Positions 1 through 64,000 of a stretch of 64,000 nucleotides of DNA are shown here, piece after piece. Positions within the stretch are counted from its first letter, which is position 1. Every line of letters begins with the position of its first letter. The notes beneath the pieces are model-generated. The model was given only the letters and a program-made list of their open reading frames with translations. It was not told where the DNA came from and made no database searches. A program made the translations under genes and the position numbers. This stretch comes from Escherichia coli (lineage in GTDB: Bacteria; Pseudomonadota; Gammaproteobacteria; Enterobacterales; Enterobacteriaceae): the NCBI RefSeq assembly GCF_041248615.1, contig NZ_CP158426.1; one strand, written 5' to 3'.

Positions 1-909
1 TCATTTGCTCTACTTTTTGCCAGCCATAATAGCCTGGCGGTAACTTATCCATTACCTCCAGAGGGTAGCCGTTTAGTGGGACAGTCGCTTACTGTAACTG
101 TTCCTGATCACAATACCCAGCCGCTGGAGACTTTTGCCGCACAATACGGGCAAGGGTTAAGTAACATGCTGGAAGCGAATCCGGGCGCTGATATTTTCTT
201 GCCGAAGTCAGGCTCGCAACTCACCATTCCGCAGCAACTGATTTTGCCCGCCACTATTCGTAAAGGGATTGTGGTTAACGTCGCTGAGATGCGTCTTTAT
301 TACTACCCACCAGACAGTAATTCTGTGGAAGTCTTTCCTATTGGTATCGGCCAGGCTGGGCGAGAAACCCCGCGTAACTGGGTGACTACCGTTGAACGTA
401 AACAAGAAGCACCAACCTGGACGCCAACGCCGAACACCCGGCGCGAATATGCGAAACGAGGGGAGAGTTTGCCCGCATTTGTTCCTGCGGGGCCTGATAA
501 TCCCATGGGGCTGTATGCGATTTATATTGGCAGGCTATATGCCATCCACGGTACCAATGCCAATTTTGGTATTGGGCTCCGGGTAAGTCAGGGCTGTATT
601 CGTCTGCGCAATGACGATATCAAATATCTGTTTGATAATGTTCCTGTAGGTACTCGTGTACAAATTATTGATCAGCCAGTGAAATACACAACGGAACCGG
701 ATGGATCAAAGTGGCTGGAAGTTCATGAGCCGCTGTCGCGCAATCGTGCTGAATATGAGTCTGACCGAAAAGTGCCATTGCCGGTAACCCCATCTTTGCG
801 GGCGTTTATCAACGGGCAAGAAGTTGATGTGAATCGCGCAAATGCTGCGTTGCAACGTCGATCGGGAATGCCTGTGCAAATTAGTTCTGGTTCAAGACAG
901 ATGTTTTAA
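1..909 (+). CDS. ldtA: L,D-transpeptidase ErfK/LdtA, partial (5' end upstream of window)
   Basis: Frame of ORF 76..909 is open back to position 1; YkuD-type catalytic region (HGT...SQGCIRL); matches recalled E. coli ErfK; synteny next to asnV-nac-cbl. Confidence 0.9.
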
Positions 910-935
910 GAGCGTTGGTAATTAGAAAGCAAAAA

Positions 936-960
936 GCCTGCTTGAAAGCAGGCTTTTTTG
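936..960. terminator. Rho-independent terminator hairpin (bidirectional, between erfK and asnV)
   Basis: GC stem gcctgctt/aagcaggc with 3-nt loop, followed by T-run on + strand and A-run (T-run on - strand) on the other side. Confidence 0.5.
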
Positions 961-964
961 AATT

Positions 965-1040
965 TGGCTCCTCTGACTGGACTCGAACCAGTGACATACG
1001 GATTAACAGTCCGCCGTTCTACCGACTGAACTACAGAGGA
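965..1040 (-). tRNA. asnV: tRNA-Asn (GUU anticodon)
   Basis: Reverse complement reads TCCTCTGTAGTTCAGTCGGTAGAACGGCGGACTGTTAATCCGTATGTCACTGGTTCGAGTCCAGTCAGAGGAGCCA, the canonical 76-nt enterobacterial tRNA-Asn; position between erfK and nac. Confidence 0.95.
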
Positions 1041-1366
1041 ATCGTGTGAACGGGGCGCATATTAATGGCAGTACATGGTGATGTCAAAGGGTGAAATGCA
1101 TTTTTTTGTTTGTTTGCTGTCAATTTCAACAAAGTGGTGAGCTTTCAATCTTATTGGGCAATGAACCATCGTGGTGCATACCCTCCTTTTATGGGGCAGG
1201 GGAACGCGACTGCTGATAAAAAGAACCTATGACGAATCTATCATAATCTCTTATTTGACAGTTGGTTAGCTTGTACATCAACGCCAAAATAAAACTGGCA
1301 AGCATCTTGCAGTCTGGTTGTAAGTAATGGCGGCACTTGGGCCGATTCTTAAAAACCGGAGGCAAC

Positions 1367-2284
1367 ATGAACTTCAGACGCCTGAAATACTTCGTAAAAA
1401 TTGTAGATATTGGTAGCCTGACCCAAGCTGCTGAAGTATTGCATATCGCACAACCAGCGCTCAGTCAGCAGGTTGCCACACTGGAAGGTGAGTTAAATCA
1501 ACAACTTTTGATTCGCACAAAACGGGGCGTTACGCCAACTGACGCCGGAAAAATTCTCTATACCCATGCGCGGGCCATTTTACGTCAGTGTGAGCAGGCC
1601 CAACTGGCGGTGCATAACGTTGGTCAGGCATTATCGGGGCAAGTCTCGATTGGCTTTGCGCCAGGAACCGCTGCGTCATCCATCACCATGCCCTTATTAC
1701 AGGCGGTTCGCGCTGAATTCCCGGAGGTCGTTATCTATCTTCATGAAAATAGCGGTGCAGTGCTTAACGAAAAACTGATAAATCACCAACTCGATATGGC
1801 GGTGATTTATGAGCATTCCCCTGTGGCTGGTGTATCCAGTCAGGCTTTACTGAAAGAAGATCTTTTTCTGGTAGGAACCCAAGATTGCCCGGGGCAAAGC
1901 GTTGATGTTAATGCTATTGCGCAAATGAACCTCTTTCTCCCAAGTGATTACAGTGCTATTAGACTTCGTGTTGATGAGGCTTTTTCCCTACGGCGACTCA
2001 CGGCAAAAGTCATTGGTGAAATTGAGTCTATTGCCACGCTTACCGCAGCGATTGCCAGCGGCATGGGCGTTGCAGTATTACCCGAATCGGCCGCGCGTTC
2101 GTTATGTGGCGCAGTAAATGGTTGGATGTCACGCATTACCACTCCTTCCATGAGTCTCTCTTTGTCATTAAATTTACCCGCCAGAGCGAACTTATCGCCA
2201 CAGGCACAGGCAGTGAAAGAGTTGTTAATGTCAGTGATGAGTTCTCCAGTGATGGAAAAAAGGCAGTGGCAATTGGTGAGCTAA
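1367..2284 (+). CDS. nac: LysR-family nitrogen assimilation control regulator Nac
   Basis: ORF 1337..2284; start moved to internal ATG at 1367 giving MNFRRLKYFVKIVDIGSLTQAAEVLHIAQPALSQQV (N-terminal HTH of LysR family); synteny. Confidence 0.9.
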   Translation: MNFRRLKYFVKIVDIGSLTQAAEVLHIAQPALSQQVATLEGELNQQLLIRTKRGVTPTDAGKILYTHARAILRQCEQAQLAVHNVGQALSGQVSIGFAPGTAASSITMPLLQAVRAEFPEVVIYLHENSGAVLNEKLINHQLDMAVIYEHSPVAGVSSQALLKEDLFLVGTQDCPGQSVDVNAIAQMNLFLPSDYSAIRLRVDEAFSLRRLTAKVIGEIESIATLTAAIASGMGVAVLPESAARSLCGAVNGWMSRITTPSMSLSLSLNLPARANLSPQAQAVKELLMSVMSSPVMEKRQWQLVS

Positions 2285-2385
2285 GCGTTATATCGGGATG
2301 GAATAAGATGCGGGTTTTTATTATTTGTTATGCCGGGCATTAGACTTTAACAATAACGGGATATCTGAACTGCCCGGAGTTTACC

Positions 2386-3336
2386 GTGAATTTCCAACAA
2401 CTAAAGATAATCCGCGAGGCTGCACGTCAGGATTACAACCTGACAGAGGTTGCGAATATGCTTTTTACCTCACAGTCAGGCGTCAGCCGTCACATTCGGG
2501 AACTGGAGGATGAACTTGGCATCGAAATATTTGTTCGACGAGGTAAGCGACTGCTGGGCATGACTGAACCGGGCAAAGCATTACTGGTCATTGCAGAACG
2601 CATTCTTAATGAAGCCAGTAATGTTCGTCGGCTTGCAGACCTGTTTACCAACGATACGTCTGGCGTTCTCACTATTGCAACGACGCATACTCAGGCACGT
2701 TATAGCTTGCCTGAGGTCATTAAAGCTTTTCGCGAACTTTTCCCGGAGGTTCGGCTGGAGCTAATCCAGGGTACACCACAGGAAATTGCGACGTTGTTGC
2801 AAAATGGCGAAGCTGATATTGGTATCGCCAGCGAGCGTTTGAGTAATGACCCGCAGCTCGTCGCCTTCCCGTGGTTTCGTTGGCACCATAGTTTGCTTGT
2901 TCCACTCGATCATCCCTTGACGCAAATTACACCGTTGACGCTGGAATCAATAGCGAAGTGGCCGTTAATTACTTACCGACAGGGGATTACGGGGCGCTCA
3001 CGTATTGATGACGCATTTGTCCGCAAAGGTTTGCTGGCAGATATTGTATTAAGTGCGCAGGATTCTGATGTCATTAAAACCTATGTTGCTCTTGGGCTGG
3101 GGATCGGATTAGTTGCCGAACAATCCAGTGGTGAACAAGAGGAAAAGAATTTAATCCGTCTGGATACGAGGCATCTTTTCGATGCTAATACTGTCTGGTT
3201 GGGACTGAAGCGAGGGCAACTTCAACGTAACTATGTCTGGCGCTTTCTGGAACTTTGTAATGCAGGACTGTCAGTTGAGGATATCAAGCGCCAGGTGATG
3301 GAGAATAGTGAAGAGGAAATTGATTATCAGATATAG
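2386..3336 (+). CDS. cbl: LysR-family regulator Cbl (CysB-like)
   Basis: 316-aa ORF with GTG start, LysR HTH (FTSQSGVSRHIRELEDELG) and CysB-like substrate domain; adjacent to nac as in K-12. Confidence 0.9.
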   Translation: MNFQQLKIIREAARQDYNLTEVANMLFTSQSGVSRHIRELEDELGIEIFVRRGKRLLGMTEPGKALLVIAERILNEASNVRRLADLFTNDTSGVLTIATTHTQARYSLPEVIKAFRELFPEVRLELIQGTPQEIATLLQNGEADIGIASERLSNDPQLVAFPWFRWHHSLLVPLDHPLTQITPLTLESIAKWPLITYRQGITGRSRIDDAFVRKGLLADIVLSAQDSDVIKTYVALGLGIGLVAEQSSGEQEEKNLIRLDTRHLFDANTVWLGLKRGQLQRNYVWRFLELCNAGLSVEDIKRQVMENSEEEIDYQI

Positions 3337-3342
3337 CAAAAA

Positions 3343-3366
3343 GCCCGCTATAAAAGCGGGCTTTTC
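3343..3366. terminator. Rho-independent terminator hairpin after cbl (shared with asnU on opposite strand)
   Basis: Stem gcccgct/agcgggc with 5-nt loop followed by TTTT. Confidence 0.5.
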
Positions 3367-3373
3367 AGAAATT

Positions 3374-3449
3374 TGGCTCCTCTGACTGGACTCGAACCAG
3401 TGACATACGGATTAACAGTCCGCCGTTCTACCGACTGAACTACAGAGGA
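3374..3449 (-). tRNA. asnU: tRNA-Asn (GUU anticodon)
   Basis: Identical 76-nt tRNA-Asn sequence on minus strand; located between cbl and yeeO. Confidence 0.95.
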
Positions 3450-3609
3450 ATCGCTGTTGAGGCACATCTTAACGGCGAAAAATCTTTTGTCAAACCCGAT
3501 TTTTAAATTTCCCAACTGTTTGCCGTTTCTATCAACAGTTTGTTGCATTTGCAGACAATTTGTTGGCGAAAATCTTTGCAGCTTTGCTGATTCTCCCTCA
3601 TTATTTGAA

Positions 3610-5097
3610 ATGTGGTTTCACTTTCTGCAATTAAGGTCGGCTTTGAATATCTCCTCTGCTTTACGCCAGGTTGTTCACGGCACTCGCTGGCACGCTAAAC
3701 GCAAGAGCTACAAAGTGTTGTTCTGGCGCGAGATAACCCCGCTTGCTGTTCCTATCTTCATGGAGAACGCCTGTGTCCTGTTGATGGGTGTCCTGAGCAC
3801 TTTTCTGGTCAGCTGGCTGGGAAAAGATGCGATGGCCGGCGTGGGATTGGCGGACAGCTTCAATATGGTCATTATGGCATTTTTTGCGGCTATCGATCTT
3901 GGTACCACTGTCGTTGTGGCATTTAGTCTCGGTAAGCGGGATCGACGACGAGCGAGGGTGGCGACGCGGCAGTCATTGGTGATCATGACGTTGTTTGCCG
4001 TGCTGTTGGCAACGCTTATTCATCATTTTGGCGAACAAATTATTGATTTCGTTGCGGGTGATGCCACGACAGAAGTTAAAGCACTGGCGTTGACTTATCT
4101 GGAGCTGACGGTACTTAGTTATCCAGCAGCTGCCATCACTTTGATTGGTAGCGGGGCACTTCGTGGTGCAGGGAATACGAAAATACCGCTACTGATTAAC
4201 GGTAGCCTGAATATTCTTAATATTATTATTAGCGGCATATTGATTTACGGCCTTTTCTCCTGGCCGGGACTGGGATTTGTCGGGGCTGGGTTGGGGTTAA
4301 CCATTTCTCGTTATATTGGCGCAGTGGCAATTTTGTGGGTGCTGGCGATTGGTTTTAATCCTGCGCTAAGGATTTCGTTAAAGAGCTATTTTAAACCGCT
4401 GAATTTTAGCATTATCTGGGAAGTCATGGGGATTGGTATTCCAGCAAGTGTCGAATCAGTATTATTTACCAGTGGTCGGTTATTAACCCAAATGTTCGTT
4501 GCCGGGATGGGGACCAGTGTTATTGCCGGAAATTTTATCGCGTTTTCAATTGCGGCTCTTATCAACTTACCCGGAAGTGCGCTCGGCTCTGCTTCTACGA
4601 TCATTACAGGCCGAAGGTTGGGAGTAGGGCAGATAGCGCAAGCAGAGATTCAGTTGCGGCATGTGTTCTGGCTGTCCACTCTTGGATTAACGGCCATCGC
4701 CTGGCTAACGGCTCCCTTTGCCGGGGTTATGGCATCGTTTTACACCCAGGATCCACAGGTTAAACATGTCGTTGTGATTCTGATTTGGCTAAATGCTTTA
4801 TTTATGCCTATTTGGTCTGCCTCATGGGTGCTACCCGCTGGATTTAAGGGTGCTCGCGATGCACGTTACGCCATGTGGGTTTCTATGTTGAGCATGTGGG
4901 GTTGCCGGGTTGTAGTCGGTTATGTGCTGGGAATCATGCTTGGCTGGGGTGTGGTTGGTGTCTGGATGGGAATGTTTGCCGACTGGGCTGTGCGGGCCGT
5001 GCTGTTTTACTGGCGAATGGTTACTGGACGTTGGCTGTGGAAATATCCTCGATCTGAGCCGCAAAAGTGTGAAAAAAAGCCAATTGTGTCGGAATAA
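3610..5097 (+). CDS. yeeO: MATE-family efflux transporter YeeO
   Basis: ORF 3457..5097 is highly hydrophobic multi-pass membrane protein; the 5' extension overlaps tRNA asnU, so start placed at ATG 3610 (495 aa, MWFHFLQL...). Confidence 0.85.
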   Translation: MWFHFLQLRSALNISSALRQVVHGTRWHAKRKSYKVLFWREITPLAVPIFMENACVLLMGVLSTFLVSWLGKDAMAGVGLADSFNMVIMAFFAAIDLGTTVVVAFSLGKRDRRRARVATRQSLVIMTLFAVLLATLIHHFGEQIIDFVAGDATTEVKALALTYLELTVLSYPAAAITLIGSGALRGAGNTKIPLLINGSLNILNIIISGILIYGLFSWPGLGFVGAGLGLTISRYIGAVAILWVLAIGFNPALRISLKSYFKPLNFSIIWEVMGIGIPASVESVLFTSGRLLTQMFVAGMGTSVIAGNFIAFSIAALINLPGSALGSASTIITGRRLGVGQIAQAEIQLRHVFWLSTLGLTAIAWLTAPFAGVMASFYTQDPQVKHVVVILIWLNALFMPIWSASWVLPAGFKGARDARYAMWVSMLSMWGCRVVVGYVLGIMLGWGVVGVWMGMFADWAVRAVLFYWRMVTGRWLWKYPRSEPQKCEKKPIVSE

Positions 5098-5197
5098 ACG
5101 ACAAAGTGCAGATTATTTCAGCAAACGATTTCAAATTTAAAAAACAGGCTTTGACATTGTGGATGGGCATCGCTAATATTCGCCTCGTTCTCACGAT

Positions 5198-5273
5198 TCC
5201 TCTGTAGTTCAGTCGGTAGAACGGCGGACTGTTAATCCGTATGTCACTGGTTCGAGTCCAGTCAGAGGAGCCA
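5198..5273 (+). tRNA. asnW: tRNA-Asn (GUU anticodon); integration site of island 1
   Basis: Canonical 76-nt tRNA-Asn sequence on + strand, immediately followed by a P4-type integrase gene. Confidence 0.95.
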
Positions 5274-5434
5274 AATTCAAGTTTTCATGCTTATCTGTAC
5301 GTCTCTATTTGTTTACGATTCAGTAAGTTAGCGTGAAAATCCTTCCCGGTGCGTATCTGGTTTTCTCTCTGTATCGGGATAATTTGGTGGTCAGATCTGG
5401 GGTCAGTTTGGTTCGATTCTGGAGTGACCCCCAA

Positions 5435-6696
5435 ATGTCTTTAAACGATTCTAAAATCCGCAAGTTAAAACCCTCTTCCCGTCTGGTAAAACTCTCCGAC
5501 TCTCACGGTCTGTATCTGCTCGTCAATCCGGGCGGTTCACGCATCTGGTATCTCAAATATCGTTTCAACGGAAAAGAATCCAGAGTCAGTCTTGGCGCAT
5601 ACCCGCTTGTCTCACTGGCAGAAGCCAGGCAACAGCGCGACGGTATCCGTAAGTTACTGGCGCAGAATATCAACCCGGCGCAGCAGCGCATGGCGGAGAA
5701 AGCGGCCTGCTCCCCTGAAAAGTGCTTTAAGGCAGTGGCGCTGGCCTGGCACAAAACCAACAAAAAATGGTCGGCTGATTATGCCGCCCGTATTCTCGCC
5801 AGTATGGAAAACCATATCTTCCCGGCGATTGGTCATCTGCCAGTTGCCACTCTTAAAACGCAGGATTTACTGCTTTGTTGCGGGTTATCGAGGATAAAGG
5901 CTTTCTGGAAGTCGCGTCCCGAACCCGGCAGCAACTCAGCAACATCATGTGCTATGCCGTTCAGCAGGGGCTTACCGAAAGCAATCCGGCGCAGCATCTG
6001 GATGGCGTTGTCGCCTCACCCGTAAAGAATCACTACCCCGCGTTACTGCTGGAGCGGTTGCCCGAACTGCTTGGCCGCATCGGTGACTATCAGCAGGGCC
6101 GGGAGTTAACACGGCTGGCGGTGGTGCTGACGTTGCACCTGTTTATCCGTTCCAGCGAACTGCGTTTCGCCCGCTGGAGCGAGATCGATTTCAGGCACAA
6201 AATCTGGACCATCCCCGCCACCCGCGAGGCAATCGACAAAGTACGGTTTTCGGGGCGTGGCGCAAAAATACGTACCCCGCATATCGTGCCGCTCTCCCGC
6301 CAGGCGATTGCCATTCTGAAACAGATACAGGAGCTTTCCGGCCATCTGGATCTGGTGTTTCCCGGTGATCATAACCCGTACAAGCCAATGAGTGAAAACA
6401 CCACCAACCGGGCGCTACGCCTGATGGGGTATGATACGAAAACTGAAATCTGCGGGCATGGACTCAGGGCGATGGCCTGTAGCGCCCTGGTGGAGTCGGA
6501 GCTGTGGTCACGCGATACGGTGGAGCGGCAAATGAGCCACCAGGAGCGTAACAGCGTGCGGGCAGCCTATGTGCATAAAGCGGAGCATCTGGAGGCCAGA
6601 AAGGCCATGATGCAGTGGTGGTCGGATTATCTGGATGTGTGCCGCGAGGGGTATGTTGCGCCGTACATTTATGCCCGGCAGCATAAGGCAGCCTGA
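5435..6696 (+). pseudogene. P4-family tyrosine integrase, frameshifted near 5872
   Basis: N-terminal part (MSLNDSKIRKLKP...ATLKTQDLL) is in frame 2 (ORF 5333..6025); C-terminal part (LRVIEDKG...HGLRAM...Y) is in frame 1 (ORF 5875..6696); restoring one C at about 5872 (ctgcCtttg) would give a contiguous DLLPLLRVIEDKG integrase of about 420 aa. Confidence 0.8.
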
Positions 6697-6835
6697 ATCA
6701 GAAATAACGGAAATCATTAAAAATGTAAAAGCAGATCCTGATTGACCGGGATCTGCTTATTGTATTGAGAAGTATTACCATTTTTCTGTTATTATCAATC
6801 GGAAAGTATCTAAAAATATTTGGCCCCAAATAATT

Positions 6836-7260
6836 TTGGTGAAAACCAATCAATAAACCATTTATCAATAGGTAAGTACCGGAAATTATTCCAGTAGAAT
6901 ATTTTCAGGCGATTGCCTATTAATAAATACATTATTGATAGATAAGTGCCTTCTGTGATTTGTCCGCAAATCACAGAAGATGAAAACCTATCAATACGGG
7001 ATATTTTCACGGAAATACCAATTAATACTCCAGAATATCTCCTGACCATATACTCTGAAACCTGTAAGAACTGCATCAGATATTGAGAGACCATATAGAT
7101 ATAAGTCTGAAATTATTTTGTTTCCAATGATTTCAGGCGAAAACCTATCAATGCATCTGTTTTCAATAGGCAGCCACCTTCCGTGATTAACATGTTAATC
7201 ACGGAAGGTGAAAAGCTATCAATAATCGATATTTTCACGGAATTACCACTTAATACATCC
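6836..7260. repeat. AT-rich iteron-like array: 4 copies of GAAAA(C/G)C(T/A)ATCAAT plus two long palindromes
   Basis: Motif at 6841, 6981, 7140, 7209; palindrome tctgtgatttgtccgcaaatcacaga (6952..6977) and perfect palindrome ccttccgtgattaacatgttaatcacggaagg (7177..7208); repeated gatattttcacggaa(a/t)tacca blocks. Confidence 0.55.
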
Positions 7261-8033
7261 CAAAAAATGCGCCATAAAATACCGGGCAATCTTTCCTGAT
7301 ACACATTATCACTGCACCAGCTATACAGAGACAAAATAATCTGCACCAGCCCCTGTAAATCGGTTATTTGTGCCAGTGTCCCGCCGCTCTACCTGTTCAG
7401 GGTTGTGCCAGTTTCTGGCCCTTTGGTTTTCGGCCCTTTCCGGTCAGGCGCTGTTACCCTTATTGCCCCTTAACCTTTATGACCCTTTCCCTTTCTGACG
7501 CAACCAGTTTATTTTGAAATGCTCCATGACAGTCTGCACCAGACTGTATTTTCACCACAGGATAACGATCACAAAGTGCAAAAAAATAACATGAAGCACC
7601 GAAGATTGTTAATCTATATGTAGCAGGTAATGATGTCAAAAACTGTCGCAGCATTTTTTATAAAATTATGAGACATTCTGTGGGCATATAATATATGTCA
7701 CAAGATGCAGGAAAACAAAGAGAGAGTTTTCAGATATAATCCCGCGTTAGAATTAATGTGATGCCCCGGTGAATTTACATTTTAAAATTTCCCTGTCCCG
7801 TAATATCGGTAAAAACGATTGAAACACCAACTATTAATCGGGAACGTCTCGAGTGATTACAGGGTAATCACTATAATATCCCGGCAAACTATATTGGTTA
7901 AGCAGGAGAATCTGATCAGTTGATATTTATTCGTCATGCTGTAACGATATTTTCACAATATAAACCCGTTCGCCCCCTGCGCCAGATCCGGTACAGAGGG
8001 TACGATAAATCGCTGTCGTTACGCAGTAACGTA

Positions 8034-8650
8034 CTATTTTGCGACATTCATGAATTCAGTCATTCCTCCCTCCAGCGGTAGCCGTACACCTGTTTCACCC
8101 AGCGACCGCGACCGTCGCCATGACCCAGATCCGTCGCCGTCAGCGCCAGTGACTCCTTTTCGCTGAATCCCTGCGCCAGTATCCAGGACTGTCGTATAAC
8201 GGGGACGCCCGCCTTTGGTGCCAAATACCACTTTTAGCCGGGTTTCACCGCGGGAAATGGCTTTCAGCCACGTTTTCAGCGACTGTGAACTCTGTACCGC
8301 CTCCTGCGAACGCAGCCCCATCAGCCGCGCAATCTCCAGGCTGCTGCCAGCCCTGCGTCCTGAGTACGGGCTTTCTCCATCACCTGCCTGCGTCCAGCCT
8401 GTCTCAGCACGGCCCGCAACGCTGCCATTTCGTTTTGCAACGTTCGTAAACCAATATCCAGCTCCAGCCGTTCCTCAATGTAGCATTCGATATGGCGAAC
8501 CTTGATCTGCTCCACCCGCTGGATCTGGATATTCAGCGCCCGTAAATGTTCACTGAACCGTTTTGTAATATGGATACGGTCATTCACCGTTTTGAAGCTG
8601 CCGCCCGCTTTCTTCGCCAGCGCCTTCATTTCACTGCTTAATTTACTCAT
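8034..8650 (-). pseudogene. Degenerate tyrosine-recombinase (integrase) remnant
   Basis: ORF 8321..8650 resembles an integrase N-terminal SAM-like domain; the adjacent out-of-frame ORF 8034..8321 has a GTKGGRPRYTTVLD segment resembling the TGKGGK.R..P recombinase box; no intact catalytic C-terminus. Confidence 0.4.
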
Positions 8651-9566
8651 GAATCCCTCTGCAACAAAAACAAACAGTCTCCGGCGTGTGCTTTTTGGCT
8701 GCGCCAGAACGATACCTTTACGCCGGAGTGGTAGTTTGTTGAGGTTTAGGGAGTTTCAGGCTGTACGCAGTACAGACTGCCTGCGAAGCAGGAGTGTCTC
8801 CGGGGCTTCTTGCCCCCCTCGGTATCGATCTTTTTCTCCTTTACTCTTAGCTGACAGCGGCCCCAAAGGGCATGTCAGACGGCGGAAATATGGCGCAGGC
8901 CAGAACTGGCGCGGCTTGTGGCGGTGAGTTGTGCGGCGTCACTTTGCTTTTTCGCTGGCGCGACCAAAGTGACGCCTCGTCTGGTGCAGGGGGTAAACGT
9001 TACGTTTCTGGTGCAGGGTGACGGTCACGCGGCAGCAAAGCCTGACGGCAATGCAGGCCGCAGCCCGTCAATGTAAGGCGCTGGTTGTCAGCAGAAGATA
9101 AAACCCGGCAAAGCCAGAGTGTCAGCCCGTAAAGCCGGGTATCTGGTGCAGTGATGGTGTATATGTACGTCAGTCTCAGATGCAGGTATTTTTGCATCCC
9201 CGGCGTTTTCAGAGATCAACGCCGGTAAAGGATGCCATGCTGGCGAAGCCAGGCGCTTCTTTCAGACGTGAAGCGACAAAGGGACTGCCCGGAGGCAGTT
9301 TGTTGCAGGCGGGAGACTGCGCCATTATTTCTGGTGCAGGAAGGAAAAACTGTTTCCGGGTTTAAAAGATTGTTTGCTTACCTGGTGACGGAAAAACTGC
9401 CGCGCTTCGCTTGTCTTCTCCCGGCGCGCTGCCAGCAAAAGCAGGCAGCGCGCCGGGAGAGTCTGGTTTTACTGTAACAATGCGCCTGACGGTTCAGCCA
9501 TCAGGATCGGCGTTTATGCATGAGTCTTCCGGTACGGTTGCCCCGATCATCGATGTATCTGGACGG

Positions 9567-9755
9567 TCAGATAATTTCCGGTGATGTTTCCAGCGCATCC
9601 GCAATCAGTTTTTCGCCGCGCGGCCTGGAGCGGGTCAGCGCATTTGCCAGCGTGGAAGACGCCAGCCCGGCCCTGCGGGAAACCTCAGCCAGCGATGTTC
9701 CCTTTTTTCTCAGGCCCGCGATAATATCGGCGGGGTGCCAGTCGGGTTGCATCAT
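9567..9755 (-). CDS. Ner/Nlp-like small HTH DNA-binding protein
   Basis: 62-aa ORF with WHPADIIAGLRKKGTSLAEVSRRAGLASSTLANAL, closely resembling the Ner/Nlp family. Confidence 0.6.
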   Translation of the reverse strand: MMQPDWHPADIIAGLRKKGTSLAEVSRRAGLASSTLANALTRSRPRGEKLIADALETSPEII

Positions 9756-10213
9756 GCTGGCCTCCCGTCGATAACCTGTATGCCGTCAGCAGTACATATC
9801 CAGCGTGGGGCGTTCAGATTGGCGGCAAAATACCAGACCAGTTCGCACAGCAGCCCGGTCAGCGTGGTTTCGGTTTCCGGCAGCAGCACGTGGCCGTTCA
9901 GTATCTGCGTCAGCGCCAGGCAGTAATCGCAGAGTGATCCTGCATCAGGCTCAAAACCGGGTGAAACATCGGGAAGATCATTCGTAATAAACCCGTCAAT
10001 CAGATGTGGTGGGATCGGCTCGTTCAGCGTGGGCCGCAACAGTGCAAGACAGGTATTAAGCCTGCCACAGAGCGCCGTTTTCAGCGCCGGATCGCAGCAC
10101 TCGATGAGCGTTGTGGCAACGCGATCGCAGTACTCCGCCAGATCGGTGAAATCGGTAGCGGCACTAAAGGGAACAGCAAGTAAATTGCATTCAGAGGTGA
10201 GAGTAGTCGCCAT
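9752..10213 (-). CDS. Hypothetical protein (153 aa), 4-bp overlap with downstream Ner-like gene
   Basis: ORF only; overlapping stop/start with the Ner-like gene suggests an operon; no recognised domain. Confidence 0.35.
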   Translation of the reverse strand: MATTLTSECNLLAVPFSAATDFTDLAEYCDRVATTLIECCDPALKTALCGRLNTCLALLRPTLNEPIPPHLIDGFITNDLPDVSPGFEPDAGSLCDYCLALTQILNGHVLLPETETTLTGLLCELVWYFAANLNAPRWICTADGIQVIDGRPA

Positions 10214-10734
10214 AAGGCCGTCTACAGTGAGTGATAAATATTCCAGCCACTGGAGAGGCTAATCTCACGGGTGGTGGAACCGGACGGGGTTAGCCTTACC
10301 AGCCTCACTGACACTGGCGCGTCTTTCGACGCCCCCGCCCGATCCCGCCATTGAGATGAGACCGTGCGCGACACACAAATATTGTATCGTCAGTGAGGAT
10401 CTTCAGGAGGCTAATCCCGACGCCTGATTTTGCAGGCGCGGCGCAACAATACAATGTTCGGTAATTTTCAGCAAGAGGTTTAGCGGAAGCAGACGCACAG
10501 GAAAATACAATCACGCGATAAATATTAAATACAATTATATTTATATAAAATATATATTGAGCAATATGCAGACACTTTCCAGTAAATATCCTGTCAGTTA
10601 ATTCGTCCCGTTGATATCAGTCAAAAAAATAAATGTAAAAAGAGCGTATTTCGTTTCATACAGTAACGTTATTTATCATTTTGTCCGGTGTCGCCAGCAT
10701 CAGGCCAGATGAACCATAAAAAAGGATATCAGCG

Positions 10735-13700
10735 ATGAGCGGAAAACCGGCAGCACGTCAGGGCGATGCCACAATGAAAGGTGGCCCGATAGTCCAGGGG
10801 TCGGCAGGCGTGAGGATTGGCGCGCCAACCGGCGTGGCCTGTTCAGTGTGCCCCGGCGGATTCACTTCCGGTAACCCGGTGAATCCGCTGCTCGGTGCAA
10901 AAGTACAGCCCGGCGAAACCGATTTCGCGCTGCCCGGCCCGTTACCGTTCGTGCTCTCCCGCACCTACAGCAGCTACCGGACGAAAACCCCTGCGCCCGT
11001 CGGTATCTTCGGTCCTGGCTGGAAAGCACCCTTTGATATCCGCTTACAGATACGCGATAACGAACTGATACTCAATGATAACGGTGGCAGAAGCATTCAT
11101 TTTGAGCACCTGTTTCCCGGTGAGGATGGCTTCAGCCGCAGCGAATTATTCTGGCTGGTGCGCGGCGGCGTGGCGAAACTGAATGAAAGTCACCGTCTTG
11201 CCCCACTCTGGCAGGCTCTGCCGGAAGAACTCCGCATGAGTCCGCATATTTATCTGGCGACGAACAGTCCGCAGGGGCCGTGGTGGATACTCGGCTGGAG
11301 TGAGCGGGTACCGGGTGTGGATGAGGTGCTGCCTGCGCCATTGCCGCCGTACCGGGTGCTGACCGGCCTGGTGGACCGCTTCGGGCGTACCCTGACCTTC
11401 CGGCGTGAGGCAGTTGGCGAATTTACCGGGGAAATCACCGGCGTGACCGATGGCGCAGGCCGTCAGTTCCGCCTGGTGCTGACCACGCAGGCGCAGCGGG
11501 CGGAAGAGGCCCAGCAGCAGGCGGTTGCAGCCGGAGCAAAACGACCAGATATCCCGGTTTCATTGCCGGACTATACAGAATATGGCCGGGATAACGGCAT
11601 CCGCCTGTCAGCGGTGTGGCTGACGCATGACCCGGAATACCCGGAGAATTTACCTGCCGCGCCACTGGTGCGCTACGACTGGACGCCACGCGGTGAACTG
11701 GCGGCGGTGTATGACCGCAGCGGTACGCAGATGCGCCACTTTACTTACGATGATAAATACCGGGGCCGGATGGTGGCGCACCGTTACGCAGGCAGGCCGG
11801 AGATGCGTTACCGCTACGACGACATCGGGCGCGTGACGGAACAACGTAATCCGGCGGGTTTAAGCTACACCTATCAGTATGAGAAAAACCGCATCATCAT
11901 CACCGACAGCCTGAACCGGTGCGAGGTGCTGCATACAGAAGGCGAAGCCGGGCTGAAACGGGTGGTGAAAAAAGAGCACGCTGACGACAGCGTCACACAG
12001 AGTCAGTTCGATTCCATTGGCCGCCTTCAGTCACAGACGGATGCGGCAGGCCGGACGACAGAATACAGTCCGAATGTGGTGACGGGTCTCGTCACACGCA
12101 TCACCACGCCGGACGGCAGGAAATCGGAATTTTACTATAACAACCAGAACCAGTTAACCTCAGCATCCGGGCCTGACGGACTGGAAATGCGCAGGAAATA
12201 TGATGAGTACGGGCGTCTGACGCAGGAAACCGCTCGCAACGGCGATATCACCCGCTACAGTTATGATAATCCGCACAGTGAATTACCCTCTGCAACTGAA
12301 GATGCGACGGGTAGCCGCAAGCAGATGACGTGGAGCCGTTACGGGCAGTTACTGACTTTCACCGACTGCTCAGGCTACCAGACCCGTTATGAATACGACC
12401 GCTTTGGTCAGATGACGGCGGTCCACCGTGAGGAAGGTGTCAGTCTTTACCGCAGCTATGACAGCCGTGGTCAGTTAATCTCGGTGAAAGATACGCAGGG
12501 CCGTGAAACGCAGTATGAGTACAACGGTGCAGGCGACCTGACCGCCATTATCACGCCAGACGACAACAGAAGCGAGACACAGTACGATGCGTGGGGAAAG
12601 GCCGTCAGTACCACGCAGGGCGGGCTGACGCGCAGCATGGAATACGACGTTGCCGGACGTGTCATCAGCCTGACCAACGAGAACGGCTGTCACAGCGACT
12701 TCAGTTACGATGTGCTCGACCGCCTGATACAGCAGAGCGGCTTTGACGGGCGGACGCAACGTTACCGTTACGACCTGACCGGGAAACTCACGCAGAACGA
12801 GGATGAGGGGCTTGTCACCCTCTGGCACTACGACGAATCGGACCGTATCACACACCGCACGGTGAACGGCGAACCGGCAGAGCAGTGGCGGTATAACGCC
12901 CACGGCTGGCTGAAAGAAATCAGCCACCTGAGCGAAGGTCACCGGGTGGCGGTGCATTACGGCTATAACCGTAAGGGACGTCTCACCGGCGAGCGCCAGA
13001 CGGTGCATAACCCGGAGACGGGGGAACTGCTCTGGCTGCATGAGACAAAACACGCCTACAACGAACAGGGTCTGGCAAACCGCGTCACGCCGGACTGCCT
13101 GCCTGCTGTGGAGTGGCTGACCTACGGCAGCGGTTACCTGGCGGGGATGAAGCTGGGCGACACGCCGCTGCTGGAGTACGCGCGCGACCGCCTGCACAGA
13201 GAAACGGTGCGCAGCTTTGGCAGCATGGCAGGCAGTAATGCCGCATACGAACTGACCAGCACATACACCCCCGCAGGCCAGTTACAGAGCCAGCACCTGA
13301 ACAGCCTGGTGTATGACCGTGACTATGGGTGGAATGACAACGGCGACCTGGTGCGCATCAGCGGCCCGCGACAGACGCGGGAATACGGCTACAGCGCCAC
13401 GGGCAGGCTGGCGAGTGTGCGCACCCTCGCACCGGACCTGGACATCCGCATCCCGTATGCCACGGACCCGGCGGGCAACCGGCTGCCGGACCCGGAGCTG
13501 CACCCGGACAGTACACTCACAGTGTGGCCGGATAACCGCATCGCGGAGGATGCGCACTATGTCTACCGCCACGATGAATACGGCAGGCTGACGGAGAAGA
13601 CGGACCGCATCCCGGCGGGTGTGATACGGACGGACGACGAGCGGACCCACCACTACCACTACGACAGCCAGCACCGCCTGGTGTTCTACACGCGGATACA

Positions 13701-14916
13701 GCATGGAGAGCCACTGGTCGAGAGCCGCTACCTCTACGACCCGCTGGGACGGCGAATGGCGAAAAGGGTATGGCGGCGGGAGCGTGACCTGACGGGGTGG
13801 ATGTCGCTGTCGCGTAAACCGGAGGAGACATGGTACGGGTGGGACGGCGACAGGCTGACGACGGTGCAGACTGACACCACGCGTATCCAGACGGTGTACC
13901 AGCCGGGAAGCTTCACGCCGCTCATCAGAATCGAAACAGACGTGACCGAACTGGAGAAAGCGCAGCGGCGAAGCCTGGCGGAGAAGTTACAGCAGGAAGG
14001 GAGTAAAGATGGTCACGGCGTGGTGTTCCCGCCTGAACTGGTGCGGCTGCTGGACAGGCTGGAGGGGGAAATCCGGGCAGACCGTGTGAGTGACGAAAGC
14101 CGGGCGTGGCTTGCGCAGTGCGGGCTGACGGTGGAGCGGCTGGCGGCACAGATCGAGCCAGTTTATTTGCCTGAGCGAAAAATACATCTTTATCACTGCG
14201 ACCACCGGGGACTGCCGCTGGCGCTTATCAGTACTGAAGGTGCAACGGAATGGCGTGGGGAGTATGACGAGTGGGGGAATCAGCTTAATGAGGAGAACCC
14301 GCATCATCTGTTCCAGCCATACCGCCTGCCGGGGCAGCAGTACGATGATGAATCGGGGCTGTGCTATAATCGTTATCGTTACTACGAGCCGTTACAAGGG
14401 AGGTATATTACACAGGACCCGATTGGGTTAAATGGGGGGTGGAATTTATATAAATATCCGCTGAATCCAATAAATTATGCAGATCCTCTTGGCTTAGCCG
14501 TAGATATAAACCACTTCCCAGTCAACGAAGACATACGAAATTATGCAGAGAAAGTTTGGAATAATCCTAATATCATTACAATTGGAACACATGGTGATCC
14601 TCAATCAGTATATGATGAAAATTATAATAAGATAGATGTCAAGACATTAGCTAATGAGGTTCGAAATCATCCTAAATTTAAACCTGGAATGTCAGTAAGA
14701 CTGTTATCCTGTAATACAGGAAAAGGAAATAACTCTTTTGCACAGCAATTGGCAGATGAACTAGGTGTGAGAGTCTATGCTCCTGACCAATATGACTGGT
14801 ACTATTCAAATGGTAAGGTAGAGCCTTGGGGAGGATTCTATGATGCAAACAATCAATTGCAAATGGACACGAATCAGCCTGGACATGAGTTTACATTCAA
14901 GCGAAGGAAACCATAG
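10735..14916 (+). CDS. rhs: Rhs family polymorphic toxin (RHS/YD-repeat core plus variable C-terminal toxin tip)
   Basis: 1393-aa ORF starting [11 protein letters not shown] as in E. coli Rhs proteins; many YD repeats; core ends at ...[13 protein letters not shown]...YADPLGL (about 14497), followed by an AT-rich 139-aa tip. Confidence 0.9.
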
Positions 14917-14972
14917 GTATGAGGTATTTTCTCTTTATATTTATAACAATCCCCCTTATCTCTGGAGGTCAT

Positions 14973-15521
14973 ATGAGTAATGATAGCGAAAAGATAATAT
15001 CAACATATTCGCTCAATTTTTTATCACCAGATGATGTGAGGAAAGAAGAACTTAAGGCATCACAAGGTGATAGTGATGCTGCATTTAAATTGTACAAATA
15101 TTACCTTTTTTGCGAGCCAAAATCATACAGAAAACAGCACGAATGGTTAATAATATCGGCAAATAATGGAAATGCTATAGCTCAATATAACTTATCAAGA
15201 GAACTTGAGTCAGAAGGAAAAGTAGATGAATCAATACAATGGCTGAAAAAATCAGCGGAACATGGTAATAATTATGCACAATATCAGATGTCAAAATATT
15301 TATTAAAAATAGGTGATATTAGAGGATCGGAATATTATCTAAACTTATCTGCGGATAACGGATGTGTATTTGCAATAAAAGATATTATCAAAAATATGAT
15401 GGATAGTGGAAGGTACGATGACGCCCTCATTTGGGTTGAAAAATTGAAAAAATTGTATCCTGACACAAATACCGAACTTTACATACAAAAAATAACGCAG
15501 AAAAAAAAGCAATCCAAATAA
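14973..15521 (+). CDS. Putative Rhs immunity protein with Sel1-like repeats
   Basis: Immediately downstream of the rhs tip, AT-rich like the tip; GGAGG Shine-Dalgarno before ATG 14973; repeats GNAIAQYNL / GNNYAQYQM resemble Sel1/TPR-like motifs. Confidence 0.55.
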   Translation: MSNDSEKIISTYSLNFLSPDDVRKEELKASQGDSDAAFKLYKYYLFCEPKSYRKQHEWLIISANNGNAIAQYNLSRELESEGKVDESIQWLKKSAEHGNNYAQYQMSKYLLKIGDIRGSEYYLNLSADNGCVFAIKDIIKNMMDSGRYDDALIWVEKLKKLYPDTNTELYIQKITQKKKQSK

Positions 15522-15809
15522 TAATTATATATAATTACTCGCACAGAGTTACAGTATTGCAAGAAATATATCTAGCATATAAAGTCGCCGCCAGTAAAGA
15601 TAAAGTACTGTGTAATCCTTCCTCCCATATAGGGGTAAAAACTTAGCATCCAGTGCCCTCGACTTAATTTTTAGTATTTTCTCTGTGAAGTGACACTTCG
15701 TAGGATTCAGTTCATGTTTACCAGAAAAAAGGTGGTCATTCTGGTGGTCTTGACAATCTCGATTTTTTGTTTTAGCTTTCCAATCAGCCAATTAATGGCT
15801 ACGGCGATC

Positions 15810-15825
15810 CCAGTCAGAGGAGCCA
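15810..15825 (+). repeat. 16-bp direct repeat of tRNA-Asn 3' end (distal att boundary of asnW island)
   Basis: ccagtcagaggagcca is identical to the last 16 nt of asnW (5258..5273); preceded by tacggcgatc, which is also found at the asnT-side boundary (revcomp of 30131..30140). Confidence 0.75.
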
Positions 15826-16276
15826 AATTTTAGTTTTGAGACATCTCTATGAGTCTCAAGACAGTTAAAAAATAAAAATTATTTTTACCCGGTTACCTTG
15901 TAAAAAAGTGACCGGGTTTTTTGATTTCTGTGTTTCGTGCGCTTAATCGAGTCTCACGCTTCAGTGAGCAAATTGCCCCCCAACAGACATCACGATTCGC
16001 AAGGTCAAAAACTTCGTTCCGTGAAGTACCGTACAAAGGTATAGAGAAAAATACCTTATGCTGGATGTCGCTGTCGCGTTTTTATCGGGAAACTATGCGT
16101 AATTGCCACTTTGCCTTCTGTAATCAGAAAAAGAAGAACTGGAATTTTAATAAATATTATTTCTCTGGGAATGGGGATTTTTTATAATCAATATGACGAG
16201 TTGAACATTATATTTTTATAATGATTATATGAGATTAAAGAAATCTGCCATAAAGACAGATTTCTTTAAAATATAA

Positions 16277-16993
16277 TTAGAGATTTGCGACGTTATGATA
16301 AACTTTTTGTACATCGTCGTCATCTTCAAGGGCATCAACAAGCCCTTCAAAGATTTCTAAATCTTCTGGGGAAAGCTCAACTTCAGATTGAGCAATCATT
16401 TCTAATTCTGTTGTTGAGAACTCAGTGATTCCAGCTGCTTTTAGAGCCGCGATTCCTTTATGAAGGTCAGTAGGTTCAGTATAAATAACAATATTACCTT
16501 CTTCTTCAGTTACATCACGAACATCAACTTCAGCTTCAAGTAAAATTTCAAAAATATGGTCAGGGTCTGTTCCTTTAAATACAATCACACCCGTATTGTC
16601 AAACATATAGCTGACAGAACCTGCCGCTCCGATATTGCCGCCTTTTTTATTGAAAATTGTGCGAACGTTAGCAATCGTACGGTTAACATTGGAAGTCAAG
16701 GTCTCAGCGATAATCATTGAGCCATTAGGACCAAAGCCTTCATAACGGCCCTGCACGAACGTTTCATCTCCGCCGCCTTTGGCTTTATCAATTGCTTTAT
16801 CAATAACATGCTTTGGAACTTGTGCCTGCTTTGCTCGTTCAATAACGAATTTTAAAGATGTGTTTAATTCTGGATCGGGTTCACCTTGTTTGGCAGCGGC
16901 ATAGATTTCTACACCGAATTTTGCATAAATTTTAGACGTCGCACCGTCTTTAGCCGTTTTTTTAGCAACAATATTGGCCCATTTACGTCCCAC
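16277..16993 (-). CDS. yeeN: YebC/PmpR-family transcriptional regulator YeeN
   Basis: 238-aa [30 protein letters not shown]..., typical YebC family; synteny next to amn. Confidence 0.9.
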
Positions 16994-17335
16994 TGGAATG
17001 ATCTCCTCGAAAATTTATTTACATTACTGGTAAATCGTTAACATGTGTTAATTCGGCATATTATATCATAACAGGAAAAATCTCGTCTATTAGAAATAAA
17101 AATATTCTAAAGTCATAATCTTATATTTAATTTCATAAAAAATTATATTGTTGGCGGGATTTTTTATAATTGTGTTTTGAAAGCATACTTGCTTTTAATA
17201 TGTGGGAATTATTAAGACGATAATAAAACTCGCATCTGTCCAAGAAAGCAAACAGCCCGCGTTTATTGCAGGCTATTTGCCAGATGTCTTACTTACTCCT
17301 TCACATCTATTTCTGATAAGAAGGTTCAGAACTTA

Positions 17336-18790
17336 TTATCGGAACGGCGGCTCATTAAAGGTTCGTAATTTACGTGAATGCAGTCGGTCGCCTTCTGCGC
17401 GCAGCAAATCGATCGCCCGAATGCCAATTTGCAGGTGTTCGGAAATAGCGCCTTCATAAAAACGGTTAGCCTGACCGGGAAGTTTAATCTCACCATGTAA
17501 TGGTTTATCTGAAACACACAGTAGTGTCCCGTATGGCACGCGGAAACGATATCCTTGCGCGGCAATGGTTGCACTTTCCATATCAATTGCTACGGCCCGG
17601 CTTAAGTTAAAACGAAGTGCAGAAGCTGAGTAACGTAATTCCCAGTTCCTGTCATCTGTGGTTACCACAGTACCAGTACGTAGCCGCTGTTTGACTTCCT
17701 CACCGGGCCTGCCGCTGACTAACTTGGTGGCGTCATAAAGCGCACGTTGCACTTCAGCAATACTCGGAATAGGAATATCGGGCGGCAGTACCGCATCAAG
17801 AACGTGGTCATCGCGTAAATAAGCGTGTGCAAGTACATAATCTCCAATGGCCTGGCTTTCACGTAAGCCACCACAGTGACCAATCATCAACCAGACATCC
17901 GGGCGCAGCACCGCCAGATGATCGCAGATGGTTTTAGCATTTGACGGTCCCACGCCAATATTCACCAGAGTAATACCCTGACCATCGGCGGTAATTAAAT
18001 GCCATGCGGGCATCTGGTGTTTTTTCCATGCAAGGTCGGAAATGGCTTCTTCTGGCGCTTCGGTTTCGGCGGTGATCCAGTTCCCGCCAGCACAAGAAAG
18101 GGCAATGTAGGGACTATCAGGATCGAGGATCTGGCTGCATCCCCAACGAACGAATTCATCCACATAACGTGTGTAGTTGGTAAACAAGACGAACGGCTGA
18201 AAATGTTCAACTGGCGTACCGGTATAATGGCGCAACCGCGCAAGGGAAAAATCGACGCGGCGCGCATCAAAATGCGATAGCGGGGAGAATTCCGTTGGAT
18301 GATAAATGCCGTCTGCAGTTTCATCGCCAATTTGCGCCAGTTCTGTTGTCGGGAAATAGCGAGTTAACCCAGCGCTCATTGAGCGATCAAGTGTCAATTC
18401 AGAGCCATCGATGACATAAGGATAAGGGATTTCATGCTGCGAGGGTTGCACCGAGATATGCGCACCATAATCCTGATACAGCAACGTAAGTTGTTCATTG
18501 AGATACGAACGAAAGAGAGTAGGGCGAGTAATCGTGGTGGTGTAGCTGCCTGCGTGGGTAAAACGACCAAATGCGCGCGTTTTGGGGGGATTGGTTGTGC
18601 TACCGTCCCAGGTTACGGTCAGTGATGGATAGACAAAAAGACCTTGTTTGCGGGCGTTTTCATCAGGTAATTCGCCACTTGTAATATATTTGCCAATGGC
18701 GTTGCGTAAAGCGACTACAGATTGCTCATACAGCGCGTCGAGTTTATCCAGTGCCTGAGCTGGGGTCAGACCGGAGCCCTTATTATTCAT
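17336..18790 (-). CDS. amn: AMP nucleosidase
   Basis: ORF 17336..18946; start placed at internal ATG (18790) giving 484 aa MNNKGSGLTPAQALDKL..., matching recalled E. coli Amn. Confidence 0.9.
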   Translation of the reverse strand: MNNKGSGLTPAQALDKLDALYEQSVVALRNAIGKYITSGELPDENARKQGLFVYPSLTVTWDGSTTNPPKTRAFGRFTHAGSYTTTITRPTLFRSYLNEQLTLLYQDYGAHISVQPSQHEIPYPYVIDGSELTLDRSMSAGLTRYFPTTELAQIGDETADGIYHPTEFSPLSHFDARRVDFSLARLRHYTGTPVEHFQPFVLFTNYTRYVDEFVRWGCSQILDPDSPYIALSCAGGNWITAETEAPEEAISDLAWKKHQMPAWHLITADGQGITLVNIGVGPSNAKTICDHLAVLRPDVWLMIGHCGGLRESQAIGDYVLAHAYLRDDHVLDAVLPPDIPIPSIAEVQRALYDATKLVSGRPGEEVKQRLRTGTVVTTDDRNWELRYSASALRFNLSRAVAIDMESATIAAQGYRFRVPYGTLLCVSDKPLHGEIKLPGQANRFYEGAISEHLQIGIRAIDLLRAEGDRLHSRKLRTFNEPPFR

Positions 18791-18891
18791 GTGTGTCTCC
18801 TGTTCCATACAATTACCGCACATCCGATAGTATGTCACAGGAATGTGAAACAAAAGTTTAAGGCGAAGATCGGATGATCTTCGCCAGGCTA

Positions 18892-20208
18892 TTAAGCGCG
18901 TTGATTGTCTTTCATCAACAAAGCGGTCATTGCGGAAATCAGGCATCCAGCCAGCAAATAAATAGCGACGCTATGCCAGTTCCCGGCAAAGTAAGTGATG
19001 AGTGCAGCGGCAATAAAAGGTGTAAATCCACCGCCAACCACACTGGCAACCTGATAACCGACTCCAGCGCCACTATAGCGATAACTGGCACCAAACATTT
19101 CGGTAAACATCGGTTGTTGTACACACACCACCATATCATGCGCAATGTTTGCCAGCATGATGGAGAAGAAAACTATCCAGAAAATAGATTGTGCTTCAAG
19201 CGCCATAAAGAAAGGAAATGCGCTCAACGTTCCGAATAACGCACCTGTGATATAAACCCTGCGGCGACCAAAACGATCGGCAAGCCAGGCAAAACAGGGA
19301 ATTGTCAGGCAGCTTAATCCACCGACCAGCAAACCAATATTAAGGAAAAGTTCGCGCGGTAACCCCATATTCTGGGTTGAATAATTAAGTGCAAAGGCAG
19401 TAACAATGTACATCGTCAGCAACTCGCACAGTCGTAGTGCAATAATCTTCAGGAAAGCACCGGGATGTCGTAACAGAGCTTCGATAACCGGGATGCGTTT
19501 TTTCGCGGCCGCTTGATTATGTTGCTGTTGTTCAAATTCCGCGGACTCCTCCATGCCATTGCGCACCCACAATGCTCCCAGTACCAGTACGATGCTAAAC
19601 AGGAAAGGAATGCGCCAGCCCCAGCTTAAAAACTGTTCGTCAGTCGTCATCATACTGATCAATGAAACCAGTCCGGTTGAAAGCAGTAAACCTACTCCGT
19701 AGCCAACTTGTACACCGCTACTGTAAAAGGCTTTTTTATTTTTCGGCGCACTTTCAACGGAAAGCAACGCTGCGCCTCCCCATTCGCCGCCGACGGCAAA
19801 TCCCTGAATGGCACGCAGTGTCACCAGCAAAATAGGTGCCCACCACCCAATGGTCGAGAATGAAGGAAGAATACCAATCAAGGCTGTCGCGATGCCCATC
19901 ATCCAGACGGTCAGCATTAACATGCGCTTACGTCCCAGTCGGTCGCCAAAGTGACCGAAAATGACACCGCCTAGCGGTCGGAAAAGGAAGCCGACACCAA
20001 AGGTGGCAAATGCGGCGAGCGTTCCCATCGCCGGGCTTACTTGCGGGAAAAACTCGCGATTAAACACCAGTGCGGCGGTAATGCCATAGAGTAAAAAATC
20101 ATACCAGTCGACGACGGCACCAGCGAAACTGCCTAACGCAGCTCGTCGGGCGCGACTTAACGAAAGCGTCCCTTCATCGGGACGAGTGGAGATGAGCGTG
20201 GAGTCCAT
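18892..20208 (-). CDS. shiA: Shikimate transporter (MFS)
   Basis: 438-aa MFS transporter with GxLaDRxGRR-type motif (FGHFGDRLGRKRM); synteny amn-shiA-yeeL. Confidence 0.9.
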   Translation of the reverse strand: MDSTLISTRPDEGTLSLSRARRAALGSFAGAVVDWYDFLLYGITAALVFNREFFPQVSPAMGTLAAFATFGVGFLFRPLGGVIFGHFGDRLGRKRMLMLTVWMMGIATALIGILPSFSTIGWWAPILLVTLRAIQGFAVGGEWGGAALLSVESAPKNKKAFYSSGVQVGYGVGLLLSTGLVSLISMMTTDEQFLSWGWRIPFLFSIVLVLGALWVRNGMEESAEFEQQQHNQAAAKKRIPVIEALLRHPGAFLKIIALRLCELLTMYIVTAFALNYSTQNMGLPRELFLNIGLLVGGLSCLTIPCFAWLADRFGRRRVYITGALFGTLSAFPFFMALEAQSIFWIVFFSIMLANIAHDMVVCVQQPMFTEMFGASYRYSGAGVGYQVASVVGGGFTPFIAAALITYFAGNWHSVAIYLLAGCLISAMTALLMKDNQRA

Positions 20209-20522
20209 AATGATCCTGTTTGTACTGTCTTTTTATAATTAGTATGGAAAAGGTAACTCACATTGCCGTCGATCTATAAACGAACCTTATGAGACTACCT
20301 CGACAGAGCGCATCTGCAAATGATTTTATGGCTGATTAGCGGCAACATGAAAAATTCGATGGAAGATGAAAGCACGGGCGTTGCTGGTGTTGTTTAAGGA
20401 TTAAGCAGAGCACCCACAGGTTCGAGATATGAAACATAAAAGTCCGCATATGTACAAAATAGCACCCTGATGAGTCTGATAGACTGCATTGCATTATAAC
20501 CAGTAGGGAGGCGAGGTTAGGT

Positions 20523-21575
20523 ATGTTTTTAGCATCATTGTTGAGACGTATTGCATTTAGTTACTACGATTATAAAGCTAATAATTTCAATATTGGAAAA
20601 ACAGACTTTGTTGTCATCCATATTCCCGATCAAATTGGCGATGCTATGGCCATCTTTCCAGTTATTCGGGCGATTGAAATGCATAAAATAAAGCATCTTT
20701 TAATTGTTACTTCGACTATTAATTTAGAAGTCTTTAATGCGCTCAAACTTGAACAGACTAAATTAACATTAGTTACAATGACTATGCAGGATCACGCAAC
20801 ATTAAAAGAAATAAAAAATTTAGCGAAGAACATAACACTGCAATACGGTACGCCGGATCTTTGTATAGAGGCGATGCGTAAAAAGAACCTGAAAACGATG
20901 ATATTTATCAGTCAGTTGAAAGCAAAAACGAATTTTCAGGTTGTTGGTTTAACCATGAAGTGCTATTCCCCTTTGTGTAAGGACGCGTCCCGGATGGATC
21001 AGAGTCTCCGGGCTCCCGTACCCATGACATGGGCATTTATGATGCGTGAGGCGGGTTTTCCAGCAGTCAGGCCAATATATGAATTGCCACTAAGTGAGGA
21101 TGTACTCGATGAGGTGCGCGAGGAAATGCGATCGTTAGGAGCTTACATTGCGCTCAATTTAGAAGGTAGTGCACAGGAACGTACATTTTCATTATCGATA
21201 GCAGAAAATCTAATAGCAAAAATTCAAAGTGAAACAGATATGCCAATAGTGATCGTTCATGGACCAAAAGGGGAAGATAAAGCCAGGGTATTAGTGGATT
21301 GTTATAATAATGTCTTCCGTTTATCCTTATCACCCTCGATTAAACGTTCGGCAGCAATCATAAAAGATGCTTATATCGCAATAACTCCTGACACCTCAAT
21401 ATTACATATGGCAAGTGCCTATAATACCCCCGTTGTTGCAATTTATGCTGATTACAAAACGCGATGGCCCGCAATGGCCGATGTTTCGGAGTCAGTCGTC
21501 GTTGGGCAAAAAATTGACAATATAAGTCTGGATGAATTCGCAAAGGCATTAAAAAGTGTTTTGGCGAGAATATGA
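20523..21575 (+). CDS. yeeL: Glycosyltransferase family 9 (heptosyltransferase-like), YeeL, apparently intact
   Basis: 350-aa uninterrupted ORF between shiA and yeeJ; AT-rich; family call from position and C-terminal GT9-like region. Confidence 0.65.
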   Translation: MFLASLLRRIAFSYYDYKANNFNIGKTDFVVIHIPDQIGDAMAIFPVIRAIEMHKIKHLLIVTSTINLEVFNALKLEQTKLTLVTMTMQDHATLKEIKNLAKNITLQYGTPDLCIEAMRKKNLKTMIFISQLKAKTNFQVVGLTMKCYSPLCKDASRMDQSLRAPVPMTWAFMMREAGFPAVRPIYELPLSEDVLDEVREEMRSLGAYIALNLEGSAQERTFSLSIAENLIAKIQSETDMPIVIVHGPKGEDKARVLVDCYNNVFRLSLSPSIKRSAAIIKDAYIAITPDTSILHMASAYNTPVVAIYADYKTRWPAMADVSESVVVGQKIDNISLDEFAKALKSVLARI

Positions 21576-21836
21576 GGCAGTATTTATGCATATTAATGCC
21601 GATCTGTTATGAACGGTGGTGTCATCAATACTCTGTGGCTGGTCAATCATTACAGAAAGCCAGTCTTTGGAGCAAAGCTGTACTCACCGGATACAACCAT
21701 AGTCACACCGAACGCGAATCTGGCGGTATCGCATTTTTATTTATTCATTTTCTGTGAGAGAAGGGCAAGTTCTGTAGAGGGAATGTAAAAAAGAGTGCCC
21801 CGAATGGAGCACTCTTTAAGGAATTATAGCGGAAAA

Positions 21837-29802
<7,966 letters not shown>

Positions 29803-30114
29803 GCTTACCTTCCCTGAACGAGCTAACATAAATGCGCCCTTTCTAGCACAGCGAAAAAAAGTAAATCCTGATAGCAATATGATTGAAAATTAATAACTTT
29901 TCGTTAAGCAGTTTTGGGTGTGAGTTGCAAGAGGGGAGACTACTGAATTACTCAAGTTTTATAATCGAGGGGAAAATGGTGATGGCGTCCATAGCAAAAC
30001 GCCCTCAACCATAAAGGTCGAGGGCGCTTAAGATGTCAAAAACCCGCTATCCGTTAAAAAGCAATGCTCAACTAAGGTCAGTGACATTGCGCTAAAAAGC
30101 GAATTTTTAGAATT

Positions 30115-30130
30115 TGGCTCCTCTGACTGG
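30115..30130 (-). repeat. tRNA-Asn 3'-end remnant (16 bp): att boundary of island 2 at the asnT site
   Basis: tggctcctctgactgg is the reverse complement of the tRNA-Asn 3' end; identity stops after 16 nt; adjacent island sequence is homologous to the island-1 end. Confidence 0.75.
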
Positions 30131-30479
30131 GATCGCCGTAGCCAATAACTGGCTAATAAATAAGCTAAACCTGAATTTCCTTTCTGTCAAGACCACCAAA
30201 CAGACCACCTTAAGTTATACATGTCATTCTGACCTGCTCTCAGTTGATTAGTACACCCTGAAATTAGTAATGTCATTCATATGACCCTGACCCCAAACCC
30301 TGCTCCATTCAGAAACAGAATTCCGGCATGATACATACTCCCCCTGAACCGAGGTGGTACTGATGAAAAAAATCTCGATTCACCGAAGAGCATATTGTGT
30401 TTGCCTTGACGCAGAAGTTACCAGCATGACTCAACTTCAGCCGACTCAACCACTATCCCAAACCTCTAGGATCAGAAAC

Positions 30480-31712
<1,233 letters not shown>

Positions 31713-32389
31713 GTACCACTTGGTCTGGAGCTAGTGAGCAGAATGTATGACAGTGCTGTATGGCATCTATACAGAATTACGGGCAAAACGATGCCGCGAA
31801 ATGCGGATAGACAGGCTGCTTGTCAGTTATCGGAAGGCGCTTGCGAAAGTTACTGCGCCTGCAATTCCCGCTCTGTACAATCTGAAAAAGGGTAGGGCTT
31901 TGAATGTATGTGAGAATTATAACCCATCAATGCAATCTCCTGCGATTACAGCATCAAAATCAGCATCTTTGATAGCCTCAAAGCAAGCCCCTAATACGGG
32001 GCATGGCTATGGATTGATAAATGATATCAAAACGTATCAGCTAGTTTCCACGGTTAGAGAAGATGGCTATTATACTTCAGAAACGGAACAACAGCGTTCC
32101 GTTTCTGACGGACTGATTCTTCCGTAAATTCAGGTGTAAATCGTGGTGTGCCCATACGCTCCTCCTATGCTCAAACTATAGGGCAGGATCGTCTACCGGG
32201 GTGGGGTCAGTCCACCAATGACTGAGAGGTGTCTGTTAAACCCGTGGCGATTCAGACATTACTCTTCCTATGTACACTGGAGTAGATTGAATAATCATAT
32301 AATAATCAATCGGTTGAAATCATTTAGGGCTTTTGTATTAATAGTATTGAGATGGTTTGGTCATGGTTCCAGTTCATAAGGAAATAGTT

Positions 32390-33442
32390 ATGGGAATTAG
32401 TGTTCGAGTCTTGCAAGCAAATCATGGTGATTGTTTCTTAGTTAGTTATAAGAGCTCAGATAGTGTTTACAACTTGCTAATTGATGGTGGTAATAGCGCC
32501 ACATTTATGTTTGGGGCTCAAGGGCGCTACAGTGGTGAGCTTAAATGTGTACTCGATGATTTGAAAAAAGAAGGTCAGAAAATTGACTTGGTTATCTTAA
32601 CCCATATAGATGATGATCATATCGGTGGTTTGCTTAGGGCTTTTGAAACACCAGGTTATCTATGCCAAATGGCTTCTTCTATCTGGTTTAATTCTTCAAG
32701 ATTTATCACCAAACATTTTAAGGTTGATGAAATTTCAGACAATGATGTCTGTCTTCAAAGTAACTCAACGCAGACAAGTGCTAGGCAAGGGAAGAAACTG
32801 GAAAACTTACTTGATGAAATCAATTGCGAACGGCAACCCATAGTTATTGCGGGGCAGAAGTTTACAAGGGGTCCGTTCACATTCACGATCTTATCCCCTG
32901 AAGAAGATAATCTACGTAGCCTTCTTCATAAGTGGCCAGATGAGCCAGATCCGGTTACGACATCCGGTGCTTCAAGGGATTATGGAATGAAATTTGAGGA
33001 TATTTTGTCTAATGATAAATTCCAGAGTGATCAATCTGTTTATAATGGTAGCTCAATTGCTTTCATCCTTGAAGCTGATGGTAAGGCTATGCTCTTTTTG
33101 GGCGATTCACATGATGAAAATATTGTCCGTAATTTACGATCTCTTGGTTTTAATGAAGGTAACAAGCTCAAACTCGACCTCGTGAAAATTTCTCATCATG
33201 GTAGCCAGTATAATACTAGCCCTGAATTTTTGTCGCTCATAGATGCGCAAAACTTCATTATATCCACTAATGGGAGTAAGCACGGACTTCCTGATAAGAG
33301 AACTATTGCACGGATTTTATCTTCAGGAGAAGGCAAAATCGGCTTCAATTATTCGCACATTATCCAGGAGATGCTTCACGAAAATGAGGTTCCATTGTAC
33401 TCTTCTCGCCTGGTAGCATTAAATGGAGAAATTAGGCTATAA
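32390..33442 (+). CDS. MBL-fold metallo-hydrolase (first gene of candidate defence operon)
   Basis: Motifs HGDCFLV...IDGG, LVILTHIDDDHIGG and KISHHGS are typical of the metallo-beta-lactamase fold; AGGAAA RBS before ATG 32390; stop overlaps next gene. Confidence 0.7.
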   Translation: MGISVRVLQANHGDCFLVSYKSSDSVYNLLIDGGNSATFMFGAQGRYSGELKCVLDDLKKEGQKIDLVILTHIDDDHIGGLLRAFETPGYLCQMASSIWFNSSRFITKHFKVDEISDNDVCLQSNSTQTSARQGKKLENLLDEINCERQPIVIAGQKFTRGPFTFTILSPEEDNLRSLLHKWPDEPDPVTTSGASRDYGMKFEDILSNDKFQSDQSVYNGSSIAFILEADGKAMLFLGDSHDENIVRNLRSLGFNEGNKLKLDLVKISHHGSQYNTSPEFLSLIDAQNFIISTNGSKHGLPDKRTIARILSSGEGKIGFNYSHIIQEMLHENEVPLYSSRLVALNGEIRL

Positions 33443-34727
33443 AATGACCGCTTCAAATTTGATGGCTTCTAACGCAGTGATCGTGAACGAGGGCAGTGGT
33501 GTTCTTGTTAATGCGATGACTCAAGATTATTCATACGTACTCACAGCAAAACATGTGTTAGCGAAATCAGGTAGTCAAAATATCGTTACTAATCAATATG
33601 GTAACAGTCTTAGAGTGCTTGATGTATTGGTGGGTCAGGAAGAGCATTGCGACTGTGCTGTAATCAAAATTGAATATGTACCAACTGTTGCTCAGCAGTC
33701 CTTCCCTGCAATAGCATTACCCAATTCGGCTTTGCTAAAGTTTGTTGGTTTTCCGGGAACCGAGAGACTAAGCGCTACCCCGCTGAAAATCTATGATGGG
33801 CATGTAACAGATGTAAGGGAGGGGCTGATTAGCTTCACGATAGAAGGCAGTCCCTCAAAAACCGCAATCGATGGAATGTCTGGCGGTGGAATGTATTACA
33901 TAGTTAATGAACATCCCCTCCTTGTTGGTGTAGAATTTGGGATGGACAGTATTCGTCAAGATCTACAATATGGACGTATACAATGTAAAAGTTTAATTGT
34001 TTTTGAAGAGATAATTAATTTAAACAGTGCTGCTCCAATGGTTCCCGCTTATTTGGAGTGTTTTTCACGCTTAAAAGAATATATCTTCGATTTTAATGTT
34101 GTTGATAAAAATAGAGTTCTGAATCTGAAAAACGCATTAAATATTTTTGCAGATGAACTTATAGACAAAGGTATGCCACCACCATTTGAATTAATGTCCA
34201 AATACAAAACTGATTTGTTAGTAGGTCCATATCAAGTTGACGATGTTAAAAATAAAGAATTATGGGTTGCATATTTTGAATTTCTGATAATTTGCGCAAT
34301 TCTTGATAATGTAAGTATTGCCAATAGTTCTTATATAGAAAGTTTAGAGCGGCGTAGGAGAATTCTTTATACTCCGGATGGAAGTAATTGGGTCGGAAAG
34401 CTTGATGTAATCTTAAAAGTTGCTCGAAAGTTATTAGATAAAGATGGCATAGTAATTGTGGCATCTCCAGAAAATGGAGCCGAATTATTACCGGATGATT
34501 TTGAAGTCGATAGGGTTATAAGGAATATTGCGCGAATCGCTAATTCAGGTCCACTTGCTCCTATCGATCAAGTTGAAAAAGAGATGTATAAGAGTTTTGT
34601 ATTAACGCATCTTGAAGGGCTGAGAAAAAAATGTGTTATAAACAAAGAGAGAATGTATGCAGAAGTTGAAGCTGGCTTAGACCAACTTCAGACGTTTAAG
34701 GAAAGCTTTAATGAATTTATTAAATAA
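33423..34727 (+). CDS. Trypsin-like (S1-type) serine protease with C-terminal domain of unknown function (LmuA-like effector?)
   Basis: Candidate catalytic triad in order His (VLTAKHV), Asp (DCAVIKIE), Ser (DGMSGGGMYY); about 230 further residues without recognised motif; start may be 33423 or 33444; overlaps both neighbours. Confidence 0.7.
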   Translation: MEKLGYKMTASNLMASNAVIVNEGSGVLVNAMTQDYSYVLTAKHVLAKSGSQNIVTNQYGNSLRVLDVLVGQEEHCDCAVIKIEYVPTVAQQSFPAIALPNSALLKFVGFPGTERLSATPLKIYDGHVTDVREGLISFTIEGSPSKTAIDGMSGGGMYYIVNEHPLLVGVEFGMDSIRQDLQYGRIQCKSLIVFEEIINLNSAAPMVPAYLECFSRLKEYIFDFNVVDKNRVLNLKNALNIFADELIDKGMPPPFELMSKYKTDLLVGPYQVDDVKNKELWVAYFEFLIICAILDNVSIANSSYIESLERRRRILYTPDGSNWVGKLDVILKVARKLLDKDGIVIVASPENGAELLPDDFEVDRVIRNIARIANSGPLAPIDQVEKEMYKSFVLTHLEGLRKKCVINKERMYAEVEAGLDQLQTFKESFNEFIK

Positions 34728-35262
34728 AGAATTTGATTTGGAATTTCTTAAATCTAGATTTTCTGATGCAGATTTCTATTTTTTTGTTTCTAATGATGAC
34801 TCATCTTATATTTCATGCGTAGCATGCTATTGTGAGAGCGCTAATTACGTGGTTGCGAATTGGACAGCGATTCAGAATTATTTATCTGCTTACTACCAAC
34901 CGAAGGATGAATTAGCTCTTTGGAATATATATTTAGTTTTCTTTTGTTCCGAAAAATTACCGATTTGGGATAAGTACCTTATAGATAATGATAAGTATTC
35001 TGTCAGAAAATTAATTATTGACGGGTTAACTACTCTGCCAAGTATTTCCGAAACTGTAACTTTTCTGAACAATCATCTGCTAGGCGCAGACCTAGAATTA
35101 ACTGAAATAGAGGAGAAGAAGGAGATAGAGTTATCATTAATTGAGTATATAAGTGGAACTCCTTTAGATTCAAAGGTTGAGTCGAGAGATGAGCGTATGA
35201 GCAGAATTGATAAAATTATTAATCTAGTGAGTTCAAATAAAAATGAAAATAAAAAAAGTTGA
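34711..35262 (+). CDS. Small protein (183 aa) of unknown function, translationally coupled (middle component?)
   Basis: ORF overlaps upstream gene by 17 nt and downstream gene by 20 nt; AT-rich; no recognised motif. Confidence 0.5.
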   Translation: MNLLNKEFDLEFLKSRFSDADFYFFVSNDDSSYISCVACYCESANYVVANWTAIQNYLSAYYQPKDELALWNIYLVFFCSEKLPIWDKYLIDNDKYSVRKLIIDGLTTLPSISETVTFLNNHLLGADLELTEIEEKKEIELSLIEYISGTPLDSKVESRDERMSRIDKIINLVSSNKNENKKS

Positions 35263-38200
35263 AATAGAAGGCTTTCGAGCATACAGATTCAAGGAAGATG
35301 GTACTTTCGATTTTACAAATAAAGATGATACGCCATCCAATTTTGTAGCGATCTATGCACCCAATGGCTTTGGAAAAAGTTCATTCTATGATGCGGTTGA
35401 ATGGGCTATTACTCATAATTTAGATAGATTTGCGGGTGAATATAATAAAAAAAATTATGAGCAAGCTGCCAGGAGCACGAAAGAGGACGGTGTTGCACAA
35501 AAAATACTACGTAATAAAGATGTACCAGACAATATTCCTACTCGTGTAACAGTTTTCACTACTTTACCAACTCCATTCGAACAAAGTTTAGGAACAGTTC
35601 GTTCTGATTCTAGAGATATAAGAATCGGCGAGAATAAAAATAAAATCAATGGCTATTTTAGAAAAGTGGTTCTTAGTCAAGATGAAATAGACCGTTTTTT
35701 AAAAGAAGCAAAGCCGCAAGATCGTTATAAGATGTTTATGGAGAGTTTTGGAGGTGAATGGGAAAAGGCGAGACAAGAGCTAACTATACTATTGAATGAC
35801 AATAAGGCGGTTTTGTTAAATCTCGAAAAAAACAAAAATGAACTTCAGGAACAACTAGATCAGCCTGTTGATGCGTCAACATTCATACAATTTAATAAAA
35901 TAGCATCTGAACTTGTAGCAGAAGGTGAAAGTTTACCATTAGTAGATGAAACAACTATAGTTAATACACAGCATGAGCTTTTGGAAAAAATAATCACAAG
36001 AAGTCACGAAATAAATTTTTCCTTAAACAAGAAAAAAATATTGAGAGATTCGATTTCTGAGTATATTTTAAAATTTCCTGATATCAGTTTTCGTACAACC
36101 CAGATTATCGAGAAAAAGAATAGACTAGAAAAAATAAATAAAGGGATAGAAGATGTCGGTCGTTATAAGACATTTCAGTCTACTCTTGAAAAACTGACTA
36201 TCGAAAAGAAAAAGATAAGTCAGAGCTTAAATTTTATAGAAGAATTAGATGGTTTATCCCAAGAGTTTTTAAGCTTGGAATTTAACTTGGAATCAGCTCG
36301 AAAGAAACATAGAGAGATTTCATATAATTATGAAAATGAAAAAACTCTCCTTGATAATTTATTCCAAACAAGAAACCAAAATGATGCTGATTTATCTTCA
36401 ATTGACAAGCGATGCTTATCTATACGTTCTACGTTAGAAAACGCTACGGTTACTTATTCTAATATATCTAATATACAAAATAAAATTTTAAATATAGTTT
36501 CTACGCAAACAGAATTAGAGCACAAACTTAATCAAGTTAGATCCGAATACCAAAAAAACAAATCCGAATTAAACAAAGTATCAGATTTAACAATAACCGC
36601 CAAATCATTACTTTCATCAGACTTAAGTCTAATTGATTTATCTTCAGATTTATTAAAAGAACTAAACAACTTATCGCAAGAACTAAATATATTGGTCCTA
36701 CATGATCAATCAATTCATAACACACAAGAATCTCTTTCTGCACAAATGGGAGTTCACGAACGTCTAATTGCATCGGGCCTTGAGTACTTAAGTTTATGGC
36801 CGACTAATATATGTCCTTTATGTCACAAGCCGCATGACTCTGAGTCCTCTCTTAGAGAACAAGTAACAAATACTGACGTAATATCCATGCTTAGTAAAGA
36901 GAATGCAGCTAAGCTCGAGATATCCTCAAAACGGCGGTCAGAGTTAAATGGCAAGATAGAATCCATCGTACAGAAAGCCCTTGAAATTAAAATGAGTAAA
37001 CTTGAGGTATTAAGTAAAAAGGTCAATCAACAAGGAAATGAGATACATCGAGAAGAACAGCACTATACAGCTCTTTTAGCAGAAAAACAGTCTGTCCAAA
37101 ATCAGTTAAACGAGTTGCAGAAGGCTGTAGCTGGACTAACTAAAGATGAATTATTAGCTCGCTTAGATGCTGAACTTAAAGAATTAGAGGCCAAGAAAAA
37201 TGAAGTGATAAAAAACAAGCTGACCTTGACGAAAAATATTAACGTTAAAAGAACGTTGATTACAGAGTTAAGTGGGGCGATCAATTTACTTAATACGCAA
37301 ATTCATGAAATGATGTCATCATCTAACTATTTAAAAACAAAAGCTTACTCTGAAGAAAATGGCTTGTCATCGGAGTTTTTGAAAGAACATTATGATGATA
37401 AACGCCATTTTTACCTTAAAAATATAAATGGACTCAATTTTGAGATTAATAATATTACCAGCCAATTAAATGATCTTCAGAAAGCTATGATAGCCGATGA
37501 AATGTGGCTGGATTATGAAGAAATGATTTCTGAAAAAGAGAATTTCGAGGATTATATTTCTAAATCAGAAGCGGTTTTACAATCTTATTCATCATTATTA
37601 AAGCAGCATTTTGAACTACCAAAATATGAATCTTTAGTTGAATTGAAAGATTTCCTGATAAGCTCACTTGATAAAGAAACTAGGCTTTATAATGGTCTAG
37701 AGGAACGGCTTGGAAAATATAATTTATTATCAGAACTTTTGAAAACAGCAGAGTCGTTTGTAAAAAGTATTAAGTTGCAGAATGATATTAATGAAACCTT
37801 AGGTCTTATAGAAATAAGAAAAGAAGTTGATTTAGCTCTGACTAAGGAACGAAATCAAGTAATAGAGGAACTTAGAAACTTGATAAAATCTTTCTTTTAT
37901 GAGGAACTCATTAATTCTATTTATAAGAGAATAGATCCACATCCATCACTTAAGAAAGTGGTGTTTCGCCCAGATTTTGACTCATCAGATAAACCTGGTC
38001 TTAATATAGTTGTCAGTGATGAAAAAGGTGATATGGTATCTCCAATATTATTCTTTAGTGCAGCGCAATTAAATATTCTAAGCCTTAGTGTCTTTTTAGC
38101 AAGTGCTTTGCATGCAAAAGATGATAATGGAAATGTAATTGATGTGATTATGATTGATGATCCAATTCAATCAATGGATTCAATTAATATCCTATCCACA

Positions 38201-38380
38201 ATTGATCTTCTTAGAAGTATTACCGTTAGATTCAACAAACAAATAATAATATCAACACATGACGACAATTTCTTTGGCTTGCTCCAACGTAAAATCCCTT
38301 CGGAAATATTGGGTGCCAAGTTTCTTAAATTGGAGAAATTTGGGGTTGTAGTGCCTGTTGATGATTTAAATAATACATGA
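35243..38380 (+). CDS. Rad50/SbcC/SMC-like ABC ATPase with central CxxC zinc hook (LmuB-like?)
   Basis: N-terminal Walker A (VAIYAPNGFGKSSFYD), Q-loop (VLSQDEI), long coiled-coil middle with CPLC at residues 524-527 of 1045 (nt 36812..36823), C-terminal signature-like FSAAQ, Walker B VIMIDDP, D-loop SMD and H-loop ISTHD. Confidence 0.8.
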   Translation: MKIKKVEIEGFRAYRFKEDGTFDFTNKDDTPSNFVAIYAPNGFGKSSFYDAVEWAITHNLDRFAGEYNKKNYEQAARSTKEDGVAQKILRNKDVPDNIPTRVTVFTTLPTPFEQSLGTVRSDSRDIRIGENKNKINGYFRKVVLSQDEIDRFLKEAKPQDRYKMFMESFGGEWEKARQELTILLNDNKAVLLNLEKNKNELQEQLDQPVDASTFIQFNKIASELVAEGESLPLVDETTIVNTQHELLEKIITRSHEINFSLNKKKILRDSISEYILKFPDISFRTTQIIEKKNRLEKINKGIEDVGRYKTFQSTLEKLTIEKKKISQSLNFIEELDGLSQEFLSLEFNLESARKKHREISYNYENEKTLLDNLFQTRNQNDADLSSIDKRCLSIRSTLENATVTYSNISNIQNKILNIVSTQTELEHKLNQVRSEYQKNKSELNKVSDLTITAKSLLSSDLSLIDLSSDLLKELNNLSQELNILVLHDQSIHNTQESLSAQMGVHERLIASGLEYLSLWPTNICPLCHKPHDSESSLREQVTNTDVISMLSKENAAKLEISSKRRSELNGKIESIVQKALEIKMSKLEVLSKKVNQQGNEIHREEQHYTALLAEKQSVQNQLNELQKAVAGLTKDELLARLDAELKELEAKKNEVIKNKLTLTKNINVKRTLITELSGAINLLNTQIHEMMSSSNYLKTKAYSEENGLSSEFLKEHYDDKRHFYLKNINGLNFEINNITSQLNDLQKAMIADEMWLDYEEMISEKENFEDYISKSEAVLQSYSSLLKQHFELPKYESLVELKDFLISSLDKETRLYNGLEERLGKYNLLSELLKTAESFVKSIKLQNDINETLGLIEIRKEVDLALTKERNQVIEELRNLIKSFFYEELINSIYKRIDPHPSLKKVVFRPDFDSSDKPGLNIVVSDEKGDMVSPILFFSAAQLNILSLSVFLASALHAKDDNGNVIDVIMIDDPIQSMDSINILSTIDLLRSITVRFNKQIIISTHDDNFFGLLQRKIPSEILGAKFLKLEKFGVVVPVDDLNNT

Positions 38381-38406
38381 TTTATTTAGTGTGTTAACCA
38401 TAAAAT

Positions 38407-38440
38407 AAGAACTGGGCCAGTGACGACCCAGTTCTTATTT
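38407..38440 (+). terminator. Rho-independent terminator after the four-gene operon
   Basis: 10-bp perfect stem aagaactggg / cccagttctt with 10-nt loop followed by attt; 27 nt after the stop at 38380. Confidence 0.55.
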
Positions 38441-39696
38441 ATAGGGGAACCTATTTTTATCGCAATAAATTAAGAGCGAAGATATGGTGAAAATTGTTAA
38501 AATATGAATTTTTTTAATTTTTTATCTAAAGCCCCTGTTTTCATTATCGTATAAATCAATCTGGACGATTTGTTCTTCAGGTGCAAGGGTATCCGCAAAC
38601 TAGCGCAGGCTATCACCGCCTATAAGCTCCAGAATATGATCAAGTCCATGCCCTCCTGACAACCCAATCGCCTGTAATGACCATTCAGGAATGATTTGCT
38701 CTTTTGATGACTCAACCACAAATGTATCGAGCTCAGTCTTTGCTTAGAGCAGAATTTGAGCCCAAGACTTCCACTCGTATCATCGTAGGTCAGCGTTTCT
38801 CAGAAAATAACCCATGTAACCACGGCATCCGTCTCCGAATGTTATCCTAGAAACAATATTGAGGGGGGAATGTAGAATCATAACCTCTGAATTAACGTAG
38901 ATTAAATCATTCGATCTAAATCAGAGCATTCATAGTGATGGTACACTCAGCACCAGACAAAGATCTCTAGGGGTTTGTTCTAATAAACATGGCCCTCATT
39001 CCTTCTGGTGAAATTCGGAATCTGATTGCGTAGGATAATTACATCCAGGAATCGGGCTAGCATTACAGCCCCCTAAGGGTGTTGTTTGCAACGGTTCATG
39101 TTTGTCTGAGTAACTATATTCCTGAATGTGTTGCTCCGAATTTACGGATTGCCTTGCAGAAAAGGGCTGTTCTGGCGTTGTGCTTTGAAAGGCGTACACC
39201 TGAGGAGCACAGAGCCACAGGAAGGGCAGTAGGGTGCAGCGGGCGAGTACATTCATATATTCTCCAGACAGAATTCATACCAATTATATGATATGCCAGA
39301 TTGACTCAATAAAGCGTTAACGAAGAACGAAAATATAAGACCAGGTATAGAACTCGACATGCCGATAGTCGCCGGGAAATATCGTGGCCAGATTTTTTGT
39401 TAATGCTCATAGTCAGGCAACAAGGGTCGCTGCAGTAATGACTTCTGAACCTTATAACAAATTTCGGCACGACACTTTTATCATCTTTTTCATAATAAAA
39501 CCTCCGTTTTTGTTTTAATCGTCCTCCGGATGTTTCGGACATTGGATGCCCGTAACATCCGGAGGCTGCGGGTGCGGGCGGCAAAGAGCCCGTGAAGATG
39601 CCCGGAATGAATGGCAAACCCCCTCAGGAATGAAGAAAATACGCAATCAATGCTGGGGTGCTTTGTTGATCACTTTTACTGAAGTACTTTTCTATC

Positions 39697-40416
39697 TCAG
39701 AAGTAGGTTGTCCAGAAAGAGGAAACTGGCATCGCCAGTACCAATGCAGGAAGCATACTGGCTACCGGGAAGACCTTGATACCGGAAATACGCAGGCCGG
39801 TCGCCACCATTAGAACGCCACCCACAGCTGAAAAGTCGGCCTGCATGGCAGGCGTGGTCAGGGGCAATATATATATCGCGCTGTAGGCGAGTGCTAACTG
39901 AATGATAAGCTGGGGGAAAGCGACTAATGCCACGGCGTAACCCAGGGTTGTGGCAAAAATGAGGGCGGTCAGCAAATCCAGGAACGCTTTCGCGATAAGG
40001 ATACTCGAGTCCCCGGTCATGCCTTCGTGCATCGCACCAAAAATACCGGTGCCACTGGCACAAAAAAGGACGATGATCGCCACATAGTTTTGTAAAAACT
40101 GCGCCTGTGAGTCTTTGTCTCCGGGATCGCTTTTCACGACGAGCTCCACCAACCCACGGGCTTGTCCGCCCAGGTGGCTTATCCCTTTTTCCAGATAGCA
40201 GAGCTCGCCCACCAGTGTGCCGAGAAGGACCGATAGAACCATGACGGGCATATGGCTGACACTTGTCACAAGGACGATCCCCATACACAGGGAGGCAGCA
40301 CCAAAAATGAGCGGCATTGAGGTACGTAACCTTTCAGGTAGACGTGAGCTAATGATGGCTCCTGCCATCCCGCCGATCACGACGGCAGAGCCGTTGAACC
40401 ATGGGCCTGTAATCAT
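39697..40416 (-). CDS. Multi-pass inner-membrane protein (DUF554-like?), co-operonic with UbiX/UbiD-like genes
   Basis: 239-aa very hydrophobic ORF; start overlaps stop of upstream UbiX-like gene (40413..40416). Confidence 0.55.
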   Translation of the reverse strand: MITGPWFNGSAVVIGGMAGAIISSRLPERLRTSMPLIFGAASLCMGIVLVTSVSHMPVMVLSVLLGTLVGELCYLEKGISHLGGQARGLVELVVKSDPGDKDSQAQFLQNYVAIIVLFCASGTGIFGAMHEGMTGDSSILIAKAFLDLLTALIFATTLGYAVALVAFPQLIIQLALAYSAIYILPLTTPAMQADFSAVGGVLMVATGLRISGIKVFPVASMLPALVLAMPVSSFWTTYF

Positions 40417-41027
40417 AGCGATTTACTCCTGTTATTCAGGTTGGGAGTTTCACCCCAGCGCGGCAATGTGTCGCAATCAAGGTCGAGTAAACTCAGCGCC
40501 CGCGCAACACTATGAGCGAAGATGTTCTCAGTACTTGCAGGGCGTGCATACCAGGCAGGTACGGGTGGAAAAATGATGCCGCCGGTTTCGGTAACCTGAA
40601 GCATGTTACGAAGGTGCCCGGTATGCAGCGGCGTTTCCCGTACCATCAGAACCAGCCTCCGGCGCTCTTTCAGGGTCACATCGGCTGCCCGCACCAGCAA
40701 ACTGTTGGTTAAGCCCGCCGCAACAGCGGCGAGGGTGTTCATAGAGCAGGGGACAATCAACATCCCGGATGCCCTGAACGAACCGCTGGCGATGTCGGCT
40801 GCAATATCATCAAAGGGATAAATTACATCAGCCAGCTTATGAACGTCGTCTTCTGACAAAGTGGTTTCCAGACTGCGGGTCAGATGAGCGGCAGGAGAAA
40901 TCACAACGTGACTTTCCACGTTAAGTTGTCGCAGATAACGCAGGGCCTGCACTCCATATAAAAAACCGGATGCACCACTGATCCCAATGATGACGCGCTT
41001 GCGAGGAGAACATTCAGATGTCGACAT
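40413..41027 (-). CDS. UbiX/Pad1-family flavin prenyltransferase (prenyl-FMN synthase)
   Basis: 204-aa ORF with flavoprotein signature (VIIGISGASG...PCSMNTLAAVAAGLTNSLLVRAADVTLKERRRLVLMVRETPLH). Confidence 0.85.
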   Translation of the reverse strand: MSTSECSPRKRVIIGISGASGFLYGVQALRYLRQLNVESHVVISPAAHLTRSLETTLSEDDVHKLADVIYPFDDIAADIASGSFRASGMLIVPCSMNTLAAVAAGLTNSLLVRAADVTLKERRRLVLMVRETPLHTGHLRNMLQVTETGGIIFPPVPAWYARPASTENIFAHSVARALSLLDLDCDTLPRWGETPNLNNRSKSL

Positions 41028-41037
41028 TATGGCGTCC

Positions 41038-42522
41038 TCAGTACTTGAAGTTATCCGGGAGGAAACGACTGATCTCGACCTCCATGAATTCGCTGCGGCG
41101 AAACTGGCCTTTCATCGTGAACGGAACGGTACAGTCGAAAATAGTTTTACAGGCGATCCCGTGGTCGCGGACGGAGTAACTAAAAGCCGGGTCAGAGGAC
41201 GGATCGAGGGGATGGCACCTTACGCCGGGTATGAACACCGTGCTGATATCCCCCTGATAGCGTGTCGTCATTGCCCATATCACGTCATTGAGATCGAAAA
41301 TATCCACATCGTCATCAACCAGAATCACATGCTTGAGTTCCGAGAATGCGGAGAAGGCCAGAAGAGCCGCCTGGCGCTGACGACCTTCATCGTTTGGCAG
41401 ACGTTTTTTCACCTGCAATACGGCAAGATATTTTCCGGTCCCGGGTGACGGGCAGTGAACATTTTGCACAAAGCCGGGAAGGGCGCGCTCCACCAGTTGC
41501 AGAATACTGGCCTCGGTGGGGATCCCTGCCATATTGGTATGCTCGTCACTTGGACCAATGCAGGTCTGTAGAATTGGGTGACGGCGGTGGGTGATGGCTT
41601 TCACTTTTATCACTGGCACCATTTGCTGTGCCTGTCCGGTATAGCCGGGGAATTCCGGCATGGCTTTACCACTGTTGGTATTTTGATCCTCCCTGACCCG
41701 ATAGTTAGGAATGAGTTCCCCCTCGATAACGACTTCGGCGTTCGCAATGGCCCGGGCATTCACGGTCAGACACTGGCACAGCTCAACAGGCTGTTTACGC
41801 AAGCTCCCTGCCACTGACAGTTCGTCAAAACCAAGTGGAGTTGTGGGCGGTTCGAAGCAGGCACCGATTTCAATGGCTGGGTCAACACCAATGCTGATCG
41901 AGATGGGAAGTGGGGCCCCATCTTCCTCTGCTTTCTGACGGAACAAATCCAGATGCCGACCGGGAACGAAGTACATGGATATTTCATCCCTGTTTTGCAC
42001 GCACAGTCGGTGAATAGTGATGTCATGCTCGCCGGTATGTGGATCGGCGGCGTAGCACATACCGAGAGTGAAGTAAGGACCGGCATCCTCCGGCGTATTC
42101 GTGGGTGCTGGCAGGATATTGAGGATACTGAAATCCGGATCGGATGCCAGATGGACTACTTCCTGACAGACGGCATTTTCCTGCGGAATAACGACAGGAC
42201 TTATCGGGGTGCTTACCGCGTCTTTCAGTAAAAAGGCCAGCTTATCGGGTGTGGTATCCAGTAGCCGGGCCACGCGTTTTCGCGAGGCGAGAAGACCTAT
42301 CAGCACTCGCATATCGGTATAGCCTTTAATCCGGTTAAAGAGCATGGCTGGACCGATACGAGTCGGACGCATGACCGTACCGTGTGCCCCAATGTAGCGG
42401 TACACCCCTGACAGTTCTGCACTTGGATCAACGGGTTCATCGGTTTCGATAAGCTCATCATCAAACTTGCGCAGTACGGCCAGCGCACTGCGTAGGTCAG
42501 TCACTTTTTGTGTTTGAGACAT
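41038..42522 (-). CDS. UbiD-family (prenyl-FMN-dependent) decarboxylase
   Basis: 494-aa ORF with UbiD-family architecture; immediately upstream of the UbiX-like partner. Confidence 0.85.
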   Translation of the reverse strand: MSQTQKVTDLRSALAVLRKFDDELIETDEPVDPSAELSGVYRYIGAHGTVMRPTRIGPAMLFNRIKGYTDMRVLIGLLASRKRVARLLDTTPDKLAFLLKDAVSTPISPVVIPQENAVCQEVVHLASDPDFSILNILPAPTNTPEDAGPYFTLGMCYAADPHTGEHDITIHRLCVQNRDEISMYFVPGRHLDLFRQKAEEDGAPLPISISIGVDPAIEIGACFEPPTTPLGFDELSVAGSLRKQPVELCQCLTVNARAIANAEVVIEGELIPNYRVREDQNTNSGKAMPEFPGYTGQAQQMVPVIKVKAITHRRHPILQTCIGPSDEHTNMAGIPTEASILQLVERALPGFVQNVHCPSPGTGKYLAVLQVKKRLPNDEGRQRQAALLAFSAFSELKHVILVDDDVDIFDLNDVIWAMTTRYQGDISTVFIPGVRCHPLDPSSDPAFSYSVRDHGIACKTIFDCTVPFTMKGQFRRSEFMEVEISRFLPDNFKY

Positions 42523-42698
42523 TACGTTTTCCTCAGTAAGTCGCCGGGAGACAGCATGCCCGGTGTGCTTTTATCTTCATCCTGCAGGCAATCACAGGAC
42601 GAGCCGTTACATCACTGACAGTATGTGAGGCAACATAAATCCCCGTCTAATCACATTAACGACGTTTTTAATGTGGGATTGTTATCGAAAAATAGTGA

Positions 42699-43592
42699 TT
42701 GGAGGAACGTGTGGACTATCGGTATTTGCATGCATTTGTGGTGCTTGCCAGAGAACTGCATTTTGGAAAAGCCGCACTGCGGCTCAACATCACGCAGCCA
42801 GCCTTAAGCCGTCAGATTAGAGTGCTGGAAGATCAGCTTGGCATGGTGCTATTTACGCGTGATCGTCGTCATGTGGCGCTGACTGTGGAAGGAACTCAGC
42901 TTGCAGCGGAGGCGCGGAGCGCCGTCAGTCATTACGAAAAAATGCTGAGCCGTGCGAGTAGCCTTCGAAAAGGCTATAAAGGACAACTCATACTGGGTTA
43001 TGTCGGATCTTCCATTCTTGATCCCGCCCTGACACGGTTAATCACCTGTTTTCGCGAGACTAAACCGGATGTTGAGATTGTTATTGAGGAGCACAACGTT
43101 GACGAACAGCTCACCCTCCTGCTCGACCATCAACTGGATATGGGGCTGCTCCGATCGCCTGTTCCGCATTTTGCCAACCTGGACTACGTGGATATCGCCA
43201 CCAGGTCACTCATCGCCGCAGTACCGCACACGCATCCGCAGGCAGGAGTCGGTAAAATAGAGCTGGAGACGTTGTCCGGGGATACATTTATGATCCAGAA
43301 AGATCCGCCCGGGGTCGGGCTAGGCTGGTCTGCATTACATGCCTGTGAGATGGCCAGTTTTGTCCCACCCAAAATCTATTTTACTCGCGATGTTGCGGTG
43401 GCTATTGGCATGGTGTCGATGGGAATAGGAGTTACGCTGGTGCCAGAAACCCAGCGTTCTGTAACGTTGCCTAATGTCTGCTACTGCCTGCTGCACGATC
43501 CCGAGGTCACAACGACCTTAACGCTTTGCTGGCCGAAATTCAGGAAAAGCAGGGAATTGATAGAGTTTGTACGCTCTTTAACGCTTGGTTGA
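42699..43592 (+). CDS. LysR-family transcriptional regulator, divergent from the decarboxylase operon
   Basis: N-terminal LysR HTH (FGKAALRLNITQPALSRQIRVLEDQLG) plus substrate-binding domain; divergent arrangement typical of LysR regulators. Confidence 0.8.
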   Translation: MEERVDYRYLHAFVVLARELHFGKAALRLNITQPALSRQIRVLEDQLGMVLFTRDRRHVALTVEGTQLAAEARSAVSHYEKMLSRASSLRKGYKGQLILGYVGSSILDPALTRLITCFRETKPDVEIVIEEHNVDEQLTLLLDHQLDMGLLRSPVPHFANLDYVDIATRSLIAAVPHTHPQAGVGKIELETLSGDTFMIQKDPPGVGLGWSALHACEMASFVPPKIYFTRDVAVAIGMVSMGIGVTLVPETQRSVTLPNVCYCLLHDPEVTTTLTLCWPKFRKSRELIEFVRSLTLG

Positions 43593-44133
43593 ATCTTAAG
43601 AAGCTGCAGTTGAGTCATAGCCAGCGATCAAAATTGAGAAGACAAAACCGGGGAGAGGTGCCCGCAGTTTCTGCCCCAGCTCCCATCTTCAGGAAGATGT
43701 GTTTCAGGAATGCATTCGTGATGCTGGGGATAGCGGCAAGACGATTTTCTCATCGGGTAACTCTGCGGTATCGGAACAGTTGACGACGGCAGGGTGGTGA
43801 ATGGGAACCTCAGGATGAAGCGCTCGGGCAAGAGGGATGGACTGTGCTGAAGAGAACACTGACAGAACGAGCATGATGCTTGCAAAAAGGGGACTCTGGA
43901 TATTCATTGTTTATCTCCTGATGATATTCATCGCTCCAGAGAATACGCTTGCCACTCTTTTTATTTGTTTTCCTGAATTAAAAATGCCCGGTTTTATGTG
44001 GTTCTTCCGTAAACGTTATTACATTAATTAACATCTAGTTTCTATCTCCGAAATGAGGTAAAAAAATAATTGTCGTGGTTTTTATCAAACAAATTTACCG
44101 GCAGCTCAGATCCGAACTAATACCTGGAAATTC

Positions 44134-44182
44134 AAACCCCAAACCCCAAACCCCAAACCCCAAACACCAAACCCCAAACACC
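44134..44182. repeat. Heptanucleotide microsatellite (AAACCCC/AAACACC) x7
   Basis: Direct reading: aaacccc x4, aaacacc, aaacccc, aaacacc; opposite strand is G-rich (GGGGTTT)n. Confidence 0.95.
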
Positions 44183-44412
44183 ATTTCACCGCTGGCGTGT
44201 AAGGGGCTCTATATCTGTTTATTCAGGGATAGTTTTTTCTCCCGTGTGATTTCCGTTCATGTATCTGCTTCCGGTTAATCGTTTCCCAGCACAACCCGTC
44301 CCGCAAGGGTAAATGGCACGCCTGCTGCGCCCTTGCGGGATGGAACGATGCCGGGAAAGCGAACCGTCAGGCGATACGAAGACGAAAATCACACCACTGA
44401 CGGAGAAAAAAA

Positions 44413-45357
44413 ATGACTATGTCCCTGCATACCAAGATAAGTGCCCCTAACACGACAGCGGCGACCAGCGTATCCTCGCTGGATCTGTCAGGCTCCTCAA
44501 AAACGAAATGTTCAACAGCCAGAACCGATATTTATCAGACTGTTACCGACAGCATAATTGCGGCGCTGGAAACCGGAGTAAAACCTTGGGTGTGTCCTTG
44601 GCAGCGAGCTCCCGGTATGTCCGGTTTACCGTCCAATTACGCCACTGGTAAGGCTTACAGCGGAATGAATATCATGTTGCTTTGGTGCAGCGCGTCAAAA
44701 CAGGGATTCTGTGATTCACGCTGGATGACCTACAAACAGGCAAAAGCGGTAGGTGGGCAGGTGCGCAAGGGAGAACACGGCACTACCGCGATTTTCTATA
44801 CCACGCTGGAAAAGGAAAATGATAACGGAGAAACTGACTATATTCCTATGCTGAAAGCATTCACTGTGTTTAATGTTGAACAAATTGACGGTTTACTCCT
44901 GAGTGATGATGCCGTTTTTCCGGCAGAGATCTTTGAGCCATTACCACGTGCAGAAGCACTTTTTCGTAGTAGCGGTGCAACCATTATTGAAAAAGGACAG
45001 AATGCTTTTTTTACACCATCAACCGACGAAATTCGCTTACCTGAACGGTATCTTTTTATTGATGCTGCTAATTTCTACGCAACCGGCCTGCATGAGCTCG
45101 TTCACTGGAGTGGGGCAAAAAGTCGGCTGAACCGTGAAATGAAAGGGAAATTTGGCAGCGAGGGGTATGCGTTTGAAGAGTTGATCGCTGAGCTGGGGAG
45201 CGCATTCCTGATGGCGGATCTGGGGATAGTTGGAGAAGTTCTGCATGACAGTTATATCGCTTCCTGGCTTAAAGCACTGAGGAATGATAAACGCTATATT
45301 TTCAAGGCCGCCAGCGCGGCATCGAAAGCACATCGCTATTTGATGGATAAAAGCTGA
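44413..45357 (+). CDS. ArdC-like anti-restriction protein (N-terminal ssDNA-binding domain plus HExxH metalloprotease-like domain)
   Basis: 314-aa ORF; HELVHW motif in the C-terminal half; architecture and size fit ArdC/DUF1738 proteins of conjugative elements. Confidence 0.6.
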   Translation: MTMSLHTKISAPNTTAATSVSSLDLSGSSKTKCSTARTDIYQTVTDSIIAALETGVKPWVCPWQRAPGMSGLPSNYATGKAYSGMNIMLLWCSASKQGFCDSRWMTYKQAKAVGGQVRKGEHGTTAIFYTTLEKENDNGETDYIPMLKAFTVFNVEQIDGLLLSDDAVFPAEIFEPLPRAEALFRSSGATIIEKGQNAFFTPSTDEIRLPERYLFIDAANFYATGLHELVHWSGAKSRLNREMKGKFGSEGYAFEELIAELGSAFLMADLGIVGEVLHDSYIASWLKALRNDKRYIFKAASAASKAHRYLMDKS

Positions 45358-46200
45358 GTAGCAAAAAGCCGCAAAGGAATGCGGCTTAATGGGCTGGGGG
45401 TACTAAACCAGTAAAGGTTTAGTCAGTAATATTAGTGAAGCAGAGCAAGTATCGAACAGTCATATTCCTGTAGTGGTATTAAGACAACCTTAAGAAGGGA
45501 CTGATGTATAGCTACTCTTGTATACCCATCCATGGAAAATTCGGTTGTATTGCCGGGTTGATATGTGCAGGTTGGTCCCGACCCAAGAAGTTTTTACTGT
45601 GAAAATTGTCAAACTATATCAATGTGGTAACAGCTTCTCTTGTCCCTTTGGTTATTTCAAATTGGACCGGGCTATCTGTTGCAACACGGTTGCTCTGCTT
45701 GAAACAGAGTTAACATATGCAACATCAGATACTTTGAGTTTGATCAGATCATAGCCTCGTAGCTTACTGTCCAAGGTCATATTGAACAGAGTTAAATCGC
45801 GCATTTTACCTTCCATTTCAAGCCTGATTCGGATCCCCCCTGATATGAGATATCTGAAGTGGTCTTTTTGGTCAGTGATACTTACAATACGGTCTTTGTC
45901 CCACGGTGACGTGTTCATACTCAAAGCTCCTGTAATGTTGGAGATTTGAGCATGGTTATCCCTCATGAGCGAGGAACGGACAATGTCCCTTGCGCGATCC
46001 AAGATTGATTTTTCTTATTAAATTAAGCTATGGCTGACCTACGAACGATAGGCAAAATGCTCCTAAAGCTACGGCTTATGACAGTAAAAAACATATTGAT
46101 AAAAATCTGAGCTGGTTTAGAATGCTATAATGGAATAATTATTTATTTTCGGCCTTCAGTTTGATCATTTTTAGAAATCACCCTTTTGAAGGAATCTACA

Positions 46201-46995
46201 ATGGAATCAGAAGAAACGAAAGAAGAGAGTTATCAACAGCGTTCGGAGTTTATCAGAAAAATAATTCAACAGCCTGTTGAGGGTGTCATATCTTCATGCA
46301 CTATACCAAAAAAAATAATTCAATTTTGGGATTCATCCAATACTATCCCTAATGATGTCAGACATTGCATGAAATCATGGCGTATCTTAGAACCTTTTGG
46401 GTATGAGTATTTACTATATGATTTCGTTAGCGCCCAAGAATTTATTAAACATAATTTGGGTGAAACATACAGTGAAGCTTTTGCCAAGTGTACTCATCCT
46501 GCTATGCAATCAGATTATTTCCGATTATGTTATATCTCGGTAAACGGGGGATTTTATGTTGACACTGATGATGTTTATCTGGGTAGTGAGATAAGTAGTT
46601 TTTTCACGGATGATAAGTTAAAAATACAACCTTTATGCTACGATATTTCCACCGATTCTATGATTCCACCAGAAATTTTTACAAAGGAAAATACTTATGA
46701 AGAATCTTGGATTTTTTATTTCAACAACAACCCGTTAATTGCTCCGCCTCATCATGTTATCATTGATAAGGCACTAGAGCAATCCACATACTTACTTAAT
46801 AAATCAAGCTATCCTCTCACAGATATTCAGTCAACAACTGGTCCTGGTAATCTATCTAAATCTATTTTCTCGTGTCGCGAGGAAATAGATTTATTATCCC
46901 AGATTACGGTAGTATCAAACTGGCAAGATATTGCAGAAACTAAGTGGGATTTAGAATACAGAGCTGATTCTAGAAATTGGCGCTTGATGAATTAA
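46201..46995 (+). CDS. DXD-motif glycosyltransferase (Gly_transf_sug-like)
   Basis: QFWDS...AMQSDYFRLCYISVNGGFYVDTDDV motif pattern; GAAGGAA RBS before ATG 46201 (track start 46186 is TTG); AT-rich. Confidence 0.55.
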   Translation: MESEETKEESYQQRSEFIRKIIQQPVEGVISSCTIPKKIIQFWDSSNTIPNDVRHCMKSWRILEPFGYEYLLYDFVSAQEFIKHNLGETYSEAFAKCTHPAMQSDYFRLCYISVNGGFYVDTDDVYLGSEISSFFTDDKLKIQPLCYDISTDSMIPPEIFTKENTYEESWIFYFNNNPLIAPPHHVIIDKALEQSTYLLNKSSYPLTDIQSTTGPGNLSKSIFSCREEIDLLSQITVVSNWQDIAETKWDLEYRADSRNWRLMN

Positions 46996-47010
46996 CATGG
47001 ATTTTTAATA

Positions 47011-49212
47011 ATGAACATTAAAAATAATTTGAAAGGTATTAGCCGTTTTTTTTATTCTTTTTACTTACGCTCTCGGTTACTTCTCCCAGCGCAAAAATCA
47101 TCGACCTTTAATACATTAAATCAGAATGAAGGCGTTATTAGCAGGATTTACGCTATAAACTTAGAACGGGAAGCGATTAGATGGGCAGATTTAAATAAAG
47201 AACTGGGTAAAATACTAGATAAATCTAATAAAAAATTAACGAGCCAATTAACCAGATTCTCTGCTATAAACGCCAAAGAAATGTCAGACATTCTCAATGA
47301 GGAAGAGGTTATTCCTTATTATACTTTAGCAGACCAGTTGTACGTTGACCCTCAACCAAAAATCTTACCCGATAAATTTGATCTCGATGTCCCTATAAAA
47401 ATGAGTAAAGCGGAAATTGCTGTAGCATTATCGCATCTAAATGTTATTAGGCTTGTTGCAGAAGGTTCTGATGCATATGCTTTAGTGCTTGAGGATGACG
47501 TGTATTTTGAAAGAGATTTTGCCAAAACCTTAGATGCTGCTTGGTCTGAAATGATTCAAGCTGACAGATCTTCACCTGGTTTTGATATCTTATATTTGTC
47601 ATTTAAAGAGGTTATGAATGGCGCGAAAAAGAAAATTATTTCGAAAAGCATATTTAAACCAGAGCGAGGGTTATGGTATTTTTCAGGATATGTATTATCT
47701 AAGAAAGGAGCAAATAAAATCCTCTCACTCCTCCCAACTTATGGACCAATTGACTTATGGATAAATCATCAATTTGAGAAACTCGATGTGAGGGCAGTAT
47801 ATAAGTCGATCATTTCTCAGAGGTTGGATTTTAACTCTTCAAATTCCTATTCAATATTACCTACCTTAGTGAAGATTGGTATTATTGACAATGAAAAAGC
47901 TTCCAGTTTTAATGAACTTCCAAATTATTGGCCTGTTTTTGCATTTGGTGTAAGTGGTTCGGGTATTTCTTCTTTGGGTATGGCACTATCAATGCTTGGC
48001 TATAAGTGTTGTAGTGATATTGATAGACTTCCCAATGCAGACTTAAAAAATCTATTAAGTAATTCAGAGCAGAATGAATTCAATGCTTATGTAAATGTTG
48101 GCTGTCTCAGTAAGTATATCGGCATATTAAAAAAACAATATCCAAAAGCAAAATTTATAATTACCACGAGTGAATCAAAAGAAATCGAAGATGTTATTTT
48201 TAATATAATTGAGGAGATCGTTGATACTGACTATGTTGTATTGCATTCAGATGAAAAAAACAAATGGAAGGTTATATGTGAATACCTTCAATGCCCACCA
48301 CCTATTTCAGCGTACCCAGAAATGGCTGACATTATTCCTAGGCAGATTATAGATATCACCAGTGCAGCACAAATCAATAATTCAGAAATTAACATGATAC
48401 ATGACATTTCCCCTTGGATATTAGAAAGAAAGAATTTTTCAGGAAATGGTTTTTTTATAAAAGATAATCCGAAGAGAATTGAAAAAGAGCTTGCTGATTT
48501 CTTCATTAATGATTCACTACAAAATATTAATAATAACTATTGGGAAATTCGCGATGATACTTTCCCTGGAAATCTTGGACTGTTTCGACCTCAAAATGTG
48601 ATTCAAAATGATATTAGTGGTTTAGGTCTTGTAGTTAAGGAGGAACAGTTAGGCGTTAGAGAGTTTAGTGCTGCTGCGATTTCAAGTAGAATGAAGTTCC
48701 TATATGGCCGATTTGAAGTGTCCCTACGAGCGGCAAATGTTGCAGGGATAGTAACCGGCTTCTTTTTACATAGAGATTCGCCTCGTCAAGAAATCGATAT
48801 TGAGTTTGTTGGAAATCGATCTGATCATATGTTGATCAATGTTTTTTATAATCCTGGTGATGAAGGTGCAAAGTTTGATTATGGATATCGTGGTACACCA
48901 ACTCTTATTCCTTTAGGTTTTGATGCTTCTGAAGAGTTTCATGATTACATGATTGAATGGAGTCCTGATGAGATAAAATGGTTTGTGGATGGAGTTATGG
49001 TTTATCGTAGAGGAGTTTGGGGGCCTACACCTATACCTCATTTACCCATGACCCTTCATGCTAACACTTGGCCAACCCGTTCCAAGGAACTGGCGGGACG
49101 TCTCCACACGCGTTCCTTACCCTGTATCACTTATATTAGGAAAATATGTATTGATGCAACAATGGATGTTAATAATCCAAAATTAAATGACCAGACAGTA
49201 GTGGCTGGTTAA
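47011..49212 (+). CDS. Multidomain protein: N-terminal GT25-like glycosyltransferase, central P-loop-like region, C-terminal GH16-like domain
   Basis: N-terminal YAINLEREAIRWADL...LSHLNVIRL resembles family-25 LPS glycosyltransferases; C-terminal EIDIEFVG matches the GH16 ExDxxE catalytic motif; AT-rich. Confidence 0.5.
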   Translation: MNIKNNLKGISRFFYSFYLRSRLLLPAQKSSTFNTLNQNEGVISRIYAINLEREAIRWADLNKELGKILDKSNKKLTSQLTRFSAINAKEMSDILNEEEVIPYYTLADQLYVDPQPKILPDKFDLDVPIKMSKAEIAVALSHLNVIRLVAEGSDAYALVLEDDVYFERDFAKTLDAAWSEMIQADRSSPGFDILYLSFKEVMNGAKKKIISKSIFKPERGLWYFSGYVLSKKGANKILSLLPTYGPIDLWINHQFEKLDVRAVYKSIISQRLDFNSSNSYSILPTLVKIGIIDNEKASSFNELPNYWPVFAFGVSGSGISSLGMALSMLGYKCCSDIDRLPNADLKNLLSNSEQNEFNAYVNVGCLSKYIGILKKQYPKAKFIITTSESKEIEDVIFNIIEEIVDTDYVVLHSDEKNKWKVICEYLQCPPPISAYPEMADIIPRQIIDITSAAQINNSEINMIHDISPWILERKNFSGNGFFIKDNPKRIEKELADFFINDSLQNINNNYWEIRDDTFPGNLGLFRPQNVIQNDISGLGLVVKEEQLGVREFSAAAISSRMKFLYGRFEVSLRAANVAGIVTGFFLHRDSPRQEIDIEFVGNRSDHMLINVFYNPGDEGAKFDYGYRGTPTLIPLGFDASEEFHDYMIEWSPDEIKWFVDGVMVYRRGVWGPTPIPHLPMTLHANTWPTRSKELAGRLHTRSLPCITYIRKICIDATMDVNNPKLNDQTVVAG

Positions 49213-49490
49213 TCATTAGAGTGAAAAGTAAATATTAGTAAGGCACTGGTAAAAATGTAGACACTATCAGTGCCTTAGTAGTTATCCCTCTGGATGGTTT
49301 TTTGACAATAATTTCCGTTTCTGGCACGGAACGGACAGAAAGCAGGGCCACCAAATCTCTCACGAGCCAAAAACCTAAATTATGATCTGACAGATACATG
49401 TATCAATGAAACTGTCGCTGTCAGATCAATTACGCCTTACTATCTGAAAATTATTTGATTTTCTGCATCGTGCATTCAAATTAACAATGT

Positions 49491-50342
49491 TCAGGAGGCA
49501 TAAACTGAAAGGAGTTCTTTAGCTGCCAATTGACCAAGTGCGTTGGCTGCAAAAGGACTGTCACCTGTCAGTACCTTACGATCTTTGTATACGCTTCCTT
49601 TAATATCATCATTAACAATATTCATCCCCATTTGCTTAAGTGCATCGCCAAAATACCATGTGAGATGGCCCGGCATATAACCAATGTCAGGCGTCTGCTT
49701 ATCAGCTGAATCAGGGAAAGCGCAAATAGAATACTCTTTTAGAGGGTTTTCACCATTGCGCAGCGAAAGGAATGCTGCTGGGCCATGGCAAAGGGATATG
49801 ACGAAGCGGTCATTGTCCATGAACCAGCGAAGAGTATCGGCTACTGCGCTGCTTTCTGGCAGCCCAATCAGTGCGCCGTGGCCACCAGGAATAAACACGG
49901 CAGCATATTCACTTTGCTTGTTCAGGCTATTCAATACATCAGACAATTTTTCAGGATTTTGGAACTTGTCTCTATACCGGCTGAAAAATGGCATAACTTT
50001 CTCATCCTTGTGCGGCATGGCCCAGTATTCGAACTTTGTCATGTAACCTGAGATTGTCGCAATGTCAAAATCAAAACCAGCAGCATGCAGGTGATACATT
50101 GGAATAAGCGTTTCAACAGGATGGTTTCCCGTTGAGAACAGAGCCCCGCTATCAGTCATCAGGTAACGCTCATCCGCAGCGATGACCAGCACCTTCTTCC
50201 CTCCCATGCACTGTTTGGGATAGTCGTAGTCACTAAGGTCAGATACGGGGCTGGTAAACTGACTAAGGGAATAGTCAGAGGGGAAAAATGCGTTTTCTTC
50301 AGCATGATCCACTTTCGGATGTTTACTTTTATCATTTGTCAT
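49491..50342 (-). CDS. HchA/Hsp31-like glyoxalase (DJ-1/PfpI family), island-borne paralog
   Basis: ORF 49491..50504; start placed at ATG 50342 (MTNDKSKHPKVDHAEENAFFPSDYSLSQFTSPVSDL...), 283 aa, strongly resembling recalled E. coli HchA including ...SLCHGPAAF...; the longer ORF reads into the IS2 end. Confidence 0.85.
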   Translation of the reverse strand: MTNDKSKHPKVDHAEENAFFPSDYSLSQFTSPVSDLSDYDYPKQCMGGKKVLVIAADERYLMTDSGALFSTGNHPVETLIPMYHLHAAGFDFDIATISGYMTKFEYWAMPHKDEKVMPFFSRYRDKFQNPEKLSDVLNSLNKQSEYAAVFIPGGHGALIGLPESSAVADTLRWFMDNDRFVISLCHGPAAFLSLRNGENPLKEYSICAFPDSADKQTPDIGYMPGHLTWYFGDALKQMGMNIVNDDIKGSVYKDRKVLTGDSPFAANALGQLAAKELLSVYAS

Positions 50343-50514
50343 TACGTATTCCTCGTTGATTGGTGTTAACTCTCTTTCTCGGGCCTGAATTCGCCTGTTA
50401 TATGGGCGACCAGGATAGCCTGATAGACTGGCCCCATGAATCTCCAGACAACCAATATCACTTAAATAAGTGATAGTCTTAATACTAGTTTTTAGACTAG
50501 TCATTGGAGAGCAG

Positions 50515-50880
50515 ATGATTGATGTCTTAGGACCGGAGAAACGCAGACGGCGTACTACACAGGAAAAGATCGCTATTGTTCAGCAGAGTTTTGAACCGGG
50601 AATGAAGGTCTCCCTTGTTGCCCGGCAACACGGTGTGGCAGCCAGCCAGTTATTTCTCTGGCGCAAGCAATACCAGGAGGGAAGTCTTACTGCTGTGGCC
50701 GCAGGAGAGCAGGTCGTTCCTGCCTCTGAACTTGCTGCTGCCATGAAGCAGATTAAAGAACTCCAGCGCCTGCTCGGCAAAAAAACGATGGAAAATGAAC
50801 TCCTTAAAGAAGCCGTTGAATACGGGCGTGCAAAAAAGTGGATAGCGCACGCGCCCTTATTGCCCGGGGATGGGGAGTAA
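50515..50880 (+). CDS. insC: IS2 transposase OrfA (InsC)
   Basis: [53 protein letters not shown]... matches recalled IS2 InsC. Confidence 0.85.
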
Positions 50881-51743
50881 GCTTAGTCAGCCGTTGTCTC
50901 CGGGTGTCGCGTGCGCAGTTGCACGTAATTCTCAGACGAACCGATGACTGGAAAGATGGTCGCCGCAGCCGTCACTCAGATGATACGGATGTGCTTCTCC
51001 GTATACACCATGTTATCGGAGAGCTGCCCACGTATGGTTATCGTCGGGTATGGGCGCTGCTTCGCAGACAGGCCGAACTTGATGGTACGCCTGCGATCAA
51101 TGCCAAACGTGTTTACCGGATCATGCGCCAGAATGCGCTGTTGCTTGAGCGAAAAACCGCTGTACCGCCATCGAAACGGGCACATACTGGCAAAGTGGCC
51201 GTGAAAGAAAGCAATCAACGATGGTGCTCTGACGGGTTCGAGTTCCGCTGTGATAACGGAGAAAAACTGCGAGTCACGTTCGCGCTGGACTGCTGTGACC
51301 GTGAGGCACTGCACTGGGCAGTCACTACGGGCGGCTTCGACAGTGAAACAGTACAGGACGTCATGCTGGGAGCGGTGGAACGCCGCTTCGGCAACGAGCT
51401 TCCGGCGTCTCCAGTAGAGTGGCTGACGGATAATGGTTCATGCTACCGGGCTAATGAAACACGGCAGTTTGCCCGGATATTGGGGCTTGAACCGAAGAAC
51501 ACGGCGGTGCGGAGTCCGGAGAGTAACGGCATAGCAGAGAGCTTCGTGAAAACGATAAAGCGTGACTACATCAGTATCATGCCTAAACCAGACGGGTTAA
51601 CGGCAGCAAAGAACCTTGCAGAGGCGTTCGAGCATTATAACGAATGGCATCCGCATAGTGCACTGGGTTATCGCTCGCCACGGGAATATCTGCGGCAGCA
51701 GGCCAGTAATGGGTTAAGTGATAACAGGTGTCTGGAAATATAG
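50838..51743 (+). CDS. insD: IS2 transposase OrfB (InsD, DDE integrase domain)
   Basis: 301-aa ORF overlapping orfA in another frame, as in IS3-family OrfAB arrangement; DDE-type catalytic region. Confidence 0.85.
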
Positions 51744-52342
51744 GGGCAAATCCACCTGAGTAGTGGTAGTCTCTTCCATACGGTTGCGTACGTATCTCAG
51801 GTGGTTTGCTACAGCATGCGGAGATAGTCCCAGTAAACCAAGAACCACTTTAGCTTTTGATGACTCATACCCCCAATCTGAACACTCCTTTAATACCCAT
51901 ATTGCCGAATACAGGAATCATAATGTCGTGCAAAATACCACTAACAAAATTATGACAATTTAATAACTTTGAACGTGGCTTTGTGTTCCAGTTTTATGCC
52001 AGGAGAAATCATTCGATATCTTTATAAAATATCGTTCTAACTGTAAGTAATTAATATGATTTTTCTCATAAAAAAACTTAAAATCAGTTAACTTCAGCCC
52101 GGAATATGCGTTCACTGAGCGGCCTCTTCATGAACGAAACCGAGAAAAAATAGGCTACAGTCACAACCACACTGTAGAGCAACTTCTCTCACGTGCTGTT
52201 TCAGAGAATAGATCTTCTTGCATCTGAAGAATGGTATCCAGAGCTATCCTGATCACCCCTGAATGCAATAGTTGCGTATACTAGGCGCATGACAGAATCA
52301 TAAAATGAGAGCTATCCCTTATTATCATGACTTCAGTAAAAT

Positions 52343-53098
52343 TTAAATTTGCATTGAGGTAGCGATATCGAGACGTTGCAGTTCGTCAATCGTGTAGATG
52401 CGGAACACATTCCTGTGGCGGGTTTCCAGTGGGATGTGTTGATGATTCACGATGACGTACTGGATGCTGTCAAACAGCCGTTCAAGACCGAGTTTTTTTT
52501 GCGGGTCTGGCACAATATAAAAAACGTAGATCCAGTCTTTACGCGTTCGGGCCAGTAAATGACTGGCTATGATCGACTGGTAACGGGCTTTGGTTTTCAG
52601 ATGGCGCTCGGTCTCGATGGCGATCACCGTGCCGCTGGGGAGGGCAATTAGCCCGTCCGGGCGGTGACTGACCTGATAACGACTCAGGAAAGTTGTGCGA
52701 TCGCCATGTATCCAGCCGCATGCGCCTTTTTTTTCGAGGATGATCCGCGCCATCTGATTATCAAGGTGATGTTCCAGCGTCCAGCCTGTGAGTTTTGAAG
52801 GCTCAAACCGGGCCGGGAAAATTTCATCATCAGGCTGTATTACGACCGCCAGCCCGTCGTTGGTTATTCCCCACAATGAAATTTTCTTCGTACGTGATAC
52901 CAGGACGTGTTTTTGTATTAACCCCATTCCCTCAACTTTTGAAAGCAGGGAATACAGTGATTTATGATCCCTGAAGCCGAACAGCAGCATCAGTGTTGTA
53001 AAATCACTGTACGTTTCTTCTTTCAGGAAATTCAGCAGTCGTATTATCTTCTCGCGATGTCGGGTCTGGCGCTCGCGGTATGCGGTGATAAGCATCAT
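52343..53098 (-). CDS. Hypothetical wHTH-containing protein adjacent to T4CP gene (relaxosome/replication-relaxation-like?)
   Basis: 251-aa ORF immediately downstream of the coupling protein gene; N-terminal segment looks like a winged helix; possible PD-(D/E)xK-like RPDG...IAIETERHLK; family not confidently recognised. Confidence 0.35.
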   Translation of the reverse strand: MMLITAYRERQTRHREKIIRLLNFLKEETYSDFTTLMLLFGFRDHKSLYSLLSKVEGMGLIQKHVLVSRTKKISLWGITNDGLAVVIQPDDEIFPARFEPSKLTGWTLEHHLDNQMARIILEKKGACGWIHGDRTTFLSRYQVSHRPDGLIALPSGTVIAIETERHLKTKARYQSIIASHLLARTRKDWIYVFYIVPDPQKKLGLERLFDSIQYVIVNHQHIPLETRHRNVFRIYTIDELQRLDIATSMQI

Positions 53099-53106
53099 TT
53101 CCCCTT

Positions 53107-55032
53107 CTAAAAGTTCAGTAACGAGGGATGATCCTCTTTACCTGCACCTGCACCTGCACCTGCACCTGCACTTGTTGTTGTGTGTTTCTCGTCCGGCTTG
53201 TCAAAAAAGAGATCGGGTTGTGTTGTCGTGATAACTGATGTTGATGACGGTCCGGATGACATTTCTTCCTCGTCAAAATTCAGGGCAATGTTGACTCTTG
53301 CGGCGGTGGCGGCAACAGCGGGCGATACGGCACAGATCGCCAGTTCCCTTTTTTTAACCCTGATGGGAGAAATTAGTGAAGCAGAGGGGAGGGCTTTGGT
53401 GGTGAATATAAAACTGACAAAATCAGGCAGGTTCAGCACCATATTACTGTCGATAAAGAAACGCTCGGCCTGCCTGATGGTGCGTTCACTATCGATAGTC
53501 TCTGTCAGCACCGCATCTGTTTTGGCTTTGCGGACTTCGTCATCGACTAATATGGTGCCTGACATTCTTGCCACCCAGTCAGCGGTATCAGGGTCCATGA
53601 CACGATAAACCAGCTTGAATTTGGCATTCTCCACAACTGCACCCACCACGGCATCGCTTTTCAAATCCGCCGGGCAATCTTTTAAATCGGCAATGGATTG
53701 GTGGTCCATAATAATGTGTACACCTTTATCCCGTGCCGCACCTAAGCCTTCCAGCGCAGGCTTGGATAAATGGTATTTCAGTTCGGAAAGGTAAATAGCA
53801 ATAGGGCGGGGTGTGTGGTTTACCCGATCGCGCCTTTCTGCCAGCTGGTACAGGCGAACCAGCAGCATGCGCTGAGCGGTAATAATTTTGCTGTTGCGCA
53901 TCGAGCCAATCACATAGCAGCAACCACCGTTATCAAATATTGTATTGAGGGAAAATCCTGCCGGTGCATTGATGGCATTGAGTAAGGCCAGCTCCTCAAT
54001 TTTCCCGAAAAAGGCTTTTATCTTATCAGCGATACTTTGGACGTATTCCCCGTTATACACATCCCGAATGGTTGAGGTCGTATTACGGGCGACAAATTGT
54101 GCAGCTATTCGGGCTGCTTTGCGATCGTCAATGCGATAAAAGTCAGACTCTTGTCCTTTCTCTGCCAGACTGAAACCCGCGACAAAAAGTTCTTCCAGTT
54201 CATCAGCGGTGATATCGTTAATCAGGTTTAGCTGGTATGCCTGTTTCCTCAGGTCAATTAGGGCAAAGGATTTCCCTGCATCCTCGCAGGCTTTCCGGTA
54301 AAGGTGTGGGGCCCACTCATCATCTTTGGGGTCCATAACAAATACGCCTTCACCGGCCAAAATACTCTGATAAAGTAATATCCCGGTGGCCACCCCTTTA
54401 CCGGCCCCCGTGGTCCCGATGATATCGGCATGTTGTTTTTGCCAGTCTTTTAACGGCAGGTACATCGGCTGTTTCATTCTGTTCATGCCGATAAAAATAC
54501 CTTTACTCAGGTTAATATAATCCTCCGGGTTATAGTGCAATGTTTCCGGTAGCAGCGATTTCACCGTTCGGACATCAGTACGTAATTCCCTTTCCAGAGT
54601 GGTTTTTCTGACGAACCGACTTTTTACTTTATCGAGTTCAGGTGTTAACACCCTGCGCAGAAGAATATGGAAAACAAAACCGGCTGCGGTAGAGGTAATC
54701 AGTATCAGCCAGGAGAGGACAGTATTGCTGGTGGCTATCTTTATTCGGTATATCCATTGAAATAATTCGTTCACCACGGGCGCTATTGTGCCAAACAAAA
54801 AGCACAGTATGGAAAAAACTATCACCAGCTTTTTCCATAAAGGGGCTTTGAGTCGTTCATCGCTTTTCATCGACGCGAAGAATGGCATGGTCAGCCCTGA
54901 GAATAGCGCCAAAATAGGTTGATGCTGGTGCATAAAAACGAGCAGTCCCAGCATGCCGTCCACTATCGGTGATAGTGAAACGATCAGCTTATTTAACACC
55001 ATAATGCTTCCTTTATCGGCCATTCGCCCCAC
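53107..55032 (-). CDS. virD4: Type IV coupling protein (VirD4/TraG-like ATPase)
   Basis: N-terminal hydrophobic segments, Walker A IIGTTGAGKGV, DPK motif (VFVMDPKDDEW); C-terminal (Ala-Gly)5 tail. Confidence 0.75.
   Translation of the reverse strand: MGRMADKGSIMVLNKLIVSLSPIVDGMLGLLVFMHQHQPILALFSGLTMPFFASMKSDERLKAPLWKKLVIVFSILCFLFGTIAPVVNELFQWIYRIKIATSNTVLSWLILITSTAAGFVFHILLRRVLTPELDKVKSRFVRKTTLERELRTDVRTVKSLLPETLHYNPEDYINLSKGIFIGMNRMKQPMYLPLKDWQKQHADIIGTTGAGKGVATGILLYQSILAGEGVFVMDPKDDEWAPHLYRKACEDAGKSFALIDLRKQAYQLNLINDITADELEELFVAGFSLAEKGQESDFYRIDDRKAARIAAQFVARNTTSTIRDVYNGEYVQSIADKIKAFFGKIEELALLNAINAPAGFSLNTIFDNGGCCYVIGSMRNSKIITAQRMLLVRLYQLAERRDRVNHTPRPIAIYLSELKYHLSKPALEGLGAARDKGVHIIMDHQSIADLKDCPADLKSDAVVGAVVENAKFKLVYRVMDPDTADWVARMSGTILVDDEVRKAKTDAVLTETIDSERTIRQAERFFIDSNMVLNLPDFVSFIFTTKALPSASLISPIRVKKRELAICAVSPAVAATAARVNIALNFDEEEMSSGPSSTSVITTTQPDLFFDKPDEKHTTTSAGAGAGAGAGKEDHPSLLNF
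53141..53170. repeat. Hexanucleotide repeat (CCTGCA)x5 inside the 3' end of the T4CP gene
   Basis: cctgca repeated 5 times in frame, encoding AGAGAGAGAG at the protein C-terminus. Confidence 0.95.
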
Positions 55033-55552
55033 GACATCGCCCCCTCAATTCGCCCCACGGTGTTGGGCGAAAAGCTGGGGTGAAAGCAGGGGCAAACAGA
55101 GGTGGCTGCGGTGCAGCCATGTGCCGGTAGATAGACTTTCCGGCCCGAAACGACGTGCACCAGTTCATGCGGGCTGGACGCCCTTATTGCCTGGCGCATG
55201 GGGGTAATGGCGTGGCTGTACGCCGCGCCAAAACCCCCAGGGTCAACGGCGGCACACCGTCGCCCGCTACGCGCGACCAACCCCTTTAAGACGCGCGTTT
55301 CGCCTGTTTTTTTCTCGCAAGCTCCAAAAAACGGGAACGCTGCTTTAAAGGGGTTGGTCGCGCCTGATTGGTAATATCCCCGCTGGGGCGGGAAATATTA
55401 CCTGGCTTGACGGTGTGCGGGGCAAGCCCCCCACAAAAAACGGCACGTGGGCGTGCCTTTTTGCTCGCTGGGGCGGCAAAATTTTTGCGGCTCCCCCGGC
55501 CTGCTTAATTCGCTGTGGGCGAATGTGCGCAGATGGATGCGGTACCTGAAAA

Positions 55553-55633
55553 TTAACAATTTCTGCGAAATTGAATTTTCTGTCCGCGTTCCACTGGCTT
55601 ATTTCACGGCTTAACAATTTCTCCGAAATTGAA
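55553..55633. promoter_or_regulatory. Two copies of palindromic operator-like site TTAACAATTTC(T)GCGAAATTGAA upstream of the T4CP gene
   Basis: 55553..55575 and 55611..55633 differ at one base; each contains inverted repeat caatttc-N3-gaaattg; lies in a 680-bp non-coding gap. Confidence 0.4.
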
Positions 55634-55709
55634 GCCAGAAATTAGCCAGCCTCAACCCCGCCGTCTGTCAGTCTGTGGCGCTGTGAGGCATAGTGTAATG
55701 TCCGGTGGT

Positions 55710-56015
55710 TCACACCTGTTCGCGATATATTTCAGCCCGGCATTCCTGTTCAGCCTTTAATACCTCCCGGTAGGTTTCATCATCGACTTTCGTTCCCTGA
55801 TTTTCGGCGTATCGTCTGAGTTTGTCAGCATCCTGTTCATTAAGACGCGAAAGATGATGTCGCAATAAACTGATCAGTCTACTTTCATAGATCTCATAGT
55901 AAAGGCCGCATCCCTGATTCGCTTCCTCAGAGAACTTTCTGTACACGGCTCCGACCGATATTCTGTCATGATGCATTGAGTGGATGTTGGAAATAAAAAG
56001 GTTTTCTTTATCCAT
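55710..56015 (-). CDS. Hypothetical protein (101 aa)
   Basis: ORF only; position between TrbM-like gene and T4CP. Confidence 0.3.
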   Translation of the reverse strand: MDKENLFISNIHSMHHDRISVGAVYRKFSEEANQGCGLYYEIYESRLISLLRHHLSRLNEQDADKLRRYAENQGTKVDDETYREVLKAEQECRAEIYREQV

Positions 56016-56063
56016 ATTTATTTCTCCCCAAAAAAAGGTACTAACATAATGGCCGGGGGGTTA

Positions 56064-56366
56064 TTATCCTCTGAGCCTACCAAATCTGGACAGGATTTTA
56101 TTCACCGCCTCTGGGTCGGCACTGGCACATTCTCCGAGGAAAGCTTTTCTGGCATTCAGTGTATGACCGGGTAAAAATCCGTGTTTATTCTTTTTGACGA
56201 TATTAAAGAAAGTTTTTTCAGCTGAATGGCACTCACTCCCTCCACTGTTTCCGGTCGCTTTCCCGTACATACAAAGCACGACTTCGCATGGGTCAGAGGC
56301 GAAGCAATAAACAGGGAGCACAATGGCAATGCACAGCATTACCGTCGCAATGGAGGCGTATTTCAT
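56064..56366 (-). CDS. Secreted TrbM/KikA-like protein (putative)
   Basis: 100-aa ORF with N-terminal signal peptide and conserved Cys pattern (DPCEVVLC); position after virB11 as in IncN-like transfer regions. Confidence 0.4.
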   Translation of the reverse strand: MKYASIATVMLCIAIVLPVYCFASDPCEVVLCMYGKATGNSGGSECHSAEKTFFNIVKKNKHGFLPGHTLNARKAFLGECASADPEAVNKILSRFGRLRG

Positions 56367-56410
56367 GATGAAGTCCTTACCATAATTTCTGTACCAGGAT
56401 ATCGGTATAT

Positions 56411-56806
56411 TTAATGTGAAAAATAAATATAGGTATCGCTACACGTCAGGCACTGAGTTGCAGGTTGATATTCAATAACACCATTTGCGCCATGCTGGCG
56501 AAGCCAGCTTGTTGCAGTAAAGAATGCTGTGCCTGATGGTGCAGCAACAACAATACGCGTCGAATGCGCAACTGCGTAAAATACGTCGGGGGTCCAAAGT
56601 GTCTCGTTAAACTGCGTTGAGTGAACGGACAATAACCACTTCCCATTAACGATTGGGGAAGGATTAATAACGGGGGTGTCATTCCATTGCGATAAATTGA
56701 TATTCACTGACTCGCCCGATTTATCCCATTCAACAGATACCGGTGGGGGTGGTGACGAACAGCCGGTAAGCACCATTAAAAATAACAGTATATTGATGGT
56801 TTTCAT
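56411..56806 (-). CDS. Lipoprotein of unknown function in T4SS operon
   Basis: Lipobox LTGC after signal peptide (MKTINILLFLMVLTGCSSPP); start overlaps virB11 stop. Confidence 0.5.
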   Translation of the reverse strand: MKTINILLFLMVLTGCSSPPPPVSVEWDKSGESVNINLSQWNDTPVINPSPIVNGKWLLSVHSTQFNETLWTPDVFYAVAHSTRIVVAAPSGTAFFTATSWLRQHGANGVIEYQPATQCLTCSDTYIYFSH

Positions 56807-57849
56807 TATGCTTTCATCTCCTCGAAGAAGGCATTACGGTGCAGTGGCCGGAAATAGATATCATTCATTCGGCGCACGTTGCCGTCTAAATCAATACTGA
56901 CAATAACATCCAGACTGTCCAGCACTTTGCGTAACATAAACGTGTAGGGCAGCCGGGCGCATTGTGGGTTTTCATAACAGCGAGTAATAAAACCGTCTAC
57001 CGCTTCTATTGCTGAACCCGCATGCAGGGAAGTCATACTGCCTTCATGGCCGGAGCCGGTTATTTTGAGAAAATCCCAGGCTTCACCACCGCGCACTTCG
57101 GTTAACAATATACGGTCGGGGTTCATGCGATAATTCCAGCGCAGAAGACTGGCTGGCGTCACAATCGAGCCTTTTTCATCTGCTGATTCGGACGGATAGA
57201 AGAGGTGGACATAGTTTTTATGAACAAAAAAGGTGATTTCCGGATTATCTTCAATGGTCGTAATACGCAAATGGCGAGGAATAAAACCAATCAGCATCTT
57301 CATGTAGGTTGTTTTCCCGGTACCGGTTTCCCCGGCCACCGCGATAGTTTTACCGTACTCCACGCACTTCTCCATAAAGCGCGGGATATCTTTGGCGGTA
57401 TACAGGCTCAACAATTCCTGATCGTGCGTCTGGGTGGTTTCTGAGCCCGTCACCCTGTTATAAAAACCGGCGTCGATATAGCTCTGGTGGGGAATTTGTA
57501 CCTGTGACGGCTTTCGGATAGTAATGGAGACGGTGTTGCGCTCACAGGCCGGAGGGACAATAACCTGACAACGTTCACCGGATTCCAGCGTGGCTGACAG
57601 CCCCGGTTTGATATCTTCAATATTGTCGCAGTGATGCTTTGCCAGGCATCTGGCGAAGTTGTAGCACCCCTCATAATCCAGCGAAACACTGTGCAGCTCC
57701 CAGATACCATTAATTTTGGTAAATAGCTCGCCCGGGCGGTTGACGGCGATTTCTGTTAGTCCAGGATGAGCAATAAAATCGCCAAAAAATCGCTGTGTAT
57801 AGCGATCGAGAGAGATGTTTTTCATGTGATATCCTTGTATCGGATACAT
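56806..57849 (-). CDS. virB11: VirB11-family T4SS ATPase
   Basis: Walker A GETGTGKTT, Walker B-like RILLTEVRG, His box GSMTSLHAG; 347 aa. Confidence 0.85.
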   Translation of the reverse strand: MYPIQGYHMKNISLDRYTQRFFGDFIAHPGLTEIAVNRPGELFTKINGIWELHSVSLDYEGCYNFARCLAKHHCDNIEDIKPGLSATLESGERCQVIVPPACERNTVSITIRKPSQVQIPHQSYIDAGFYNRVTGSETTQTHDQELLSLYTAKDIPRFMEKCVEYGKTIAVAGETGTGKTTYMKMLIGFIPRHLRITTIEDNPEITFFVHKNYVHLFYPSESADEKGSIVTPASLLRWNYRMNPDRILLTEVRGGEAWDFLKITGSGHEGSMTSLHAGSAIEAVDGFITRCYENPQCARLPYTFMLRKVLDSLDVIVSIDLDGNVRRMNDIYFRPLHRNAFFEEMKA

Positions 57850-57862
57850 TTGTGGAGGGAGT

Positions 57863-58870
57863 ATGTCGAAGACGAAAGTACTGTTCGCTTATTGCCATGA
57901 ACTCGGGCGCTGTTTGTCCATTGATGAAGCGCGAATGGAATTTTTTTCCAGAAAGCCGGAAGAAAGGAAGCGGTTCACTTTTTCATGTAGCGATCGCAAC
58001 TGTGATGTCACCATTAGCGGTGTTAACTATCACGTCAAAGCTGAAGATGGTGAGAAATTCAAGGCTGCGCACTTCCGTTCACCTCATCCTCACAAGTTCG
58101 GATGTGAATGGCTCGAATTCACCGAGGATGCGGATCAGGACCGGCGTCCAGACGAGTCAGAGGCTGATTTCACAGAACGAAAAGCAAAGCAAAAGCTGAC
58201 GGACTATATCAACTGCTTTGACCCTTCAATAGATGATCCTGATGGCGAACCATCCGATCCCGTGAAGCTTGTTACGCCTGTTCACACAAGAAAAACTGTC
58301 GGGGATGATGATAAAACGGGTACAAATGAAGAGCCCCGCTGGAGTCGCTACACGCGAACCAACCAGCTTCAGCGACTTATCGACACATGGCAGGAAGCGA
58401 AAGAAACGCTGCCTCAGGATGAGTTCCGGGCGTTGAGACTCAGGATCATGCACCATGATCAGGTCTATCTACATGAATATATAACGCATATACAGCGTGG
58501 ATTGGCTAATCCGTATTCGGGCGTCATCTATGGTGGTGGGACCCTAATGCATCGGTATGGTCGGGGTTTTCTGATTAATTTCTTTGATAAACATGAGGGG
58601 AAGCCTGTTCGCCTGTATGTCAGTAAAGATCTGATGGCGAAAGGACGGTTTGGTCATTATATCGATGAGATTCTGGACACTAAAAACGTCAGATATTTCC
58701 GTATATTTTTACTCAATCCGGTTGTTTCCGAACGGGAAAACAGCACAGGAAAAAGCGTTATCAACCTTGAAATATCAAAGCTGCGTCAACTGGCTATTTA
58801 CTACGAACTGAACTCCAGCAGAGAAGATGAATCTTCATCGGTGGAGACGGAGGGGGAAAGTCCGGCGTAG
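57863..58870 (+). CDS. Hypothetical protein (335 aa) encoded antisense inside the T4SS operon
   Basis: Only long ORF on either strand across 57860..58800; acidic stretches; no recognised domain. Confidence 0.45.
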   Translation: MSKTKVLFAYCHELGRCLSIDEARMEFFSRKPEERKRFTFSCSDRNCDVTISGVNYHVKAEDGEKFKAAHFRSPHPHKFGCEWLEFTEDADQDRRPDESEADFTERKAKQKLTDYINCFDPSIDDPDGEPSDPVKLVTPVHTRKTVGDDDKTGTNEEPRWSRYTRTNQLQRLIDTWQEAKETLPQDEFRALRLRIMHHDQVYLHEYITHIQRGLANPYSGVIYGGGTLMHRYGRGFLINFFDKHEGKPVRLYVSKDLMAKGRFGHYIDEILDTKNVRYFRIFLLNPVVSERENSTGKSVINLEISKLRQLAIYYELNSSREDESSSVETEGESPA

Positions 58871-59187
58871 CGGGCTAATGTTGTCACAAGAATGAGTATA
58901 TCGGTGACGTCAGGCAGCGATATCTGCTTATGTGCCAGCCGGATATCGTCCGGGGAAAAAGGCGGTGCATCCAAAGGGCCTTCACTGATGGTGATACAGA
59001 ACGGTTGCTCTTCTCCTGAGTCAATACTGAGTTCTATCAATGCGCCCCCGGCACGATAGCATGTCATGACTATTCTTCTGATTCCGGTAAGGTGTGACAG
59101 TAAGTCGTTGACGACAGCGTTGCTGAAATCGTCCCTTACGATGACGTCTGTCGCCGTAACACCAAACAAAAACTTTCGATTACTCAC
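58801..59187 (-). CDS. Hypothetical protein (128 aa) downstream of virB10
   Basis: ORF start overlaps virB10 stop by 8 nt, suggesting co-transcription; no recognised motif. Confidence 0.35.
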   Translation of the reverse strand: MSNRKFLFGVTATDVIVRDDFSNAVVNDLLSHLTGIRRIVMTCYRAGGALIELSIDSGEEQPFCITISEGPLDAPPFSPDDIRLAHKQISLPDVTDILILVTTLARYAGLSPSVSTDEDSSSLLEFSS

Positions 59188-60430
59188 TCTTCATCCTCAG
59201 CGTGTAGATGCCTGAAAAATCAATATCCTGCCCTGTGACCAGGTTGATGATTTCACCCTGATTTTTGTAGAGCGTCGGTGGGATATTAATGCTGTTTTCC
59301 AGCGTGGTACGTGCCATATCCGCCATAGCCTGACGGCTGTTTTCTGTATAGTCGGTATTCCGATCTTTCTGACCGGCGCTGTTGGATGCCCATGCCCCAA
59401 TATCAGGGATCATACCGACCAGTAATGCACCTCCAAATCGCTCCCTGAAATGCGAGTCTATCCAGCCATCAACGCCAGCCTCGCCCAGTTCTCCGGCAGC
59501 ATTCGTATCGACCAGCGGAATATCAAGGAAAGGGGGCTGGCGGGTACGCAGTTTCGTGATGATGATGAATGCGCGTCCCTGTCCATGCGTCATTCCTGTT
59601 TCTGCACCAGTCTGGTACATCCCCGTGGCGGTGGTCCCTTTTTCTATCAGCTTTGTATTACCGCTGGCGCTCCAGATGTCTTCGGCGATCGTGCAGCGGA
59701 TTTTTCCAGCCCGATCTGAGACAAAACGGTAATCCAGTGAGCAGGGAATAGCGGTATTTTCCGGCACGTACAGATCGGGATTATAAGGAATTCGCCGGAC
59801 CGCTGTCGGGGACTGTTCCGGCTGTGGCGACGAGGTGTTTAGCGGCTGACCGGTATCAGAATATTGTGTCTCTGACGGCTGTCTGGCTGAGGATGCCTGC
59901 GTCATTTCCTGATACCGGGTCCGTACCGGATTTCGTACCGCTGAACCTGAACCCTCCCGGCGCACCAGAAAACGGGCTTTATCTAAGTCGGGCAGAGCCT
60001 CCGATCCGTTGGGTGTCGTACTACCAGGGTTGTTGTCCGCCGGTTCTGGTGTTTTCGCGTCGATATAGTGCGTACCCAGATCGGTACGCTGTCGAGAATC
60101 GGTCCGATCTGTCGGGGCCACAGTTTCCTGAGGCTTTTCTTTACCTGGCTGCCAAAGAAGATTGTGGTATATCCAGTTACCCCCCCACGCCAGTGCAATC
60201 AGGGCAACGGCAGCGAATGCCAGAAAAGCGGTGGCTTTCCCCTGCTGGCGCTTTTTCAGTTTATTGACAGCCGGCTGTATTGGATCGTTATTGTCATCAT
60301 CCTGCCAGGTGTGAAGCACAGCTTCACGCTTTGCGCGGGCCTCGCGCTCAAGCGCAGCAATATCATCATCCTTCTGTGTCGGACAGGACCTGGATTCATC
60401 TGGCACAGGATGCAGATGTTCGTCATTCAT
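59180..60430 (-). CDS. virB10: VirB10/TrbI-family T4SS protein
   Basis: N-terminal cytoplasmic/TM segment, Pro-rich linker, C-terminal VirB10-type domain (…GAETGMTHGQGRAFIIITKL…VDGWIDSHF…). Confidence 0.8.
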   Translation of the reverse strand: MNDEHLHPVPDESRSCPTQKDDDIAALEREARAKREAVLHTWQDDDNNDPIQPAVNKLKKRQQGKATAFLAFAAVALIALAWGGNWIYHNLLWQPGKEKPQETVAPTDRTDSRQRTDLGTHYIDAKTPEPADNNPGSTTPNGSEALPDLDKARFLVRREGSGSAVRNPVRTRYQEMTQASSARQPSETQYSDTGQPLNTSSPQPEQSPTAVRRIPYNPDLYVPENTAIPCSLDYRFVSDRAGKIRCTIAEDIWSASGNTKLIEKGTTATGMYQTGAETGMTHGQGRAFIIITKLRTRQPPFLDIPLVDTNAAGELGEAGVDGWIDSHFRERFGGALLVGMIPDIGAWASNSAGQKDRNTDYTENSRQAMADMARTTLENSINIPPTLYKNQGEIINLVTGQDIDFSGIYTLRMKSE

Positions 60431-60449
60431 GTGTACAGTTCCTCAGCTG

Positions 60450-61349
60450 TTAATTGGTTGCGGTTTTTACCACTCGCTCAACTTGCGGGGAGACTGTGGC
60501 ACCATCTGCGACCTGAACCCTGCCGAAACCACGATTTTCCAGGCCGACCACAGCGCCACCGGAACGGAGGACCAGACGGGGGGTAACTTCCTGAATAACC
60601 AGTACGGTGAAGTTGCCTTTCCTGCGGACACTGCTGTTAACCACATGCTCCTGGCCGTTTAGCTCTTTTGTCAAAGAGGGAATGGATTTGGCTGGGGAGA
60701 AGCCCACGAACGTAAAGCGACCATCGTCATAGGCGAAGTCCGGAACGATACGTGTGCTATTGCTCCCCGGATATTTGAGATAGTCCCAGTTTCGTGGCGT
60801 CTGCGCGGCGTTAAGAGCCTGCTGGATATCGGCCTGCTGTTGTTTCTGCTCCCGTTCCCGCGCTTTGGTTGTGACTTCACGGCCCGATTTTTCGTGTGCT
60901 TCATCGGGATAGCGATAACTCACCTGAAAAGCAGGCTGCTGCGATGATTTTTCATCGATGACGTTTAGCTCGACGTTATACAGCCGCCGAGTGGTAACGA
61001 TTAGCATGTTGGTATGCCAGTCGTGACTGTTGGGAGGAATGACCACCTGCGCTGTATTACCGTCCACTCCGGGGGCACCCTGAATCAGGGCTACCGGGCG
61101 GATACTGACCCGGTTTGCGTCTGTTGTGGCTTCCCATGCGTCCTCAAAACCTGGTTTAGCACTGATAACCGCTTCGTCATTGTCAAAGATGAGCGTGGTT
61201 ACGAAACCGGGTCGGGTATTGACGACAGTGACGTTAAACGGGTTATAGACAACCTGCTGGAGACGGGCGTCGTAGCGGCTTGCTTGTGGTATTGCAGCAC
61301 CCCAGGCTATACCGCACATCGCCAGTGCGAAAAGGATGATAATTTTCAT
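60450..61349 (-). CDS. virB9: VirB9/TrbG-family T4SS outer-membrane component
   Basis: Signal peptide and VirB9-like domains; position between virB8 and virB10. Confidence 0.75.
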   Translation of the reverse strand: MKIIILFALAMCGIAWGAAIPQASRYDARLQQVVYNPFNVTVVNTRPGFVTTLIFDNDEAVISAKPGFEDAWEATTDANRVSIRPVALIQGAPGVDGNTAQVVIPPNSHDWHTNMLIVTTRRLYNVELNVIDEKSSQQPAFQVSYRYPDEAHEKSGREVTTKAREREQKQQQADIQQALNAAQTPRNWDYLKYPGSNSTRIVPDFAYDDGRFTFVGFSPAKSIPSLTKELNGQEHVVNSSVRRKGNFTVLVIQEVTPRLVLRSGGAVVGLENRGFGRVQVADGATVSPQVERVVKTATN

Positions 61350-62032
61350 TATTCAACTCCTCTGATTTCACGATCTGCCTGCCAACTTGTCACCGTAAAA
61401 CCGAACGGGTTAACTTCCCGCTCTGTATCGCTCATTTCCTTACTTGGGTCGGAGTGGAATGTCAGGTGGGCATCCCAGTATTCTGTACGCGTACTGCTAT
61501 CAGCGAGGCGGCGGATAGTTTTTTTGTAACGGAGGGTGGCGACTTTATCGGGGGCAGTGCCTTCGGTGATCTGATTAGACAGGATGTCGATATGTACGGT
61601 GTGGGCCTCATTCTGGTACACCTTATCCGGGGCGTCTTTTCCTGAATAAAGTGCCAGATAATCATCATTAACCTGAGGGCTGTTATAGACCTGTACCGTT
61701 GAATAATCGTCCTGTAGGGCAGGGTAAATGTAACGTTCACGCACTCTGACGTAACTTGAGGTCATCGCCTTCTGATAAGCTTCTTCCGCTGTCAGACTCG
61801 TTTGTGACGCTCGGGTGACGTGTTCCAACCGTCCGGTATGATTATCAACAGCATACAGCTCAATAACTGTCTGTTTCAGCGGTAATATCAGCACCACAGT
61901 GGTGAGTGCCAGTATGGCAATGAGTAAGCCCGCGCCACCAACCATAAATCCCGCCTTCGTGGCGCGTTTGTCCCGCTCAATCATTTTCTGCTCAAAGGTG
62001 CGGGAATCAGCAATGATTGACTGTTCACTCAT
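61349..62032 (-). CDS. virB8: VirB8-family T4SS protein
   Basis: Single N-terminal TM helix (GFMVGGAGLLIAILALTTVVLIL) followed by a periplasmic domain; position. Confidence 0.75.
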   Translation of the reverse strand: MSEQSIIADSRTFEQKMIERDKRATKAGFMVGGAGLLIAILALTTVVLILPLKQTVIELYAVDNHTGRLEHVTRASQTSLTAEEAYQKAMTSSYVRVRERYIYPALQDDYSTVQVYNSPQVNDDYLALYSGKDAPDKVYQNEAHTVHIDILSNQITEGTAPDKVATLRYKKTIRRLADSSTRTEYWDAHLTFHSDPSKEMSDTEREVNPFGFTVTSWQADREIRGVE

Positions 62033-62162
62033 GATTGTTTAACTCCGCCATCATCTGAGGCGTGTTTACCGGGATGCCATTCCCACTAAAGGCCAGGGGA
62101 TGGGGTGACTGTGCACAGCCGTAAAGCGCGCACAGTAAAATCAGCGCAATCAAGCGTTTCAT
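62025..62162 (-). CDS. virB7: VirB7-like small lipoprotein (45 aa), absent from the ORF track
   Basis: Hand translation of minus strand: MKRLIALILLCALYGCAQSPHPLAFSGNGIPVNTPQMMAELNNHE; lipobox LYGC; stop overlaps virB8 start. Confidence 0.5.
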   Translation of the reverse strand: MKRLIALILLCALYGCAQSPHPLAFSGNGIPVNTPQMMAELNNHE

Positions 62163-62245
62163 GGGATGTTTCCTCAGTGGGTTGGATAGAGGGTAGTGTT
62201 AGCGCCGGGGGGATTGACGGAAATAGTATGCAAGGGATGACAAGT

Positions 62246-63310
62246 TTAACGATGAAATTTCTGAACGGTTGTTTCTCTTGATTTTGCCAGCCGTCGGGCC
62301 TCGTTCCTGGCGATCATTTGCTCAATGGCATACTTACGTGCCTGAGCAGCTCTGTATCCCGGGCCGCTGCCGGGTTTATCTGTACTGGCATCTCTCCATC
62401 CCTGAAGATTGTCCTGAATTGCGCGGTTTGTCTGCTTCCCGGCTCCTGCGGCTAATTTCCCTGCACCAAACGCCGCTGCGCCTATACCCACGGCGGACAG
62501 TCCCTGCATGGAGACAGTCGCTCCCGCCCCGGCTAGTGCTCCGGCCAGTTTTGCGGAAAGGTATACCATTATTGCCGCGCAGACCCCGGCGAGACAGACC
62601 TGAGCGCCTAGCTCCACAATATTAGATTGTGCAGATATTTGTGTGGCAATATCTAAGCGGGAGTTTAAATAATTAACGACCACTCGTAGCGACAATGCAG
62701 AAAACAGAACCGTTAATATGGCTGCGAAAATATTTTGCAGCCAGTTGTTAAACATGGGACGTAAAAAGCCATACATGAGACAAAAGATGAAAACGGGGGC
62801 TGTGATGCTGAGCAGCAAAACCATGACCTCTGCGATCATTGCAACAAAGGCTGTAATAGTCATTAAAACGAATATCCCAAGCCACACATAAAATTGAGCT
62901 GTGATGCCCTCGTCTTTTATGTACGTTGAATTATCCATGTCGTGTAACGTTTTGCCTAATACCTTCGCTTTATCCCATAAGCTATCCAGTAGTTGCCATA
63001 TATTATCGTTGCCGGAAAAGCCGTCTTTTAAGCCATTGATAGCGTCAATGACCCCGTCGAGATAACCGCTGACATTGGCCACAAAGGACAGGATGATGGC
63101 CATTCTTATGATGTCCCACATGACGTCCTCCATGGGTGCGGACAACTTACCTGCCAGGCTCTGGTATCCACGCCACATGATATAAAGTGTCGCTGACGTT
63201 GCCGCCAGTCCCAGCATCATGGCGGAGTATGACATCATCAGTCCCTTTGTTGCGTCGGTGACTCCCCCTATCAGGTGTTTTTCAACACCGATAAATACAC
63301 CACCAGGCAT
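62246..63310 (-). CDS. virB6: VirB6/TrbL-family T4SS inner-membrane protein
   Basis: 354-aa polytopic membrane protein with Gly/Ala-rich C-terminal region; position between eex and virB7. Confidence 0.75.
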   Translation of the reverse strand: MPGGVFIGVEKHLIGGVTDATKGLMMSYSAMMLGLAATSATLYIMWRGYQSLAGKLSAPMEDVMWDIIRMAIILSFVANVSGYLDGVIDAINGLKDGFSGNDNIWQLLDSLWDKAKVLGKTLHDMDNSTYIKDEGITAQFYVWLGIFVLMTITAFVAMIAEVMVLLLSITAPVFIFCLMYGFLRPMFNNWLQNIFAAILTVLFSALSLRVVVNYLNSRLDIATQISAQSNIVELGAQVCLAGVCAAIMVYLSAKLAGALAGAGATVSMQGLSAVGIGAAAFGAGKLAAGAGKQTNRAIQDNLQGWRDASTDKPGSGPGYRAAQARKYAIEQMIARNEARRLAKSRETTVQKFHR

Positions 63311-63320
63311 ATTAACCTCA

Positions 63321-63548
63321 CTATGAATTCAGGTTGGGAGTGGGGGCATTTAACTGTTGAATCTGAAAATGAGCTTCATTGGCATTTTTACAGTTTTCAG
63401 AGGCATCGCCGGTTTTCAGGCATTTTTCATATACTGTTTTCAGCTCATCGGGATGATCTTTGTACCACTGGGTAGTTTTGGTTTCGTCTCTGCAGCCGCA
63501 AATGATGAGGAATAAAATGGACAGGAACGAAAGGGTTAATAAACGCAT
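63321..63548 (-). CDS. eex: Entry-exclusion-like lipoprotein between virB5 and virB6
   Basis: Start placed at MRLLTLSFLSILFLIICGC (lipobox); small lipoprotein at the position where IncN/IncW systems carry eex. Confidence 0.5.
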   Translation of the reverse strand: MRLLTLSFLSILFLIICGCRDETKTTQWYKDHPDELKTVYEKCLKTGDASENCKNANEAHFQIQQLNAPTPNLNS

Positions 63549-63559
63549 GTGAAACTCCT

Positions 63560-64000
63560 TTAACGGTTTAAATCGGAGGTTGGTGCAGTTAACTGCTGCT
63601 GGTTCCACTGTTTGAGACGCTCATCCTCCAGCACTTTCCCGCGTTTTTCTGCCGCCTTCACACTCATTTCCCATTGATCAGTGAGCGTGTTCAGCATCAC
63701 TGATTTCAACTGAATACTGTTGGCAAGGTCCAGCGACTCCTTTGAGTCTTTAGAGAGTGCAATCCGGTTTGAAAGATTATTGATCTCACCCAATGTTTGG
63801 CTGACCTGATCCTGGATCTCGTCAGTCTGCTCAAACTGAATTGCCTTATTGATAACCTGTTGTTTGCAGATATCGGCATAGCTTCCGGACTGCGCCGCGT
63901 TGCACGTATCGAAAACCCGGTACTTTGCGTATAGCGCATCGAACTGCCCGGCGATGCCACCAGAAAGTAGCAGGTCGTTGAGTGTCTGGCCCGGCTTACG
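63560..64000 (-). CDS. virB5: VirB5-like T4SS minor pilin, partial (5' end beyond window)
   Basis: Minus-strand frame is open from window end to stop at 63560 (…GIAGQFDALYAKYRVFDTCNAAQSGSYADICKQQVINKAIQFEQ…); helical, Cys pair; position. Confidence 0.55.
   Translation of the reverse strand, partial: RKPGQTLNDLLLSGGIAGQFDALYAKYRVFDTCNAAQSGSYADICKQQVINKAIQFEQTDEIQDQVSQTLGEINNLSNRIALSKDSKESLDLANSIQLKSVMLNTLTDQWEMSVKAAEKRGKVLEDERLKQWNQQQLTAPTSDLNR

Follow-up and report, generated by a model that had tools for sequence, protein, structure and literature searches.

Positions 52343 to 64000 of the window, that is, of the whole 64,000-nucleotide stretch of Escherichia coli DNA analysed here, constitute the transfer half (mating-pair formation and DNA processing) of an integrative conjugative element (ICE) of about 51.8 kb inserted at tRNA-Asn. 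It is a member of the already well-known ICEEc1/ICEKp1/pCRY/pMET1/p29930 family, and we hold with high confidence that it is a tRNA-Asn ICE of this kind, combining a MobC relaxase, MobB, an oriT upstream of mobB and a PilX/VirB-type T4SS (Table 1). The first-pass annotation had described the region as a module lacking a relaxase, with none between the coupling protein (T4CP) gene and IS2, and as possibly mobilisation-defective for that reason. That description was wrong because the 251-aa ORF lying there, which the NCBIfam model MobC_subf matches throughout (362.8 bits; cutoff 200 bits), is assigned as MobC, a MOBC-family relaxase; a guess in the same annotation, that this protein might be an unconventional relaxase, was right.

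Table 1. Features of the element and their coordinates in the window.
Feature	Position	Strand	Remarks
Distal 17-bp att direct repeat	30114..30130	+	Far ICE end; sequence TTGGCTCCTCTGACTGG
ardC	44413..45357	+	Anti-restriction gene; Pfam ArdcN 140.8 bits, MPTase-PolyVal 159.9 bits
IS2-like IS3-family element	about 50433-51746		33-nt terminal inverted repeats
mobC	52343..53098	-	251 aa; MOBC-family relaxase (CloDF13 MobC / p29930 TriL type)
mobB	53107..55032	-	Atypical T4CP of CloDF13 MobB type; PGAP start at 55002
Predicted oriT core	55150..55600	not applicable	Conserved non-coding block upstream of mobB
Perfect 19-bp inverted repeat	55271..55363		Arms 55271-55289 and 55345-55363, 55-nt spacer
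orf101	55710..56015	-	Conserved small ORF beside oriT; pMET1/ICEKp annotation has a 'dpoa decarboxylase' ORF here
TrbM/KikA/MpfK family protein	56064..56366	-	Pfam TrbM 27.9 bits; PGAP name agrees
Cag12-family lipoprotein	56411..56809	-	Pfam PF13117 68.9 bits
virB11 ATPase	56806..57849	-	PGAP start at 57825; Pfam T2SSE 73.8 bits
335-aa accessory gene	57863..58870	+	Antisense to virB operon; N-terminal Cys/His-rich and C-terminal OB-fold-like domains
128-aa partner gene	58801..59187	-	Convergent with 335-aa gene (70-nt overlap); start overlaps virB10 stop
virB10	59180..60430	-	Pfam TrbI 142 bits
virB9	60450..61349	-	Pfam CagX 149.6 bits
virB8	61349..62032	-	Pfam VirB8 188 bits
45-aa VirB7-like lipoprotein	62025..62162	-	Signal peptide, lipobox LYGC
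virB6	62246..63310	-	Pfam TrbL 156 bits
EexN-family entry-exclusion lipoprotein	63321..63548	-	NCBIfam NF033894 76.5 bits, cutoff 33
virB5	63560..64000	-	Cut by window end, runs to 64264; Pfam PF07996 130 bits (full protein)
Genes following virB5	outside window		virB3-4 fusion, virB2, virB1, TraR, DUF2857, AlpA, cargo, int, tRNA-Asn

Gene content bears out a conjugation module of the VirB/VirD4 type (MPF_T), and the gene order given at first pass is essentially right: most of the genes listed then are present where stated and on the minus strand, the extra 335-aa ORF instead lying on the plus strand. The label IncN/IncW-like is not sustained: four T4SS proteins share 77-88% identity with those of pMET1 (VirB11 is 88% identical to pMET1 VirB11), 34-44% with those of the IncX1 plasmid pOLA52, and 22-30% with those of IncN R46, the one sequence on which the IncN/IncW comparison is based. 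The fusion of VirB3 to VirB4 and the presence of Cag12 and TrbM downstream of virB11, both IncX/pCRY features, likewise count against the label. The T4SS is nearest to those of pMET1, pCRY, ICEKp1 and ICEEc1, then to IncX, the nearest classical Inc group, and only distantly to IncN. In the PilX systems of R6K and pOLA52, VirB3 and VirB4 are likewise fused, an EexN-family gene separates virB5 from virB6, and Cag12 and TrbM/KikA lie downstream of virB11, although these two genes directly follow virB11 in this ICE and follow the T4CP gene in pOLA52; the genes of ICEEc1 carry pilX names (PMC2801613). Unlike this ICE, IncX plasmids encode the MOBP relaxase TaxC, Ddp accessory proteins, and a VirD4-like T4CP directly after virB11. 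IncN pKM101/R46 share the MPF_T class, a virB-like order, a small VirB7-like ORF, and an eexN gene between virB5 and virB6, a likeness correctly recognised at first pass, as R46 has the equal order. R46 differs in its separate virB3 and virB4, its MOBF relaxase, its T4CP, and the absence of Cag12 and TrbM downstream of virB11.

Several features of pMET1, pCRY and p29930 recur in this ICE, namely fused VirB3-4, the 45-aa ORF in place of VirB7, and the oriT-mobB-mobC arrangement with an inverted repeat, but these are plasmids with a replicon, and pMET1-type plasmids lack the two-gene cassette found here between virB10 and virB11. The mobB/mobC DNA of pMET1 is only about 53% identical to that of this ICE, and in pMET1 a PLD-family nuclease gene sits after mobC and before ardC. 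The 45-aa ORF is conserved as ORF9 in pMET1, pCRY, ICEEc1 and ICEKp1, and has been proposed as a substitute for VirB7 (PMC2262945). The signal peptide of the EexN-family lipoprotein ends in Cys, and orf101, which has no matches in Pfam, NCBIfam or PADLOC, corresponds to 101-aa ORFs at the same position in relatives.

The limits of the element are set by the distal att repeat, which is an exact copy of the 3' end of the tRNA-Asn beside the integrase (window coordinates 81855-81871; L001 35527-35543), about 17.9 kb past the window end; the chance expectation for such a 17-bp match is 0.01. HPI-ICEEc1 and HPI-ICEKp1 are similarly flanked on either side by a 17-bp repeat (PMC2801613), and the ICEKp family and HPI-ICEEc1 also share with this ICE the tRNA-Asn insertion, a P4-like integrase (intact here, at 423 aa, and accompanied by AlpA), and the backbone order AlpA, DUF2857, TraR, virB1, virB2, virB3-4, virB5, eex, virB6, 45-aa ORF, virB8-11, Cag12, small ORFs, oriT, mobB, mobC, ardC, variable region. 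The oriT core is nearly identical to that of ICEKp, whereas the transfer genes share only about 77-81% DNA identity with ICEKp/ICEEc1, the yersiniabactin (HPI) locus of ICEKp1 and HPI-ICEEc1 is absent, and the virB10-virB11 cassette is an extra. Integrase-proximal cargo consists of porins, AmiA, an MFS transporter, a FecCD-type ABC transporter and a LuxR-type regulator.

It is possible, if unlikely, that this is a true ICE in decay, whose self-transmissibility has been lost. IS2 is found some 600 bp from mobC on its downstream side; ardC, which in ICEKp comes directly after mobC, is here parted from it by foreign DNA of about 7 kb (an integrase fragment, GT32, GH16, hchA and IS2); an IS3-family pseudogene occupies 30488-31640 near the distal end, a gene lies antisense within the virB operon, and the window also holds a second tRNA-Asn island, next to this one, that is plainly degenerate. 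Against decay, all Mpf, Dtr, int and xis genes are full length relative to their relatives, both att repeats are exact, and oriT is intact. The cassette occupies the same virB10-virB11 position in E. coli A28 (72% nucleotide identity), with a copy in Salmonella, and is therefore old and conserved rather than a recent disruptive insertion. Its partner ORF shares full-length identity of 61% and 49% with partner ORFs of Serratia and Vibrio plasmids, and is 128 aa long, as annotated in A28 and Salmonella, versus 88 aa in the PGAP annotation. The DNA of the window matches the E. coli NRZ14408 chromosome at 100%, and among 5426 complete E. coli genomes 7 carry at least 80% of the 52343-64000 region. 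Near-identical copies (99.7%) in human and manure isolates of unrelated source also count against decay. The antisense gene, or IS2 and the other insertions just downstream of mobC, could either of them lower expression.

Returning to the element as a complete ICE, its DNA-processing genes resemble those of CloDF13 (MOBC11), a small mobilisable ColE1-type plasmid that encodes the same two atypical proteins, MobB and MobC, but has no secretion system of its own. MobB matches Pfam models weakly (TrwB_AAD_bind 31 bits, T4SS-DNA_transf 25 bits), and aligns with a CloDF13-type MobB over 395 aa at 34% identity (E 1e-69) and with the CloDF13 record itself at 29% over 368 aa. The gene order oriT-mobB-mobC, described for pMET1, HPI-ECOR31 and CloDF13, is found here as well, and the oriT of pMET1, 90% identical to that of HPI-ECOR31, has been placed upstream of mobB (PMC2262945). 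Two candidate intervals had been suggested for this element. The interval 55033-55709, upstream of mobB, holds a conserved block, our predicted oriT core, that is 80-97% identical to pMET1 in 100-bp windows (88-97% over 55200-55550), as against 53-77% for the flanking genes, and its central part is nearly invariant among the window, pMET1 and an ICEKp. The other, 51755-52343, is not supported: relatives cannot be aligned over it (mean column identity 36%), and the one nic-like match it contains is no more than chance would give.

The architecture of the predicted core is also that of CloDF13. The motifs CGCCCCAGCGGGGAT (15/15) and GGCGTCCAGCC are common to it and the CloDF13 oriT region, although their order relative to mobB differs. 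Its 19-bp inverted repeat is unchanged in pMET1 and ICEKp, and each arm contains GGTTGGTCGCG, a nic-like core identical at 9 of 11 positions to the CloDF13 nic sequence GGGTG/GTCGGG (PMC5935869); the layout in CloDF13 is the same, nic lying within one of the two 19-nt arms of an inverted repeat, which are 47 nt apart. The single-stranded DNA hairpin has a predicted folding energy of -35.3 kcal/mol (z -5.2). By analogy with CloDF13, MobC would nick the plus strand after 55356 and the minus strand at the mirror position; the pMET1 repeat has been proposed to hold two nic sites (PMC2262945). Since 11-mers with at most two mismatches to the nic-like sequence occur in the window about as often as expected (13 versus 10.6), the case for this nick site rests on its location in a conserved inverted repeat and not on motif statistics.

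MobC itself carries the peptides WGIT and HRPDG, which are targeted by MOBC12 primers (PMC3394729) and place it in the MOBC12 (p29930 TriL) subclade; the relaxases of ICEKp1 and ICEEc1 have been placed in MOBC clade C1 (PMC3394729). It shares 79% identity with MobC of an ICEKp variant, 49% with MobC of pMET1 and 26% with a CloDF13-type MobC. Its predicted structure (pLDDT 96) consists of a PadR/MarR-like winged helix in the N-terminal third followed by a restriction-endonuclease-like PD-(D/E)XK domain; the first-pass description of a winged-helix protein thus captured the first domain but missed the nuclease. The model match, the MOBC12 motifs and the modelled fold together therefore identify it as a MOBC relaxase of CloDF13 type, not an HUH enzyme, encoded beside a MobB-type coupling protein. 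Residues P147-D148...E162-x-E164...K168 are near-invariant in 78 homologues, some only ~24% identical to the window protein, as would be expected of a catalytic site, and they are invariant in MobC of ICEKp, pMET1, Vibrio and a CloDF13-type plasmid. Pfam Replic_Relax matches 24 of the 78 homologues. MOBC relaxases have been reviewed as PD-(D/E)XK enzymes of plasmids and ICEs; biochemical work on TraX of pAD1 and genetic work on CloDF13, with MobB and MobC, have demonstrated their site-specific nicking in these two systems, which lie outside the clade of this ICE (PMC12857230).

The winged helix could also suit a sequence-specific DNA-binding accessory of the relaxosome, the cut being left to another enzyme, such as MobB or a nuclease of the host or of a helper. 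Relaxation of CloDF13 requires both MobB and MobC (Nunez and de la Cruz 2001, as cited in PMC2262945 and PMC5935869), the authors of pMET1 put the separate PLD-family 'endonuclease' in its Dtr group (PMC2262945), and a covalent relaxase-DNA intermediate is not known for MOBC (PMC12857230). This reading is nevertheless improbable, given the endonuclease fold modelled for the C-terminal two thirds of MobC and its near-invariant residues, the lack of an annotated PLD nuclease gene in the ICE, and the report that site-directed mutagenesis at the corresponding site of pAD1 TraX confirmed catalysis (PMC12857230). Least probable is that the element has no relaxase of its own and is mobilisation-defective or served from outside the window or in trans: HUH-type families MOBF, P, Q, V and H are indeed absent from Pfam/NCBIfam scans of the window, Pfam is silent on the 251-aa ORF, and MOB-suite/PLSDB types the related pMET1 as 'non-mobilizable', so that standard typing can suggest absence of a relaxase, yet the ORF is a full-length MOBC protein by curated model, motifs, fold, and synteny with mobB and oriT, PGAP annotation and Pfam/NCBIfam scans of the whole ICE, including the portion beside virB1-virB4 beyond the window, reveal no other canonical relaxase, and relatives with the mobB-mobC pair alone are described as conjugative or self-transferable (PMC2262945, PMC2801613).

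With MobC as the relaxase, a route for transfer of the element can be proposed. The P4-like integrase and AlpA excisionase would cut the element out at its 17-bp repeats, and MobC would bind the oriT upstream of mobB and, with MobB, nick it in an arm of the 19-bp inverted repeat. MobB, as an atypical coupling protein, would then pass the DNA to a PilX/VirB-type secretion system that would comprise VirB1, VirB2, the VirB3-4 fusion, VirB5, VirB6, the VirB7-like lipoprotein and VirB8-11, while EexN would restrict redundant transfer and ArdC would shield the incoming strand. Self-transfer has been reported for HPI-ICEKp1 (PMC2801613), and the element described here would probably transfer itself as well.

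The 251-aa protein encoded beside the coupling protein gene mobB is, judging by its sequence, a relaxase of the MOBC family, MobC, with predicted nicking activity at oriT. It matches the NCBIfam model NF041423 (MobC_subf) with a score of 362.8 bits (cutoff 200), the match spanning positions 1-240 of 240, and is named mobC by PGAP. Pfam, PADLOC and PHROGs all return no match to it; MobC is resolved only by NCBIfam and by structure. The first-pass annotation had described a conjugation module apparently lacking a relaxase within the window, and listed this reading frame as a winged-helix (wHTH) protein; a winged helix does occupy the first third of MobC, but the name leaves the rest of the protein uncovered. 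The headline claim of a missing relaxase thus falls, while the alternative that the same annotation placed in brackets, namely that the 251-aa protein may be an unconventional relaxase, is borne out by the MobC_subf match, the MOBC12 peptides and the linkage to mobB and oriT. Nor does the relaxase lie beyond the window, as had also been proposed, since PGAP annotation and Pfam/NCBIfam scans reveal no other relaxase anywhere in the element, inside the window or out, including none of the MOBF (TraI/TrwC) type.

Relatives of MobC were found by tblastn in 1420 plasmid records, mostly typed as mobilisable or conjugative, among them small CloDF13-like ColRNAI plasmids at ~29% identity. The mob genes of the CloDF13 record NC_002119 are frameshifted or mis-annotated, so its MobC is not directly comparable, and a present-day plasmid of the CloDF13 type, which shares the replicon cluster and cloacin operon and is typed as MOBC, served as a stand-in. 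MobC is 26% identical to the MobC of this plasmid, a relaxase typed MOBC by MOB-suite, and the adjacent MobB is 34% identical to its counterpart (E 1e-69). The peptides LWGITNDG and SHRPDGLIAL carry the MOBC12 signature (WGIT, HRPDG), on which the DPMT C12 primers are built (C12-f, ...tgg ggn ath ac; C12-r, the reverse of HRPDGIIT; PMC3394729). The same source places the ICEKp1 and ICEEc1 relaxases in MOBC clade C1 and describes MOBC enzymes as being without the three classical relaxase motifs. Consistent with that family, MobC has a restriction-endonuclease-like PD-(D/E)XK domain in which acidic and lysine residues are conserved, and it shows neither an HUH nor a three-motif signature. In a profile of 78 diverse homologues, H110, Q115, P147, D148, E162, E164, K168, R172 and Y173 are near-invariant, and Pfam PF13814 (Replic_Relax) is matched by 24 of the 78; both observations fit MOBC relaxases as described in the literature, namely as PD-(D/E)XK enzymes (PMC12857230). 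The genes lie in the order oriT-mobB-mobC, with mobB directly upstream of mobC and 9 bp between them.

In pMET1, HPI-ECOR31 and CloDF13, oriT is located upstream of mobB, with two nic sites within an inverted repeat (PMC2262945). The corresponding 707-bp gap between orf101 and mobB holds a perfect 19-bp inverted repeat that is unchanged in pMET1 and in an ICEKp. Identity to pMET1 in 100-bp windows is 80-97% across the conserved non-coding segment and 88-97% over 55200-55550, as against 77% for virB11, 67% for orf101 and ~53% for mobB and mobC; the non-coding segment is therefore more conserved than the genes around it, as expected of a cis-acting site. As single-stranded DNA the repeat folds into a hairpin of -35.3 kcal/mol (z -5.2). 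The CloDF13 oriT is of the same design, its 19-nt inverted repeat having a 47-nt spacer and carrying nic within one arm. Each arm of the repeat described here contains GGTTGGTCGCG, which agrees with the CloDF13 nic sequence GGGTG/GTCGGG at 9 of 11 positions, giving a predicted nic-like core GGTTG/GTCGCG in both arms. The 11-mer is not enriched in the window (13 occurrences, 10.6 expected), and because this count is not significant it was dropped as a statistic and only the position within the conserved inverted repeat was kept; the exact position of the nick is a prediction. Two further motifs, CGCCCCAGCGGGGAT and GGCGTCCAGCC, are common to this region and the CloDF13 oriT region, but in CloDF13 they are arranged differently with respect to the inverted repeat and mobB, which suggests rearrangement of the oriT modules between the two systems. 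A colinear alignment of the two oriT regions was rejected, as only short motifs in a different order are shared, and base-by-base homology is not claimed. The second interval that had been put forward for oriT, downstream of mobC, is not conserved in relatives.

The list of genes assigned to the transfer region from the sequence alone largely held up. VirB5, VirB6, VirB8, VirB9, VirB10 and VirB11 are confirmed by Pfam and NCBIfam, as are the EexN-family lipoprotein, a Cag12 lipoprotein, a TrbM/KikA protein and the coupling protein. VirB3 and VirB4 are fused into a single 914-aa protein. The 45-aa reading frame that separates virB6 from virB8 carries a lipoprotein signal and is the conserved frame proposed as a substitute for VirB7 in pMET1, pCRY, ICEEc1 and ICEKp1 (PMC2262945).

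Features of the element and its surroundings (window coordinates unless another locus is named)
Feature	Coordinates	Strand	Remarks
tRNA-Asn gene of degenerate island	5198-5273
Degenerate island	5198-15826
17-bp repeat of degenerate island	15810-15826
17-bp direct repeat of the ICE	30114-30130		same orientation as tRNA-Asn 3' end
Metallo-beta-lactamase-fold and ABC-3C genes	32390-38380		in the distal variable region
UbiD/UbiX cluster	39697-43592
Foreign genes, ardC to mobC	45517-51746		~7 kb
IS2-like terminal repeats	50433-50465 and 51714-51746		33-nt
Second oriT candidate interval	51755-52343
mobC	52343-53098	-	251 aa
Region sharing motifs with CloDF13 oriT	55003-55709		CloDF13 locus (L003) 9600-9957
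Conserved non-coding segment	55150-55600
19-bp inverted repeat	55271-55289 and 55345-55363
Large cassette gene	57863-58870	+	335 aa
Small cassette gene	58801-59187	-	128 aa; PGAP form 58801-59067, 88 aa
EexN-family gene	63321-63548	-	between virB5 and virB6
Cargo at the yersiniabactin position	L001 24660-33830		L001, locus running past the window end; outside window

A type IV system for delivery of protein effectors was considered and rejected, since the oriT, the Mob genes, entry exclusion, the att repeats, int and xis argue for conjugation. The assignment of the system as IncN/IncW-like holds only in part. The entry-exclusion lipoprotein between virB5 and virB6 occupies the same position in IncN R46; this position is not diagnostic of IncN/IncW, because it is also found in IncX and pMET1. 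In IncN, virB3 and virB4 are split and the relaxase is of the MOBF type, whereas the element has fused virB3-virB4 genes, no MOBF relaxase with a cognate coupling protein, and its closest similarity elsewhere (R46, rather than R388, being the plasmid compared). IncX resembles the element in the VirB3-4 fusion and in having genes for Cag12 and TrbM located downstream of virB11. Across four proteins (VirB3-4, VirB11, VirB9 and VirB6), identity is 77-88% to pMET1 (NC_010726.1), 34-44% to IncX1 pOLA52 and 22-30% to R46. The IncN/IncW label is thus accurate only at the level of the MPF_T class.

The segment from 52000 to 64000 matches the chromosome of E. coli NRZ14408 (NZ_LT599825.1) at 100%, and only 7 of 5426 complete E. 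coli genomes contain >=80% of its length; more distant relatives occur in 313 genomes, mostly in the chromosome. The best plasmid matches are pMET1-like, with ~77-81% identity across the virB genes. Beyond the window end, RefSeq annotation continues with virB5, the VirB3-VirB4 fusion, virB2, a lytic transglycosylase (virB1), TraR, DUF2857 and AlpA, after which come ~11 kb of cargo, the gene for a tyrosine integrase and tRNA-Asn. The last 17 bases (3' end) of this tRNA gene (TTGGCTCCTCTGACTGG) have an exact copy within the window, where 0.01 occurrences are expected by chance. The repeats, together with the continuation past the window end, indicate that the region is the transfer half of a ~51.8-kb element integrated at tRNA-Asn. 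The 423-aa integrase, which adjoins the tRNA gene, contains Arm-DNA-bind_3, Phage_int_M and Phage_integrase domains.

A P4-like tyrosine integrase beside tRNA-Asn with 17-bp direct repeats at both ends is the arrangement both of the ICEEc1/ICEKp1 type and of this element, and 17-bp direct repeats at tRNA-Asn are a signature of HPI-ICEEc1 and HPI-ICEKp1 (PMC2801613). The xis gene (AlpA), the virB-type system, oriT and mobBC are likewise ordered as in an ICEKp. The yersiniabactin (HPI) locus between int and xis is missing, and since the interval from int to AlpA contains no ybt, irp or fyuA, the element is a relative of the backbone and not an HPI-ICE. The region belongs to a well-studied family of ICEs and plasmids, of which it is an ordinary and previously annotated representative, with ~20% DNA divergence and different cargo.

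By analogy with its family, the element would most likely follow the standard mechanism, in which Int and AlpA would excise it, MobC and MobB would process oriT, the DNA would pass through the PilX/VirB system, and the element would re-integrate at a tRNA-Asn gene. Excision to a circle and conjugative self-transfer are reported for ICEKp1 (PMC2801613). As the backbone genes are all full length and the att repeats and oriT are intact, the element is expected to be transfer-proficient. A counterpoint is that an IS2 and ~7 kb of foreign genes now part mobC from ardC, which are adjacent in ICEKp and in pMET1 have only a PLD-family gene between them. The inserted stretch is made up of an integrase fragment, genes for GT32 and GH16 glycosyl enzymes, hchA and the IS2-like element, and the GT32/GH16 part is low in GC (0.34-0.38).

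As compared to ICEKp and ICEEc1, other cargo replaces the yersiniabactin locus, consisting of two porins, AmiA, an MFS transporter, an FecCD-type ABC uptake system and a regulator of the LuxR type that has an autoinducer-binding domain. The distal variable region encodes a metallo-beta-lactamase-fold protein and, after it, an ABC-three-component (ABC-3C) system, probably anti-phage cargo, whose parts are a CTD4 protein of trypsin-like type, middle component 1 and an SMC-like ATPase of 1045 aa. In the same region, genes for a UbiD-family decarboxylase, a UbiX prenyltransferase and a DUF554 protein, together with a divergent gene for a LysR regulator, form what looks like a putative aromatic-acid decarboxylation cluster. 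Four tRNA-Asn genes are present in the neighbourhood, three of them within the window, and serve as a hotspot for integration; a second, degenerate island occupies another of these genes and has an integrase gene with a frameshift, an Rhs core protein and a 17-bp repeat that matches.

The only part of the region that might be new is a cassette between virB10 and virB11, which overlap directly and have no cassette in pMET1 and ICEKp. The two extra genes noted here in the first-pass annotation do exist, although one is on the plus strand; the other is of 128 aa rather than the 88 aa given by PGAP, the longer form being supported by full-length conservation in partner reading frames of Serratia, Vibrio, E. 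coli A28 and Salmonella. The genes are convergent, their 3' ends overlapping by 70 nt, and the start of the small gene sits on the virB10 stop codon. The pair is found at the same position in the E. coli A28 ICE (72% nucleotide identity) and a Salmonella contig, and at other positions in a MOBC plasmid of the Vibrio pVA1 type, a K. aerogenes IncFII pMET1-like plasmid and an F-like MOBF Serratia plasmid; in all of these transfer-gene contexts the small gene runs in the same direction as the transfer genes next to it. The large gene is also found without its partner, beside defence genes at hotspot edges in integrative islands and, on a Providencia plasmid, between toxin-antitoxin genes. Neither protein is recognised by Pfam, NCBIfam, PADLOC or PHROGs. 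Cys and His residues are invariant in the N-terminal domain of the 335-aa protein; its C-terminal domain is confidently modelled, and the best matches to it, weak ones, in two libraries are OB-fold single-strand-binding proteins. It is conceivable, if rather unlikely, that the cassette is a previously undescribed accessory module of conjugative elements that would, for instance, handle or protect the transferred single strand or exert antisense regulation of transfer.

MOBC relaxases are short, without HUH motifs, with a transcription-factor-like N-terminus and, in the present case, no Pfam match, and their carriers are easily scored as relaxase-less or non-mobilisable. Plasmid pMET1 is typed "non-mobilizable", with no relaxase, by PLSDB/MOB-suite despite mobB, mobC and a full MPF_T system, and typing tools appear to miss this clade of MobC, the same error as in the first-pass annotation. 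Once MobC is recognised, the island is reclassified as an ICE that is probably self-transmissible. Best known for the spread of yersiniabactin and colibactin, the ICEKp/ICEEc1 backbone also circulates in E. coli in a form that lacks the high-pathogenicity island; its cargo here comprises transporters and porins, the UbiD/UbiX decarboxylase cluster and the ABC-3C defence system.

Follow-up and report, generated by a model that had tools for sequence, protein, structure and literature searches.

The coupling protein TraD of F-like conjugation systems carries an unstructured C-terminal extension of ~200 residues, in which a QQP repeat of differing length, 5 residues in F and 23 in R1, lies just upstream of the TraM-interaction domain (PMC3245843). 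The TraD tail is flexible and binds TraM tetramers weakly, through avidity (PMC3159463), and in R388 the TrwB tail recruits TrwA (PMC12857230). The original prediction for the locus described here had stated that the tails of type IV coupling proteins (T4CPs) contact relaxosome components in some systems, and the pairs TraD–TraM (PMC3159463) and TrwB–TrwA (PMC12857230) bear this out. The MOBC relaxase family is related to PD-(D/E)xK restriction endonucleases (PMC12857230), and MobB of CloDF13 serves both as the T4CP and as a relaxosome accessory protein (PMC7431656). Elements of the ICEKp type are laid out as xis, a virB-type T4SS, oriT and mobBC (PMC6202445), and mobB is required for transfer of ICEKp1 (PMC6761156; PMC6202445). 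Here we report on a stretch of 64,000 nucleotides of Escherichia coli DNA (hereafter the window), in which a MobB-type coupling-protein gene carries an in-frame hexanucleotide array that varies in copy number between close relatives.

The coupling-protein gene and the neighbouring relaxase gene

The 64-kb window matched the E. coli NRZ14408 chromosome (NZ_LT599825.1) with 100% identity, and the T4CP sits on an ICEKp/ICEEc1-like chromosomal element of this strain; the plasmid collection that was searched contained no close relatives of the element. Genes for VirB11 through VirB1, a TraR/DksA gene and an AlpA-type gene are located upstream of the T4CP gene, and variable cargo is located downstream. 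The two genes of immediate concern are the following:

53107–55002, minus strand: gene for a type IV coupling protein (T4CP) of the MobB type, 631 aa when counted from the RefSeq ATG (WP_192459696.1)
52343–53098, minus strand: mobC, MOBC-type (PD-(D/E)xK) relaxase gene (NCBIfam NF041423)

An upstream GTG at 55032 offers an alternative T4CP start and would give 641 aa. The T4CP matched the Pfam families TrwB_AAD_bind (PF10412; 31.3 bits, cut-off 20.5) and T4SS-DNA_transf (PF02534; 25.4 bits, cut-off 20.1), and WP_192459696.1 is labelled by RefSeq as 'type IV secretory system conjugative DNA transfer family protein'. Residues 196–203 form a Walker A motif (GTTGAGKG), and N-terminal hydrophobic 19-residue windows are present at about residues 5–25, 51–81 and 95–116; a canonical Walker B was not clearly identified in the protein, as has also been reported of ICEKp1 MobB (PMC6761156). 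Judged from its profile matches, the window protein is a T4CP of the VirD4/TraD/TrwB superfamily. It resembles TraD in architecture, by analogy, and is by the available models not a member of the TraD family, because the NCBIfam TraD models TIGR03743 (65 bits, cut-off 366) and TIGR03754 (28 bits, cut-off 648) scored far below their cut-offs. PDB sequence searches with the T4CP and with the family profile returned only weak matches (DotL, E 0.18 with the profile). The protein shared 77–84% identity with ~120 Enterobacterales cluster representatives, among them K. pneumoniae ICE proteins and representatives of very abundant K. pneumoniae clusters. An AF2 model of the full-length T4CP from a 91-sequence alignment was poor everywhere (mean pLDDT 45), such that body and tail were not separable, because all sequences in the alignment were at least 77% identical to the query.

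The T4CP stop codon is followed after 8 nt by the mobC start, with a ribosome-binding site (RBS), AAGGGG, in between. The mobC product matched NCBIfam NF041423 (MobC_subf) over its full length (362.8 bits, cut-off 200), and its AF2 model had pLDDT >90 over residues 1–250, with a winged-helix domain followed by a nuclease fold for which the best PDB match was EndoMS (E 4.9e-4). Residues P147, D148, E162, E164 and K168 were near-invariant. On these profile and model results, the mobC product fits the MOBC relaxase family. Synteny of the T4CP and MobC genes was present in more than 60 loci, extending down to 39% T4CP identity (Hahella, Bacterioplanes).

An in-frame array between conserved islands of the tail

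The array lies close to the 3′ end of the T4CP gene:

53140–53171, minus strand: tandem array of hexanucleotides, (GCAGGT)5 together with GT from the AGT codon before it, encoding Ala612–Gly621, (Ala-Gly)5

On the plus strand, positions 53140–53171 read A(CCTGCA)5C. Tandem Repeats Finder (TRF) reported 53140–53171 with a period of 6, 5.3 copies, 100% matches and a score of 64, the count of 5.3 copies arising because GT microhomology flanks the 6-mer. The units in codon phase are GCA GGT, running on the minus strand from 53169 down to 53140; the array is in frame with the ORF 53107–55002(−), and the unit length is a multiple of three. An in-frame hexanucleotide repeat giving (Ala-Gly)5 in a VirD4-like protein was what the original prediction had proposed, and the sequence, TRF, Pfam and RefSeq all agree with it. 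The span given there for five CCTGCA units, 53141–53170, denotes the same array and is one base off the codon phase GCA GGT. The repeat had also been placed at the C-terminus; it does lie within the C-terminal tail, but not at its very end, as the ten residues KEDHPSLLNF follow (Ala-Gly)5 before the stop codon.

The 26-base period-6 self-match run was the only run of at least 10 in the window. In shuffled sequence the longest such run had a mean of 7.7 and a maximum of 10 (100 shuffles), and the analytic expectation was ~1e-11. The five GCAGGT units are identical, synonymous sites included, and therefore bear the signature of recent duplication and not of selection on the peptide. The GCAGGT repeat on its own was predicted to form a hairpin that gains stability as units are added (−8.5 kcal/mol for five units with RNA parameters), and such hairpin formation would be compatible with slippage. 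Two further reading frames across this region were rejected as spurious: a plus-strand ORF (53180–53608), which overlaps the well-supported T4CP gene and is itself without support, and an ORF in an alternative minus-strand frame encoding (QV)n (53115–53276), which likewise overlaps the T4CP gene without support.

The part of the protein that contains the array is organized as follows:

53110–53361, minus strand: C-terminal tail, residues 548–631, marked by a drop in conservation and by low complexity
53275–53283, minus strand: conserved island 1, L574-N-F576 (L-D/N-F in the family), with L574 and F576 invariant in 91 sequences
53203–53217, minus strand: conserved island 2, P596-D-L-F-F600, with F599 invariant and P596, L598 and F600 at least 95% conserved
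53110–53124, minus strand: terminal motif S627-L-L-N-F631-COOH (S-x-L-D/N-F in the family), with L629 invariant, S627 at 96% and F631 at 97%

The 91-sequence family alignment revealed a body that is highly conserved to about residue 547, after which only the three short islands are conserved. Small, charged and polar residues (A/G/S/T/P/E/D/K/Q/R/N) make up 75% of the tail, compared with 63% of the body, and no secondary structure was predicted beyond residue 568. We also modelled the tail with AF2 when fused to MobC through a GS linker of 30 residues, using a 128-row alignment of 14 paired rows (query included) and 114 diverse MobC homologues; beside a confidently folded MobC, the tail was coil with pLDDT 37–51, the tail columns being shallow. 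From its composition, conservation and low pLDDT, the tail is apparently disordered.

As an insertion, the AG tract falls in the block of the tail with the lowest conservation and the most gaps, between the LFF island and the terminal S-x-L-x-F; residues 601–620 had a mean top-residue frequency of 0.32 and 40% gaps in the 91-sequence alignment. Nearly all tails of the 120 cluster representatives end in L[DN]F. In more distant homologues the tails are longer, acidic and of low complexity, and mostly end in LDF, LNF, INL or FDDE, and the homologue from Vibrio scophthalmi (L077) contains an in-frame tandem of its own, (CCAGAAGAA)8, encoding (PEE)8. Expendable, repeat-prone linkers therefore recur in these tails. 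Natural frameshift variants lacking everything past the LFF island were present on several contigs (P0124, P0128).

Copy number among relatives and the probable origin of the array

To compare repeat number among homologues, as the original prediction had suggested, we read 40 of the 200 sequences in the 90%-identity protein cluster that holds the window protein, the 4-unit proteins and the protein of E. coli A38. GCAGGT copy number is polymorphic within this one cluster, with 1, 3, 4, 5 and 6 units overall, and hence not invariant. The existence of these alleles in close relatives is in keeping with the further expectation that slippage in 6-bp units changes the length of the tail without a frameshift. 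No allele of 2 units or of more than 6 units was seen in this thin sample (40/200 cluster members read).

The four-unit allele occurred on 8 contigs among the cluster members read, and the five-unit allele on 9; five units are carried by NRZ14408 and GCA_018052305.1. One unit was found in C. freundii, C. gillenii, K. aerogenes, Klebsiella sp., K. oxytoca and E. coli A38, three units in K. grimontii (P0130, read at the protein level), and six units on the metagenome contig OBJT01002147.1. An E. coli variant encoding VG-AG-AG has the DNA sequence GTAGGT GCAGGT GCAGGT. Among E. coli complete genomes, only four other records reached 93% identity to the query over the tail region; the alleles of E. 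coli 2018-06-4CC (two assemblies) and YF-1 have 4 units, and the T4CP of E. coli A38 (~95% identity) has one. A metagenome scan with the shared upstream flank gave 22 matches, 19 of which were unrelated sequences; the 3 true loci carried a six-unit allele, a one-unit allele and a GCA GAT (Ala-Asp) allele (L019). A single Ala-Asp is the state of the wider family at the repeat position, with tails such as …TTTPNADKEENPSLLDF, and (AG) of at least 2 units was absent from all 119 of the more distant cluster representatives.

Over 41.5 kb, 54 substitutions and 4 indels separate the copies of the element with 5 and 4 units (99.87% identical; two 4-unit E. coli strains), and one of the 4 indels is the 6-bp GCAGGT unit itself. 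Within 4946 bp around the gene, the comparison of 5 with 4 units gave 2–3 mismatches and a single 6-bp gap. As a crude comparison of rates between two ICE copies, this amounts to one indel in a 30-bp tract, as against 1.3 substitutions per kb. Assemblies can miscount tandem repeats, and a low-complexity run may arise by chance; we nevertheless regard an artefact of sequencing or assembly, or a chance run, as having next to no prospect of accounting for the array, considering the chance expectation of ~1e-11, the presence of the 5-unit allele in independent assemblies, the recovery of the 4-unit allele by different projects on at least 6 contigs, and the fact that near-identical stretches of DNA differ here by exact multiples of 6 bp.

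Both the 4-unit and the 5-unit alleles recur in independent assemblies, and each is therefore stably inherited. On the alleles compared, the GCAGGT tract is mutable on evolutionary timescales and not hypermutable. The frame and the terminal motif are kept in every repeat-number allele observed, and a phase-variable on/off contingency locus was rejected, as the 6-bp unit lies inside the ORF and all alleles are in frame. Expanded alleles were found on three flanking haplotypes in at least two genera, and recurrent expansion or selection could account for this distribution.

We consider it likely that the array is a slippage-generated coding microsatellite that serves as a flexible spacer of tolerated length. 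Its history would begin with a GAT to GGT change, by which AGT GCA GAT becomes AGT GCA GGT and the Ala-Asp of the family becomes a single Ala-Gly in this lineage. AGT GCA GGT would give GTGCAGGT, in which the 6-mer is flanked by GT microhomology; slipped-strand mispairing could then duplicate the unit and subsequently extend or contract the array in 6-bp steps, always keeping the frame. The array would accordingly be young and may still be changing by slippage.

A second repeat in the window is located at 44133–44183, ~230 bp upstream of ardC, where a CAAAC(C/A)C heptamer array has 7 units. The 99.87%-identical ICE of 2018-06-4CC has 12 units at this site; with the flanks conserved, K. spallanzanii also has 12, a metagenome relative has 9 and Cedecea davisae has 2. 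The copy range of this CAAACCC array (2–12) is wider than that of the Ala-Gly repeat. Since it lies outside coding sequence, with a unit length not divisible by three, the array could shift promoter/operator spacing at ardC, and it may merit closer attention than the Ala-Gly repeat.

Possible role of the tail and comparison with known systems

As a flexible spacer, the AG units would add 2–10 extra small flexible residues to a disordered linker that joins the ATPase body and the P-x-LFF island to the C-terminal S-x-L-x-F, and would leave the islands untouched. The conserved islands are plausible contact peptides, and the terminal motif is likely to dock on a partner within the relaxosome or the secretion machine. 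Insert length would then alter the reach of the terminal motif, and not its identity. Repeat length is probably near-neutral, because the insert sits where the tail already tolerates substitutions and indels across the family.

We also considered functional tuning, in which repeat number would set the reach or avidity of S-x-L-x-F for a relaxosome or T4SS partner and slippage would modulate transfer efficiency or partner specificity as a rheostat, not as an on/off switch. In F-like systems, T4CP tails determine both the specificity for substrates and the efficiency, and a variable repeat occupies the equivalent place (PMC3245843; PMC3159463); in the prototype MobB/MobC module, that of CloDF13, MobB has a second function as relaxosome accessory factor (PMC7431656); and the expanded alleles occur on three flank haplotypes in at least two genera. 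However, the AG insert lies in a segment that is already free to vary in sequence and length across the family, the length change totals only 2–10 residues in a linker of ~25–35 residues, natural frameshift variants without the post-LFF region exist (P0124, P0128), and AF2 did not dock the tail on MobC. On balance we regard tuning as unlikely. A heritable form of the rheostat, in which a longer linker changes the reach of the tails of a hexameric T4CP, or their multivalent binding, towards the MobC relaxosome or some other partner, so that ICE subpopulations differ in transfer frequency or partner specificity, is in our judgement distinctly improbable. In the AF2 fusion of MobC, linker and tail, the tail was undocked and the LFF island and PSLLNF had pLDDT <50 (monomeric MobC, shallow tail columns, judged on pLDDT). 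A tail–MobC contact is unsupported by the fusion model; this is not a strong negative, because the model comprised only a MobC monomer, the tail columns were shallow and docking was judged on pLDDT.

The proximity of the repeat to mobC raises a possible role at the RNA level, in which repeat-dependent mRNA structure would adjust the translation of MobC relative to that of the T4CP. The repeat lies ~40 nt upstream of the mobC RBS, and the T4CP stop codon and the mobC start are 8 nt apart. In folding of a ~200-nt fragment, the probability of the RBS being unpaired was 0.40, 0.25 and then 0.15, such that predicted RBS/AUG accessibility was lower with at least 2 units than with 0–1. But the predicted accessibility was flat from 2 to 8 units, and the observed alleles of 3–6 units would therefore not differ. 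Moreover, ribosomes finishing the T4CP ORF must unwind the region, as expected under translational coupling, and the folding used an arbitrary fragment without covariation support. An RNA-level role is thus very hard to credit, and a slippage-generated spacer remains the reading that we prefer.

Taken alone, the Ala-Gly repeat matters little, being a lineage-specific coding microsatellite in a change-tolerant linker. As a marker it is convenient and of high resolution, suited to following one ICE lineage through E. coli, Klebsiella and Citrobacter, and it marks out the architecture of the MobB-type tail, with three short conserved hydrophobic/acidic islands and expendable linkers between them. 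The natural series of 1–6 units, together with the truncated variants, offers ready-made constructs for finding the partner of S-x-L-x-F in MOBC-type conjugation, which is poorly studied. If repeat length does affect transfer, the locus would be a simple example of tunable conjugation in relatives of elements that spread yersiniabactin and colibactin.

The array shares with in-frame VNTRs and coding microsatellites its perfect head-to-tail units, its multiple-of-three unit length and a copy number that is polymorphic in near-identical backgrounds. It is, however, no frameshifting on/off switch and does not lie in a surface-exposed antigen; it is also short (at most 6 units seen) and stably inherited within lineages.

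In its gene content, the window element resembles ICEKp1/ICEKp and ICEEc1-type elements, with which it has in common xis/AlpA, a virB-type T4SS, a non-coding gap, the T4CP, MobC and variable cargo; unlike in ICEKp/ICEEc1-type elements, no ybt locus was seen next to the T4SS. MobB proteins of the ICEKp type share the conserved islands and the terminal L[DN]F with the window T4CP, whereas ICEKp/ICEEc1-type MobB lacks the AG repeat and has in its place an acidic proline-rich stretch such as KPKPDDEEHLSPLDF. CloDF13, of the MOBC family, likewise pairs a T4CP gene with a gene for a MobC PD-(D/E)xK-type relaxase, and the C-terminus of its MobB, as read from a published primer, is also acidic/aromatic, …GDDDFAGLY (PMC7431656). 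Unlike the window element, CloDF13 is a small mobilisable plasmid without a T4SS of its own, and the likeness drawn here is one of module.

The window T4CP differs from F-like TraD in belonging to another T4CP subfamily, in its unit (Ala-Gly, as against Gln-Gln-Pro in TraD) and in the length of its extension (~85 residues, as against ~200). The window element has no TraM homologue, and the adjoining relaxase is MOBC-type, whereas TraD systems have MOBF. Like TraD of F, R1 and R100, the window T4CP has a C-terminal extension, here apparently unstructured, with an in-frame tandem repeat; in both, the repeat differs in length from one close relative to another and is directly followed by a conserved acidic/aromatic peptide at the terminus. 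In the lineage studied here, (AG)1–6 precedes the conserved S-x-L-[DN]-F-COOH by ten residues, which is the TraD-like layout of a repeat followed by a terminal motif. A variable repeat in a T4CP tail has already been described for F-like TraD, and the array reported here is a new example in the MobB/ICEKp-type subfamily.

Variation in the coupling-protein tail

Natural tail-less variants of the MobB-type type IV coupling protein (T4CP) were found among its relatives. Two proteins that cluster with the window T4CP at 90% identity (P0124 and P0128) end in '…DLFFDIAGRETHNNKCR*'; they are found in C. freundii and on seven contigs, one of them from a metagenome-assembled genome labelled Acinetobacter. 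Judged from the protein sequences, this ending would fit a +1 frameshift immediately C-terminal to the LFF island, the conserved P596-D-L-F-F600 of the tail, with a stop within the GCAGGTAAA sequence. A homologue from Vibrio scophthalmi (locus L077), 56% identical to the window T4CP, carries a different repeat in its tail:

L077 3478-3549: (CCAGAAGAA)8 in frame, a tandem that codes for (PEE)8 within the C-terminal tail.

This independent tandem shows that the gain of coding microsatellites is a recurrent event in the tails of this T4CP family.

A heptamer array upstream of ardC

A second polymorphic repeat precedes the ArdC gene (+ strand, about 44413-45357) by about 230 bp:

44133-44183, + strand: heptanucleotide tandem CAAAC(C/A)C, 7 units.

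The flanks of the array are conserved and its copy number is highly polymorphic, ranging from 2 to 12 units across the compared loci: 2 in Cedecea davisae (L040), 9 in a metagenome locus (L020), and 12 both in K. spallanzanii (L050) and in E. coli 2018-06-4CC (L102 19460-19543), the ICE of which is 99.87% identical to that of the window. Because the array is non-coding and its unit length is not a multiple of 3, changes in copy number could alter the spacing of the ardC promoter or operator.

Cargo, insertions and the tRNA-Asn region

The window also contains the following features:

About 32390-38380, + strand: ICE cargo, including a ComEC/Rec2-family gene and then an 'ABC-three component system' gene set (RefSeq names).
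50470-51743: IS3-family element between hchA and mobC, two ORFs with a programmed frameshift.
965-6696 and 8060-8650: E. coli tRNA-Asn cluster, left part of the window.

The 'ABC-three component system' set includes a large AAA ATPase and looks like a defence-type module; in strain 2018-06-4CC, ISApl1 interrupts this region. The IS3-family insertion was found only in NRZ14408; 2018-06-4CC and YF-1 lack it, although their ICEs are nearly identical in other respects. In the tRNA-Asn cluster, three tRNA-Asn genes are interspersed with ldtA, nac, cbl, and yeeO, and beyond the third lie integrase genes with frameshifts, together with an RHS element. These are probably what is left of a different island at this hotspot of integration.

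Predicted domains of MobC

52343-53098, - strand: MobC.

A Pfam search with MobC returned no matching model. The AF2 model was confident (pLDDT above 90) and predicts an N-terminal winged-helix domain with PadR/MarR-like PDB matches. Among 128 homologues, P147, D148, E162, E164, and K168 are near-invariant. The C-terminal domain is modelled as a PD-(D/E)xK-type nuclease, matching EndoMS (PDB 5gke, E 4.9e-4).

Follow-up and report, generated by a model that had tools for sequence, protein, structure and literature searches.

The 335-aa gene lying antisense between virB11 and virB10 in the analyzed stretch of Escherichia coli DNA (64,000 nt, hereafter the window) is one half of a conserved, self-contained two-gene accessory module of mobile elements, whose genes are co-inherited. 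The feature is a two-gene unit rather than a lone inserted gene: a large plus-strand gene faces a small minus-strand gene, and the two overlap tail to tail (Table 1). The sequence-only reading had described both the 335-aa frame, placed antisense between two minus-strand vir genes, and its 3′ overlap with a 128-aa frame as we find them; the overlap measures 70 bp. Its distance of 14 bp from the virB11 start has to be revised, as it relied on an upstream ATG at 57849 that is not conserved, while the conserved start at 57825, which is also that of PGAP, leaves a gap of 37 bp. Within this spacer the large gene has a GGAGGG Shine-Dalgarno sequence at 57854-57859 and virB11 has AAGGA, and both GGAGGG and the CAT of the virB11 start (57823-57825) are conserved in an alignment of ten genera. 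At the other end, the GTG start of the small gene overlaps the virB10 stop by 8 nt, as read from the sequence, and a GTG or ATG start is conserved among relatives. No terminal repeats, flanking repeats or target duplications were found around the module, and no known RNA family was detected in the 52-64 kb part of the window.

Table 1. Positions of the module, its predicted domains and its flanking genes, counted from the first nucleotide of the window
Feature	Position	Strand	Basis
virB11 flank	56806..57825	-	Pfam T2SSE 1.4e-20; PGAP; start from ten-genus alignment
Segment missing from pMET-1-type virB10/virB11 junction, ~1.37 kb	~57817..59183		local alignment against pMET-1-type locus L010 and pMET-1 annotation
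Spacer from virB11 start to large-gene ATG, 37 bp	57826..57862		sequence
Large gene, 335 aa, ATG start	57863..58870	+	ORF; antisense to virB operon
N-terminal domain, aa 1-87	57863..58123	+	model, pLDDT about 58-84; family alignments
Helix and acidic, variable, largely disordered linker, aa 88-164	58124..58354	+	model and alignment
C-terminal OB-fold domain, aa 165-318, pI 9.45	58355..58816	+	AlphaFold model
Tail-to-tail coding overlap of large and small genes, 70 bp	58801..58870		from coordinates
Small partner gene, 128 aa	58801..59187	-	ORF; same direction as virB genes
virB10 flank	59180..60430	-	Pfam TrbI 2.3e-41; PGAP

The large gene is protein-coding and under purifying selection. Its dN/dS ratio lies at 0.06-0.13 (NG86, six pairwise comparisons), and a comparison of the window with an 88%-identical copy gives 25, 15 and 73 differences at codon positions one, two and three, respectively. 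The gene had been called an orphan, which it is not: homologues of its product form 59 clusters at 90% identity and 262 at 50%. Most homologues are about 305-335 aa long, with full-length matches down to 24-26% identity. We give virtually no credence to the view that the plus-strand frame is spurious and the region non-coding or coding on the minus strand. In its favor, no promoter consensus was found upstream. Against it stand the dN/dS of about 0.1, the excess of differences at third codon positions, homologues that match over the full length at 24-98% identity, a confident folded model, and a minus strand on which no ORF longer than 76 aa lies beneath the part of the gene outside the overlap. 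Searches of Pfam, NCBIfam, PHROGs, PADLOC and PDB sequences with single proteins and whole-protein profiles returned no meaningful match to the large protein, in agreement with the earlier remark that it holds no recognizable motif, and a profile of its N-terminal domain matched no family or PDB sequence either. A match to eIF5 (E about 0.01-0.3) was discarded as driven by low-complexity acidic sequence. A pattern search for the close family in a viral contig collection found no relative, and a phage origin was rejected.

The small gene is likewise a real coding gene under purifying selection (dN/dS 0.19-0.30); that its 128-aa frame is a conserved partner is a point the sequence-only reading had missed. 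Its product is acidic (pI 4.39, net charge -9) and is modeled as an alpha+beta fold with a pLDDT of 74.9. Y44, T66 and D93 are invariant in the family alignments, and Y44, R45, T66, D93 and D96 are common to all proteins in the partner alignment. Neither single proteins, nor the family profile, nor 14 diverse members gave a meaningful match in Pfam, NCBIfam, PHROGs, PADLOC or PDB sequences. One cluster of the family bears the UniRef name Immunity protein 10, a label that we rejected, as the small protein and 13 members had no match to Pfam Imm10 at E values up to 5-10; the label also runs counter to the context, in which the neighbors are T4SS genes and no polymorphic toxin is present. A 106-aa gene found at the virB10/virB11 junction of other E. 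coli ICEs is unrelated to the small partner.

Pairing of the two genes extends far beyond E. coli. In 12 of 12 paired loci measured, the genes are convergent and overlap by 13-110 bp, down to 26% identity, and the identities of the large and small proteins drop together over the loci (99/93, 89/80, 59/50, 57/46 and 37/28%, respectively). The partner in the Providencia-type F plasmid is homologous to the small protein (hhalign 97.8%), and the distant partners at loci L008 and L013 match each other (BLASTP 3e-6). The pair occupies five T4SS sites, namely the virB10/virB11 junction, a position after a VirB11-like ATPase in Vibrio plasmids, a traF/traQ-like junction, the traI/traX junction, and a site between TraU and S26-TrbI, in operons of P-, F- and Vibrio-type T4SSs. 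At these sites the orientation never varies, with the small gene in sense and the large one antisense; counting against the reading favored below, five sites would agree by chance in as many as about 1 in 16 cases, and agreement would also be expected if reading of the small gene simply depended on the operon. The pair was also found outside T4SS operons, both on a Rhizobium megaplasmid and next to toxin-antitoxin pairs (VapBC or TacAT), where large genes abut the toxin gene, with a 2-bp gap to VapC and a 4-bp overlap with TacT. Solo copies of both genes exist, the large one at loci L020, L021, L030, L034 and L036, and the small one in pVA1-type plasmids and in 493 Klebsiella conjugative plasmids, where it sits within arrays of co-oriented small ORFs. 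Plasmid records of the small family outnumber those of the large about 17-fold (610 versus 36).

The module is accessory and not part of the secretion machinery, because close T4SS relatives have virB10 and virB11 directly adjacent, as had been expected of such operons. In the self-transmissible pMET-1 the two genes overlap by 11 bp and the module is absent, and about 190 E. coli genomes (ICEs) carry an uninterrupted junction. Relative to pMET-1 the extra segment amounts to about 1.37 kb, close to the earlier estimate of about 1.3 kb. ICEs from at least eight other genera carry the module at this same junction, including cases in which VirB10 identity is down to 61%, and the module co-diverges with the T4SS across genera, by which a recent one-off insertion was rejected. 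Of the proposal that a gene had been inserted here, accessory status and absence from the closest T4SS relatives thus hold, whereas a recent, one-off insertion of a single gene does not, since the unit comprises two genes and shares its junction with those other genera. Otherwise 98%-identical Vibrio plasmids differ in the presence or absence of the large gene beside the small gene; in this comparison the entire small gene and its upstream neighbor are replaced too, and the small alleles share no more than about 50% identity, a pattern resembling the exchange of cassettes through homologous flanks.

The AlphaFold (AF2) model of the large protein (pLDDT 72.9, pTM 0.67) can be divided into four: it starts with a Cys/His domain, continues through a disordered acidic linker into a basic OB fold on the C-terminal side, and ends in a disordered tail. 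C11, C42, C47, H77 and C81 are invariant and H70 is near-invariant in the family alignments, and this Cys/His pattern suggests that the N-terminal domain probably holds a zinc-binding site. The acidic stretches noted earlier are real and sit in predicted disordered or low-confidence regions: pLDDT falls below 50 in the linker at residues 125-164 and in the tail at residues 319-335, and the stretch right after residue 87 is also of low confidence. Sub-stretches of the linker have net charges of -6 and -3, and its alignment columns are variable; the tail (net -5) is variable or absent among homologues and has no conserved tip. The C-terminal domain is modeled with the OB fold of the nucleic-acid-binding superfamily and carries a conserved aromatic/basic KRYGxGF hairpin; its best structural matches are SSB, RPA, MCM10 and the anticodon-binding domains of aaRS, at sequence identities of 5-17%. 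Across 52 diverse members of the family only the Cys/His residues are invariant, and no set of acids and bases is conserved. From the model we infer a soluble, non-enzymatic nucleic-acid binder, for which ssDNA or RNA would be possible ligands.

OB-fold nucleic-acid binders with an associated zinc module are known in RPA70 DBD-C and T4 gp32, as in the internal domain of MCM10, and the large protein is predicted to be similar. It differs from them in that its Cys/His domain is N-terminal and precedes the OB fold by an acidic linker of about 75 residues, and in that identity is 5-17% with no profile match. The N-terminal zinc motif of the CoiA type (F-x-C-x2-4-C ... HF-x-H ... C) offers a further lead, though a lead only: the large protein reads RFTFSCSDRNC ... 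AAHFRS ... H...C, with similar Phe/Cys/His spacing, yet 52 members of its family gave no match to the Pfam CoiA family even at E<=1, and no PD-(D/E)XK nuclease domain follows. Entry or surface exclusion proteins of the EexN, TraS and TraT type were also considered. Neither product has a hydrophobic segment or N-terminus (maximum Kyte-Doolittle(19) of 0.61 for the large and 1.29 for the small protein), which makes an exclusion protein unlikely, and an EexN gene is annotated separately within the same operon.

The convergent, overlapping layout is compatible with a regulatory role. A scan of the window for a sigma-70-like promoter of the large gene gave none, and the Vibrio copy has one weak candidate, at a rate no better than chance. 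The module itself contained no terminator-like site, and the single one detected in the scanned region (59325-59340, within virB10) does not exceed chance expectation; overall, neither promoter-like nor terminator-like sites surpassed their chance frequency. Because each coding region runs into the other before a terminator could be accommodated, the large and small transcripts would necessarily be antisense to each other, and virB11 is reachable only through operon read-through that runs for about 1 kb antisense to the large gene. Such mutual antisense transcription would set the expression of the two genes against each other. When the T4SS operon of the ICE is transcribed, the small protein would be made and the large gene silenced; with the operon silent, transcription of the large gene itself would oppose read-through into the small gene, virB11 and T4CP. 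The large protein would then signal the state without transfer or be active in it, with the small protein accompanying transfer and perhaps neutralizing the large one directly. The occurrence of both genes alone implies that they are not obligate partners and weakens a strict antagonist model.

A switch on conjugation by convergent transcription has been established experimentally for prgX/prgQ of pCF10, where the overlap is at the 5′ ends and at the head of the operon. Here, too, the predicted transcription units are opposed and overlapping, and collision or antisense pairing could give mutually exclusive, transfer-linked states; the present overlap differs in being 3′-3′ and in lying mid-operon. 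A closer parallel in layout is found in the F plasmid, with trbA (81857-82204, plus strand) and artA (82206-82520, minus strand) between traF and traQ; these genes co-occur in F-like plasmids (PMC5102898). They too form a tail-to-tail sense/antisense pair inside the tra operon, artA being the sole gene on the anti-tra strand of the F transfer region, and their traF-traQ site is that of the module in Providencia-type F-like plasmids. In contrast to the module, the F genes abut without overlap, and ArtA has 104 aa as against about 310-335 aa. Homology of F TrbA to the small protein and of ArtA to the large one was rejected (hhalign 0.5% and 0.1%, no BLASTP alignment).

As the best reading of these data we tentatively favor a nucleic-acid-binding protein and a small acidic partner that counter each other's expression through convergent transcription and, in this ICE, are coupled to the tra operon. 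A more far-reaching version, which we rate as unlikely, is a two-state switch of mobile elements not recognized before, in which a zinc/OB-fold effector and an acidic antagonist, expressed exclusively of one another through an obligatory 3′-3′ overlap, have been plugged repeatedly into T4SS operons and couple cellular state to transfer-gene activity; the state so coupled could be donor growth arrest, ssDNA protection or rival exclusion.

It is rather doubtful that the large protein is instead an atypical ssDNA-binding protein of plasmids and ICEs, which would coat or protect the transferred or retained strand during conjugation or aid establishment, with the small protein as a T4SS-associated cofactor. 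An OB fold closest to SSB, RPA and MCM10, an SSB-like acidic disordered linker and tail, and repeated placement in T4SS operons of three types speak for it, and there is a precedent in PrgE of Enterococcus pCF10, an OB-fold DNA-binding protein encoded inside a T4SS operon and non-essential for transfer (PMC11137577). Like the large protein, PrgE is a soluble OB-fold protein amid the mating-channel genes of a conjugative element and is atypical in comparison with chromosomal SSB, and the related T4SSs here likewise appear to work without the module. PrgE is, however, encoded in sense and co-expressed with its operon, has about 144 aa, lacks a zinc domain and a convergent partner, and shows no detectable sequence relationship to the large protein; its DNA binding is known, that of the large protein predicted. 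The antisense large gene would not be co-expressed with the T4SS, and members without nearby conjugation genes occupy a chromosomal site, Tn7 cargo, a defense island and a Rhizobium megaplasmid. No match to Pfam SSB (PF00436) was obtained for the window protein (E<=10) or 52 diverse members (E<=1), nor any PDB sequence match, and the acidic tail varies, is lacking from several homologues and has its coding sequence in the stretch shared with the small gene.

An anti-defense role, named by the sequence-only reading beside exclusion and regulation, or one in defense or in competition between elements, with either protein acting on the immunity of the host or of rival elements, is also an unlikely explanation. 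Both genes are cargo of mobile elements, and two solo large genes have suggestive neighbors (an MmeI-type RM, helicase and T5orf172 cluster at L021; DUF4917 on Tn7-like cargo at L034), but this context evidence comes down to those two loci. DNA-mimic anti-restriction proteins are acidic, as is the small protein (pI 4.4), whose gene stands alone in the small-ORF arrays of the 493 Klebsiella plasmids; yet the two window proteins had no match at all to described defense or anti-defense families (PADLOC-DB 2.0, PHROGs, and Pfam models of the Ard, Klc and Acr kind), 52 and 14 diverse members of the two families gave none in PADLOC, PHROG, Pfam or NCBIfam beyond scattered single-member matches at E>0.002, and the close-family patterns were not found in the viral contig collection. 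By analogy with F-like strand polarity, the transferred strand would not be the template of the large gene, and early expression from incoming ssDNA would be unlikely. This argument is a weak point, as the ICE family may have two nic sites (PMC2262945). A toxin-antitoxin-like addiction or abortive module, in which one protein inhibits growth (for example by sequestering ssDNA or tRNA), the other neutralizes it and the antisense overlap serves as control, strikes us as quite unlikely. Such a role would suit a two-gene module of plasmids, ICEs and islands, the opposite charges of the basic OB domain and its acidic partner, and large genes abutting VapC and TacT, and some type I systems use 3′-overlapping antisense control. 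All 12 pairs are nevertheless convergent and not operonic, unlike type II modules, which are co-directional and always together; both genes are often found alone, the large protein has no conserved catalytic residues, and no TA family was matched. Highly unlikely, finally, is a selfish, mobile large gene directed at the 3′ terminus of the small gene, itself widespread, in the manner of a free-standing homing gene. Such targeting would explain the fixed tail-to-tail geometry, and it fits the excess of small genes on plasmids, the presence or absence of the large gene in the Vibrio plasmids and its invariant position and orientation relative to the small gene. Against it, Pfam reveals no nuclease, transposase or recombinase signature, acidic catalytic residues are not conserved, terminal repeats and target duplications were not found, the Vibrio case swaps the whole small gene and its upstream neighbor, and the two proteins co-diverge over long distances.

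The usual view of transfer operons is one of machinery accompanied by a handful of familiar accessories (exclusion proteins, SSB, anti-restriction proteins and the like). The present pair, fixed in its convergent overlap, adds two families without annotation, of which the large one comprises at least 262 clusters at 50% identity and the small one occurs on over 600 sequenced plasmids. It has come to lie in T4SS operons of three architectures, at five sites and with constant polarity, and the virB10/virB11 junction gives evidence of being an insertion hotspot. Even if its function proves modest, the pair provides annotators with two new families and a corrected start of the small gene. If it gates or senses the activity of the transfer operon, it would add a new regulatory or conflict layer to the spread of ICEs and of resistance and virulence plasmids, among them AHPND-related Vibrio plasmids and Klebsiella IncHI1B/IncFIB plasmids.

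The 335-aa plus-strand ORF (large gene) that the sequence-only reading had placed antisense between virB10 and virB11 is present, with both flanks on the minus strand and its 3′ end overlapping the 128-aa minus-strand ORF (small gene) by 70 bp. Adjacency of the two virB genes in relatives was likewise borne out: they overlap by 11 bp in the nearest plasmid relatives, the pMET-1/pCRY-type plasmids, and the junction is uninterrupted in ~190 of 5,426 complete E. coli genomes, the extra segment occurring in only 7. The 14 bp formerly given to the virB11 start depends on an upstream ATG that is not conserved; from the start in the ten-genus alignment, the spacer to the large-gene ATG is 37 bp and holds a conserved GGAGGG. 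Window 37850-64000 has an identical counterpart in the E. coli NRZ14408 chromosome (NZ_LT599825.1), where both ORFs lie in an ICE-type VirB/MobC transfer region and are labelled hypothetical by PGAP.

Features of the locus, the large protein and the sites of its homologues (window coordinates unless marked)
Feature	Position	Strand	Description
Large gene, 335 aa, ATG start	57863-58870	+	ORF
Small gene, 128 aa	58801-59187	-	ORF; overlaps final 70 bp of large gene
virB11 flank	start 57825	-	Pfam T2SSE 1.4e-20; start from ten-genus alignment
virB10 flank		-	Pfam TrbI 2.3e-41
Extra DNA relative to pMET-1	~57817-59183		
N-terminal domain	aa 1-87		small beta/alpha domain (AlphaFold2 model)
Linker	aa 88-164		helix, then variable acidic stretch; 125-164 disordered (AlphaFold2 model)
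OB fold	aa 165-318		confident fold, pLDDT ~90 (AlphaFold2 model)
Tail	aa 319-335		disordered (AlphaFold2 model)
Pair, Vibrio/Aliivibrio plasmids			directly 3′ of VirB11-like ATPase, ahead of hns
Pair, Serratia F-type plasmid			traI/traX
Pair, Providencia-type F plasmids			traF / traQ-like gene/trbB
Pair, another F-type operon			TraU / S26/TrbI
Solo large gene	L020		adjoins bacteriocin exporter
Solo large gene	L021		within MmeI-RM/helicase/T5orf172 cluster
Solo large gene	L030		chromosomal site
Solo large gene	L034		adjoins DUF4917 on Tn7-like cargo
Solo large gene	L036 (7287-8993)		divergent from hns, integrase/DUF3987 island unrelated to Vibrio plasmids

Across this T4SS family the junction (window 57817-59183 against loci L010, L041 and L042) takes at least three states, being empty in pMET-1 and the ~190 E. 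coli genomes, occupied in E. coli A28 and T309.Ta3 by a sense-strand gene of 106 aa that is unrelated, and filled by the two-gene module in the window; it looks like an insertion hotspot. Elsewhere in the window, the hexanucleotide ACCTGC is repeated perfectly in tandem 5.3 times (53140-53171) at the 3′ end of mobB, where it codes for (Ala-Gly)5 of the coupling protein's C-terminal tail; the tract is possibly slippage-prone. The GC-rich (0.58-0.60) intergenic stretch upstream of mobB (55033-55700) is where, by analogy with pMET-1/ICEEc1 (PMC2262945), one would expect oriT and, in an inverted repeat, its two nic sites. Beyond mobC lies an ArdC-family gene, after which come, in this order, an integrase pseudogene, cargo (glycosyltransferase, GH16, hchA) and an IS3-family transposase (~44413-45357 and ~50515-51743 for the set, from L001 coordinates); the layout points to an ICE end that has decayed or been rearranged.

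The large ORF is a real gene, beyond chance. Differences from an 88%-identical copy fall 25/15/73 by codon position, and NG86 dN/dS in six comparisons spanned 0.06-0.13 (large gene) and 0.19-0.30 (small gene), whether the overlap was included or excluded; we give a spurious ORF virtually no credence. Nor is it an orphan, as had been supposed, because full-length homologues fill 59 clusters of the indexed database (47-98% identity) and an exhaustive HMMER scan (E<=1e-3) recovered 262 clusters at the 50% identity level, down to 24-26% identity and mostly ~305-335 aa long. The family stays unannotated despite its size: searches of Pfam, NCBIfam, PHROG, PADLOC and PDB sequences with the window protein, 52 diverse members and profiles returned no match, in keeping with the earlier remark that the protein has no recognisable motif.

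The framing as a single inserted gene gave way to that of a pair, since the two genes are convergent and overlapping (13-110 bp) in 12/12 pairs measured, wherever the partner exists. ICE-lineage pairs (Citrobacter, Pectobacterium, Erwinia, Pantoea, Symbiopectobacterium, Winslowiella, Kosakonia and another enterobacterium) always lie at virB10/virB11, even where identity is 61% for VirB10 and 59% for the large protein, and at 5/5 T4SS sites the sense strand carries the small gene, the antisense strand the large one. Outside T4SS operons, pairs occur on a Rhizobium megaplasmid and adjoining VapBC or TacAT modules. An hhalign match of 97.8% for the Providencia-type partner, a BLASTP match (3e-6) linking two partners among the most distant, and Y44, R45, T66, D93 and D96 common to all are evidence that the small partners form one family; identity of the two proteins drops in parallel across loci. 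These are two unannotated families in strictly conserved convergent overlap, repeatedly placed in transfer operons by conjugative elements.

In Vibrio/Aliivibrio plasmids (L003 218-2072; L014, L024, L027) the large gene is divergent from an element-encoded H-NS gene, and in V. vulnificus pVv_GCU-01-3 (L014 6986-7974) it is an apparent pseudogene, broken into two ORFs beside an intact small partner. Vibrio pVOWZ4 (L003) and pVPA3-1 (L039) share a 98%-identical hns flank with one cassette replaced, a 168-aa gene, a 165-aa small gene and the large gene in one against a 251-aa gene and a 128-aa small gene without the large gene in the other; their small alleles are only ~50% identical.

The small protein is acidic (pI 4.39, net charge -9), with a predicted alpha+beta fold (pLDDT 74.9) whose structural matches are weak and mixed; the name 'Immunity protein 10', carried by one UniRef cluster, was not reproduced by current Pfam. 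Its GTG start sits within the final virB10 codons (GTGAGTAA) and is conserved among ICE homologues; the small gene is therefore translationally fused to the operon. PGAP gives it 88 aa in some genomes, including NZ_LT599825 (L001 20952-21218), while in AP029605 its call is 128 aa; this long form, whose start overlaps the virB10 stop, is the conserved one. Neither gene is obligate to the other. PLSDB holds 610 records of the small family versus 36 of the large; the small gene is solo in canonical pVA1-type plasmids, without any large-gene remnant, and in 493 Klebsiella IncHI1B/IncFIB plasmids, among arrays of co-oriented small ORFs. In these MOBH plasmids, pRHB30-C05_2 (L040 7965-8372) and 492 others, the solo homologue (43% identity, hhalign 99.9%) precedes a solitary Cas6/CasE-like gene and a helicase.

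The AlphaFold2 model of the large protein (36 homologues; pLDDT 72.9, pTM 0.67) has four parts. C11, C42, C47, H77 and C81, the sole residues invariant over the whole protein in 52 members, together with near-invariant H70, lie in the N-terminal domain and are read as a putative zinc site. With a pI of 9.45 the OB domain is basic, and it has a conserved KRYGxGF hairpin; its Foldseek matches, E. coli SSB at the top (E 3e-3) and AspRS/LysRS OB domains (probability 0.98-0.99), are none of them strong and all nucleic-acid-binding OB folds. Acidic stretches, noted earlier, lie in linker and tail; the tail is variable and often absent; it is the reverse complement of the small protein's conserved C-terminus. 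No hydrophobic segment and no conserved acid/base constellation pointing to catalysis were found.

Among the rivals, ordered by our estimates, a conjugation-dedicated atypical SSB comes first, though we think it unlikely. Its model is PrgE, the nearest functional analogue, a dispensable OB-fold protein within a T4SS operon (PMC11137577); unlike the large protein, PrgE is sense-oriented and has neither zinc domain nor partner. Anti-defence, as proposed earlier, or competition is doubtful, and the small acidic protein is a better candidate for it than the large one. A toxin-antitoxin-like module, next in order, is more doubtful still; distant large-family genes do abut a VapBC toxin gene (L028 941-2297, 2-bp gap) and a TacAT toxin gene (L035 1962-3442, 4-bp overlap), placed as if third genes of those operons. 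A site-directed selfish gene aimed at the 3′ end of the small gene is improbable, and the spurious ORF comes last. No defining sequence feature of the SSB, TA, Imm10, exclusion, homing-endonuclease or known defence/anti-defence families was found, only the predicted generic OB fold. F-plasmid trbA/artA resembles the module in its tail-to-tail sense/antisense arrangement and occupies in F the site that the module takes in Providencia-type plasmids; no homology is detectable. We rate the pair among accessory putative nucleic-acid-binding genes in T4SS operons.

The module is a conserved accessory pair that the T4SS itself does not need; in this ICE, reading of the small gene goes along with the operon, whereas the large gene runs counter to it. 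The large protein would bind nucleic acid through its basic OB fold, aided by the zinc-type domain, and the small acidic protein would be its functional counterpart. Because each gene ends within the other and no terminator-like site was found inside the module, their mRNAs would be mutually antisense, and expression of each would therefore oppose that of the other. Operon transcription would have to pass through the large gene in antisense for ~1 kb before reaching virB11, the coupling protein and MobC; by this geometry, T4SS-on would mean small-on and large-off, and vice versa. A search of the window for a sigma-70-like promoter of the large gene identified none. From geometry and predicted structure, we tentatively read the two genes as an opposed pair tied to the state of transfer; that they may represent a genuinely new kind of expression-state switch is a much less probable step.

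Follow-up and report, generated by a model that had tools for sequence, protein, structure and literature searches.

The virB6-virB8 interval and its 45-codon gene

Within the window, that is, the whole 64,000-nt stretch of Escherichia coli DNA that was analysed, a virB-type operon runs in the order VirB5-EexN-VirB6-45-aa protein-VirB8-VirB9-VirB10...VirB11. The island carrying this operon is rare, being present in 8 of 5,426 complete E. coli genomes, and it bears an insertion between virB10 and virB11, whose two ORFs gave no Pfam or PADLOC match. The features considered here are listed by position.

56411-56806, Cag12/CagT-family lipoprotein of 131 aa, located after virB11 in the same operon (PF13117, E=5.7e-19)
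60450..61349, minus strand, virB9 (Pfam PF03524), whose C-terminal domain (CTD, residues 184-299) is the predicted binding partner in the AF2 fusion model
61349..62032, minus strand, virB8, directly downstream of the 45-aa gene (Pfam PF04335, E=2.1e-55)
62025..62032, minus strand, 8-nt overlap ATGAGTGA between the stop of the 45-aa gene and the start of virB8, read from the sequence as a putative site of translational coupling
62025..62162, minus strand, 45-codon ORF for a probable VirB7-type lipoprotein precursor (RefSeq WP_172408797.1), supported by ORF scan and translation, the annotated CDS, dN/dS and a conserved slot
62043..62046, minus strand, GGAG within codons A40-E41, read 10 nt before the virB8 ATG and assigned by inference as the likely virB8 ribosome-binding site
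62064..62072, minus strand, P31-V32-N33, the VirB7 'PVN(K)' VirB9-binding motif, here PVNT (alignments, PMC3093366, AF2)
62115..62117, minus strand, codon of Cys16, where lipidation is predicted and the mature protein of 30 aa begins, with Ala at +2 (PS51257, alignments)
62118..62162, minus strand, predicted signal peptide, residues 1-15, with n-region MKR, h-region LIALILLCAL and lipobox L-Y-G (PROSITE PS51257)
62171..62175, minus strand, Shine-Dalgarno sequence GAGGA, 8 nt before the ATG of the 45-aa gene (sequence reading)
62246..63310, minus strand, virB6/trbL, directly upstream of the 45-aa gene (Pfam PF04610, E=1.2e-45)
63321-63608, EexN ORF between virB5 and virB6 (NF033894, E=2.6e-21)

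The 45-codon ORF opens with the ATG at 62162, the earliest start codon past the upstream in-frame stop, and translates to MKRLIALILLCALYGCAQSPHPLAFSGNGIPVNTPQMMAELNNHE. Shine-Dalgarno-like AAGGA or AGGAA motifs occupy the corresponding place in its homologues. Its TGA (62027..62025) falls within the first codons of virB8, which starts at 62032..62030, so that 8 nt are common to both genes, and the identical overlap recurs in 37 of 66 related loci. An earlier note on this DNA had described the minus-strand ORF, with a hand translation identical to the computed one, as well as the shared 8 nt, and both descriptions hold. The same note called the gene unannotated, which was mistaken: RefSeq record NZ_LT599825.1 already contains it as CDS R2K29_RS09975 / WP_172408797.1, a 'hypothetical protein', and the copy in a related island is annotated as a 'putative periplasmic lipoprotein'.

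No minus-strand promoter or terminator was found between the 45-aa ORF and its neighbours, and between virB6 and the ORF the Rfam scan returned no family; a reading as an RNA element was rejected, the sole Rfam match being a sub-threshold RsmY within virB6. The antisense ORFs at 61899-62042 and 62105-62281, both on the plus strand, were rejected as alternatives because the selection pattern matches the minus-strand frame.

Lipoprotein features and probable relationship to VirB7

The PROSITE PS51257 pattern is satisfied by LYGC, with Cys16 as the lipobox cysteine and K2 and R3 in the n-region, which bears out the lipobox proposed by the earlier note. Cys16 is invariant in 16/16 and 43/43 relatives (alignments A1 and A2, respectively). 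In E. coli, the Lol rule directs lipoproteins with a +2 residue other than Asp to the outer membrane. The residue here is Ala, so that outer-membrane sorting of the 45-aa protein is predicted, as is its lipidation.

VirB7 precursors of 45-65 aa, with a mature part of about 30-45 aa, consist of a signal peptide, a lipobox and a short extended VirB9-binding segment with PVNK, in which Val and Asn are key (PMC3093366). The 45-aa precursor, with its mature part of 30 aa, falls within this size range, and its gene sits in a virB-type operon with virB6 on one side and virB8 on the other, as expected for the family. The spacing from Cys to Pro is 15 residues, inside the 13-18 range of the 56 motif-bearing loci of the slot survey described below. 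P31 and N33 are invariant in A1, the Asn is also invariant in A2 and in 74 paired rows, and V/I is conserved at the position between; relative to the family motif P-[VIL]-N-[KR], the fourth position is Thr and not Lys/Arg, so that the match is limited to the core P-V-N.

A word-indexed protein search retrieved only seven close relatives, and distant ones were therefore sought by tblastn on plasmids, exhaustive HMMER searching and synteny. The HMMER search yielded 55 representatives, mostly lipoproteins of 40-50 aa with a few longer proteins (up to 2,349 aa), which pass by degrees into forms that are TraN-like (CSSxxKPPPEP..VPVN) or Agrobacterium-like (CDGR..PIN). Against 177,635 PDB sequences, the family profile ranked TrwH, the VirB7 of R388, first (E=2.5e-3, then 7.4e-4) and TraN third (E=0.032); both alignments pass through the PVN motif, and these two are the only small PDB proteins aligned beyond the signal peptide. 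A comparison with TraN by hhalign gave a probability of 69.5% (E=4e-5). The lipoprotein signal peptide accounts for a large share of the family profile's score against TrwH and TraN, and the mature part alone, compared with composition-matched shuffles, reached only marginal values (p=0.015 for TraN and p=0.047 for TrwH).

Searches with the single sequence and with curated models gave no direct family assignment. No PDB match was obtained by phmmer with the 45-aa protein, and no Pfam family was matched at E<=1, PF20898 (P_T4SS_TraN) included; the protein therefore lies outside that curated model, which 2 of the 43 relatives match weakly (E=0.0035), although it probably acts in the manner of a TraN. 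In NCBIfam, the sole matches were signal-peptide ones, to entericidin and to LvhB7 (NF041529), the latter scoring 14.4 bits against a cut-off of 70 and covering residues 1-20, the signal peptide only. Membership in EexN was rejected, as the 45-aa protein has no NF033894 match and the neighbouring ORF has one.

TraN of pKM101/R46 (IncN; PDB 2OFQ, 3JQO, 3ZBI) is a 48-aa lipoprotein encoded between virB6 and virB8 homologues, its gene overlaps the next one, and the R46/pKM101 order VirB5-Eex-VirB6-VirB7-VirB8 is that of the window. PVN stands 17 residues after the lipid-bearing Cys in TraN compared with 15 here, similarity outside the signal peptide and PVN is very low, and TraN continues from PVNK into TIPVD, whereas PVNT is followed here by PQMMAELNN, a short helix as predicted by AF2. 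TrwH of R388 (IncW; PDB 7O3J, 8RT4), the best PDB match, aligns from Met1 through EPVN; it has 47 aa, its stop overlaps the start of trwG (virB8), and the R388 gene order is again that of the window. It differs in its GTG start, in a tail KTVPVEIQRGAL in place of the acidic helix, and in residing on a MOBF plasmid and not a MOBC island. The synteny with IncN and IncW systems that the earlier note had suggested checking is thus present, with TraN in the R46 slot and TrwH in that of R388.

Further relatives were found in IncX2/X3/X6 and IncX4-like plasmids by tblastn (most E values 1e-5 to 1e-3, 42-56% identity). These are PilX7 in the R6K pilX1-11 nomenclature, a name that tracks the virB numbering; they are 42-46 aa long, keep the C-x(14-15)-P[VI]N arrangement, have a shorter C-terminus than the window protein and are often absent from gene tables. 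Xanthomonas citri VirB7 (XAC2622) and other Xanthomonadales proteins combine a lipobox with an N-terminal extended (P/H)VN(R/H) segment that binds the VirB9 CTD (PMC3093366), and the Lysobacter, Dyella and Luteimonas loci fetched here read C-x(13)-KPVNR. Xanthomonadales VirB7, with 140-160 aa, has an N0 domain besides, which builds a further ring, and the window protein represents the minimal form.

The closest described counterpart is ORF9 of pMET1, pCRY, HPI-ECOR31 (ICEEc1) and ICEKp1, likewise of 45 aa, located between virB6 and virB8 and belonging to the same T4SS lineage. Soler Bistué et al. (2008) proposed it as the VirB7 equivalent from synteny only, stating that no VirB7 homologue was present (PMC2262945). 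Plasmid-borne ORF9 (pCRY, pMET1 and other plasmids) is 77.8% identical to the window protein and has in common with it the lipobox, the tail PVNTPQ(I/M)MAELN(S/N)HE and neighbouring Cag12 and TrbM genes. Relative to ORF9, the copy in the window has diverged as an allele, with an LYGC lipobox and Met37, and sits on a different and rarer island with the virB10-virB11 insertion.

A contact with VirB9 was modelled by AF2 on a single fused chain, mature peptide-(GGGGS)6-VirB9 CTD, in which the peptide is residues 1-29, using a 74-row paired alignment. The paired rows were built from the fetched loci; a homologue search with the VirB9 CTD gave mostly fragments, which were left out. Block-mean pLDDT was 73, 92 and 70 for residues 1-10, 11-20 and 21-30; the linker scored 42-46 and the CTD 94-97, and a beta-bridge was predicted immediately before V-N. 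In a control with permuted peptide columns, the same blocks fell to 53, 35 and 31 while the CTD was unchanged; this control is a stricter version, as the first permutation had retained the V-N adjacency by chance. A Foldseek PDB search with the fusion model returned CagX, TrwF and TraO, the matched chains being VirB9 homologues. The prediction places the PVN segment confidently beside the VirB9 CTD in a manner that depends on residue order, in a fused chain and with VirB7-VirB9 complexes within AF2 training, and it suggests that the 45-aa protein would bind VirB9 physically.

Lipobox, synteny, conservation, PVN, profile matches and AF2 agree with the VirB7-like lipoprotein gene overlapping virB8 that the earlier note had put forward, and we consider it very probable that this ORF codes for the VirB7 component of a conjugative T4SS of the P type (VirB/Trw/Tra-like), borne by an island in the chromosome of E. 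coli NRZ14408. It is unlikely that the product is instead a real small lipoprotein that occupies the virB7 slot as an analogue, not a homologue, serves elsewhere, for example in piloting, exclusion or pilus regulation, and does not bind VirB9. The missing matches to curated VirB7 models, the marginal similarity of the mature region to TraN and TrwH and the 2008 report of no homologue of published VirB7 proteins (PMC2262945) all lean that way. Against them stand the invariant Cys and P-V/I-N, spaced as in TraN and TrwH, the intermediate sequences that lead without a break to TraN-like and Agrobacterium-like VirB7s, the alignment past the signal peptide of TrwH and TraN alone among small PDB proteins, and an AF2 model that is confident only with residue order kept; an exclusion role, moreover, is already filled by the adjoining EexN gene.

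Selection, the conserved slot and the second lipoprotein

The dN/dS of the 45-aa ORF against its homologues is 0.11-0.37 for the closer pairs. By tblastn, homologues were found in 317 plasmids, and all inspected records place the homologue between virB6 and virB8. The slot was then surveyed in 80 loci fetched by a VirB8 profile across bacterial genomes, in 77 of which the virB8 start could be placed. A lipoprotein ORF ends at the virB8 start in 66 of these 77 loci, and in 56 of the 66 P[VILM]N follows the Cys at a distance of 13-18 residues; of the 11 negative loci, two (L016 and L093) are filter misses. Control positions gave zero at each of four anchors and on the opposite strand, and 2/66 at the fifth anchor; the only further control signal, at the -1200 anchor, is a genuine EexN lipoprotein gene without PxN. 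Neither of the two observations that the earlier note had named as evidence against its proposal, a missing lipoprotein signal and a lack of conservation in homologous operons, was made. Length alone does not put a 45-codon ORF beyond chance, given that 9 kb contain 90 ORFs of 30 aa or longer; this one is raised above chance by purifying selection together with a lipoprotein ORF conserved at this exact place. Judged by these sequence comparisons, the 45-codon ORF is a genuine gene.

The operon also encodes the 131-aa Cag12-family protein. Cag12 is CagT, the lipoprotein that resembles VirB7 in the Cag system of H. pylori. CagT/Cag12 proteins are likewise outer-membrane lipoproteins of a T4SS core complex, and they have a larger, unrelated fold to which the 45-aa protein shows no similarity; a sequence search of the PDB with the Cag12 protein gave no match. 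The presence of such a lipoprotein here raises the alternative that it is the working VirB7-like component and that the 45-aa peptide is redundant or vestigial. This we regard as highly improbable, considering that the 45-aa ORF is under purifying selection, that it is kept where the Cag12 gene is absent, as in R46 and an IncX4-like plasmid (in which virB11 is directly followed by the coupling-protein gene), and that the pCRY/pMET1 family has kept both genes, a joint conservation that points to two roles rather than redundancy. The second lipoprotein could nevertheless have a share of the VirB7 role.

The reading as a chance ORF in the virB6-virB8 spacer, conserved merely through the virB8 ribosome-binding site, could draw on the abundance of short ORFs and on a 3' end that overlaps virB8 and its likely Shine-Dalgarno sequence, but it is effectively refuted by a dN/dS far below 1 across the entire ORF, by retention of the frame, the lipobox Cys and PVN despite synonymous sites that are saturated or nearly so (for most distant pairs, dS exceeds 1 or could not be computed), and by the absence of signal at most control anchors and on the opposite strand.

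Proposed role and significance

As a VirB7 subunit, the 45-aa precursor would be exported by Sec, receive a diacylglyceryl group at Cys16 and be processed by signal peptidase II; given Ala at +2, Lol would then deliver the lipoprotein to the outer membrane's inner leaflet. The mature 30-residue peptide would be extended and would wrap the beta-sandwich CTD of VirB9 through a segment centred on P31-V32-N33; in TraN, the corresponding Val (V33) is inserted between the two sheets of VirB9 and the Asn (N34) is hydrogen-bonded to the VirB9 backbone. Such wrapping would tether and stabilise the VirB7-VirB9-VirB10 outer-membrane core complex. The gene would be co-transcribed with virB6 and virB8, its overlap with virB8 would couple translation of the two, and this coupling would favour co-production of VirB7 and VirB8; the GGAG inside the 45-aa ORF likely serves as the embedded virB8 ribosome-binding site. 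By analogy with other VirB7 proteins, the 45-aa protein would be required for transfer, the 'essential' role that this family is given.

Apart from this general role, the post-PVN acidic helix PQ[IM]MAELN[NS]HE is conserved in the enterobacterial clade of the 45-aa protein, where it is predicted as helical by AF2 and replaces the K-T-[IV]-P-V tail of TraN and TrwH, and a Cag12/CagT-like lipoprotein always co-occurs with the 45-aa protein in the pCRY/pMET1/ICEEc1/ICEKp1 lineage. From these two observations, the outer-membrane core complex of the ICE and plasmid machines in this lineage could hold two lipoproteins and an extra layer. That the clade represents a structural VirB7 variant, with a two-lipoprotein complex intermediate between the minimal complex of R388/pKM101 and the expanded one of Cag, is a speculative suggestion to which we give a rather low probability; the conservation of the tail may instead stem from its coding sequence also containing the start codon of virB8 and the ribosome-binding site of that gene.

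The gene itself is ordinary, the role of a close homologue having been proposed in 2008 and the CDS being in RefSeq, and it leaves the understanding of T4SS biology unchanged. Its value lies mainly in annotation: VirB7-type genes, short and rapidly diverging, are routinely overlooked or labelled 'hypothetical' (TrwH of R388 and the IncX3, IncX6 and pMET1 homologues are missing from gene tables), and this clade escapes the curated Pfam and NCBIfam models. A simple rule, namely a lipobox Cys followed 13-18 residues on by P-[VI]-N in an ORF that ends at the virB8 start, recovers such genes with almost no false positives. As a probable VirB7 gene, the 45-codon ORF would complete the VirB1-11 set in the T4SS family responsible for mobilising the pCRY and pMET1 plasmids as well as two yersiniabactin islands, ICEEc1 and ICEKp1.

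The ORF, its signals and the overlap with virB8

The ORF opens at an ATG that is the earliest start codon downstream of the preceding in-frame stop, and the hand translation of the earlier note proved exact at 62025-62162 (minus strand). Its stop falls within the first bases of virB8, so that 8 nt, ATGAGTGA, are common to both genes, as had been read by eye. A GGAG inside the ORF appears, from its position, well placed to serve as the virB8 ribosome-binding site.

Features of the ORF and its operon
62025-62162, minus: VirB7-type ORF, ATG start, product MKRLIALILLCALYGCAQSPHPLAFSGNGIPVNTPQMMAELNNHE, 45 aa
62175-62171, minus: GAGGA, 8 nt upstream of the ORF ATG (sequence reading)
62046-62043, minus: GGAG within ORF codons Ala40-Glu41 (position relative to virB8)
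62032-62030, minus: virB8 ATG (sequence reading)
62027-62025, minus: ORF stop TGA, within the start of virB8
63321-63608, minus: EexN-family entry-exclusion lipoprotein gene, PGAP start ~63548 (NF033894, E=2.6e-21)
62246-63310, minus: VirB6/TrbL gene (Pfam)
61349-62032, minus: VirB8 gene (Pfam)
60450-61349, minus: VirB9 gene (Pfam)
59180-60430: VirB10 gene (Pfam)
56806-57849: VirB11 gene (Pfam)
56411-56806, minus: Cag12-family lipoprotein gene, 131 aa, MKTINILLFLMVLTGCSS... (PF13117, E=5.7e-19)
53107-55032, minus: VirD4 coupling-protein gene (name from RefSeq annotation)

The ORF had been described as unannotated, which did not hold: RefSeq carries it as the CDS R2K29_RS09975 (WP_172408797.1), labelled 'hypothetical protein', and it is therefore merely unnamed. 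Its counterpart in an 85%-identical island is labelled 'putative periplasmic lipoprotein'. Since 90 ORFs of 30 aa or longer were listed for the surrounding 9-kb stretch, a 45-codon ORF is by itself unremarkable, and the case for a gene depends on further evidence. Against homologues of other elements, the Nei-Gojobori dN/dS was 0.26-0.37 at dS 0.36-0.43, and several other pairs gave 0.11-0.24; these low values reflect purifying selection in the ORF frame. In homologues, a Shine-Dalgarno-like sequence lies at the same distance before the start. The Rfam search matched no family to the ORF, and a search for a minus-strand promoter or terminator between the ORF and virB6 or virB8 found none. An RsmY RNA candidate at 62345-62462 (minus), inside virB6, reached 20.6 bits where the gathering score is 57 (E=0.034) and is almost certainly a chance match.

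VirB7 signature and predicted pairing with VirB9

VirB7 proteins show very little conservation and are precursors of 45-65 aa, laid out as a signal peptide, the Cys of a lipobox and a short extended stretch with which they bind the C-terminal domain of VirB9 and which often carries PVNK, in which the Val enters between two VirB9 sheets and the Asn hydrogen-bonds the VirB9 backbone (Souza et al. 2011, PMC3093366). Judged by its sequence, the 45-aa window protein appears to fit this definition: the PROSITE lipoprotein pattern PS51257 recovers the lipobox claimed earlier (Cys16, LYGC, Ala at +2), and P31-V32-N33-T34 lies 15 residues past the Cys. M1, K2, I5, L13, C16, P31 and N33 are invariant in 16 relatives (down to 33% identity), and C16 and N33 only in 43 representatives. 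The synteny with IncN and IncW systems suggested in the earlier note holds as well. In R46/pKM101 (IncN) the order VirB5-EexN-VirB6-TraN-VirB8 is identical to that of the window, the 48-aa TraN having its PVN 17 rather than 15 residues past the Cys, while in R388 (IncW) the slot is filled by TrwH, whose stop overlaps trwG, the R388 virB8.

The single window protein matched no Pfam family and no PDB sequence, and in NCBIfam it matched LvhB7 over the signal peptide only, scoring 14 bits where the cut-off is 70. A profile built from 16 relatives placed TrwH (7O3J chain C) first among 177,635 PDB sequences (E=2.5e-3). With 43 representatives in the profile, TrwH was again first (E=7.4e-4) and third place went to TraN (3ZBI chain C; E=0.032); these were the only two whose alignment extended beyond the signal peptide and across the PVN motif. 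The lipoprotein signal peptide supplies most of this TrwH/TraN profile score; with the mature part only, tested against 5,000 composition-matched shuffles, p was 0.015 for TraN and 0.047 for TrwH. Comparison with TraN by hhalign gave 69.5% probability, and Pfam PF20898 (P_T4SS_TraN) was touched by only 2 of the 43 relatives. An exhaustive HMMER scan of 1.84 billion representatives returned 55 proteins at E<1e-3, mostly lipoproteins of 40-50 aa with a few longer, up to 2,349 aa, which form a gradient from enterobacterial C-AQ..PPVSG..PVN through TraN-like CSSTPPKPPEP..VPVN to second-Cys forms, CDGRL.PIN, that recall Agrobacterium VirB7. We read the relation of the window protein to TraN and TrwH as probably one of true but very diverged homology, mainly because of position, architecture and motif and less so because of alignment statistics; that a non-homologous lipoprotein with another role sits in the same slot seems to us quite unlikely.

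AlphaFold2 (AF2) was run on a construct of the mature peptide (residues 17-45), (GGGGS)6 and the cognate VirB9 C-terminal domain (CTD, residues 184-299), with a 74-row alignment in which each peptide was paired with the VirB9 of its own locus. In the control, the peptide columns of the same alignment were permuted identically in all rows, dispersing P, V and N.

AF2 confidence for the real peptide and the permuted control (regional values are block-mean pLDDT)
Residues 1-10: real 73, control 53
Residues 11-20 (GNGIPVNTPQ in the real peptide): real 92, control 35
Residues 21-30 (peptide end at residue 29): real 70, control 31
Linker: real 42-46, control 34-45
VirB9 CTD: real 94-97, control 91-96
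pTM: real 0.69, control 0.59

The real peptide was placed with high pLDDT and the permuted control was not, and the prediction is therefore order-specific, within the limits of a fused single chain, of confidence values without a pose and of AF2 training that included VirB7-VirB9 complexes. The real-peptide model has a beta-bridge just ahead of V-N and a helix over PQMMAELNN, and the five models are in agreement. Searched against the PDB, the fusion model matched VirB9-homologue chains at E 5e-8 to 1e-4: CagX, TrwF and TraO, as well as the C-terminal domain of Xanthomonas VirB9, whose structure was determined as a complex with VirB7. In TraN, a short strand joins a VirB9 sheet just before PVNK (PMC3093366), and the predicted placement is consistent with this description.

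Operon and island setting

The window is 100% identical to the E. coli NRZ14408 chromosome, NZ_LT599825.1 (window x = record x + 2,051,671), and the region was found in just 8 of 5,426 complete E. coli genomes. The RefSeq order runs AlpA, DUF2857, TraR, VirB1, VirB2, VirB3/4, VirB5, EexN, VirB6, the 138-nt CDS that is the ORF, VirB8, VirB9, VirB10, two hypothetical genes, VirB11, Cag12, TrbM/KikA, VirD4 and MobC. The EexN gene sits between virB5 and virB6, as eex does in R46/pKM101 and R388; because its RefSeq CDS is 228 nt, the GTG start at 63608 given by the ORF listing is probably too far upstream.

The Cag12/CagT-family gene lies directly after virB11, its start overlapping the virB11 stop. 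Plasmids of the pCRY/pMET1 type keep it, whereas R46, R388 and the IncX4-like plasmid lack it, and its 131-aa product had no sequence match in the PDB. Were this lipoprotein the functional VirB7, the 45-aa peptide would be redundant, but the small gene is kept under selection in relatives without Cag12, and we consider such a role very improbable.

An insertion of about 1.3 kb separates virB10 from virB11. It carries two ORFs, one of 335 aa on the opposite strand (57863-58870, plus) and one of 128 aa on the operon strand (58801-59187, minus), neither matching Pfam or PADLOC. The insertion, which the 85%-identical island of strain 2022H047 (locus L003) shares, may be a cargo or regulatory module within the T4SS operon; in pMET1/pCRY, virB10 directly overlaps virB11 (PMC2262945, Table 1). 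The VirD4-like protein (53107-55032, minus) ends in a simple repeat, …TTTSAGAGAGAGAGKEDH…, so that the gene contains a GA-dipeptide / GCNGGN DNA microsatellite. Elsewhere in the window, three tRNA-Asn genes adjoined by frameshifted integrase remnants and then an Rhs element (965-5273 and 5435-8650) form the classical island insertion hotspot at asn-tRNA, which here lacks an intact HPI. In the same island region, ~32390-38380 is a candidate anti-phage defence cluster: a ComEC/Rec2-like gene, then an 'ABC-three component system' pair and an AAA ATPase of 1,045 aa.

Conservation and standing of the VirB7 reading

Conservation in homologous operons, whose lack the earlier note had named as a refutation, was found on plasmids and across virB8 loci. 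By tblastn, the protein was matched in 317 plasmid records, including pCRY (Yersinia pestis), pMET1 (Klebsiella), many MOBC/MPF_T plasmids, IncX2/X3/X6 plasmids and an IncX4-like plasmid. The match lay between the VirB6 and VirB8 genes in all inspected records and ended a few bases inside virB8 in most, the IncX3 and IncX2 matches ending ~10 nt upstream. A VirB8-profile scan of one genome per species gave 80 loci, with the virB8 start placed by script in 77. A mechanical lipoprotein filter asked for K/R in the n-region, a hydrophobic h-region and [GAS]-Cys. It passed an ORF ending where virB8 starts in 66 of the 77 loci; the 8-nt overlap of the window ORF recurred in 37 of these, and 56 had P-[VILM]-N 13-18 residues past the Cys; two of the 11 negative loci were filter misses (L016, ORF present with LNGC; L093, a long Xanthomonad form). 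Control anchors at +700, +1500, +2500, -2200 and -3000 nt gave 0, 0, 0, 0 and 2 matches and the opposite strand 0, while at the -1200 anchor 36 of 71 loci yielded EexN, itself a genuine lipoprotein gene, with the PxN motif in none. Measured against these anchors, the conservation of the slot, together with the low dN/dS, refutes a chance ORF, whose likelihood we regard as negligible.

Several public gene tables omit VirB7-type genes: R388 (NC_028464.1, locus L015) lacks TrwH at 7156-7408 (GTG start), and the homologues of IncX6, IncX3 and IncX2 (L007, L011, L012) and pMET1 (NC_010726.1) are also unlisted. Because the PLSDB table is incomplete, some of these omissions may be table artefacts. 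In Citrobacter freundii pIMP-CF-15-127 (CP068026.1, L013), a stretch without annotation, 2501-2803, holds a VirB7-like ORF that continues in frame into VirB8, …IIQELTPMSELTAKAL…, unlike its near-identical relative L005, where the ORF ends in HV-stop; the difference comes either from a small indel or a sequencing error, or from a natural fusion of VirB7 to VirB8. The slot lipoproteins of four Brevundimonas / Caulobacterales loci (L079, L086, L088, L092) are 63-78 aa long, with C-D-G-x(3-4)-R-R-P-A-N-P replacing P-V-N and extra cysteines, one near the C-terminus (…GGCA), a pattern that recalls the disulfide-forming Cys in Agrobacterium VirB7.

Slot, lipobox, PVN motif, profiles and AF2 model support the earlier claim of a VirB7-like lipoprotein gene, and a four-step VirB7 mechanism is the most likely reading, one that we hold with high confidence. 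The product would be exported by Sec, lipidated at Cys16, cleaved by signal peptidase II and, with Ala at +2, sorted to the outer membrane by Lol. The 30-residue lipopeptide would then wrap the VirB9 C-terminal beta-sandwich via its PVN segment, and this wrapping would anchor and stabilise the VirB7-VirB9-VirB10 outer-membrane core complex. Expression would occur within the virB operon, the 8-nt overlap coupling it to virB8. The post-translational steps are drawn by analogy from TraN, TrwH and VirB7.

The VirB7 identity of the gene is correct, yet already known in substance. pMET1, pCRY, HPI-ECOR31 (ICEEc1) and ICEKp1 were described as lacking a recognisable VirB7 (Soler Bistué et al. 2008, PMC2262945), and ORF9 of that lineage, a homologue of the window protein (77.8% identical; tblastn matches H11 and H52), was proposed as its equivalent; the IncX homologues already bear the name pilX7 by position. 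It is conceivable, though doubtful, that the acidic helical tail of the clade and the co-conserved Cag12-type lipoprotein point to a two-lipoprotein core complex between minimal and Cag-type machines, and conservation of the tail may equally be due to the embedded virB8 ribosome-binding site. The ORF contributes an ordinary part to a known machine, its existence confirmed and its VirB7 interpretation supported in all but its being unannotated. What is added here to the 2008 proposal is support at the level of motif, profile and structure prediction, which suggests that ORF9 is a true VirB7, more than a positional substitute.
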